From Vitrella brassicaformis CCMP3155 (lineage: Eukaryota > Protista > Chromerida): 43,372 bases of DNA. Below the pieces are notes generated by a model. The model saw only the letters and a list, made by a program, of their open reading frames with translations, made no database searches and was not told the origin of the DNA. The stretch is taken from the NCBI GenBank assembly GCA_001179505.1, contig CDMY01000608.1:1-43372 (forward strand), written 5' to 3'. This document shows, in pieces, positions 1 to 43,372 of the stretch (position 1 is its first letter; each line of letters begins with the position of its first letter). Made by a program: the position numbers and the translations under genes.

Positions 1-175
1 GGGGGATTGCAGCGCTCCTCTCGTCGAAGCCACCGTAATTGCAGCCTTCCTATTCCCCAACACTCGCCGCATGCACTCAGCAAACAGACCGATAAACTTG
101 GAACAAAGCCAATTTCCGTGCACCACACGTGAATTCTGCCGAAACCTCTGGCGTCTCCTCTTGTCCAGCCCTTCT

Positions 176-356
176 AAATTACGTACTCAATCTCACTCAA
201 CCTCAAGGCGACCAAAAATCACTCTCGGAAAACTGTGTATATTTGTTGCCCGCCATTTTCCTATGCTCTCCGTCTGGCCGATCGCCTCCCATTACTCGGG
301 GGCCCCTCCCCCCTCGTAACAGTTCGTCGACACGCATTCGCGTGGGGTCCCATCGA
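176..356. repeat. ~180-bp direct repeat, copy A (partner 4827..5011)
   Basis: AAATTACGTACTCAA...CACGCATTCGCGTGGGGTCCCATCGA aligns end to end with 4827..5011 at roughly 90% identity (by eye). Contains the hairpin CACGC-ATTC-GCGTG. Confidence 0.92.
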
Positions 357-508
357 TCGTTTTTTGTATGCGCGTACCCACCTCGCCTGCTGTGTCTCGA
401 GCTAGAGATATGTCACAGCCTACTGCAAACCCCATCCCACGACTGATGGAACGACCATGGGCATGGGCTGTGTTGTCTCACGACACGCAGGCAGTGTTTT
501 CTCTAAGA

Positions 509-887
509 GGTTTGACGGTTTGACGAAGGTTGGACGCCGGCACTCGTCAAAGCTCTGCGGGCTGGAGTGAGGTTGGACGGTCAAACCTTCAAACCTAGCA
601 GCTTCGGGGAAGAAGGTTTGTTGGTTTGACGATTTGGCCTTGATTATCTCTCCTTTTGGTAGGTTTTCCTGTGTGTTCCCTGTCTGTGTGTGCCTGCCAG
701 TGTCTGTATGTGTGTTTGCGTGGCACAAACATTCCAATTCTGGAGCATGGCGTGTCATTTTCCTCTCTTCTCTTCTCCTTGTGGTGTGTCTCCCTCAGGT
801 CGTGGTTTCACCAGCTCATTTTGCGTCCACACGAGGTTTGACGTGTCCAACCTCACTTGCAGCCGGCGGGTTTGACAGAGGTTTGAA
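509..887. repeat. Cluster of ~11 GGTT(T/G)GA(C/A) motifs in both orientations, partly as palindromic pairs
   Basis: Forward copies at 509, 517, 528, 571, 623, 835, 869 and 880; inverted GTC(A/C)AACC/TTCAAACC copies at 580, 588 and 845. Pairs: GAGGTTGGAC-G-GTCAAACCTT and GAGGTTTGAC-GT-GTCCAACCTC. Confidence 0.8.
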
Positions 888-1639
888 GAAAATTCCTTAC
901 GTCGAACACTGCACGCAGGTGCCCGGGAGGCGACTATCTGTCGTCTCTCGCTGCGCTGTCCGCGGCACGCGCCATTCTTGCGCCGGTTGTCCATGTCAGG
1001 TGCGGAGGTTGCTGGAGCCAGCCAATTCAAATACCCATGTCTTCGTCGTCCCTGCTCGAAACTTTACCAATGTCGGAGGTGGCTTCTGAGCACCACCGCA
1101 TCCGGCTCGTCGCGCTGCGCATGATGGTGCTCTCAGATTCTCTCTGCGGGTCAAGAATCGCGCAGAACGGCTGACCTCATTTTGACCCCGAGGCGCCGCG
1201 ACCTCTGGTGCCCCTCCGTCGCCTCGCCGTGACCGCCACGTTGTAGCGCCTGGCCACAGCGTTCATCATCATACCATACAATCCATCACCGCAGCCATCG
1301 GACAGCACCAGTACCACGTTTTGTTCAAGTCCTCTCTCATTGACGTACCTCTCGGCCACCCCGAGCTTTGCTGCCTGACGATGAGCACCACTGTGACGCC
1401 CTCCGGATGCCTGGCGCGGTGAGTGGTCACACACGGGGCCATGGAACGATGCCCGTATGCATACGGACATTGTTCCATTCTTCTTTGCTGGATTGCCTTG
1501 CCCTTTGTTTACCGTCGATGCAGGTCTGTGTGCCGCCCGTCTGGGGTGCCATCGTAGAGCTGACTCGCTGGCGAATCGCCTGAGGTAAGCAGCAGCCACC
1601 TCACGACACACGCACATATCCATTACCCCCCATCTGTAT

Positions 1640-3155
1640 CACCTGTATACCTGACAGAGTGGTTCTCGCCGAAGAAGACGAGTGCGTCCACCGCATACAC
1701 ACCGCGTTCAGCATCATCGAGCACTCCATTCACCCAGGTAGACGAGGAGGCAGACCGGGGCAAACACACCTACATATCGACACACACATGTATACCATGT
1801 ATACACATGTATATGTGTATGTGTCTGTATTGTGTGTGCGGTGTCTGTACCCTTCCAGGTTGCACGTCGCACCACCTCCCGGCTCCCCTGTCCAGCCAGG
1901 GGTCCTCCAGCCACCACACCACCGCCCTCCCAAGCCCTCTACCTCTGACCCACCCCTCCTCGTCCACACTCCGCCCCCTCTCTCCACTCACTCACGATGG
2001 ACGTCGAGGTCCTCCAGCAGCGATGGAGACGAGATTCAGGGTCCTCCCGCCAAGCGCACGAGGACTCAGCGGCGAGCTGCCAAGGGCCTTCCACCGATGA
2101 AGGACTGGCAAGACGGGCCGGCCGCCTCTCGTCACTTTCCAGCCGTCGAGCCAATGGAGGTCGGCAACCCTGTCCACAAACCGGGACCGAGGAAGTCATA
2201 CGGAAGGCATTCGGTGGGCAGCCTTGAATTCCTCATGCCAGGCGGCCGGCTCGGAGGGGGATGGGAGGCGGCTCTGCAAGGGGCAGAGGGGACCGACGAG
2301 TGGGGGCTGTTGAGCGATCTGTACGCCACGTTCGCGTCTGTCGAAGAAGGCGTTTACTCGTGCCTCGGGCGTCATCACCTTCCGCAGCTCCCCATCGGCG
2401 TCATCCGACCATCAAACACACACACGAGGGGATACAGCTGGCCGGCAAGTGGGCACGGGTGAGCGGCCTCTCGTCACGCAAGACAACCTCTCCCAGCTGG
2501 CGCCTAACGCCGGAGAGCCCACAGCCCCCGTTCCTCGCGTCGAGCGCCACTTCAGCCCCACCAAGATGAAGCGGCAGAGCCGTTCGATGCTGCGTCGGGC
2601 CCTCCTGGGAGATGACGACTTGGTCGAGCGGACTGGGGCATGGAATGTCTTTGGCTTCCGCGGGGGCGAGGGGACAGTGAGCGCCGTGGCACGGCTCTTG
2701 GGAAGCGACCGGTGCTTCGCTGGGCGGGAGCACGTCACTCGAGAGGGGAACACAGAACGGGTAGGCATCACACAATGGTACACACGCCAGTGTTTGAATT
2801 CAGCTCTGGTTTCGTGTGTGTGTGTGTGTGTGTGCGCGCCATTCAGAACTCACTCAAGGTCGATGAGTCTTCGCCCTTCTTCCTCAAGATCTCGCCCATG
2901 CGGAGCCACCATGCTCACATCTTCGAGGCGGTCTTTGCATACCGCAGCATCAGCACAATGCCTGCCATCGCCGCCGCAGCCGCAGCACCAGCTCCAGCTC
3001 CCGCTCCTGTCCCTGCGGCCGCCGATGCTGCGCTGGCTGACGGTGCAGATGAGGACGACCCGCAGGGCGTCGGTGAAGTCCAGGTCTTCTATGCTGGTCA
3101 GCTGGGGTTGGTGAACGATCCAGACGAGATGAACAATCTGGACGATTGCCTGTGA
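1640..3155 (+). CDS. Hypothetical intron-containing gene, Pro/Ser-rich middle and Ala/acidic C-terminus (exon model uncertain; may begin near 1100)
   Basis: Coding-like ORF segments (1659..2462, 2449..2760, ~2845..3155) are separated by GT...AG introns with (CA)n/(GT)n tracts; stop at 3155. No family recognised. Confidence 0.4.
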
Positions 3156-3399
3156 TTGACGAATGAATGTCGATTGCCTTTTCGGTTGAGTTGTTGACAC
3201 TTCATGTGCGTCAGTGAATTTGCTTGCATGACAAGCAAATGAGTCAAGCATCAGTCATATGTACAATAAACGAGTCAATCAGTATATATAATCGCAGAGG
3301 GCACCAGTCAATCAACACAAATAGACAGACAGCCAGACAATCTAAAGCGTCTTGTCCTTGACCATCTTGGCCGCCTCCTTCTCTATGCGGCGCCAGTAC

Positions 3400-4756
3400 T
3401 CATCGGTTGCTGGGACGCGTTTCGTCGGGCACCAGCATCATCGGGAACTCGATGATGGGCACGGCGGGCAGCTCCTTGTCGTACTCGTCAGGATCGATGA
3501 GCCGTGTGCTCTTCTTGCTCCCGTAAGTCAGGATGGCTCGCTCGTACTCGCCCCGAGAGGCAATGATCTGCTTCTCAATGCTCGACTCGATGATCATGCA
3601 TGGCGCTCGTGCCGCGTCCCTTGGTGGTGCCGTGCATGATCAGGTCCTTGATGCGGCTGTTAAACGACTCCTGAGCCGTCATGTTGCCGACAATGCCGAC
3701 AGGCCTGGACGAGGTGGTACCATGTGTGGGAAGATATCCGACCATTTCAGCCTGACAGCACACACGCACACAAACCTCGCCATCATTGACAGAGTAAGCG
3801 AATCGTACCAAATGACATACGTGTTCCACAGCTGCCAGGCGTACTGGTGGAACTTGTTGAGCTCCACCATCGTGGGCGCCCGCGACCTCAGCATCATGCG
3901 GATCATCCAGACGAAGGACATGAAGAAGAGCCGAACAGGCTTCTCTGGCCCGCTGCCGAGAGGACCATCTACTCGGCCATGTGCTCGATCCACAGCATGA
4001 GATGGCTTGCGTGTAGGCGATTATGGAAGTCCTGGTAGGTGAAGAGAGAGCCGTCCTGTTCTCCCTTGAGGATGAAGTCGTCCTCCCCTGCCCGTCTCTT
4101 GGTGCCCTCGTCCTCCTCCTCGCCCTCGTCCTCGAACTGGCGGCCGAGCAGGTCTGAGTCATCGCCATCGTCAGCGTCATCAGATGGGGCGGGCCTCACA
4201 GTGCCCTTGCGGATGGGCATGAACTTGATGCCGCCGCGGCCACCGACACCGTGGTCATCAAGCAACCCTGCAATGAATGAATGAATGAATCAATGAATCA
4301 ATGAATGTAAGTGTGAGTGCTCGCAGGTCTCTGCGCGTGCCCACCTTGGACCTGGCGAACGAGGTCCGGTTCCGTCTGCTTTCTGGCCAGCTTGTAGACC
4401 AGATTGCGAAACGCATCCAGCATCTCCTTGCCGCACCGCAGCAGCAGATGAAGCAGCTCGAGGATGAAGTCATCCGTCTCCAAAATCTCCATCATGGGCT
4501 GCCGTTGCTGGCCGCGAGTGGATGCATTGCAGTCAGGTGTGTGGCGGGGCTGGCCGGGCTGCTGGCTGGCATAGTTCTCGTTCATGAAGGCAAGGGAGCC
4601 AGTGCATTTGGGCGGGATGAGCTTCGGTCGGCCTGGCCGGCCGATGAAGTAGCAGCATGCATGTGGCTGGTTGAAGTCCTGGTAGTCTATCAAGCACCGC
4701 TGACAAGGCATCCTCAGCCCGGCCCGGCCCATCCCGATAGCGCACATGACGAACTT
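3400..4756 (-). pseudogene. Decayed DDE transposase of the Chapaev/Transib/RAG1-like (CMC-type) group, lacking its 5' exon(s)
   Basis: After acceptor TTCAG at 4757 it reads KFVMCAIGMGRAGLRMPCQRC (cf. D-x-K..G..A...C-x2-C), then GQQRQPMMEILETDDFILELLHLLLR (cf. G..PL..I..D...D.LH..LR), later GIVGNMTAQESFNSRIKDLIMHGTTKGRG (cf. third catalytic E-x-x-N). The motifs lie in different frames, implying frameshifts. Confidence 0.55.
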
Positions 4757-4826
4757 CTGAATCAGAAACGCATCAATCAATGAATCAATGAGTGAATCAA
4801 TGAGTGAGTGAGTGAATGAATGAATG

Positions 4827-5011
4827 AAATTACGTACTCAACCTCACTCAACCTCAAGGCGACCAAAATCACTCTCGAAAAACATGTGGATACGTATTTG
4901 TTACCCGCCATTTTCGTATGCTCTCCGTCTGGCCGATCGCCTCCCATTACTCGGGGGCCCCTCCCCCCTGGTAACAGTTCGTCGACACGCATTCGCGTGG
5001 GGTCCCATCGA
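4827..5011. repeat. ~185-bp direct repeat, copy B; probable terminus of the transposon-like element
   Basis: Homologous to 176..356. It abuts a (TGAA/TGAG)n intron tract of the transposase on the left and truncates a signal-anchored ORF on the right. Confidence 0.9.
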
Positions 5012-5150
5012 CAAGGAAGCGGACGCCTTCTCCGGGCGCACATTTTCTGTTCAACGACGGGGAAGAGTACAAGAATTGCGCGAACAGGATGACGGCAAGA
5101 GTGAAGCCGGTCACAAGAACAGCAATCAGAGATAAACTCCTAATCCTCAT
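4947..5150 (-). pseudogene. Truncated type II membrane protein (signal anchor plus start of stem), interrupted by repeat copy B
   Basis: MRIRSLSLIAVLVTGFTLAVILFAQFLYSSPSLNRKCAPGEGVRFL runs into the repeat at 5011. It is divergent from the GT32 gene. Confidence 0.45.
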
Positions 5151-5348
5151 GTTTGGCAGCGGTAACAGGCAGGCTCAGACAGGACAGGCTGGAAGATCCG
5201 GGGGAAAAACAGAGGCGGAGGCGAGAGATAAAAGCCGCTCTGAGGGCGTTGACATCTAAGGAAAAATGTCACGTTAAAAATGTTAAGCTCAAAGCAAGCC
5301 TTGTCTTTGCAGCCACAAAGGGCAAGAAAGATAGCCAGTGACCAGACG

Positions 5349-6344
5349 ATGAGCAAAAAGGTCGTTCTTCTTGGGGTTTGCACTCTCAGTGCTGTCATTT
5401 CCATTTGGTGCTACTTCTCTGGAGTGTGCAAAACAACTGTGCAAAGAGGACCGGATGCCCTGCCTCTGCTAGCCTCTGCGTTTCCCCCTGGGACAGTTCT
5501 GAGGGAATGCCTGTGCTCAAAACATTCTGACTACAACTGGCCACGCAAGATCCCGCTCTGGGTTCACTTCGTGAAGGTTGGTGCGGTGGAATGGTTGCCC
5601 GTTTATGACGACTTTATGGACCAGTGGCAGGCGATGGCGCCTTGCCACACGCTTCTACTCTGGACAGATGCAACATTGCAGCGCCCACTGCGACGAATGG
5701 GGTTGGCAACTTTGTACAACCAAATGCCGGATGGGGTGGTACGGGCAGATTTTGCCCGCTACTTGTTGATGTATATGTATGCAGGAACTATATCAGACTT
5801 GGATTTGGTGCCCACAATTCCACTGCATCGCTGGTTCCCCCGAGAGGCGTTGGACCGAGTGAATCTCATCGTTTCTCCCGAGTGTGTTTCTGACCCCGTC
5901 GCCCAAATGAGCGGCTATTCTGCAGTGCCTCATCACCCCGTGTTGAAATCTGTGATGTCAATTGTTGCGGGGAACCTTGAACAGGCAAATTTCGTAGTCC
6001 CAGCCGACCGAGTGGTGCATGTGACTGGTCCTTTCGCCTTCACATCGGCAATAAACGCTGCTCTCCGCATCTCTTGGGAAGAAGATGTGCTTTCAGTTAT
6101 GAAGGCGGAGGCGTCTCCCATGCTTTTCTTCAACGAGACTGTATATGTTCTTCCCTTCGGTGACGCGAAAATGGGGCGGTCAATTCACGTGCATCTCAAT
6201 CTGTGGCGCAATTCGAAACTCAAGGTGAATTGGAAGCAGTTACAGCAAATGAACTTCGTTGACTATGTGTGTGCCAAGCGCATGAAACGGGGAAGAAGCT
6301 GTCTTACTAAGCATCAGCTAGCTTTATACAATAGATTACTTTGA
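5349..6344 (+). CDS. GT32 (Och1-like, DxD) glycosyltransferase with N-terminal signal anchor, intronless
   Basis: MSKKVVLLGVCTLSAVISIWCYF anchor; KIPLWVHF; RADFARYLLMYMYAGTISDLD matches the GT32 motif aD..RY..L...GG.Y.D.D; HHPVLK and TGPFAFT are also typical. Confidence 0.85.
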   Translation: MSKKVVLLGVCTLSAVISIWCYFSGVCKTTVQRGPDALPLLASAFPPGTVLRECLCSKHSDYNWPRKIPLWVHFVKVGAVEWLPVYDDFMDQWQAMAPCHTLLLWTDATLQRPLRRMGLATLYNQMPDGVVRADFARYLLMYMYAGTISDLDLVPTIPLHRWFPREALDRVNLIVSPECVSDPVAQMSGYSAVPHHPVLKSVMSIVAGNLEQANFVVPADRVVHVTGPFAFTSAINAALRISWEEDVLSVMKAEASPMLFFNETVYVLPFGDAKMGRSIHVHLNLWRNSKLKVNWKQLQQMNFVDYVCAKRMKRGRSCLTKHQLALYNRLL

Positions 6345-6839
6345 TGTCATAGTCGCTAATCCTGTGCGTCTGCATGCATATATATATACACCATTGGCTG
6401 GCAAATCGGAGAAAACCGCCAGAAATGGTGAAAAATCTAAGACCATGCGCACATATCCACCAACACTAAAGGAAGTCTGCTCTCTCATTGGACTGCCTTC
6501 TTGTGCGGACTCTGCAAATGCGATTGAATCACGAGTCGGCTGAACCTTGTCACAAACCCTTTACCCCCTCGCCCACAGGTGAACGTACCTTGAGTTTCAG
6601 TCCCAGGGTTCAAGGTGCGTTCGGATGTGCACGCGCGACACCGTTTTGTCTGCAGATGCGGTTCTCCCGCCCTCTGGTGGATGCGATGGGAGCTCCCTTG
6701 CATTGACCTTGGACATTTCCCGATTTCGGCATGGTCGACGGTCCGGGAGGCCAAACAGCCACAAAGACAAATGCAAGCAGGTAGGCGTCCTTGTTTGCAT
6801 GTCGGACTGTAAGTAAGCTCACGGATGTGCGTGTGGTCA

Positions 6840-8161
6840 GGTCGGTCAGCTGGATGACGAGCCCGTGGACGACCTGAGAGGCAAGAACAGAAAGAAGCGT
6901 CGCCACAACAACTCCGATGAGGTGAGCAATATTACCATGCACATCTCTGTTCATCGAACGAGGGCACCGACCGCTGTGTGTCAGGACGAGAGACCTGCTC
7001 CTGCCTTCACTTTCGCCGCCAAGCCTCGCTCAAAGCGGGTCAAGACACCAGCAGTCAAGACACCCGCACTCAAGAGGGCCCCAAAGAAGAATGCCGGGAA
7101 GAAGGATGTCGCCAAGAAGAAGGCCGCCATGAAGAAGGGCGGCAAGAAGAAGACCACCAGGAAGGCAGGGTCAGGGCAGGGCGGCGACGACAGCGACCAC
7201 ACGGCTCCACCCCACCCACCGCTGTCGTTCGGCAAGATGGAGCCGAGGTCATCGACGCATTTCCACAAGGCCAAGGAGGACGAGAAAATGGTAAGATGGG
7301 ATGGGATCGGCAGCCTACAGACAGACAGACAGGCAGACAGGCTGGCAGGCAGGTCTCCCTCTCGCTCTCACCGTCTGTGTGTATGCGTTTATCTCTGATG
7401 CAGTATTATGTCGTGTTTGTGTGCGCCGACTTTCTGGTGATGTGCCTCGGGTTCCTCGGCCGGCACTACGGCTCGGTCATCTGTTTCGAGATCCAGCGTC
7501 GGGTGTTTGAGCGCTACAAGACCGAGACTGCCGAGTCGGAGCAGCTGAGGTTCGGCGACTGGGTTCAAACCCACTGGGCCACCGAGCTGGTAAGGAAGGA
7601 AAGCACCACTGCCGGTGTCACATGTGGTCAGGGCAAGCCCCGAGAGGCGCGTGCGGGCTACACGGGGGCCCTGTGGGACTCGGAGAAGGACATCCTCGAC
7701 GATACGGTAATCAAGATAGCGTGAGGCTGACGGGATCCACTCGTGTCACAACACGCAGCACACCAGACTTACCTTCAGCTTCAACGTGCTGCATCAGCGT
7801 ATGGCCCACGTCGAGGCGGTCGGCAACAATACAACGGAAACCGACACGGTGAGAAGAAGTGGCAGAGAGGCGACGGAAGATGACACATCGTATGTTGGTG
7901 TGTCGTAATGTGTGTGTGTCTGAATGTCGTCAGTGGTTCGTCCAGCTGAAGTCGGTGGAGTCAGTCAAGGAAGCTCGTATCAAAGCGCAGACAGACTACA
8001 GGCTCAGGGCAGATTTCAGAGCGAAGATAGGCCACCCGATTACGAAAAGGAAGGTGACGGCGAGGTTGGCAGCGAAGAGAGAGCACGCCGTGCATCCCGA
8101 TCCGTATGGTGCACTGTCCGATCAGTCAGGCAAGAACACGGATGAATTCCTTAGCGGATGA
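6840..8161 (+). CDS. Hypothetical multi-exon protein with a Lys-rich low-complexity segment (may start near 6650)
   Basis: Coding-like exons (KKNAGKKDVAKKKAAMKKGGKKK; YYVVFVCADFL...HWATEL; WFVQLKSVES...EFLSG*) with GTGAG/GTAAG donors and (ACAG)n introns. Confidence 0.5.
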
Positions 8162-8536
8162 GCGGCGATGGATGTCAGTCAGTCAGACCATAGATAATCT
8201 GTGTCGATGATGTGGCGTTTTGATACTTGTCTGGACCTCAAGCTAGTTTTTGGCCGTGACGTACATCTCACTAAAGATGGCTCTAGGGACTTCAGTGACT
8301 GACAGATAGGACAGACATGAGTGTCATATTAGGTGGGGAGGGGGGTTGGCCTAGACAGGGCAGTCAATCTGAGGGGTTCATGGGTGGCTCTGCATCGGTC
8401 TGCAGCCCGGCAGGCTGCATCCCTCGCTCCACCACCCATGAACCACTCAGATTGACTGCCCTGTCGTCGGCCCTCCGGGCACCTGCGGTGCCCTCCGGAT
8501 TGAGTCAATCAACATGTACCAACTACTTCCGTGAAT

Positions 8537-11132
8537 CTACCGGATTTCAGAGGCACTGAGGCGTTCGAATTCAACAGGACTAATACGGGCAACCCAGCCA
8601 GCAAAATCAGTCAGGATGCCCTTTCCTTTCCATCCTCTCATTTGCGAATTCTTCACGAGGAAAGCGGTATATCCTGCACCAACGACACGTCTCCACACAG
8701 AGATGAACTCATCCTTGGACATAAGGGTGTCATAAAGAGGAAGGTTGTCCACTCGCAGATCGTATGGCGGCACGATTGGTCCCTTGTTGTTCTCAAATCC
8801 TTTTTGGTGGGCAAACGCCGGGTGGATCAACAAATGATGCTGTGGCATGAGATGGATGTGTCTGGTCAAGTTCGGCTGGGCGCGGATCATTTCCGTCGGC
8901 ACAAGCTGACCCCAGTCTTGGCTCCGCCGTGTCCGGGCAATCTCTTCCATCCAGGCCAACAAGAAGGGATTCCTTGGTTCAAAATTGACCAAAGGATCGT
9001 TTTGAATGTGGAACTTCCACTTCGGGTTGGCGTTGGGGTGCTGCTTGTGCTTTCCATCTACCAAAGTGAACGTGGACCCAAAATAATGTTTCTTTGTTTC
9101 CCCGGGCCATTCCAGGATGGGAAGCACATTTAGATCCTGCATGATGGGGCGCAGCATCAGGTCATCCGTGTCCATCCAGGTACCTCCCCATTTCCACAGC
9201 GCTACAAGCCGAACCGCATCGCTGGTTTCTCTCCAATCCACAGGTTGCATGCCTTGAAGCGGCGTGTCGTCAAAGAAAGATTGAGACCAAAACAGTAGAT
9301 GCACCTTGGGATATTCAGTCAACTTTTCCTCCAGACTTGCCGATACAATCTTACGCTCCGTAATGAAATAGACATGCGATTTTGGTTGAAACAGGGATAT
9401 ACCGTTGAGCAAATGTTGAAGTTGGCGGGAGCGATAAATGTCGGGTGGTTTTCCGCACCACATAAGAAAAATATTGTCGATCGTGGGCGTAGGATGATCA
9501 AACGAAGGAGACGGCGTGATGCGTGGATGTCTTGCGGATTCCTCAACGTCGCGATGTACTAGAGTCATTGTCGTCATGAGCGGCAGCTCATTACCTTTCC
9601 CGAATGTCACAGCAAAAGTCCAGGATGGTGATTCGGAGTCCGACTGCTGCTGCTCCGGCGGCCGAGAGAGCCGTCTGGGAAAAGGGGCCAGGCCGACGGC
9701 AAAATAAAAAGAAGTGTCTCGATCCTGCACGGCAATTGGATCCACTGGCATGATGGACCGACAGCGGGGAATCCATGCATCATAGCTCGGATGTCTCTCC
9801 GCATTGAAGATCACAACGCGATGATCATACCAAAGGTGTCCTTTGATTCGTTTTTGTTGATGAACGATGGCCACCATCAGGGACTTCTCACTTAGGGGTT
9901 GCTGCATCAAGGCATCAATGGCATGTGGACCATTCAGCCCCCAATCCAATGGCACGAGTTGAGAGCTCCCACGCCACTTGGTACTCTTGAGAGTTTGACA
10001 TGATCCTGGCGATAATGACATGGATGTACGCCAGACGGCTTGACCATTAGTTGTATCGATCCCAGATACTAACGGTCCGCCATTATTCTCGGCCCCAAAA
10101 TCCACAAACACGTTGACAGTCGTCAGATCAGGAAGGGGATATAGCATCGGCACGAGGTTTTTGCGGGGTACCCGGTCTTCGTCCATCACAAGTTCTACGC
10201 CGCTTAAATTGTCGGTGCACGAGCCGACACAGTTCGCTGCCATCATTTGTACGCCTTGATATCCTGAGGGCTTAGGCACGCAACATCGAATCTCGATCGA
10301 GAGGGGCTGCCCATCCATTCCGTGTGGATACCGCTTATCATGAGACGCCTCACATGGCCGCGGACATGAAGCCCACAGACTGTCGTCGAACCGCAGCGCG
10401 TCCATCCTGAAAACGCGCTGTGAGTAATTGGCCGTCATTCTGTATCCTGCCCGTCTCCAGTGGCCTCGTCTCGTTCCCCCTGAACCCGCCAGAGCAAGCT
10501 CTCCATCCTTTCCATGTCGGGTCAGGAACAGACGCACGTCGGCCACCTTTTCACCCCGCATGTTTTGCACGAAGATAGGCTCTACAAGCCAATCGTCAAC
10601 CTGCACAGACAATCATGACAGAGTATCTTCGCAAGCCTACATTTACCTGCACGGAATGTGATCGCCCGTCAAGAATGTGTTGCAGCCGCTGAGGCCGGAT
10701 GAAGCCGACGAAATTGTGAGCTCCATACGCCGCGTTGGGAATGCGTGCAAACCATGAGATGGCCAACACCCCCTCCAGACAATAGGGAGAGACACCCACA
10801 AATGAGGAACAGAGCGGAGCCCATGCAGATTGTGGAACAAAGAGGATGGAGGGGTTGTACGGAAGCCATTTCTCTTGACGAAGGTAGGACCCGCCCAGGG
10901 TAATATGCTGTCCCGATTGGATTAGACGCAGCATGTCTGCGGTCGTCATCGGGATCGCCGCCGGGGGGGCCTGCGATTGTCTCGGGATTGCACCTCGAGT
11001 CTGAATCAAATACCAGCCCAGCCATTGGCAACCCAAAAATAAACCCAGAAATAGACACAGGGGCCACATCCATGGGACAGCAGGCCGCGGGATAGATACA
11101 GATTCCGACTGGACTGGACTGCCTTGTGCCAT
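8537..11132 (-). CDS. ~849-aa type II membrane protein: GH130/GT91(Bmt)-like five-bladed beta-propeller fused to a C-terminal GT32 (A4GALT/A4GNT-like) domain; exons 11132..10647 and 10600..8537
   Basis: ATG 11132, TM WMWPLCLFLGLFLGCQWLGWYL, and an in-frame 46-nt GTAAAT...TGCAG intron at 10646..10601. Propeller-type motifs in order: YNPSIL, ADVRLF, RKNLVPM, WRGSSQLVP, IVH...YDHRVV, FYFAVGL. GT32 motif: SDAVRLVALWKWGGTWMDTD. Confidence 0.8.
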
Positions 11133-11630
11133 CCTCGAGCCGATCAGCTCGCGAAAGAGAACGGCTATGGAACCGCCGAGTGGGGAAAGTGAGCAGAAAC
11201 AATGCAACAGAGCAACCCGCTCATTCGAAACCCCGGCGACAGTTAGGCCGGGGGATGCACACGACGCGTTAAATCCCCATTCTAGTACATGCGTTAAATC
11301 CATTTCATAAGGGCTATCATGCATACACAATTTCCTTGCATAGTGTGGCACCCTCAATTTTTATGTTTAGTTGCTTTGTTTTAAATGCTTTGCCGGTTTT
11401 TAAATATTCTTCGGCACATTTGGGACGTTTTAAAAATGCGCGAACAGGGGAGGAGGCTTCAACGGGGTGGGTTTGAGGCCCTCTGGCAGCTAAAGCAAGC
11501 AACCGCAGGCATAAAAATTTGGGTTGAGTCCACGAGACCGCCATAGGCTCCTTCTGACTACGGTGTGTGTTCAGCACACAGCAACTTCAACTCCAACAAC
11601 CCTCCAGCTCAGCTTTCAGCTGTAGTGTGA

Positions 11631-12673
11631 ATGCATTACATCCGTGTCGTAGCGTGTGTGGCATCGCTATCGGCTTTCCTTTCTTAGCAGATTTCGTATA
11701 TGGACGTTTCTTCAGGCGCTTTTCCAACGTCAACACAGACCCCATGATCACAACCAGAGTGGAGCGGATGAGATGGCCTCCATGTCCTGTCCAAAGGATG
11801 CCCTGGTTTTGGCTGCCCTCGAAAGCGACGAATTTCGGAGACGATTACAACCTTGACCTTGGTGCCGCACTGCTGCACCGGGCGCCACTTCGTACCTATT
11901 CTCCGTCATCCTCGTATTCTAGTGGGTTGTGGATGACTTCGGATCGCGAGGTATCTCCCAAGGTGGTGGCCTGTGGGTCGGTGCTTCCTGTGGTGCGCAA
12001 GGGTGACGTGGTGGCTGGTCCCGGGGGATATGCCATGCAAAGGGGGATCAATTTTGACGCCTTGCGTGATCCCAACACAACTATTGCAAGCGTCCGCGGT
12101 CCAGATACCGCCTCCCTTCTGCGCAACCACTCGGTAGATCATTCTGACTTCCTTCCCAATATCGACCCAGGACTGTTGGCGGGGACTTTAGTGTGGCCTC
12201 ATTTACGCAACAAACCACAACGTGGCTCGACGGGCGCTTCAGAGAAACCTCGCCGCGTGTGCTTGATTCCACACGGCAGCGACGTCGCCTTTGAGCGACA
12301 CGCTCGTCGGTTTTGGACCGACATCCACATACTTTCTGTTCATCAACGAGCCTCGAAAATGGCGATTGCTATGGGGGAATGCAATCTGATTTTGTCTACC
12401 TCTCTGCATGGGCTCGTGTTTGCGGACGCCTTTCAAATTCCATCTATTTGGATCCACAGCAAAGGCACATCCCAGAAACCTTTTAAATTCAACGACTACT
12501 TCGCATCTTTGGGACACCCCCGCAACCACTGGGCGCCTAGTATTAAGGCCGCACTGGATATTCCTCAACAATATACTCGCCCTGTATTGAGCGACGTCGT
12601 GTTCGAAGACCTGGCCCGTCATTATCTTGAATCGTTTCCCTTCTCGCGAGTTTGTGGCAAGGAAGTAGAATAG
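11631..12673 (+). CDS. Polysaccharide pyruvyltransferase family (ExoV/GumL-like); 5' end has an apparent 1-nt frameshift or an unidentified upstream exon
   Basis: NFGDD, GSVL, VRGPDT, DPGLL, IPH, STSLHGLVFADAFQIP, FKFNDYF. ATG 11631 encodes MHYIRVVACVASLSAFL, out of frame with the main ORF at the T-run 11680-11682. Confidence 0.8.
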
Positions 12674-13627
12674 TGCCATTTTGTCCTGCGTCTGGTAAAC
12701 TTTCGAGGGCTGGCTCTGTGTTGACGGAGCGCAGAACGATGGTCGCTTGCATGCCGACAGAGCATTGAAGGGTGTATCGTGAACTGATGCGTTCGTGTTT
12801 ACTTCATGGGAAACGAAAGAGAAAACAGCCGGCAACGGCGCTTTTGGTGGATTTTCCGGGTCTTTTCGGCGGTTCGAAGTGCTCCGTACAGATATCGAAA
12901 CGCAGATTTTCAAAAAAGTTGAGACCTAGACCCAAGACCGGGGCTGTATAACCACAAGTAAGGCGCCCAGCAAGCTGAGCGCGGTGCACGACCCCCACAG
13001 TGGATGGGGCGATTGCGCGTTTGACGGAGAATGCGGATGTGTCCAAAACACACGTCGATCACACCATCCATTGCGATGAATTAAGAACACATACAATTGC
13101 ATGCATCTCCTTCTCCCTTTTGTAGCTGTGTGTGTATGTCTCTGTGCGCGGATGTGTCAGGTGGGAACACTAACAGGTGCACAGGTAAGGACAAGACGCA
13201 CAGCACAAATCATGAAGTGGGGGGGAAGCGCGGATTACGAGGGCGACAGACAAACAGCGCAGATCAACAAACAAGTGATTCTCCGCTAAATCGTCTACAA
13301 ATGACCGGTGAGAGAAGAGTGTGCCTTCTTGATGTCGAGCCTATTGGCACGATAGTCGATTGGCCCACGCTCTTGAGGAGCTTGCCCAGAGTCGTGACGA
13401 CAGCAGCCCATCGTGAGACGGCTTCCTTGTCATGTCTTTGTCGTTTGTGTCGATGACGTCGCCGAACTCTGCAGACACAGATGAGAGAGGCGTCGTTGTG
13501 TGGGAGATGTGTGTGTGTGTGTGTGTGCGTGGGTGGGTGGCGTGTGTATACACGTGGTACCTCACCTGATGTCGATCCGCGCTGGCGACCCTGACCACTG
13601 CAGGCCACGGCTTTTTCACCGTCGTTG

Positions 13628-13715
13628 GTGACGGCACACCTGATGCACGTAGAGATCTCATGCAAGCGACACCAGCAACGCACAGCCAGATGGTCGTCAT
13701 GTGGAAGCCACGATG
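13628..13715. repeat. ~88-bp local duplication, copy 1 (partner 14168..14257)
   Basis: GTGACGGCACACCTGATGCACGTAGAGATCTCATGCAAGCGACACC...GTGGAAGCCACGATG is nearly identical at both sites. Confidence 0.9.
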
Positions 13716-14167
13716 CTCCTCTGTTTGCCCTTGTTTACTTGGCTTTGCCATTCTTTGCCATCGGGCAAGCGAGTGGGGCCGTTTACCATAAGCCCTTCTT
13801 AACTTAGAGTGCGCAGCCACTTGAGGGTGTTCTTATCTCCAGGAAGTTACGACCGAAGTCGCCTGATTCTTATGTAATGGTAGGAGAGGAGGGGCAAGGG
13901 TGGATGTATTACCTGCAGCAGACAGGCACGCACAAAGCACCACACGTACGGGATGGATGAAAGCCTTCTTCAGGCCTGCCTACCATTGTCTTTGCTTAGA
14001 CGTATGGTGGTCGTTCGGGCGACAAATCGTGTCTTTTCGACCAGGCAGAGATCGATCGCCTGACTGACCAGCCACACAGACAGACAGCCCGACAGACAGC
14101 CCGACAGACAGACAGCCAAGGAGAGTGAGGGAGGGTGCTGTGTTTATGGATGTGTGTGTGTTCGCGT

Positions 14168-14257
14168 GTGACGGCACGCCTGATGCACGTAGAGATCTCA
14201 TGCAAGCGACACCCGCGACGCACACAGCCAGATGGTCGTTATGTGGAAGCCACGATG
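14168..14257. repeat. ~90-bp local duplication, copy 2; marks the breakpoint truncating the GT25 ORF
   Basis: Matches 13628..13715; the GT25 reading frame runs into it. Confidence 0.88.
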
Positions 14258-14810
14258 TGCCATTCTGCTCGTCATTCACGACCCGTCGCCGGTTGTGTCT
14301 ATGAGGCCTGATATTGTGTGCGCCCAAGAACAGAGCCACCGAGCTATTGGGCCATCGCATCAGAAGCTTGTCGAATTGTGCCTTCCATGTCTCGGCACCG
14401 ACAGGCTCGAAGGGCTTCGCATCGTCTTCAAAAAATATTGCCGTGTCAACGTTATCTTCGATAGCACGATCGACCGCGTGGATACTGCCGGCAAGAATTC
14501 CTAGTCCTCGTCTCGGCGCGCGGAACGTCTTGATTTGCTGCATATCGAGCTCAGGATACGCGGCTGTCCATTCCCTCAAAAAGCGAGAGTAACGTCCGGG
14601 TTCGCCAGCAGCCTCGGGCAGAGTCATCACGTACCCACGACGTATCGCATGTGGCATCCCTTCGGAATCCTCACTTAAGCCACAGCTGTTCGTGAAGTTG
14701 CCGGGTGTCGACAGTCTGAACAGGAAAGGGAAAGAGATCGGCGATGGTAAGACAGAAGGACCTGGTGTCCACTTGATGCCCACATTCACCTCTTTGGAAA
14801 CAAGTGCCAC
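14258..14810 (-). pseudogene. GT25-like glycosyltransferase fragment, 3'-truncated and lacking a signal anchor
   Basis: RGLGILAGSIHAVDRAIEDNVDTAIFFEDDA resembles the GT25 motif G..gc..SH..a.......alIfEDD; followed by LFLG. Confidence 0.55.
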
Positions 14811-15865
14811 GGAAAGGCTGCAAACAGTGCACGGTAATCAAAGTCGACAACTGGAGGCATCGGTCCCATGTCCAATGCTTCTTGGTACGAGGTCGCTGGC
14901 TGAAAAGTGCGATTCGTTGCATAATAGTAATCCTTGTACTTGTGAAGCCGTCCATTCGAGTTTGTCTCCAACATCAGCCGCGAAGGAATCCCAAATGATT
15001 CAGCAATGATCAACCCATGCAGTGACGAGCTCACGACAAACGCGCACCTGACCAGCTCGCTCAGCACTACCTTCCAGTCCTGCATCGGTGTGATCACGTG
15101 ACCGGGATACTCGGATTCATTCAGGCCCCGGCGAATCTCCTTAATTTGAGGGACATAACAAACATCGTATTTGGGTGGCCAGTGAAGTTTGAATTCGGGG
15201 AAAAGACACGGCACGAGCATGCCCGCATCGCCATACACCACAGGCAGAGCCTCCGCATCACCATATCCCTTCTCAAGCAAAAAGCTTCGTGTCTCGGGAC
15301 CTCGAATGGCAAACAGAGTCACGTTGCTTGGGAGTGGTCGTCTCAGCGTCTGTTCGCCCAGCATTCCAATCAACCAGCCGTAATCGCCAGAGCGGACAAA
15401 ATGCAGTACAGAGCCAATGGGAAGTAAACACTTTCCTCCCCGACGGCTTCGCAGGTTTCGCCACGGAAGTTGGAAGCGGCGACCGAGCATTCTCTCCACC
15501 AGAGCCAGCCCAATGTCATCACCGAAGTTCTTTTCGTTGGAGTATGTGCAGACGGCAAAGCCGAGATCAAGTGGGAGGGATATCCATGAGGCATTTGCCA
15601 GTGACTCTTCGAGGCCTGGCACCTGGACACTCTGGCGCACACACCCTGGAATCGGTGCCGAGGATGCTCCTGGGACGCCTTTGTCTGGCGTAGCTTTGGA
15701 ACCCTCACTGAACCTGTTCGTAAAATTGCCGATTGCTGACGATCTGAATAAAAGAGGGAGAGGGACCGGCGATTTGAGATACCACAGCTCCTCCCGAAAA
15801 CACAGTGTCAACAGGACAAGAACCGAAGCAGACAGCAGAGTAAAACAGGAAGACAAAGACAGCAT
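14786..15865 (-). CDS. Polysaccharide pyruvyltransferase family (ExoV/GumL-like) with signal anchor, intronless
   Basis: MLSLSSCFTLLSASVLVLLTLCF anchor; NFGDDIG, IGSVLH, AIRGPETR, YGDAGML, VSSSLHGLIIAESFGIP, KYKDYY. Confidence 0.88.
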   Translation of the reverse strand: MLSLSSCFTLLSASVLVLLTLCFREELWYLKSPVPLPLLFRSSAIGNFTNRFSEGSKATPDKGVPGASSAPIPGCVRQSVQVPGLEESLANASWISLPLDLGFAVCTYSNEKNFGDDIGLALVERMLGRRFQLPWRNLRSRRGGKCLLPIGSVLHFVRSGDYGWLIGMLGEQTLRRPLPSNVTLFAIRGPETRSFLLEKGYGDAEALPVVYGDAGMLVPCLFPEFKLHWPPKYDVCYVPQIKEIRRGLNESEYPGHVITPMQDWKVVLSELVRCAFVVSSSLHGLIIAESFGIPSRLMLETNSNGRLHKYKDYYYATNRTFQPATSYQEALDMGPMPPVVDFDYRALFAAFPWHLFPKR

Positions 15866-16149
15866 CAGCACTGATGATCACTCTACAATCCGCCAGAAGG
15901 CGACCGTTAACGCACAGACTTCCTTCAGCTTTGACTTGATATTTGTGTGAGCGTCTGTGAACTTCAGTGTGAAGCAGCATCTCGACGACCTCTCTCAAAA
16001 AAAAGGCTGCCATTGTTTGGGAATCATTCTAATCCCGTCTTGGAAGTGGCTGAAATTCAGCAATGAGTAGGAATAGCACAGTGCACATGACATCTCGTCT
16101 CAAGCGTGGTGGACGGAAATCAGCATTGAAGATTCGCCCATCCATATAG

Positions 16150-17133
16150 ACCGCTGCCGTCTCTGAGGTGGTCGGCCCCTCCTTCTCCCTCCCCTCTCTC
16201 CAGGACCTTCTCTCGAGACTGCAGGTTCGGCTACAGCAGCGCCTGACCGATCAACTGCACAAGTTCCGCTTCAACGAGCTCTTCAACTCCCGCTCCCCCG
16301 ACAGCAGAGCCCGCGCCCGTCTTCTGAGCTGCCAAGGGCCTCTTTCGTCTGGTTGGCTGTCAGCAATCCCTTCCAGCGATAGCAAGACACTGAACAACTT
16401 CCAGTATCGCCATGCAGTCGCCGGGTGCTCCGGCTTTGCCGTCCCGCACGCAACCGTCTCGCAGCGATGCATCTGCGGCGGGGAGGTGGACAAGTTTGGC
16501 GATCACTTCTACGTGTGTCACATCGGCCGTGAGCGGGTCACGAGACACAGCAATATGCGCAACTTGTTTGTTCGCATCCTGGCTGAGGCATATGTCCCTT
16601 CCAATGTGGAGGTGTCTCTGCGCAGCCTCGGCATCACCCCGCCCGACGACAACCCCAAGAGCTAGCGGATGGGCATCTATTGTGTGATCGACGGCAGTGA
16701 ATACTTGCTCGACGTCACCATCGCCCACCCCTGCCGGCCTGACGACTCCCCCATTCCCTTCCACCGAACAGTCAACCGGCGCACTGCACAGCTTCCGGGT
16801 GGCAAGGCGGCTCAGCTTGCGGAGAAAGACAAGATCGACAAGTAGTACCCGACCGCCCAAGCAGCCGGCTTCCGCTTCGTGCCTCTCGCCGCTGAAAAAT
16901 TCGGCAGGGGGCAGAGAAGACCATAGACTTTCTCAAGATGCTCGCCAAGCGGAAGCCCCGCCACACATCCATTCCCATGGAGGAGGACACAGCTCCCCGA
17001 GAGAGCATCGTCAACCACTGGAGCCAGCTCCTGTCCGTCGAGCTGATGAAGCACAACGCGTTTCAAGTGGCGAGTCGTGCGCAGCTCGCGGCGGCCGCCA
17101 GAGGGCCACGGAGGGCCAGCGCGTTTCCGGAGG
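16150..17133 (+). mobile_element. 5'-truncated, degenerate non-LTR retrotransposon (CRE-like, CCHC plus restriction-like endonuclease), copy 1
   Basis: CICGGEVDKFGDHFYVC...RH zinc knuckle; R-M-(D>G)...LLDVTIAHP; AEKDK..K; FVPLAAE. Premature stop at 16663 and frameshifts. Highly similar to 36125..36998 (minus strand). Confidence 0.88.
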
Positions 17134-17421
17134 ATGTTATGGTGTGCTTGTGATAGCCACTTGGGGGTGGTGCTTCTGCAGTCAGAGAGACATTGGTGTG
17201 AGGCGTGCATTGGTGCACCTGTTGGCCCATCCATGGGGAGTCTCTGGCAGCCCCGTGAGGGAGGCCTTTGCATTGGCCTCGAGAGCATTGCAAATACGGC
17301 CTTTTGTCGTTCTCACCGGATTGACAGCCATGGCTGCAAGACGCACACACACATCAAGGAGCACAGGAGGGTGCATGTTTGTCTGTGGCGTTGGCACGTA
17401 GTGCGAGTATGTCTGTGTGTG

Positions 17422-17542
17422 GTGGGCGACGCCACTGGAGGATGCGCCAGGCGGGCGCCGAGGATGGTGCTGGTATGTTTGTCGCGTGATCATTGAGAGT
17501 AAGTCGATTGAGACAGTTTATTTCATGAGAGACCGACAGACT
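17422..17542 (+). repeat. 121-bp repeat, inverted relative to 23002..23122
   Basis: GTGGGCGACGCCACTGGAGGAT...CATGAGAGACCGACAGACT; 5 mismatches counted against the reverse complement of 23002..23122. Confidence 0.92.
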
Positions 17543-19811
17543 TTTCCTGTCGTTCTGCTATGTGTTAGTCCATCTCCCCCCACATGCACACGAGTGGGCC
17601 GTAACATATACTGCAATGGCAGACACACACGGACGACAGTCGAGTGTATGCACAGACGCGAAAAGCAACCCACGTCACACGACTTCTGAGTGCCTAATAG
17701 GCGGGAAGCCGTGGTTTCGTCGAATAAAGCGGAAAGGGAGGACGATATATTCTCTGCATGTAGGCATGTTTTCTGAATCTTTTCTTGTGGCAGTGCGTTT
17801 CTCGTCTGCGTGACCTGTTGAAATGTGAGAGCTTGCTATCTGAAGTATTACATCGTAATGAGGTGATTTTGCGAGACGATGGCATTCATAAACTATTTAC
17901 CTTGCCCTACGTCAGTCAACACGCTCCACTGGCTCTGTTCCTTTTTTCAGACCACACTTCATATTATACGCACACACGCGCATCAGTGCAACGTCAGTCA
18001 TACCACACGTTCGCGACGCTATCCATGCCCCTTTCACATCCGGATGGTGTGAGATAAGAAAGTGTCGCTTGGGTCAAAGACCCAGGACACATGCACACAC
18101 TCCTTGTCTGCACACGAACTGAAGCGAGGGCACCCACACGGTCAGCCAGACTCCTCCCTGCGATCCAATTGCTGTGATCAACACTATTCCCCCGTCTCCT
18201 CCCCTTCCAAGACGGGAGGAAATACTTACAGAAAATGTAGTTGGAGAGTATCATGCAGGAAGGCACACCGAAAGAAAAAGGGGAACACAGAAATATTTCA
18301 AGACACATCTGCACTTGTAGTGCCACTTAAAGGTCTTTGCCACACTTCGTGTCTCGAACTCCCCATTGACTGTTCTCCTCGTGTGAAACGTAATAGCTGC
18401 GTCGGCTCAGGAGCGCATGTTCTAGGCACGACAAGCAGCGGAAGCTGTCGATGATGTGTCGATAAGACAGGGACGAGATATACACATGTCTCTAAGCGAA
18501 AAGTCAAATCACAAAAGCGAGAGCACACACAGCACCTACCCAACATCCTTCTCTCCAGCACCCGCCCCCTTGCCCCCATTTGACACTTTCCGGCATGACC
18601 CACCTCCACAACTGGAAACTGACCACTGAAAACTGACCGCCACGTGAAATTAAGAGTGAGCTTCGACTGTAAATGAATGGTGATACATGAATGAATAGAA
18701 AGTATGACGAGACAGCTGTGCACCACTCGTACGTGAACATGAAATCTACGATAAAATCTACGTCTTATCTCTGACAATTGTGATGTGCTGAAGCCAAGGT
18801 CCACTGGGCCAGCCTCTGTCTACACGTAGCACAGCGATACAAACGCCACTGCCTGTGTGGGGCTCTCCGAGAGTATTGGTAGGCACGCAGGACACACATA
18901 CGTACAATTCCTGTCTGTACACGAAAAATCAGAGCACAGCCACGACCACCCAGACTTCCTTCCGCGACCAGCCAAGTTTCCCATCTCCTTTACCCTCCGG
19001 TCTGCAGTCTGTAGAAGAAAACACCAGAATGCAACTAGGCCCCAGACAACACGAAGGAAATGGTGGCGAATGTGGTGGGAAAAGGTCACGCAGGCACACA
19101 GAAAGGACAACACATGTATGAGAGAACTTCCAGGCAGTCAGCCACTGGTCTAGTGTAGGGAGCTGGCAATCAATGTCCAAATCGGATGGAGTAAAGAAGA
19201 AGAGAGCACCAAAATCCGGAGGGTTGCGAGGGCTGCAGTCGTGCGTGGCAAGGACAAAAGGGATCGTCGAGCAAACAGAGGTGTAGGAAACGGAAGGGGC
19301 ACAAAAACAAGGACAAGACGACAGCTGCAATAGTGAGACAGCAAGAGAGATGGAAAGTTAGCCTCATCACAATGAGCACAATTAGCCCGAGAGTGTCAAA
19401 ACCAACCATATCCACAGCATCCCAACAAGGCGGGGGTGTGACCCACCATACAGCGTCAGGTCAATTCTGCTTTTTGTGTTTTCGTTGCTTCTTGCCCTTC
19501 ATGTGGTTCGCCTCCGACTGCTCACCACCACGATTAATTTTTGGGGTGTCCCACGGCACATTCCCGTTTTGCTGCAGTTGCCTGCTCTCGCTTCGCGCCA
19601 CCTCTGTGGTGTTGGAGCTGACTGCAGCCAACCGACGACCCTCCGGGCAGCCAAGGTTGTCTGGGTCAGACTGAGAAGGAAATAAAACACGTAATCATCA
19701 TTCCTTTGCATTCACGTAATGATTTGGAATAACTCACGAGGGAAGAACAGAGGAAAAAGGGGCTCGTGTCTTCATCTCGCTTCCTCACGAACGATTGTCC
19801 CCTCACTTTGA

Positions 19812-21470
19812 TCACTCCTTCCGTGTGGCCAATCTTGCCGATCCAAAGGAAGAGATTGCCCCTTGGGTCTTCTTCGAAGCTTTCAAAGTCAAGGCTGCCA
19901 GCAGATCACAGAACGAGTAAGCGAAGCCACAAATGTAACATGAACATGAGACATACCAGCATGACTGAAGATTCACGCTTGGAAAGGGCCCTCCGTTGAT
20001 CTGCAGGTCTTCTGCGAGCTTGCTGTAGAATACAGCAAATCCGTCGAAACCCCTTTCGTCTGTGGTGGCAGGACAGGTGCCTGGCAGGAACGCACAAATA
20101 GACAGTCGATGAAGCCAGGCAGGGACGCGCACACGACCACTGACCAGTACAGCACTCCTGGTTGTTGAAGCCCCAAATGATGGATTTGACAAACTGAAAA
20201 CAGCGACAGGATTGCGTGTGGAAGGACGATGTTTTCAACAGTGTTGCCTTCCTTACCTCTTCAGTGTTGCTTTCTATTTCTGCAGCAAGGATCTGAACGA
20301 TTGGAATCGCACTCTGTTCCTCTGTCACTTCGCTTAGCCTACCTCCCACTGAACGTCGACGACATAATCGCTATGAGGAGGCAGATGCTCCCGAACATCT
20401 TTGAGGATCCCATCTTTTTCCTCCAGGAATGAAAGTCGGTTGACGACAAGATCGGTCAGACCTGGGTTGGAGAACGTTTTTGCCGGAAGATCTTCCGGAT
20501 CGAAGAGGTTGAAAACGTCTAAATGAGATTTCACAGAAAAGTTCACGAAAGCCTTTCCCGCCTGAGAGATCGCTCCTCACCCGTGCCACATATGGTATCA
20601 TCCTCGTCGACTTCACCCGCGACGAACTCCTCACCGGTGACAGTGGTGTCCTTGTCGACGTAGCCTAGACACGTACAAGACAGGATAAAAGACGAACGAA
20701 AGACTGCACACGTATGTACCTAATAGGCGGGGCGCCGTGGTATCGTCGAATCTAATCGTCCTCTCAAATCCACACGATTCTTCCGTCTCGGAATCGCACA
20801 GTGTGACATCGTCACCTGGCTTGCGGGCATTCGTCACACGGGTGGCGAGAAGGTCGTAGAATTGGGCCGAGTCTCTATCAGGATCGCTGAAATCGACCGA
20901 GTCTCTAATAACGGATGGCGGGCACGTCAACTGCGGCGAAAGGGACAGGAACAGACCGTCGTTGAGACGAAAGTAACCAAGTGTAGCTTTCCTTTGTCGT
21001 GTCTTTCCCGTCCGCAGACGGATTCAACAGTTCATCAGTCCTCTACACAAACATAGCGCTACCACAGTCATCACATACGGATATGATGTCTCGTGTCTTA
21101 CAAGTTGATGCTCGCGCGAGGGGCAGTCTGCAGCACGAAAGCTTATACAGCACGTGGCATACATTTCTCAGATTCGGGACACCATGCCTTTACTCTTACT
21201 TGAGAAGAAACACTCGCCATCCAAGGATTGCTTCATGGCAACATCGTCCCTCAAAGTCCGATGGAAACGCCAAACGTCGACGAAACAGCATTCCGCTGCG
21301 GTACACTCCTCTTCCTTCACTTCGTTTCCGGCAAAGGATGAGATGCAAACGCGTGCGGGGTCCTCCTTGTCCGGCCCGAAATCCTCACAGAAGAGAGGAT
21401 GGGCTTGTGTCAGCCGGAACACCACGACGCAGAGGTTAAGGAAAGCGAGGAAACACGCCGCCCGTCCCAT
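19812..21470 (-). CDS. Secreted multi-exon protein with a trefoil(P-type)-like Cys domain and a HYR-like DTTAP segment; 3' end uncertain
   Basis: Signal peptide MGRAACFLAFLNLCVVVFRLTQA; C-E-D-F-G...DPARVC...C....CC...CFFS. Exons 21470..21200, 21127..21102, 20930..20720 and 20664.. join in frame. Paralog of the gene at 42625. Confidence 0.6.
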
Positions 21471-21645
21471 TTTCGAGCTGAAAGCAGAGGTGCTTGTCGA
21501 ACTTTGAAATGTCTATGGAAATCTTTTCTCACAACGCCAAGCGTTTTCCCAACGCCAAGCGTTTTGCCCCAACGCCGAAAACGTTAGTTGGTAGGTAAAT
21601 TGTCACACCCAAATAAGCACAAAAAGACACTTATTCACCCACCTA

Positions 21646-21694
21646 AAACAGGTGAATAAGGAATAGAAACAGGTGAATAAGGAATAGAAACAGG
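21646..21694. repeat. 21-bp tandem repeat (2.3 copies) with an adjacent 10-bp inverted copy at 21630..21639
   Basis: AAACAGGTGAATAAGGAATAG x2 plus AAACAGG; CTTATTCACC pairs with GGTGAATAAG. Confidence 0.85.
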
Positions 21695-22331
21695 ACCGAA
21701 ACGTGTAATATGTGTGAGACATGAACACATGTCACACTCGCACCAGATCGAGGAAAAACATGAAAAGACCCCACGAACAAAAGCAGCAAGGTCCGTTCGC
21801 TTCCTCCTTTCTCTGCTGTCGTTATTCCCCCGTGGGAGAGCGGGCGACACTGCTTCCGTCTGCATCCACGTCTATATGCTTTCATTTCACCACCACCACA
21901 GCCGCTTTCCCACTCCTCGGCCAGATGTATCCGTGTATGACCGGTCATGCTCGAGCCCTCCCAACTCCGTTGAGGTGAGCAAACATCAGACAGAAGACAG
22001 AGACGTTGAGACACATCGAGATACATTTCTCCCTCTCCGGCACTGGCGGCCCTGGGGTACGGCCTTCATACCCGGGGGCAGTGAGTGACAGCAACCTATC
22101 CCATCCCACAGGCCACGTTTAGATACAAGGAGGTGACGAGACAAAGGAAAGTGAGTTGCAAGCAACATGCATTCATTGTCGTGTCTTAGCGTGAGGGGAT
22201 TGTCGGGCTAAAGGCCGATAAAGGTCCGGCAACACCGGGACTGCTGTCACGGCCTCAGAACGGAGTTGAGAACTACAAGAAGGCGGCCCGCAGCCAGCAG
22301 TCGGCGATTTCCTCTTGTGAATGCTCTTGTG

Positions 22332-22781
22332 TCACCTAGTCTGTCCGTTCGTCACATAAGGGAGGTTTTGACTGTGCATCCACCGGCCTGAGTCGCCGAG
22401 GGATGGATGCGTAGTCCATTTGACAAGGCTGTTGCTCTCACTCACGACAATACCCAAATCAACTTCCTCAGTCTTCTCTCCTTCGACACGAAACAGCTCA
22501 CCCACCTCCTCGGGACCATCCAAAACCTTCCTGCCCTCACGAAGGGCGATCGATGTCTCTTCGTTGACGTGGGCAGCCTTGGGCCGAGGACTGAGGTACT
22601 CATACTGGCCCCCGCCGTACGGACGGGTGTCTCCTTCCTGGACGAATCGTTTTCGGTCGTCCAGCCGAAGTTCAAAGGGATTCCGGTCTGATTGAGTTTT
22701 CGCAGTCTTCGATGCACGAACACTCGATTCCGAGGACGGCACAGTCAAAGATGCACTAAACAACACGAGGAAAAGAGCCAT
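22332..22781 (-). CDS. Small putative secreted protein (may splice to further exons)
   Basis: ATG 22781, MALFLVLFSASLTV signal-like N-terminus, coding-like acidic/charged composition. Confidence 0.4.
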   Translation of the reverse strand: MALFLVLFSASLTVPSSESSVRASKTAKTQSDRNPFELRLDDRKRFVQEGDTRPYGGGQYEYLSPRPKAAHVNEETSIALREGRKVLDGPEEVGELFRVEGEKTEEVDLGIVVSESNSLVKWTTHPSLGDSGRWMHSQNLPYVTNGQTR

Positions 22782-23001
22782 CGGGCAGCGGAAAATGCAG
22801 TTTCTCGGTGTGAAGGCGTCGCTGTCTTTGTGGAAACGTGTGAGAGAAACCTCTGCTCTCATATGTCTCTCTCTCTTCTTGTGTCGTCAATGGATGAGTC
22901 ACAATCGAAAATCAGGGAAAACACCGAAAAACCGGTGTGTAATGGAAAACTGGCTGTTGTGGCGGTGTTTGAGATCTTTTTAGCAGTACTGGCAGGCAGA
23001 G

Positions 23002-23122
23002 AGTCTGTCGGTCTCTCATGAAATTAACTGTGTCAATCGACTTACTGTCAATGATCACGCGACAAACATGCCAGCACCATCCTCGGCGCCCGCCTGGCGT
23101 ATCCTCCAGTGGCGTCGCCCAC
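23002..23122 (-). repeat. 121-bp repeat, inverted partner of 17422..17542
   Basis: Direct comparison of the reverse complement. Confidence 0.92.
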
Positions 23123-23560
23123 GCAACAGACAAACCGAGAACGGACGCACCCCATCACCTGGCTTTATGACTTGTCTGCCCACGCAGCCTTGGTGCGCAG
23201 CTTCTCAACCAGGCGGCTGAAAAAAGCATTGGCCTCTCTACCGACACACACCATCCCCTTTGAGATCTTTTGAAATTACTGCTTTGGGTTTTGGGGGTTT
23301 GCGGGGTTTTACAAAAGAACGCAGACATCAGCCGCATGCCCATGTTCGGACAGGCCTATGTGCAAGATGAGCTTCAATATTGTTGTCGTATTCAAACCAC
23401 AATGTCTGATTGAAAGAACAGAGTGTATTCCTTTGTTTTCCACCGTGACGTCGTTCCAGGTGCGGAGAATACGGTGGAAGGAAGCTCCTGCGTTAACACC
23501 ATCATGTCAATAGAAGGAAACAAATGAAGACAACGGAGCTAGCTGACTATCTCGTCTTTC

Positions 23561-23939
23561 TCTGATCCCCTTCATCCTTAGCCGGGCAGCTTGGCACATA
23601 GAATCGGCCAGCTCTTGCAAAAGCCCTGTAGAGGTCGTGGCCGCTTCGACTTTCCAAGTGGCTTCTTCTCACTATTAACATCCGCACCAGCTGCGTGTCC
23701 ACAGGACTTGTTCCCGGCCATTATCTTCCAGCCGTCTCCAGCTCTGGGTGCCTTTCCTACGACAGGCTCCCTATCGCTCTTGAGAAAGCACATCCCATCA
23801 TCTCCCAGGCCTACGTGGACCCAATAGTTGCACTCCTCCGTGGCTGCGCACCAGTCGGCACAGTCCAGGTACTCCGGGTACCCATGAGTAGCCACCTCCA
23901 GATCGGCACCGGGCGCGTAGTCGAGATTCTCCTCGATAA
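23561..23939. repeat. PAN-domain/C-terminal module duplicated at 27621..28008
   Basis: About 9 substitutions plus one 9-bp duplication (GCCCTGTAG) counted over ~380 bp. Confidence 0.95.
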
Positions 23940-26915
23940 CGCAAGAGCGTAATCTAGGTTCTCGTCGGGGACGCTGACCTTGGCCGACGACGTCCATGAT
24001 AACCACAAGCCCGTCACCCTTCTTATTCTCGCCCCACAGCTTGACATCGGTGAGTTTCGTGCCATTGATTCGCTGAACGGTTTGAACGACGGGCTCCTCG
24101 TACTCCCCGTCGTCGCTCATATACTTAGTGAAGAGGAACGTTGCAGTGTAGTTCTTGGACGTATCGAGAAAGTTGAGGGGGATGAAAGGGATAACGCGCG
24201 TCTCCACTGTTCCGCTCACGACGCCCAGGAACCATGTGCTATTCGACCGTCTCGCCAGCACGGTAAGGTCTCCTATTATTGATGGAGGAAGGACCCGTGT
24301 CTCGTCCCACACTGTCGGAATCTTCATAATGATGTCACGATAGCTTTGCTCGAGAATTATTTCGGGGTCTTCGACGATGGTCTGCAGGGGTGAAGTGAAT
24401 GTAATTAACGTCGCGACCTGATGGACCTGGGGAAAGTGGCAGGCATTGGGGGCCGATCGACGACGGATCTCCTGCCTTCCATTATCTTGCTGCATTGCAA
24501 ACTTACTAGAGTTGTCGCGCCTCTGAGTGTTTGCAGCGAGAGTGGCGTGTAGTCTCCAGCACCACTTGGGAACCTTCAGGCACATGCACGGATCAAATTG
24601 GTCTGTCTTATGACTGTTTTCATCTACCTCGTGAAGGTGAGTGCAGCGTTGTGTGATGGTGGAATCTTCGTGTCAATCATGGGGTGCGCGTTGACCTGCA
24701 AAGGAGACAAAAGATCCACAATGCAGAGCGCTGGTCTCTCCTGCGTGAGAGATCTATCTGTGTCGCCACCTCCAAACCCCAGATGGCCTCTTGCGTTATC
24801 AGATTCGGATACGTTCGTGCTTCGCCCGTGGTCTTATCTACTCCGTGAAAGTTGAGCAAGAGCTTGCGTTTCTGGACAAATGAATCCATTGACTTGTCCT
24901 GCTGAGCTCGTTTGTTGGCCAGCTTGGCCTCTTTTCTTGCAGAGTGTTCTCTTACAGCTGCTTCGCGACAGATGGTTTCCTGCAGCACGATGGTCGGTAA
25001 AGTGCCGGAACCGAAGAAATCCATCTGCATCAGGAGTCACGCAGGACATGATATACTAACCTTCAACAGTCAGTGCACTTCACCTACCTTTACGCCAACA
25101 GCGCCTGCATCCTCGACACTATCGAGAAACTCCCGAAGGTCTTTGTAATTGTCGGTTGGATCTTCAATGTCTCCGCGGTGTTTCCACAGGAAGACGCCCA
25201 CCCCCCTCTCTTTGCCATACGTTGTGAGGCTCTTGACGCTCCCCCATTTGTCGGGCCACTCTTCCCAACCTGTGTCGGATCAACAGGTTGACACTCTCGC
25301 CCAATTGATTTGGCATATGATCATCTTTCGTCTCCACCTATGTCTACAGTTGCGTATTCAAAGCCAAGCGCGTCTGCGGCATCGATGTAGGCCCATTCAA
25401 TCTCACGGGGACGGTTGTGACACCCACTGGGTGCGGCCTGGTAATGTCCATTAACCCATGCAGCAGCCATAAGCATTAGTGTACGATCATTACCAGGCAG
25501 CTCCACACAGACCTACAGACAAGAAAAGTCATGGAGTCAATGATGAGAAAGCAAAAATGGCCAAGAGTTCCTGGATGTTGGTATCCTGAGACCCACCTTC
25601 CTGGTTTAATGTATGTTGTGTCATTGAAGAGGCCCGGATTTCGCGCCTCCGGGGCCTCGTTGAGGCTGCTCAACATGTCATGGTCGACCAGCTGGTCCAG
25701 GTTTGCCGCCAATTGGATTACTCGCCAAGACGTCTTGACAGGAAGCTGGAGCTCCAAAGGTCCCCACAAGCCCCTGTACTCCCGTACGCTCTGCCTCACT
25801 CTCGTAAGCTCGCTTCTGAAGCCGACGCCATCAGGCAACGCGACGAAGTGAAGGCCCTCCCACCCAAGGAGAGCGGCCCTGTGGCATACACAAAGCCATG
25901 CACGGCACACTACACAATACATGGCTCACTCGGCTATCACACGGTAAGGGAAGGGACCCTGTTTGTCAAGATCCTCAATGGTTACAGGGGGAGAGTAACG
26001 ATCGATTGTGATCCCGTCTTCCAGATGCCGGGACCACAATGATGCTGCTGGAAAACTCATGTACTGACCATTGGCCGACTGCATGTATTACAGACGAAGA
26101 CAAAATGCGTGCGTACTGGATAGATTTGTGTCCCCCACTTTTCTTACGAAGTGGCCGCCTGCGAAGAATATTTGGTCTCGCCTTTCTATCTGTGTCAAGT
26201 GGCAAACGGAGGAAGCAGTTCCCGTTTGTCTCTGCATGTGGTGTGGCTGTATGGTTCTCACAATCCAAGCTCTATCGGTTGCTTCCAGTTCCATCAAGAT
26301 CTCAGACCCGTCGTCCTGAATTTGGACGCGGTCGCCCCAGCCCCCCTGCAGCGGGATGTGATAAGAGAATGCCACGCCTGGGCTGTCACCACCGAACACA
26401 CGAAAATGGACATCGTAGGTTAGGTTGGTTGGAAGATGCCGGACGGTGTAAGACGTGTCAACTGAAAACCAAACAGGAGAAATGCGAAACCAACACTGAG
26501 TCTACATTCACCGCTTTCGCTCTTTGCGACTCGATGAGCTCCTAAGGTGGCGTACGTATCCACCTGTGAGAGGACAGCTGTGAGCAGAACCTTCCAATGT
26601 GCTAACCCATACCTTCCTCATGTGTCGTGCCTCGCTTTCAATCGTAACATTCTCCCCCAGATGACTGCCGTCCTCGAGGACGAACCCAAGAGCCGATGGG
26701 TTCACTATCCGACGAGTTCCAGAAGTCACCATGTACTTGAGCTTGTCATTGGGATCGGTGAAAACCCTTGCCCGGAGCTTGTGTATGGATGGAGCCGAGA
26801 TGGTGGACTGAAACGGTGCAGCATGGGAAAAGCAAAGGCTGAGACAGAGGGAAGCGGCAAAAGCGACCCCTGTCCAGCTGCGGAGGGAAATATCTATCAT
26901 GTAGGCGCATACCAT
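23578..26915 (-). CDS. Secreted glycoside hydrolase family 97 (retaining-type signature) with a C-terminal PAN/Apple domain; multi-exon
   Basis: Signal peptide; LKYMV...SALGF; FRVFGGDSPGVAFSY; TSWRVIQLA...YIKPG; YIDAADALGFEYATVD; GVGVFLW; GVK|MDFF; LLNFHG..TGEARTYPNLITQEAIWGLE; HNAALTFTR; GDYTP; FTSPLQ; PTVWDETRVL; LARRS..WFLG; then PAN C..EENLDY...CADWC...CNYW...CFLK. Confidence 0.9.
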
Positions 26916-27620
26916 GGTCTAACGGCTGATGTGTTATTAACGAAACATGTTTTTCTGTAGCGTCTGGGGTTGCCTTGTCGTTGCGTCCACCACGTTTCTG
27001 CAGTTGCACTTTTCTGTAGCTGATTCCGATGCGGTTCTGCCTGGACACGTCAAGATGTCATTGCCGTCACGTTGCGTGTGCTCCAGCAGATCTCGAGGTG
27101 GCTCTTCCGATCTCAAGCACGCTCCCAACCATCATTCACCAGGCAGTCAAGAGTCAGCGCATCAGTGAGCAAAGCCAATGGGCCCTGTGAGCTCTTCTAC
27201 GGAAGGGAACCTCTCCCAACCAACCTCACTGACTCGCCTTGCTTCAGTGGGTCAAGCATACATAGCTTGGAAGCGAACGGAAAACAACGGATAGTAGCGT
27301 GCCCTGATCAAATGTTTCTTGCCTACTGGCGAGCCACAGCAAAAACGTCAGACCCGGTTGCATTCACGCACACAGCAAGCATAGAGGGGAGATAATGGGA
27401 CGATCCTAGGCGCCAAGACAATCAGGCACACGTTATTCCCCAGATAGATGCCTCTTTTCTGCCTTCCCAACACCAACGCAAGATAAACGGACGAACGGGT
27501 GGAAGAAACACAAGGACAAATCAATGTGAGCATATACAGCGCAAAAACAGCGTCGGCTCTACAGCCCAGGGCAGCCCCTCAGCTCCTGGCGCTTGCTGCA
27601 GTTGTCTTGTGTGTAGAAGC

Positions 27621-28008
27621 TCTGATGCCCTTCATCCTCAGCCGGGCAGCTTGGCACATAGAATCGGCCAGCTCTTGCAAAAGCCCTGTAGGCCCTGTAG
27701 AGGTCGTGGCCGCTTCGACTTTCCAAGTGGCTTCTTCCCACTATTAACATCCGCACCAGCTGCGTGTCCACAGGACTTGTTCCCGGCCATTATCTTCCAG
27801 CCGTCTCCAGCTTTGGGTGCCTTTCCAACGACAGGCTCCCTATCGCTCTTGAGAAAGCACATCCCATCATCTCCCAGGCCTACGTGGACCCAATAGTTGC
27901 ACTCCTCCGTGGCTGCGCACCAGTCGGCACAGTCCAGGTAGCTCGGGTACCCATGCGTAGCCACCTCCAGATCGGCACCGGGCGCGTAGTCGAGATTCTC
28001 CTCGATAA
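27621..28008. repeat. Second copy of the PAN/C-terminal module
   Basis: Matches 23561..23939, including the stop codon and flanking UTR bases. Confidence 0.95.
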
Positions 28009-31000
28009 AACAGCGCACGGTTTCGTCTCTGTCCTCATCGCCCTTCTCGTCATATTTCCCGTCTTTTTTTTGTCTTCCTTCTTCTTTTTGCCTTCCTGTG
28101 GGGGCCTCTAAGAACATAAAGGCTGCCGGCAGGAGGGCCTGGCTATGGTCTGAAAAGATCACCCGGATGTCAAGAAGTTTTCCGGCTGGCTTGTCATTTT
28201 TCTGCCCTTCTCCCATGACCCCCTCGATACGAGTGTCGTCATAAGCGGCAACTTCGGCTTCCACGCCGCCCACGCTGACCCTCACGGGCTCTCTCCCATT
28301 ACTTGTGAAGCGGCGGCCTCCAAGCGTGAAAGGGACATCGTACCTGAAAATAACAGGTCCGTGGGTTACATGACAAGGAACAGCGGCAACGTAGGAAAAG
28401 CGGCAACGACAGCGGCAATGGAAAAGCGGCAACGTACCTCGCCGGTCCCCGCCACGGAAGGATGTCGTAGAGCACCGGGTCGCCCATCGCGGCCTCATCC
28501 GCTTCGAATTTATCTAGCGATGCCTCGTCGGGAGTGATGATCGTCAGCTCGTCTTTGAGAAAAGAAATCAGGACTATCGAGCAAGCGGGCCCGTACATGA
28601 TGTCGAGGTTCTGCCCTCCGGTGTCACTCGTGAGGACCCTGCTCAAAGAGACAGGTTCTCACGAGAGTACTCTCGAAGGACGTGGCGGCCTACTCGACTG
28701 TCTCATCAGCGTTTTCATTGTCTGGCAAGTCAAGGAAGTATACTGCATCCCTCCATCTTGAAACGAGAATGTCGTCCCGCAGCTTTCCACCGAAACACGT
28801 CCCCCGGTACTCTGTTACTCCTGTCTGACAAGTTGAGACAGTGACTTGTACATACCCGCAGCTACGACCACTGCTGTTCCACCCTCATTAGGCTTACTGT
28901 AGACGAAGGAATCTCCCATCCAGGGGTGTATTCAATGTCGGGCCTCAGGACGTGGTGGTACCTAATGACCAAGAACACGGGGGCTTGGACAGGCGCTGTA
29001 AGGTACCCACGAAAACCAAGAACACGTTACTCACCATTGCTTTTCGTCACCGGCATTCCTTGCTCTTGCTGGATTGGGATGCCCATGATGAGCTCCCTCG
29101 AAGCTTCTGAATATCCTATCGGGTCCCGAAAAGGCTGGGCCGATCACTGGCTGACATTCCTTAGGTTGCTCCCCGTTAGGCACAGTGTAAGGCTTCGGCA
29201 GATAGAGCGGATTCCGGACATTGTATTGAGGAATCTCGTCCCTACAAGGCAGCTCAGGTAGGGTGCAGGTGCAACATCGGATATCTAGCTCATCCGTGCT
29301 TCCTTTACCATGTGTCAAAATCTGCTGCTGTACAACCTGTCCCTCGTGGTTCGCCATTTACAAATGGCCCGAGAGGCTGGTTGGGACCGTTCATGATGAT
29401 GTATGTCTCGCCTGAATGCATATGGACGACATGAATCTACCCATGTGTATGACGCAAGTGCTACAGCCTCTCGCCACGAGTGCACCTTTTGTTGAGTAAG
29501 TAGAGTCGTAGTTGTTCCGCAGCCCTGTCGCCCAGATTGAAATACCCGTCATGCCATCGGCCAAGTCATAGCGGTCTCCCTCGACCTGAAGGTGAGAGCA
29601 GGCGGGTCAGTTGGCTGGTGACTTCGTCGGCCGTTGCACCTGGTTCGGATTCTCAACGGGTTCACGGGTCTTGTGATAGACATATTCAATCTTCCTGCTC
29701 AGATTAGGGTTGTGAACCTCTATCTATGACAAAGGCAAAAACATGATAGCATGTACGACATGTACGTGATTAGCATCCTCAGCTCCATCCGTACCTTCAG
29801 CAGCCCACCGGTCAGGTGAGACTCTGGCAAGCCGCCAAGCCTAGAAGGCCAGTGAAAACGAATAATCATACACTTCACTCTCATGGATTCTATCTGCGCC
29901 GCACCCGCAATCTGGCAACGCAGCGATAGACAAGAGTGGTGTGGAGGCACTCGTCTGGTGTAAATGGTCAACTCACCCGGCCATCCCGCATTTGTTTGTG
30001 AGCCGGCATTCACATACAGGTTCCCCTCGTTGTCGAAGTGCATACCGTTCATGTTATGGTCACCATTGCCATTAGGAAGGCCCTCAATGAGCGTCTCGAT
30101 TATGGAGAAACCGGGACCAGACAGCCGTGAGATTTTCCCAAGAAACGGGGCATAGTCATTCTCTCCATCAAAGCATGGGACCCCCTGCCTCCACTGAAAC
30201 ACCAGAGTTGCATACAGTGCGTGACTCATTGAGATGCCTCACCCAGTAGTAGACCGGTGAGTGCGAGACATAGAGATGCGGATCGGATGGGTCTTGCAGA
30301 GGATCGACTGCAGGCAGAATATGAATTCTGCTACCCCATGTGCCCTTTTCTTTGTGTATTCTGGATGTATGCCCGTGTGTGTGTTTGTCTGTGGGTGTGT
30401 CACATACAGGCGATGCCGATGGGCGAATCGTCGGGGTATCTTTGGTGGATCGCATCATTGACCTTTACAGACTCGCGATCTATCTCGTCATTGCTCGTAA
30501 ACTTCACGCTCAGGAGCTTCCCTGGAGCTGTGCCGACAAAGAAGGTCCGTGCATCTGGGGCCCATGCGCCCGTCAGACCAAACCCTCCCCTGAGGAAGGG
30601 CCGCCAATACAGATCTGGCCAAGAAAGTAGATACTAGCCGAGTCAGGTGCAAACCTTGTGTGTCACCTTCTTCGCTTATTCCATCAGACGCATCCTTGTT
30701 GACCAAATCGAAGAGGCCAGTCAGGAGGGTTTTTGGCGACTTGTACTTGATGTCGCCCATCTGCCCAGCCGCCGAGACCTTCATGGGGTATGCATTGGAT
30801 TCTCCTTTCCTTGTCTCGACTCGAAGCCCACTCGAATCGGTCTCGTCGACCTGAATAGGGTAGAATGATAGAAGGGCGACCGGTCAGTCTCACCTTTTCT
30901 TCCGCTTTGGTAAGTGGAGTCTGACCTGGTGTGTCCGGTATGTGATGCGTGTCGCGCTCCATTCCACTATCCCGGCATTTTCACTGTCACTTTCTGATTC

Positions 31001-34000
31001 CTCGTCACGATTCACCTCACGGCCATTCACGTGGAGCTTCGCGGCCTCCAGGCTCTGAAGAGAAGGAGGCGCCAACAAGAAGCTCTTCCTTGGGGATTGC
31101 CTTGCGACAGACAGCTGGCTGGCCCCCAAGGGAACTCTTCATACCTCTGGATTCAAGAAGCCTGCTCCATAAATTGTTATTTCTTGTCCGCCCTTTGGAT
31201 CAATCACATCCGGGGTCACCTTATTGACGAAGGGAGGCCAGTCTCTGCAGAAATCAAGAATGCGAGATCTAGTTTGCCATTGGAAGGATGGAAAGGTCGC
31301 CAAAGGTAATCGAAGCACTGATGTACCTCTGGCTGTGGACCATGCGCCAGCGGTTCTTTCCTTTGGCCTCAAGCCGCACTCCGTCTGGCGACGACCCCGC
31401 CTCTCCCACAAGCCACCGAACCTCGAAATCCACTCGATTGTCGCCGGTTACCTCTTGGTCAAGCTGAGACAGGTTGATCGTTCGAGACTCACCCTCGACC
31501 TCCTTGCCATTGATCCACACAGCGGCTTCCTTTCCTCCCTCCACATTCAGCTTCATCGTGTCAAGCGACGCACCATCGAGAATTTCAATCGATCCCTGGC
31601 AGAGAGGCAGAGACAGACAGACAGCCAGACAGACAGCACCACACAGTACGACCATGCGAGGATTGACTGCCCGGCAGACAAGCAAGAAGCGGCTATCTTT
31701 GTTCTGCCTTCAGTTTCTGACCATTGCCCGTATGATGATATCTTCTTTGAATTGTGGATCAAGGAACGAGCTTGCCATATCAGGGATAACTTGGCATGAC
31801 TCATACGGCCCCAAGGCGTCTGCGTCTCGGCTGTCCCCAGCAGCTGTGATGCTGGCGGTCACCCACTGAGGAGACAAGGCCTCCTCTCCCTGGCGCAGTG
31901 CAGCAGAAATGGGTTCCCCGGCATCGATGTACAGCCACTCAGACGTGTCTAGCATGTCATCAGCGTCACGGTCTCCCATGGAGTAGAGCGAGAGAGCACA
32001 ACCTGGAACCTCCTCGATTGTTGTCACGTGAACGACGTGATCGGCTCCGGATAGTCGGCGACCTTCCTGGTCGCCGATCGTCAGCTTTGCCCTGTGCTCA
32101 CCGATGTCAAGACGCGTAAGGAACTCCCGCACGCAATTTACTCCGTCTTCAGGGCATTCCTGCAACAAAGACAGAAGCTGAACGCTCTCATATTGGGCCA
32201 CTATTGCCATGCCGCTCACGGTATCTTCTTCAACGTTTCCATCGACTTCGAATATGTACCTCGTCACACGTCCTCCCCATTCGTGCGTATGGGATCCGGT
32301 GGCCTGAAAGGAAGACAGTCGTGGCAAGCAAAGCAGTTCCTTGCGTGTTGGCTTCACGGACATCGAATACAACTGTTTCAGAGCCGTCGCCTTCATCATC
32401 AACTAAGACTCTGTCGACAGCCATGACAGGATGAAGGAGATTGTCCGGTGCCAGAAAGACTGGCGGAGAGTCGCGAGGTACAAGGGCTGCGAGGAAGGCA
32501 TCCGACGCCACCACCGTGCTGGGACGACGGGGAAGCGGCGAGTACTTGGACAAATGAAGAAAAACAGACGAAAGACAACATGAGACAACAGCCAGACAGA
32601 CTGCGTGTGTCAGCGCACCTCCGTTGCAGGTGAGGACGTTCCTACAACGACAACTCGTCCGGCGGATGCATGGGACGCTGCCAAAAGCTCCTTCGGCTCC
32701 GTGTTGTCAGCCGACGACAACGAATCGAGCAACGCAGCCAGAGATTCCCCGCGAGGAAGGGCGATTTCTGTGAACTTCGTAGGGGGAGGCTTCATCCTTC
32801 CTATGAGGAGCACCCACATCTGACGCCGCAGAAGGTGTCAATGAGAGGCAGGCAAGTTGCTAATGCTCCCGATTGACAAGAACTCACGTCAAGTCGGAAA
32901 CGGATGAAGCCGATTTGTGTCTCCGGCCTTTGTCTGGCATTGTCCTGCTCAATCCCCTCTCCCTCCCGTGTCCGACCGCCCTTCCATGTGACCGTGATCT
33001 TGACAGCCTGACTTGGCTTGATGTCCTCGATGTATTGGTCGTCGCCTCCAGACACTTGAAAAGTGAAGGCCTCCGAGTCGCCCTCCAATTTGGGATAGAG
33101 CTTGCCTGACGACCTTTCAGGATCCTCATTCACCAGATCGAAGGTAGCGCTCGCATTAAGGGAGCTGAGATAGAATGTCGGATACGGCTGCGTCATGTCA
33201 GGGGGACGTGACACGGAAGAGACAGACAGACGGACTGGAGCTGAAGGTGCGGGAGGAAACATGAAGGATCCGTCCTCGTGACACACAGCAAATCTCCTGC
33301 CCACAAAGACTGGGTCTTCAGCATCGGCAACGCAGAGAGGAAGCAGGGGGGCTGCGTACGAACACAGCCGAAAAGCTCAACACATACAGCAGCTGGTCAC
33401 GTGGCTGCCTCGCAGCTTACCTGCAGGTACATCCTTTTTGCTTTCGTCTCCTTTTCGCACGGTGTTCACAAATGGTGCTGAAAGCGCAGGCGACATCCGG
33501 GCGAAAGCCACTATTGCTACGTGTAATGTGACAAGTACTCCCATCTGTACATATTATAATAGCCGGTGGTAGCTTGTGTGGTAATTCCGAGTATTAACGC
33601 CATCTATGGCTTTGTAGACGACCAAGTCTCCTCCTTAGCAGGTAAGCAGGTACGATACGCTGGTGAGGGTCCCCAATGAAGAGCTGGAGAGACGTGCGCG
33701 TCTGCTCGTACCTGTGACCCCTGGCTCAAGGAAAGGTATCCAATGCCGCCAACAGAGGACGCGTACCGATTTGTCAACTCTGGGGGCTATGTCGGTCGTG
33801 CGGGTGTCCTCGCTCTCTGGGTTTAGGATAATTGGTCATCGGGAGAGGATGATCAGCTCTTCTTCACAAGACGATTTTTGGACAACGACATTGGTCATGG
33901 CGTGACGATCAAGCTGGACTACGAGCGTTTGCTGTTCCAGGCTCTCACCAGGGCCCTGGCCACGTATCGCTCGCGAGATGGAGAGACGAAGGTGCATGGA

Positions 34001-35715
34001 CTGACATTCGCCCGCGCTGACGGCAAGCATGCCGCAGCAATCCTTCACGGGAATCGCCTTATGAATAGCCCAGGATGGTCCTAGCGGTGATTTGTGCGCA
34101 TCCGACAAGCAGCAACAGTGAATTCATTGAGGCGCTGACGGCGATGCACGTCGACTATGACAAGACGGCCATTTTCGTGTCGCACGGCCCGTCCTGCGAC
34201 CTGCACCTGGATGAAAGCTTCAAGATGAGATTTGCAGGCGTGCAGGAGCATCGAGAGCCGTCCAACGGCACAGATGCCTACCAGCGAGCATTTCTTCTCC
34301 TGCGTCAGGTCAAGGCGTCACAAGTATTGATACTCGAGAACAGCTTCGTCGTTCAGCAGCATGACCCTATTCAGCAGCTCACGCAAGACAACCTGCCGGC
34401 GGTTGTGCCGTTGGCTCGGCAGTCTTCGGCGGGTGGTGCCAATTTCGGCTTCGACAAGGGCTCTCACCACGAGGAGGACCGTGATAAGTTGGTCAGCGGC
34501 GAGCGTCAAGGGCTGTGGCCAAACGTGTCGGTGCTTGATTCTCTCTTCTTGGGAAGCTAGCCTGAGCGTCAGAGAATTTGCCCGACTGGGAAGCAGCTTG
34601 AGCGTGAGAGAATTTGCCCGACTACGTCATGGCACGCATTCACTTAGAAAAACACGTCGGTCCGATGAAACCATGGACAGTCGAGTACAGCGCCCCAACC
34701 CAGGCATGAACGCAATTTGGGGACGGCTGGCATGACTACAAGGAAAAGGATGGCACTAGCGACGGCTGGTGCGAGGACAAAACATCCATATTCCTGGACA
34801 ATCGGCACACATTTGGGAGGTTGCTGACCTGGGCAGTGCAAGACAGTAAAATGGTGATGAGCCTTTAAGAGCTGTTTGCAGTGTGACGTTGGCACTGTCT
34901 CCGTGATTCGGCGGATTGAGTGTCTGCGTAAGCGATACTCATGTCTACATTGCACGAACACACACGTATTAACCAGTTCCAAAGAAGTTCATCGTCTGCT
35001 CTCACAGCCTCGGACTCGCTATGCTCGTTTCCTTAATTTCTCCCCCTCCATCTGCTTGGTCACGCCACACCATCTCGTCCCCCCTGACCGGCAGTCTGTA
35101 TGTCTGCCACAGCTGACGCACCACCTCCGTCTTGTTCGGAACCTCGGGAGGGACACCCGTGCCCCTCGAGCGCTCGATGTTCTCAACGAAGGCATTCCGG
35201 TAGGCGAGTGCCTCCCAAAGGGTGCGTAAGATGCACGCGACACTCGCACCTCCTTTTGTCCCGATGGGAAACAGCTACACTCAACACAGGCAACCCAACC
35301 ACAGAGACAGTCGTCCAGTCACTCATCCTTTTCTCCTGTCCGTGCCTCACCTTGGTGGGTCTGTTCCTTTCCCGCGCCGACTCCCTCTTCACCGATCCGT
35401 CAATTGGCACCAGAACTCCAACATAGAGGGAATAAACGACCCCCCCACCACTAAACATGACTGACTCGGACCCTCATCACTCAGCCCCTCGTACGCATGA
35501 GGGGAAATCCACATCTCCTGACTCATCTGACTTGCCCAGGCTCAGCTGCAGCATGCAGTCCTCAGCTCATTCCCAACCACTCGCCACGTTCATCACAGAC
35601 AGCCGCACCGACTGAGAACCTGTCCGGCAGGGGCGATAGCCTCCCCGAATTCATCTAAAGAGAGCAGCACGATAAAGAGACACACGACAGCGAAAGAAAC
35701 CCGCAGCGTCACCAT
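27638..35715 (-). CDS. Large secreted multidomain protein: Ig-like/PKD-like, PA14-like, IPT/TIG, glucose/sorbosone-dehydrogenase-like beta-propeller, IPT/TIG, PAN/Apple (many exons; link to the signal-peptide exon at 35715 is inferred)
   Basis: PFVNKVTPDVIDPKGGQEITIYGAGF (IPT); LGKISRLSGPG...LIEGLPNGNGDHNMNGMHFDNEGNLYVNAGSQTNAG, ATGLRNNYD, NGPN and HHGHPN (GSDH-like propeller); VDDEGDGSETVVFD and GEHRAKLTIGD (PKD-like); PAN at the C-terminus. Confidence 0.7.
33651..34826 (+). pseudogene. Intronless PLOD (lysyl hydroxylase/collagen glycosyltransferase) GT-domain-like pseudogene
   Basis: YDTL; TCDPWLKERYP...YRFVNSGGYVGRA; in-frame TAG at 33824; EDDQLFFTRRFLD...KLDYERLLFQAL; ILHGN; VVPL...ANF...GERQGLWPNVS; IFLDNRHTFGRLL. 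Same order as the PLOD GT domain, with frameshifts and deletions. Confidence 0.75.
34551..34623. repeat. Imperfect 36-37-bp tandem duplication
   Basis: GGGAAGCTAGCCTGAGCGTCAGAGAATTTGCCCGACT followed by GGGAAGCAGCTTGAGCGTGAGAGAATTTGCCCGACT. Confidence 0.85.
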
Positions 35716-35871
35716 TTTCTCGAGTGCTCGTGTCCTTCCGCAGAGACAATACACCTCAGAAGCAACTTGTGTGCAACGGAGCAGAACGAGAAGAGGAAAC
35801 ACAAACTCTGAAGACAACTCGAAATGGGCAGAGATGCTGCGTGAGGTTTTTGACACAAGGGAGATACGTCT

Positions 35872-36998
35872 TTTTTTCCCTATGTAGATGCATGAAACGG
35901 GCGACGAAGTTCGTCTAAGCATCAGTCCGTATCGAGCAAATGAAGCGAAACAATACATGCAGAAACAAAGGACAGCGCTCGTTGACTGCGAAAACATGTC
36001 GCACACTGCAAACAAGCGCGAGACATGCAACATGACACACACATTCAGAACCCAGGTCCAGCCAGCCACCTTACAGCCCCGCAGCGGGGCTGGTGTGTGG
36101 CCTGTATGGCCCGCGGCTGACGAAGTCCTCCGGAAACGCGCTGGCCCTCCGTGGCCCTCTGGCGGCCGCAGCGCATTGTGCACGACTCGCCACTTGGAAG
36201 CGTTGTGCTTCATCAGCTCGACGAACAGGAGCTGGCTCCAGTGGTTGACGATGCTCTCTCGGAAAGCTGTGTCCTCCTCCATGGGAATGGATGTGGGGCG
36301 GGGCTTTCGTTTGGCGAGCATCTTGAGAAAATCCATGGTCTTGTCTCCCCATCTGCCGAATGTCTCCGCAGCGAGGGGCACGAAGCGGAAGCCGGCTGCT
36401 TGGGTGATTGGTCCATACTTGTCGATCTTGTCTTTCTCCGCAAGCTGAGCCGCCTTGCCACCTGGGAGCTGTGCACCACGCCGGTTGACTGTTCAGTGGA
36501 AGGGAATGGGGGAGTTGTCAGGGCGGCAGGGGTGGGCGACGGTGACGTCGAGCAGGTATTCACTGCCGTCGATCACACAATAGATGTCCATGCGCTGGTT
36601 GTTGGGATTGTCATCGGGCGGGGTGATGCCGAGGCTGTGCAGAGACACTTCCACATTGGAGGGAACATCTGCTTCAGCCAGGATGCGAACAAACAAGTTG
36701 CGCATGTTGTTGTGTCTCGTGACTCGCTCACGGCCCGTGTGACACACGGAATAGTGATCGCCAAACTTGTCCACCTCCCCGCCGCAGATGCATCGCTGCG
36801 AGACGGTTGCGTGCGGGAGGGCAATGCCGAGACACCCAGCGACGGCATGGCGATACTGGAAGTTGTTCAGTGTCTTGCTATCGCTGGAAGGGATTGCTGA
36901 CAGCCAACCAGACCAAAGAGGCCCTTGGCAGCTCAGAAGACGGGCGCGGGCTCTGCTGTCGGCGGGGAGGGAGTTGAAGAGCTCGTTGAAGCGGAACT
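35872..36998 (-). mobile_element. 5'-truncated CRE-like RLE non-LTR retrotransposon, copy 2, with poly(A) and 14-bp TSD
   Basis: TSD AGGGAGATACGTCT at 35858..35871 and 36999..37012; short A-tail (T-run 35871..35877). CICGGEVDKFGDHYSVC..RH; QRMDIYCVIDGSEYLLDVTVAHP; AEKDKIDKY; FVPLAAETFGRWG; one CGA>TGA stop. Confidence 0.93.
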
Positions 36999-37142
36999 AG
37001 GGAGATACGTCTCTCTCTCGCCCTGCCTGACCCTCTGTGACACACACACCTACCCATCTGCCTCAGGTCGCACACTGGCGAATATAATGAGGATCGCCAT
37101 TTAATTACATGTAACCTTGTTCTGCATTAATTGACATAGAAG

Positions 37143-39107
37143 ATGGCGTCCCAGCTTCTTGCGCCGATCTCTTTGCGCCAGTTTACTCCCAGTGGCGCCT
37201 CGCAGTGTTGTGGAACCTGTCAGCGCTGCTCGGTGCCTGTCCACGTGCCTGTCCACGTGCCTATCCGCACGGGTGGCTTTGACGACATTGAGAAGGCTGC
37301 AGCTGTGAGTCAGAAGCCGTACTCATCTGCCATCGTTTGGGTCGTCTGGGTCCTTATCGCTGTGCTCGGCTTATATCTTTCGTGGTACTTTCTGGTCGGC
37401 CCGTGGCTGCAACGCCGTAAGCAGCACCGCGCCAACCGGAGTGCGGCCCGCTTGATCGCTCAAGAAGCCGCTGAGAAGGGCAAGGGCAAGGGTCCTCAAG
37501 GCGACAAGGGACGCTCAGGGCACCCTTGCGTGCGGACACAGGCTCACACTCAGCCGCCAGGCACCATCCGTCAGCCTCTGATCGCCTCTGCTACTGGGAG
37601 AGCGAGAGAGCAGAGAGGGAGGAGGATCGAGAAGGCTGCAGCTGCACCTCAGCCAACCTCGGCAACCAGCCGCGAGGAGAAGGCAGCACCACCGCCATGT
37701 GTCGCCTCACGTACGAGCAGCACAGAGCGGTCTTCCATTGAGGACAGGCAGAGAGCAGTGCTTGCTCAGCTCAGGCGTGACCTGAGGGACACTGTGGCTA
37801 AGGAAGAGAGGTCAGCACTTTTCTGCAGTTGATGTATGGGGCCGGGAGGAGGGGTGGGCTCGTCGTGGCATTGCTCTCTGTGTGCCTGTCTGCAGTTTGG
37901 CGTCGTCTTATGCTGCCTCTGTAGAGAGCCATGCTCGCGCCACGCAGCGTGTGAATGAGCTCACCGAGGCCATCCAGCAGCTGAAAGAGCAGACCACCAC
38001 TCACAAGTGAGCATTTAATAGCAGAGCCACGCACAGCGGTGCCTAAGCACACGGTGTTCCTTCTCTGCTCTTTAGCTTGACTCGTGATGCCTTGATGGCT
38101 CTGGGCACCTCATCTGCCGTGCGCCACTTCGACGAGCGGATCAGCACAGAGGAGTGGCGGCTGGTCGGACTGATGGAGCGGCTAGATGACATGGACAAGA
38201 CAAGAGTACTACAGCAGCAACATAGTAGTGGTGGTCGCGATAGTTTGTGTGTGACGCAGCCGTCCTCTGCCAGTACGGAGGCACCTGCATCAGAGTGAGT
38301 CAGCGAGAGCAGTGGAGACCGTGTCAGGCATCACTACTCATTTGTGATTTTGTCAGGTCTGAGTTGGTTGGTGACGAGTTAGGTCTCACCGAGACTGAGC
38401 TGCGACGTGTGCTCAGATCGACAAACGACCATATCACACAGTGAGCCGACGAGACGTACGAGTGCATCCCCAGCTTGTATCTGTGTTGGTCGCCTAGGTT
38501 GGACCGAGATATAGCTCGTGTGCAGTCCCAGTGTGAGTCAATCCAGGAGCAAGTGAGGCGACTGGGAAAGGAAAAGGACGGCCTGTCCAAACAAGCAGCG
38601 ACGGGGTAAGGAACAAGACACACAGAGAGAAAGACGCCATCACCAACACGCTGCACCGCTCTGTCTATCAGGTTGACGGCTTATCGTGTGTCTCTCGTCA
38701 AGACCTGTGCTGACGTGGATGTCTTCAAGCGCGAGATAGAGATGGCCCTGCAGCAGCTGCGCGCACTCGGCAAGGAGACCAGCAAGCAGGAGGGAATCCT
38801 GCAGCAAATGGAGCAGACGGCGGCAGAGCAGGCCATGAGGGATGGCACTTGTGTCGCCTGTCTCGAGCGACCACCATCTGTGGTCTTCTTTCCCTGCAAG
38901 CAGCGGTGTCTGTGTGCCGGCTGCTGGGCCAAGATATCGCACAATCACGAGAGAGCCAAGCGCGAGGCGGAGCGGCTGAGGCAGGCGGGACGGGACGACA
39001 AGGCATGGCCGATGTACGTGAGACGCGATGCGGAACTGAGGTGTCCGGCGTGCCTCACAAAGGCCGTCTTTGCATGTGATGTGGAGGACATCAAGGCGAC
39101 CACGTGA
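37143..39107 (+). CDS. TM, coiled-coil and C-terminal RING finger (C3HC4_3-like) protein; putative E3 ligase, multi-exon
   Basis: TM SAIVWVVWVLIAVLGLYLSWYFLV; CVACLERPPSVVFFPCKQRCLCAGC...(long insert)...CPAC. Confidence 0.75.
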
Positions 39108-39662
39108 CGTACTGCATGACGGAGGAGAGATGGGTCTGGACGGCCAGGGGGTGGGGGGGCTAGTGCATACGCGAGAATTAGCTGACTCGTGACGGTGTTC
39201 GGTCGCATTTCACTTCACCATTTTATTATTAGCCAAGTACTCTGATTCGTACGTGTGTCACAGCGTGGAGCTTGGCCACCACATGAATGAATGAGAGGGG
39301 AGAGAACAGGGACTCGCCAGGGGGAGGAGGAAGGCTAGGTTGCCTGTGGCCTGTCTGTTTTGCTTGTTTGCCTGCCTAGCTCATGACTCAATCGCATTTG
39401 CAGAGTCCGGCACAAGACGTACACTGCTAGTCCGTGAATCGGCCAAGACATCGCTCTGACCGTTCGTCCTTCCCTTACGCATTAAGCCTACACGACACAG
39501 GCAGGCACGGCACACACATCGCTTGTCTGTCCCCCGTTAAATCGGATTTTTCTAGTCAGCGGCTGTGTGGGTTTGCTGCGGGTCAGTGTGCGTCAGTGTG
39601 CGTGAATGAATGAAATGAATGAATGGGGAGAGACATGCGGATGTCCTTTGATGTATCACCTT

Positions 39663-39731
39663 CCCAACGACACCTTCCGCTCGGGCGAGGCCCACCGGCT
39701 AAGAGGTGTCGTTGGGCGAAGCCCGAAGGGC
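39663..39731. other. Branched palindrome: 13-bp perfect stem with two internal mini-hairpins, followed by GAA-triloop hairpins
   Basis: CCCAACGACACCT (39663-75) / AGGTGTCGTTGGG (39704-16); GGGCGAAGCCC and GCCCGAAGGGC overlap downstream. Confidence 0.6.
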
Positions 39732-39941
39732 CAAACCGAATGAGTTTAGCCTGCAGAGCCTTTTGCCACAGTAATTTTCAAATATGGAGCTGACGACAAA
39801 GAGAACGGAAAGCGTCAAGGAGACTAACAAGGACATCCCATACATCCCTTAACATCCCTTGACTTTGCGATTTTTTGAATCACCTGCCTTTGAAAAGGGG
39901 GCGTTGGGGTTGGGGAGGCGAAAAGGTGAAGTAGATATATG

Positions 39942-40128
39942 AACGGGCGACGAAGTTCGCCTCAGCATCAGTTCGTATCAAGTAAGCAAAGGGAACCCAA
40001 TCATGCAAAGCCAATGAATAACGCTCATTGACTGCAAACAAATGCATGTTACACACTGCAAATACGCGTGAAACATGCATCACCATACACACACTCACAC
40101 AACTCAGATGCAGCCAGGTCCACTTACA
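39942..40128 (-). mobile_element. Older remnant of the retrotransposon 3' UTR
   Basis: Aligns with 35893..36065 (AACGGGCGACGAAGTTCG..AGCATCAGT..GTATC...TTGACTGC.AA...CACACTGCAAA...CAGGTCCA), clearly more diverged than copy 1 versus copy 2. Confidence 0.75.
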
Positions 40129-40669
40129 TGTTACTTCAAGTGTGAGATGGGACCGGTTCGCACCGGAGCAGTGTATAGGAGCGTTAGTTGCGCTCGTAAC
40201 CTATTGACTATTGAGCGCACGTATACGACTGCGCCATTGAGTGCCAGGCTGCATATCCCCATGCAGGGCTGGCCCCACATTACATGCATTGCGGCCTGCG
40301 GAGTTATCGATTAATTTTTCCACAAAGCGGATGGCATTGAGGCTGCGCAACGATTGGGGATCTCAATTCACCTTTGACATCACCACCTCAATCTGGTTGA
40401 TAAGATATTCACTCAATTCTTGACAACAACCACTGTCTGGACAGACAAGCACCTGGCTGACTGCAACAAAGACAGAGCAAAGACAGAGCAATGAAGAAGT
40501 CATTCGAAGTTTCAGGATGTCTTTGTGCCAATCTCGCGAGAACGCCAAGGGAAAGGCCGTCGCTCCCTCGCGCGCTGACAGACGCAGCACCACAGACGCT
40601 TTTGAGAATCGGTGAATGTCTGTCAGTTTGGATTACTGCTTCATGCCTCTGAAATAAAAAACAACCCAT

Positions 40670-40970
40670 ATGGGAAGCTCAACGAACGAACGAAGCCCTT
40701 TTCTCTTTCTCTTTCTTCTTCTTGTCGTGACTGACTGCTGTCCCTACAATGTAGACGCGGAGAAATCACTTCGCGGCCAGATGTATCCAAACATCATTTT
40801 TCATGGCCGACGATTTGGGCTACGGCGACCTTGGAAGCTTCGGCCAGCAAGACATCAAGACGCCGCATCTCGACAAGATGGCGGCGGAGGGAATGCGCTT
40901 CACCGACTTCTACGCGGGCTCGACGATCTGTTTGCCTTCTCGCTTCAGTGTGTGGACAGGCCAACACACG
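40670..40970 (+). pseudogene. Formylglycine-dependent (S1) arylsulfatase N-terminal fragment, frameshifted and truncated
   Basis: Hydrophobic leader then PNIIF; frameshift to [56 protein letters not shown] (C-x-P-S-R motif); homology then stops. Confidence 0.88.
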
Positions 40971-41009
40971 CCAACACACGGGCGAAAGCGACAGGCTTAC
41001 CAGTAGCTT

Positions 41010-42234
41010 TCGCCGCAATGGGCCCCCCTTCCCCTCTGATCCAATTCCTCCCATCACTTTCCCGAACATCGTCGCAATCTGCTTGCTCTGTGCGATCCAG
41101 TAGACTGAGAACACCCTCGTGGCCCTCCTCTTGCGTCTCCCGCAGAGATCGCTAGAGGGTAAGAACTCGACGGAGGTCAGCGGAGTAGCATCGTACTCCC
41201 CTCCGACGGCCACGAGATACATATCATCGATAGCCACGACTCCATGCGCTGCGCGAGGCTGATTTAGAAGCGGGCCCTCATACCAGCTCATCGTCTGGCA
41301 GGGTCATCTGCCTGCCACGACGTAGATGCCTTCATCGAAGACGGCGGCGCCGATATGCCCAAGGTGCACTGGTGGGCCATCCTCTCGTCCCACTCGTTGA
41401 TCGATGCATTGAACACCGTCATCGAAGGAAGCGGGACGTCAGTGCTGAGGTCTTTCCGCACGCCGTTATCTTCTATGCCACCAATCACGTAGACATGGCC
41501 GTCACGTGTGACCGCTGCTCCAGCCGCTCGTGTTGTAGGCATGTTCGGCAGCTCAGAAATGCTGTCACTCGTCATGTTATACAGCCAAGCGAGGGCAGTC
41601 GCATGGTCTCCCAACTAGCCATCAATCCCTTCATTACAGATACAGTACACTGCAGCAATTTTCTCTCTCTGCAGAAAGTGTTGGGTCACCTCCAAGGATG
41701 ACAATGCCGTCATTGGCCGGCGAGGGGTAAACACTTGCCATAACATGGTGTCGGCCTTCAGGCAGTGGAGAGAGGTCACTCCACTCCCTCGTGTCAGGAT
41801 CGAAGGCCCTGATCTGATCCATGGCCCGGCCTTCACTTCCGATGTATCCTGACCGATGAAAACCAAGAAATATAGTGTAGAAGGGCTCCTGAGTTCTCAC
41901 CTCCGACAGCATATATTTTTCCCTGGGCCGTCAATACCGCATGATCCCAGTGGTACGGATGCGCCATTGATGGCCCCCGTTGCCATGACCCTCCGGTGAT
42001 GTTGCACGGGACGGAGGGGAGGGCCTTGAGGTGAACAGGCTCGGACAAGCCGCTTATCTTGACAGCCCAGGACTCTGAAGCTCCATTGGCCGAGCACAAC
42101 TCAAGCCACCGATCCAAGTCGGTTCCTTGAAGCACGCGAGGGGCGGCGCCAACATACCAGGGAATCACAAATACCCTCACGACATGAGCAAGGAACTTAC
42201 CTATCAGAACAGCGAGAAGGAGTGTGACCATCAT
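41010..42234 (-). pseudogene. Signal-anchored Kelch-repeat protein with at least one frameshift/stop
   Basis: Kelch blades WQRGPSMAHPYHWDHAVLTAQGKIYAVGG, FDPDTREWSDLSPLPEGRHH..ILGG, LPNMPTTRAAGAAVTRDGHVYVIGG, YEGPLLNQPRAAHGVVAIDDMYLVAVGG; frame change near 41380 and stop near 41310. Confidence 0.75.
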
Positions 42235-42624
42235 TCCCGGAGAGGGCGGTTTCACAGACTACCCACTACCCACGTGCCCATCCAGCCGGTCAAACATCAA
42301 TGAGCTCGCAGATTTCCAGCATAAACCGCTGCTGCTCCAGCATAAATACGCGCAAATATTGATACACGTGAATATTGACGTCACCAAGAGATCTTGCCGG
42401 GGAGAGGCTGAATGCGTTAATCTGGCGAAGACAGCCCCTCCCTCCCTCTTTCCGGTGGATATTCACTCAATTGCAGAAGCAGCGTTGATAAATTCCATGC
42501 AACAGTTCACTCTCAATAAGCCTCAGAGGTCCTTTTTTTTATGATGGTAACGCCGAAGCTTTGAAACGCGTGGTAACGCCATTCCGAAACTTTGAAACGT
42601 CGCGACGTCAAAATCAGCTCAAAA

Positions 42625-42886
42625 ATGCGACCGGCGATAAGCTTATCCGCGTTCCTTATCCTCTTCGCTGTGGTGCTCCCCCTGGTAGGAGCACAGGGCA
42701 CAAGAGATGACGACGGAAGACAAATTAAGAGACAATGTGACGGGGAAGGGTGTGGAGCTCCGCCTCCCCCCAGGGTGCCTACGCCTGAGACTGGCTACTG
42801 CGACACTGAAGAATTCCCAGACTTGGGTCCTGCCACGGACCCGGCACGCGTTTGCACCCCAATCGACGATGACGATGACGATGACA

Positions 42887-42920
<34 letters not shown>

Positions 42921-43290
42921 TGACGACCGCCGCCGCCGGCGTCTCAGGGATAAGTCTGCCATGAAGCGACGCCTTCAGGATGACGACGACGATGATGACG
43001 ACGGTAAGGTCGGGAGGGGGGAGGGGGAGGAAGAGGGAGACACAAGAGTACAATTTCCCTGCTTTGTCCACCTTCTTTAGACGATGAAGACGGAAAACCG
43101 CTGCAAGAACGTTGTGAGAAAGCCCGTTGTTGTTTTACGGAGGAACCGGTTGACGGCGAGCAGTGCTTCTTCTCGAGTAAGGATAGAAGTCTGAGCCCCA
43201 AAGATGGCACATGTATGTGTTGCCATGTGCTACGTTGTGTCTCCTGTTGCAGAATGCCCATTGGGCGACGAGGGGCGCGAAGAGCAGCTG
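42625..43290 (+). CDS. Secreted protein with a poly-Asp-interrupted trefoil-like domain; continues beyond the window
   Basis: Signal peptide MRPAISLSAFLILFAVVLPLVGA; YCDTEEFPDLGPATDPARVC, poly-D, then exon 43081.. ERCEKARCCFTEEPVDGEQCFFS. Introns at 43004..43080 and after CFFS. Confidence 0.75.
42866..42925. repeat. (GAC/GAT)n coding microsatellite giving a poly-Asp tract
   Basis: About 20 consecutive Asp codons with one Asn; a second run near 42979..43002. Confidence 0.95.
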
Positions 43291-43372
43291 GTAAGACACG
43301 AAAGAATATAGCTGCAAGTGATTGATTGTGGTAGTGATATCTTTCTTTAGATGACCGATGCCTTGTTGAATC

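What the first reader, a model, noticed from the sequence alone, without database searches (positions are those of the whole stretch)
5349..15865. Compact, almost intronless cluster of membrane-anchored glycosyltransferases and bacterial-type pyruvyltransferases: candidate eukaryotic pyruvylated-glycan biosynthetic locus
Seen: five glycan-modifying ORFs in ~10.5 kb (GT32, propeller-GT32 fusion, pyruvyltransferase x2, GT25 fragment), plus a truncated anchored ORF at 5150. They carry only one 46-nt intron between them, while neighbouring genes are heavily intronated. Most begin with a type II signal anchor. Established: ExoV (succinoglycan) and GumL (xanthan) pyruvyltransferases cap bacterial exopolysaccharides; eukaryotic glycan pyruvylation is known in few lineages (e.g. 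S. pombe Pvg1). Inference: a recently acquired or retroposed module retargeted to the secretory pathway to build an anionic pyruvylated surface or cyst-wall glycan.
Basis: partly seen in the sequence, partly recalled or inferred. Interest (0 to 1): 0.72.

Follow-up and report, generated by a model that had tools for sequence, protein, structure and literature searches.

The report
Intron-poor glycan-enzyme cluster in Vitrella
In the coral-associated alga Vitrella brassicaformis, about 10 kb holds four intact, almost intron-free genes for sugar-chain-modifying enzymes, including two bacterial-type enzymes that add pyruvate to sugars. They look like a real toolkit for a negatively charged surface glycan, but the locus was pieced together by duplication, not acquired as one block.

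Summary
The window is contig C608 of Vitrella brassicaformis. It carries a GT32-like gene (5349-6344 +), a two-exon gene for a GH130-fold propeller fused to GT32 (11132-8540 -, one 46-nt GT..AG intron), and two PF04230 pyruvyltransferases: PvT1 (11744-12673 +) and PvT2 (15865-14786 -). It also carries a GT25-like remnant (about 14735-14283 -).

Corrections:
- The GT25-like piece is a pseudogene. It has lost its anchor, and a dispersed 1.3-kb repeat cuts it short.
- PvT1 has no anchor after its first ATG.
- The two pyruvyltransferases belong to different clades. PvT2 is GumL-like; its nearest relatives are bacterial (35-41% identity, many Chlamydiota/PVC), and it sits on a long branch. PvT1 groups with other eukaryotes.
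- The propeller-GT32 architecture is a rare protist family, not bacterial.
- The locus is a mosaic of segmental duplications shared with contigs C861 and C212. PvT2-type/GT25-like adjacency recurs on C212 and C953.

A single recently acquired or retroposed module is therefore not supported. Bacterial-type catalytic domains retargeted by added type II anchors is supported for PvT2. A shared pathway (beta-mannoside synthesis plus pyruvate capping) is plausible but untested. Only PvT1 is directly shown to be transcribed from this locus. The scan had already noted a similar glycosyltransferase-plus-pyruvyltransferase neighbourhood elsewhere in this genome (s1-233269).

The parts
5349..6344 (+). 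GT32-like glycosyltransferase. The ORF opens at 5280; Met at 5349 gives MSKK followed by a 20-residue hydrophobic type II anchor. It has a DLD motif, is single-copy in the genome, and is one uninterrupted ORF.
   Evidence: PF04488 scores 22.2 bits, just under the 23-bit cut-off; weak hit among solved structures to Och1-type 9n3s (E 0.0017).
8537..10600 (-). Exon 2 of the fusion gene (687 codons plus stop). It encodes the rest of the GH130-fold propeller and the C-terminal GT32 domain (WMDTDD motif).
10601..10646 (-). 46-nt GT..AG intron of the fusion gene.
   Evidence: sequence. One search shows a joint skipping 46 nt in an RNA-like contig, which comes from the C861 paralog. Protein P0125 reads across the joint.
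10647..11132 (-). Exon 1 of the fusion gene (162 codons): short tail, anchor WMWPLCLFLGLFLGCQWLGWYLI, stem, and first propeller blade with the YNPSI motif.
11133..11743 (.). Head-to-head intergenic region between the fusion gene and PvT1. The PvT1 transcript reaches at least to 11431. Homology with the C861 copy of the fusion gene ends at 11223.
11744..12673 (+). PvT1, a PF04230 pyruvyltransferase (309 aa from the first in-frame ATG). It is an unspliced mRNA spanning 11431-12836. It has no anchor after the ATG. An in-frame hydrophobic stretch lies upstream without an ATG.
12954..14267 (.). Dispersed repeat of about 1.3 kb, with at least 20 copies in the genome at 67-92% identity. It supplies the false C-terminal third of the 'GT25' ORF.
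14283..14735 (-). GT25-like pseudogene fragment inside ORF 13980-14810. It lacks the anchor and about 120 C-terminal residues found in the 300-400 aa paralogs. No RNA-like contig covers it.
14786..15865 (-). PvT2, a GumL-like PF04230 pyruvyltransferase (359 aa) with a type II anchor and a stem of about 100 residues. It is one uninterrupted ORF.
14720..18275 (.). Segmental duplication shared with contig C212 (about 90% identity overall, 96.6% in the PvT2 coding sequence).
8526..11223 (.). Segmental duplication shared with contig C861 (97-98% identity). It covers just the fusion gene.

Best explanation
This is a real, lineage-specific neighbourhood of secretory-pathway glycan-modifying genes in Vitrella brassicaformis.

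Shown:
- Four intact genes lie here: a GT32-like transferase, a bifunctional GH130-fold propeller plus GT32 enzyme, and two ketal-pyruvyltransferase homologs from different clades.
- A GT25-like pseudogene lies with them.
- Together they carry one intron, in a genome where about 95% of genes have introns.
- PvT2 is a bacterial GumL-type catalytic domain with a eukaryotic type II anchor and stem added at its N-terminus.
- The locus was assembled and copied by repeat-rich segmental duplication.
- PvT2-type genes sit next to GT25-like genes at three loci.

Inferred:
- The enzymes face the Golgi or ER lumen.
- The propeller domain makes beta-mannosidic (or similar) linkages from a nucleotide sugar, as GT108 enzymes and some GH130 enzymes do.
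- The GT32 domains add alpha-linked hexoses.
- The GumL-like enzymes transfer pyruvate from PEP to form a ketal on a terminal hexose. This would give an anionic cap on a wall or surface glycan.

The intron poverty most likely reflects foreign or late origin for the pyruvyltransferases. For the other genes it may reflect young, fast-duplicating lineage-specific families. A single transferred island is not the likely cause.
For: - Families and folds.
- Organism.
- Intron and gene models.
- Intron statistics for the species: (PMC9250747).
- Bacterial affinity of PvT2 and its added N-terminal extension.
- Invariant RGP, SSLHG and KYxDY residues, in the order of the PEP-binding R/H/K of CsaB.
- Long-term purifying selection: dN/dS 0.17 for PvT2 against the C953 copy and 0.20 for the GT25-like fragment against C212.
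- Transcription: PvT1 from this locus and the C953 paralog; the C861 and C212 copies in an RNA-like run.
- Recurrent pairing of PvT2-type and GT25-like genes on C608, C212 and C953.
- In 27 of 80 bacterial loci the closest PvT homolog is followed directly by GH130-like genes. This is the same functional pairing as PvT1 head-to-head with the propeller gene here.
- The propeller domain travels with GT32 in 8 of 10 distant relatives, in either order.
Against: - There is no co-expression, localisation or chemical evidence.
- For the fusion gene and PvT2, the only RNA-like contigs carry the variants of the paralog copies, not of this locus.
- PvT1 lacks an anchor after its ATG, so it may not reach the lumen.
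- The GT25-like member is dead.
- Recent duplicates show relaxed constraint (dN/dS 0.42-0.59).
- Adjacency at the three loci may be inherited from one duplicated pair and so may not be independently maintained.
- The chlamydial GH130-like family and the Vitrella propeller family are not detectably homologous at profile level (hhalign 15%).
- The pyruvyltransferase profile does not reach the solved Pvg1p structure, so the catalytic-residue match rests on motif order only.
Confidence: 0.5

Rival explanations
1. The genes are neighbours by accident of duplication. A repeat-rich, rearranging region has collected young, intron-poor, lineage-specific glycosyltransferase-type genes. They act in separate pathways, and some copies are on the way to becoming pseudogenes.
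For: - The locus is a mosaic of segments shared with C861 and C212.
- A dispersed 1.3-kb repeat lies inside it.
- Gag-like ORFs sit beside the PvT paralogs.
- The GT25-like copy is broken.
- dN/dS is 0.42-0.59 for the recent copies.
- The C861 duplication took the fusion gene alone, without PvT1.
- An earlier follow-up of a similar neighbourhood reached the same cautious verdict.
Against: - Four unrelated glycan-enzyme families within 10.5 kb of a 72.7-Mb genome is unlikely without selection or common origin.
- PvT2-type and GT25-like genes stay adjacent even in the old C953 pair (73% and 55% identity).
- Bacteria pair the same two enzyme types, PvT and GH130-like.
Confidence: 0.33
2. One reading: a single recently transferred bacterial or giant-virus island, or a set of retrocopies, later fitted with anchors.
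For: - The genes are intron-poor.
- PvT2's best matches are bacterial.
- PF04230 genes occur on phage and giant-virus contigs.
- GC is below the published genome mean of 58.1%.
Against: - The parts have different affinities.
- No homolog of the GT32, GT25-like or propeller genes lies next to PvT in 80 bacterial loci.
- Viral PvT relatives are more distant (23-33% identity) than bacterial ones. No viral relative of the GT25-like gene was found, although that scan finds only close relatives.
- The PvT2 clade sits on a branch of about 2.4 substitutions per site, so the transfer is not recent.
- The fusion gene keeps an intron.
- GC3 hardly differs from the neighbours.
Confidence: 0.07
3. Bacterial contamination or a mis-assembled chimera.
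For: The pyruvyltransferases are bacterial-like, and the related contigs C861 (14.9 kb) and C953 (8.4 kb) are small.
Against: - The fusion gene has a spliceosomal intron.
- Eukaryotic anchors are fused in frame.
- Transcript contigs from two JGI samples match at 100%.
- The window also holds eukaryote-style genes with PAN domains.
- Several independent runs cover the locus.
Confidence: 0.02

Closest known systems
GumL, the xanthan ketal-pyruvyltransferase of Xanthomonas, and its relatives in Chlamydiota/PVC and Pseudomonadota
   Same: PvT2 aligns over the whole catalytic domain at about 37% identity with Xanthomonas loci and 35-41% with chlamydial and other PVC loci. The NFGD, RGP, SSLHG and KYxDY motifs are invariant.
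   Different: The Vitrella proteins carry an extra N-terminal region of about 100 residues with a type II anchor and stem. They form their own long-branch clade, and they sit beside eukaryotic-type glycosyltransferases and not in an EPS operon.
Schizosaccharomyces pombe Pvg1p and the PvGal pathway
   Same: Pvg1p is a Golgi-membrane PF04230 enzyme that caps glycans with pyruvate from PEP, giving surface negative charge (PMC6801904). It is the functional model for what is proposed here.
   Different: A profile of PvT1, PvT2 and their relatives does not reach the solved Pvg1p chain (5ax7) among solved structures, so this is a different subfamily. As far as I know the S. pombe pvg genes are not clustered (own knowledge). 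The acceptor here is unknown.
GH130 beta-mannoside phosphorylases/synthases and the GT108 mannosyltransferase-phosphorylases of Leishmania
   Same: The fold is the same five-bladed propeller: Z 20-22.5 to GH130 structures and Z 17.6 to a Leishmania major protein annotated as hypothetical, 2b4w. NPSI and DPRL-type motifs are present. GT108 and some GH130 enzymes use GDP-Man to make beta-1,2-mannosides (PMC12814180).
   Different: There is no PF04041 hit and no profile-level match to the chlamydial GH130-like family. The domain is membrane-anchored and fused to GT32, so it is expected to face the lumen, whereas as far as I know GH130 and GT108 enzymes are soluble cytosolic proteins. Catalytic residues were not mapped.
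GT32 (Och1-type alpha-1,6-mannosyltransferases and alpha-1,4-glycosyltransferases)
   Same: Both have the PF04488 DXD region and type II topology. The stand-alone gene has a weak match to Och1 structure 9n3s.
   Different: Both are very divergent; the stand-alone gene falls just under Pfam's cut-off. The two GT32-like sequences in the window are not alignable with each other by BLASTP.
Earlier scan note s1-233269: another glycosyltransferase plus pyruvyltransferase neighbourhood in the same genome
   Same: It has the same theme: GT25-like genes next to a pyruvyltransferase, with the arrangement recurring within the genome.
   Different: It is on different DNA and has different partner families (GT47, GT14-like, GT43). 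I could not place it among the loci I fetched.

Membership tests
PF04230 polysaccharide (ketal) pyruvyltransferase | Family HMM scores above the curated cut-off | tested here: met
   PvT2 scores 36.6 bits and PvT1 29.6 bits against a cut-off of 25.3. The best stretch covers only the C-terminal half of the model.
PF04230 polysaccharide (ketal) pyruvyltransferase | Full-length similarity to bacterial members | tested here: met
   PvT2 is 35-41% identical over residues 113-356 to 80 bacterial loci and aligns end to end. PvT1 is about 30% identical to actinobacterial proteins, one of which UniRef names 'GumL protein', and 31-48% to eukaryotic ones.
PF04230 polysaccharide (ketal) pyruvyltransferase | PEP-binding Arg, His and Lys (CsaB R148, H308, K328; Pvg1p R217, H339, K361) | tested here: inconclusive
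   An invariant R188 (RGP), H283 (SSLHG) and K309 (KYxDY) occur in that order. The profile finds no pyruvyltransferase among solved structures, so the residues could not be matched by alignment.
PF04230 polysaccharide (ketal) pyruvyltransferase | Transfer of pyruvate from PEP to a sugar | not testable with these tools
   This needs an enzyme assay.
GT32 | PF04488 DXD sugar-binding region above the cut-off | tested here: inconclusive
   The fusion scores 27.1 bits, above the 23-bit cut-off. The stand-alone gene scores 22.2 bits, below it.
GT32 | DXD motif and type II membrane topology | tested here: met
   Read from the translations: WMDTDD in the fusion, SDLDL in the stand-alone gene, and N-terminal hydrophobic anchors in both.
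GH130 / GT108-type beta-propeller | Five-bladed propeller fold closest to GH130 | tested here: met
   The top five structural matches are all GH130 (Z 20.3-22.5, 268-298 aligned residues), above GH43 and other propellers at 18.9 or less. Foldseek's top hits are also GH130. The model has pLDDT 77.
GH130 / GT108-type beta-propeller | Sequence membership (PF04041 or a profile match to a GH130-like family) | tested here: not met
   There is no Pfam hit at E up to 5, no hit among solved structures, and hhalign gives only 15% probability against the chlamydial GH130-like family. It is therefore filed as 'GH130-fold', not as a GH130 member.
GH130 / GT108-type beta-propeller | Catalytic Asp and phosphate or nucleotide-binding residues in place | not tested
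   Only the motifs NPSI and ADPRLF were seen in alignment A2. No residue-level superposition was available.
GT25 | PF01755 family HMM | tested here: not met
   There is no hit for the fragment or for the full-length paralogs.
GT25 | Other similarity to GT25 proteins | tested here: inconclusive
   Language-model features place a full-length paralog nearest green-algal GT25 clusters (0.94-0.95, 177-185 shared features). There is no alignment-based support.
Co-functional biosynthetic gene cluster | Linkage kept across independent loci or species | tested here: inconclusive
   PvT2-type and GT25-like genes are adjacent on C608, C212 and C953, but these loci may share one ancestral pair. PvT and GH130-like genes are adjacent in 27 of 80 bacterial loci. 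No related eukaryote genome could be searched.
Co-functional biosynthetic gene cluster | Co-expression and a shared product | not tested
   Only assembled contigs were available, and the single reads call was used.

The most novel reading that the evidence does not exclude
Vitrella makes pyruvate-capped beta-mannoside (or similar) surface glycans in its Golgi by a pathway of mixed ancestry. One part is a GumL-type pyruvyltransferase taken from a bacterium, possibly a chlamydia-like or other PVC associate of protists. It gained its membrane anchor and stem by exchange with the neighbouring GT25-like gene. It works with a protist-specific bifunctional enzyme in which a GH130-fold propeller acts as a lumenal, membrane-anchored glycosyltransferase fused to GT32. 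To my knowledge that architecture and location have not been described for this fold.
Probability: 0.2. Interest if true: 0.75.

Novelty: new variant of a known kind. Interest (0 to 1): 0.52.

Why it matters
Pyruvate ketals on eukaryotic glycans are known chemically in fission yeast, red and green algae and a few animals, but the only characterised eukaryotic enzyme is Pvg1p (PMC6801904).

This locus offers candidate enzymes in a chromerid, the photosynthetic sister lineage of apicomplexan parasites. It also shows concretely how a bacterial catalytic domain can be fitted with a Golgi anchor.

It exposes a rare, undescribed protein family that joins a GH130-fold propeller to GT32. That would widen the known roles of this fold from cytosolic phosphorylases and transferases to secretory-pathway glycan synthesis.

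It is also a case of physical clustering of glycan genes in a protist, which could guide study of the thick Vitrella cell and sporangium wall.

Tried and rejected
1. Folding the propeller domain from a single sequence failed (pLDDT 34). The 21-sequence alignment was needed.
2. Direct BLASTP and hhalign between the Vitrella propeller and the GH130-like gene next to bacterial PvT genes found no homology. Co-transfer of a PvT/GH130 operon is therefore not supported.
3. BLASTP of the GT25-like protein against a GT_PLOD gene in a bacterial PvT cluster found nothing.
4. NCBIfam gave no named subfamily for any of the proteins.
5. A profile of the pyruvyltransferases did not reach Pvg1p or any pyruvyltransferase among solved structures.
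6. Viral origin is not favoured. Viral contigs hold PF04230 genes, but at only 23-33% identity. No viral relative of the GT25-like gene was found, although that scan finds only close relatives.
7. The trees could not name a donor. The Vitrella PvT2 clade falls outside all 79 bacterial sequences on a long branch. No AU test was run.
8. The RNA-like contigs over the fusion gene and PvT2 turned out to carry the variants of the C861 and C212 copies. They are not evidence that the window's own copies are expressed.
9. No exact-sequence transcript was found for PvT2. A contig carrying the GT32-like gene may be genomic DNA.
10. I looked for the GT47, GT14 and GT43 genes of the earlier scan note among long ORFs of C212, C953 and C861. 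I found only gag-like ORFs.
11. The 85-codon anchored ORF at 5404-5147 has no paralog and no support.
12. The joined two-exon protein was not searched or folded.

Full report
**Organism and setting.** The window is contig C608 of a 72.7-Mb, 1064-contig genome. A 96%-identical paralog of one of its genes is named in UniRef as a Vitrella brassicaformis protein, so the organism is this chromerid alga. No Rfam family is present. GC is 50-63% per kb, 54% overall, below the published genome mean of 58.1% (PMC9250747).

**What is at 5349-15865.** Long ORFs lie at 5280-6344 (+), 8537-10612 (-), 10596-11357 (-), 11567-12673 (+), 13980-14810 (-) and 14786-15871 (-).
- Pfam gives PF04488 (the GT32 DXD region) for the first two: 22.2 bits, just under the 23-bit cut-off, and 27.1 bits.
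- Pfam gives PF04230 (polysaccharide pyruvyl transferase) for 11567-12673 and 14786-15871: 29.6 and 36.6 bits against a cut-off of 25.3.
- The 'GT25 fragment' has no Pfam hit.

**The fusion gene.**
- Reading the minus strand gives exon 1 at 11132-10647. It encodes MAQGSP..., the anchor WMWPLCLFLGLFLGCQWLGWYLI, a stem, and the first blade with YNPSI.
- A 46-nt GT..AG intron follows at 10646-10601. Exon 2 runs 10600-8540. The model is 849 aa.
- The database paralog P0125 reads straight across the joint. An RNA-like contig skips exactly 46 nt.
- The N-terminal 460 residues have no Pfam or solved-structure sequence match. They have only 16 relatives among 1.84 billion representative proteins.
- Eight of ten relatives tested also carry PF04488, with the two domains in either order. 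The one relative with a species name is from Amoeba proteus.
- A single-sequence fold failed. With a 21-sequence alignment the model reached pLDDT 77 and pTM 0.84.
- An exhaustive structural search put five GH130 enzymes on top: 5ayc Z 22.5, 9fj8 21.9, 4udg 21.1, 3taw 20.7 and 9erh 20.3. GH43 and other five-bladed propellers scored 18.9 or less. A Leishmania major protein annotated as hypothetical, 2b4w, scored 17.6. Foldseek agrees.
Sequence membership in GH130 is not met.
- GT108 and some GH130 enzymes make beta-1,2-mannosides from GDP-Man (PMC12814180). This is the basis for the activity I infer.
- I worked exon by exon and with P0125.

**The two pyruvyltransferases are not duplicates of each other.** They are about 26% identical.

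*PvT2 (15865-14786).*
- It has two close paralogs, on C212 (94% aa) and C953 (71-73% aa), and nothing else eukaryotic in a 5.8-billion-protein search. The next hits are 260-290-aa proteins at 36-43% identity.
- Two of these next-best hits were checked and sit in bacterial polysaccharide gene clusters.
- Across 185,579 prokaryote genomes, the best 80 loci are 32-41% identical. They are dominated by Chlamydiota and other PVC bacteria, and also include Xanthomonas at 37%. I take the Xanthomonas gene to be GumL from my own knowledge.
- The alignment shows a shared full-length catalytic domain with invariant NFGD, RGP, SSLHG and KYxDY motifs. The Vitrella proteins have about 100 extra N-terminal residues holding a type II anchor and stem.
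- In a quick maximum-likelihood tree the three Vitrella genes form a 100%-supported clade on a branch of 2.4 substitutions per site. The clade lies outside the 79 bacterial sequences (82% support), so the donor is unresolved and the transfer is not recent.

*PvT1 (11744-12673).*
- It groups with two unnamed proteins at 48% identity. One of them lies on a contig with ERCC4, MUS81 and zf-MYND genes, so it is eukaryotic.
- Next come Isochrysis galbana and Balamuthia mandrillaris, and only then actinobacterial GumL-like proteins.
- Those eukaryotic relatives have signal peptides or anchors.
- In the window, two transcript contigs from different JGI samples are 100% collinear with 11431-12836 and 11471-12819. 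The mRNA is therefore unspliced.
- Its first in-frame ATG (11744) leaves no anchor. A hydrophobic stretch (VCGIAIGFPFLADFVYGRFF) lies upstream in frame but without an ATG. Whether PvT1 reaches the lumen is open.

*Catalytic residues.* Mutagenesis of CsaB identified R148, H308 and K328 as PEP-binding (PMC10435577). The subfamily here keeps an invariant R, H and K in that order. Its profile does not reach the Pvg1p structure, so the correspondence is by motif order only.

**The GT25-like piece is a pseudogene.**
- Full-length paralogs are single-ORF, type II-anchored proteins of 300-400 aa. Language-model features place one nearest green-algal GT25 clusters (0.95).
- The window copy matches only their residues about 19-177.
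- Its 5' end is read-through from the PvT2 3' region. Its last 100 codons belong to a dispersed 1.3-kb repeat (window 12954-14267, at least 20 copies).
- No RNA-like contig covers 14140-14700.

**The locus is a mosaic.**
- Window 8526-11223, which is just the fusion gene, is 97-98% identical to C861.
- Window 14720-18275 (PvT2 plus upstream DNA) is about 90% identical to C212.
- The GT25-like fragment is 89-90% identical to two places on C212.
- The RNA-like contigs over the fusion gene and PvT2 carry 20 of 20 and 17 of 17 variants of the C861 and C212 copies. Only PvT1 is therefore directly shown to be transcribed from this locus.
- Gag-like ORFs sit beside the PvT paralogs on C953 and C212.
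- dN/dS is 0.46-0.59 (fusion gene, window vs C861; dS about 0.04) and 0.42 (PvT2, window vs C212; dS 0.06).
- It is 0.17 for PvT2 vs C953 and 0.20 for the GT25-like fragment vs C212. There is long-term constraint on the families and relaxed constraint on the youngest copies.

**Is the clustering meaningful?**
- For: four unrelated glycan-enzyme families lie within 10.5 kb.
- For: PvT2-type genes have a GT25-like neighbour at all three loci, including the old C953 pair.
- For: PvT1 and the fusion gene are head-to-head, with 612 bp from ATG to ATG.
- For: in 27 of 80 bacterial loci the PvT gene is followed at once by one to three GH130-like genes. This is the same functional pairing.
- Against: the bacterial GH130-like family is not detectably homologous to the Vitrella propeller.
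- Against: none of the other Vitrella families occurs in those bacterial loci.
- Against: the three Vitrella loci may descend from one pair.
- Against: the C861 duplication did not take PvT1 along.

**Intron poverty.** In this species 22,163 of 23,412 genes have introns, with a mean of 7.9 per intron-bearing gene and a median intron of 81 nt (PMC9250747, Table 1). One 46-nt intron in four intact genes is therefore exceptional.
- For the pyruvyltransferases, bacterial ancestry explains it.
- For the others the cause is open. Retroposition is excluded for the fusion gene, which keeps its intron.
- GC3 of the cluster ORFs (0.56) is only slightly below two neighbouring ORFs (0.60-0.63).

**Verdict.**
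- The idea of a pyruvylated-glycan toolkit made of retargeted bacterial-type enzymes is reasonable and partly supported.
- The idea of one recently acquired or retroposed module is not supported.
- The most interesting concrete results are the rare GH130-fold-plus-GT32 family and the GumL-type enzyme with an added Golgi anchor.
- The scan had already reported a similar neighbourhood elsewhere in this genome (s1-233269).

Noticed in passing
window 15865-15680 (PvT2 N-terminus) vs L008:6875-7110 and L003:6739-6500 (GT25-like genes on C212): The anchor and stem of PvT2 and of its C212 copy align with those of the neighbouring GT25-like genes. Smith-Waterman scores are 64-84, against 25 +/- 4 for shuffles (0 of 300 as high). 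Other type II anchors (the C647 GT25-like gene, the C953 PvT) give z near 0. This suggests the targeting module was exchanged between adjacent genes. BLASTP found no alignment, so support is limited.
   Followed up: partly
window 12954-14267: A dispersed repeat of about 1.3 kb, with at least 20 copies at 67-92% identity and an internal ACAG microsatellite (14068-14118). It has no recognised coding domain. It cuts the GT25-like copy short.
   Followed up: partly
L103-L182 (bacterial loci), e.g. L109:6001-7855, L124:6001-9109: In Chlamydiota, Verrucomicrobiota and unnamed MAGs the GumL-like pyruvyltransferase gene is followed directly by one to three tandem GH130-like genes (27 of 80 loci). This looks like a conserved operon, and I found no description of it.
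   Followed up: partly
P0125 (UniRef model of the C861 paralog) vs window 11132-10647: The public protein model starts at MLRLIQ and omits the conserved upstream ATG and anchor, which are intact in both copies. The annotated start is probably too far downstream.
   Followed up: partly
window 23578-24585 (-) and 27638-28498 (-): ORFs with GH97_C plus PAN domains, and with a PAN domain alone. These are further carbohydrate-related, probably secreted proteins 8-12 kb from the cluster. Their exon structure was not worked out.
   Followed up: no
L002:1195-2850 (C953) and L009:4694-6031 (C212): Long ORFs with weak retrotransposon gag similarity lie beside the PvT paralogs. This fits transposon-rich surroundings for this gene family.
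   Followed up: no
window 8323-8510: Short dispersed repeats (about 90-170 bp, many copies at 80-92% identity) lie just downstream of the fusion gene, at the edge of the C861 duplication. An inverted self-match lies at 8354-8465.
   Followed up: no
window 6865-7724 (+): Lys/Ala-rich ORFs containing a 15-nt tandem repeat (7039-7164) lie between the GT32-like gene and the fusion gene. The DNA is mostly unique in the genome and has no Pfam match. Whether it is a gene is unknown.
   Followed up: no
window 36126-36998 vs about 16300-17150: An inverted copy (about 89% identity to the C212 counterpart) of DNA that lies just upstream of PvT2. It is another dispersed element within the window.
   Followed up: no
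G000:C243:233515-234344 and G000:C488:346516-346596: Further PF04230 matches in the genome: one in two pieces with an in-frame TGA, one very short. They were not examined.
   Followed up: no
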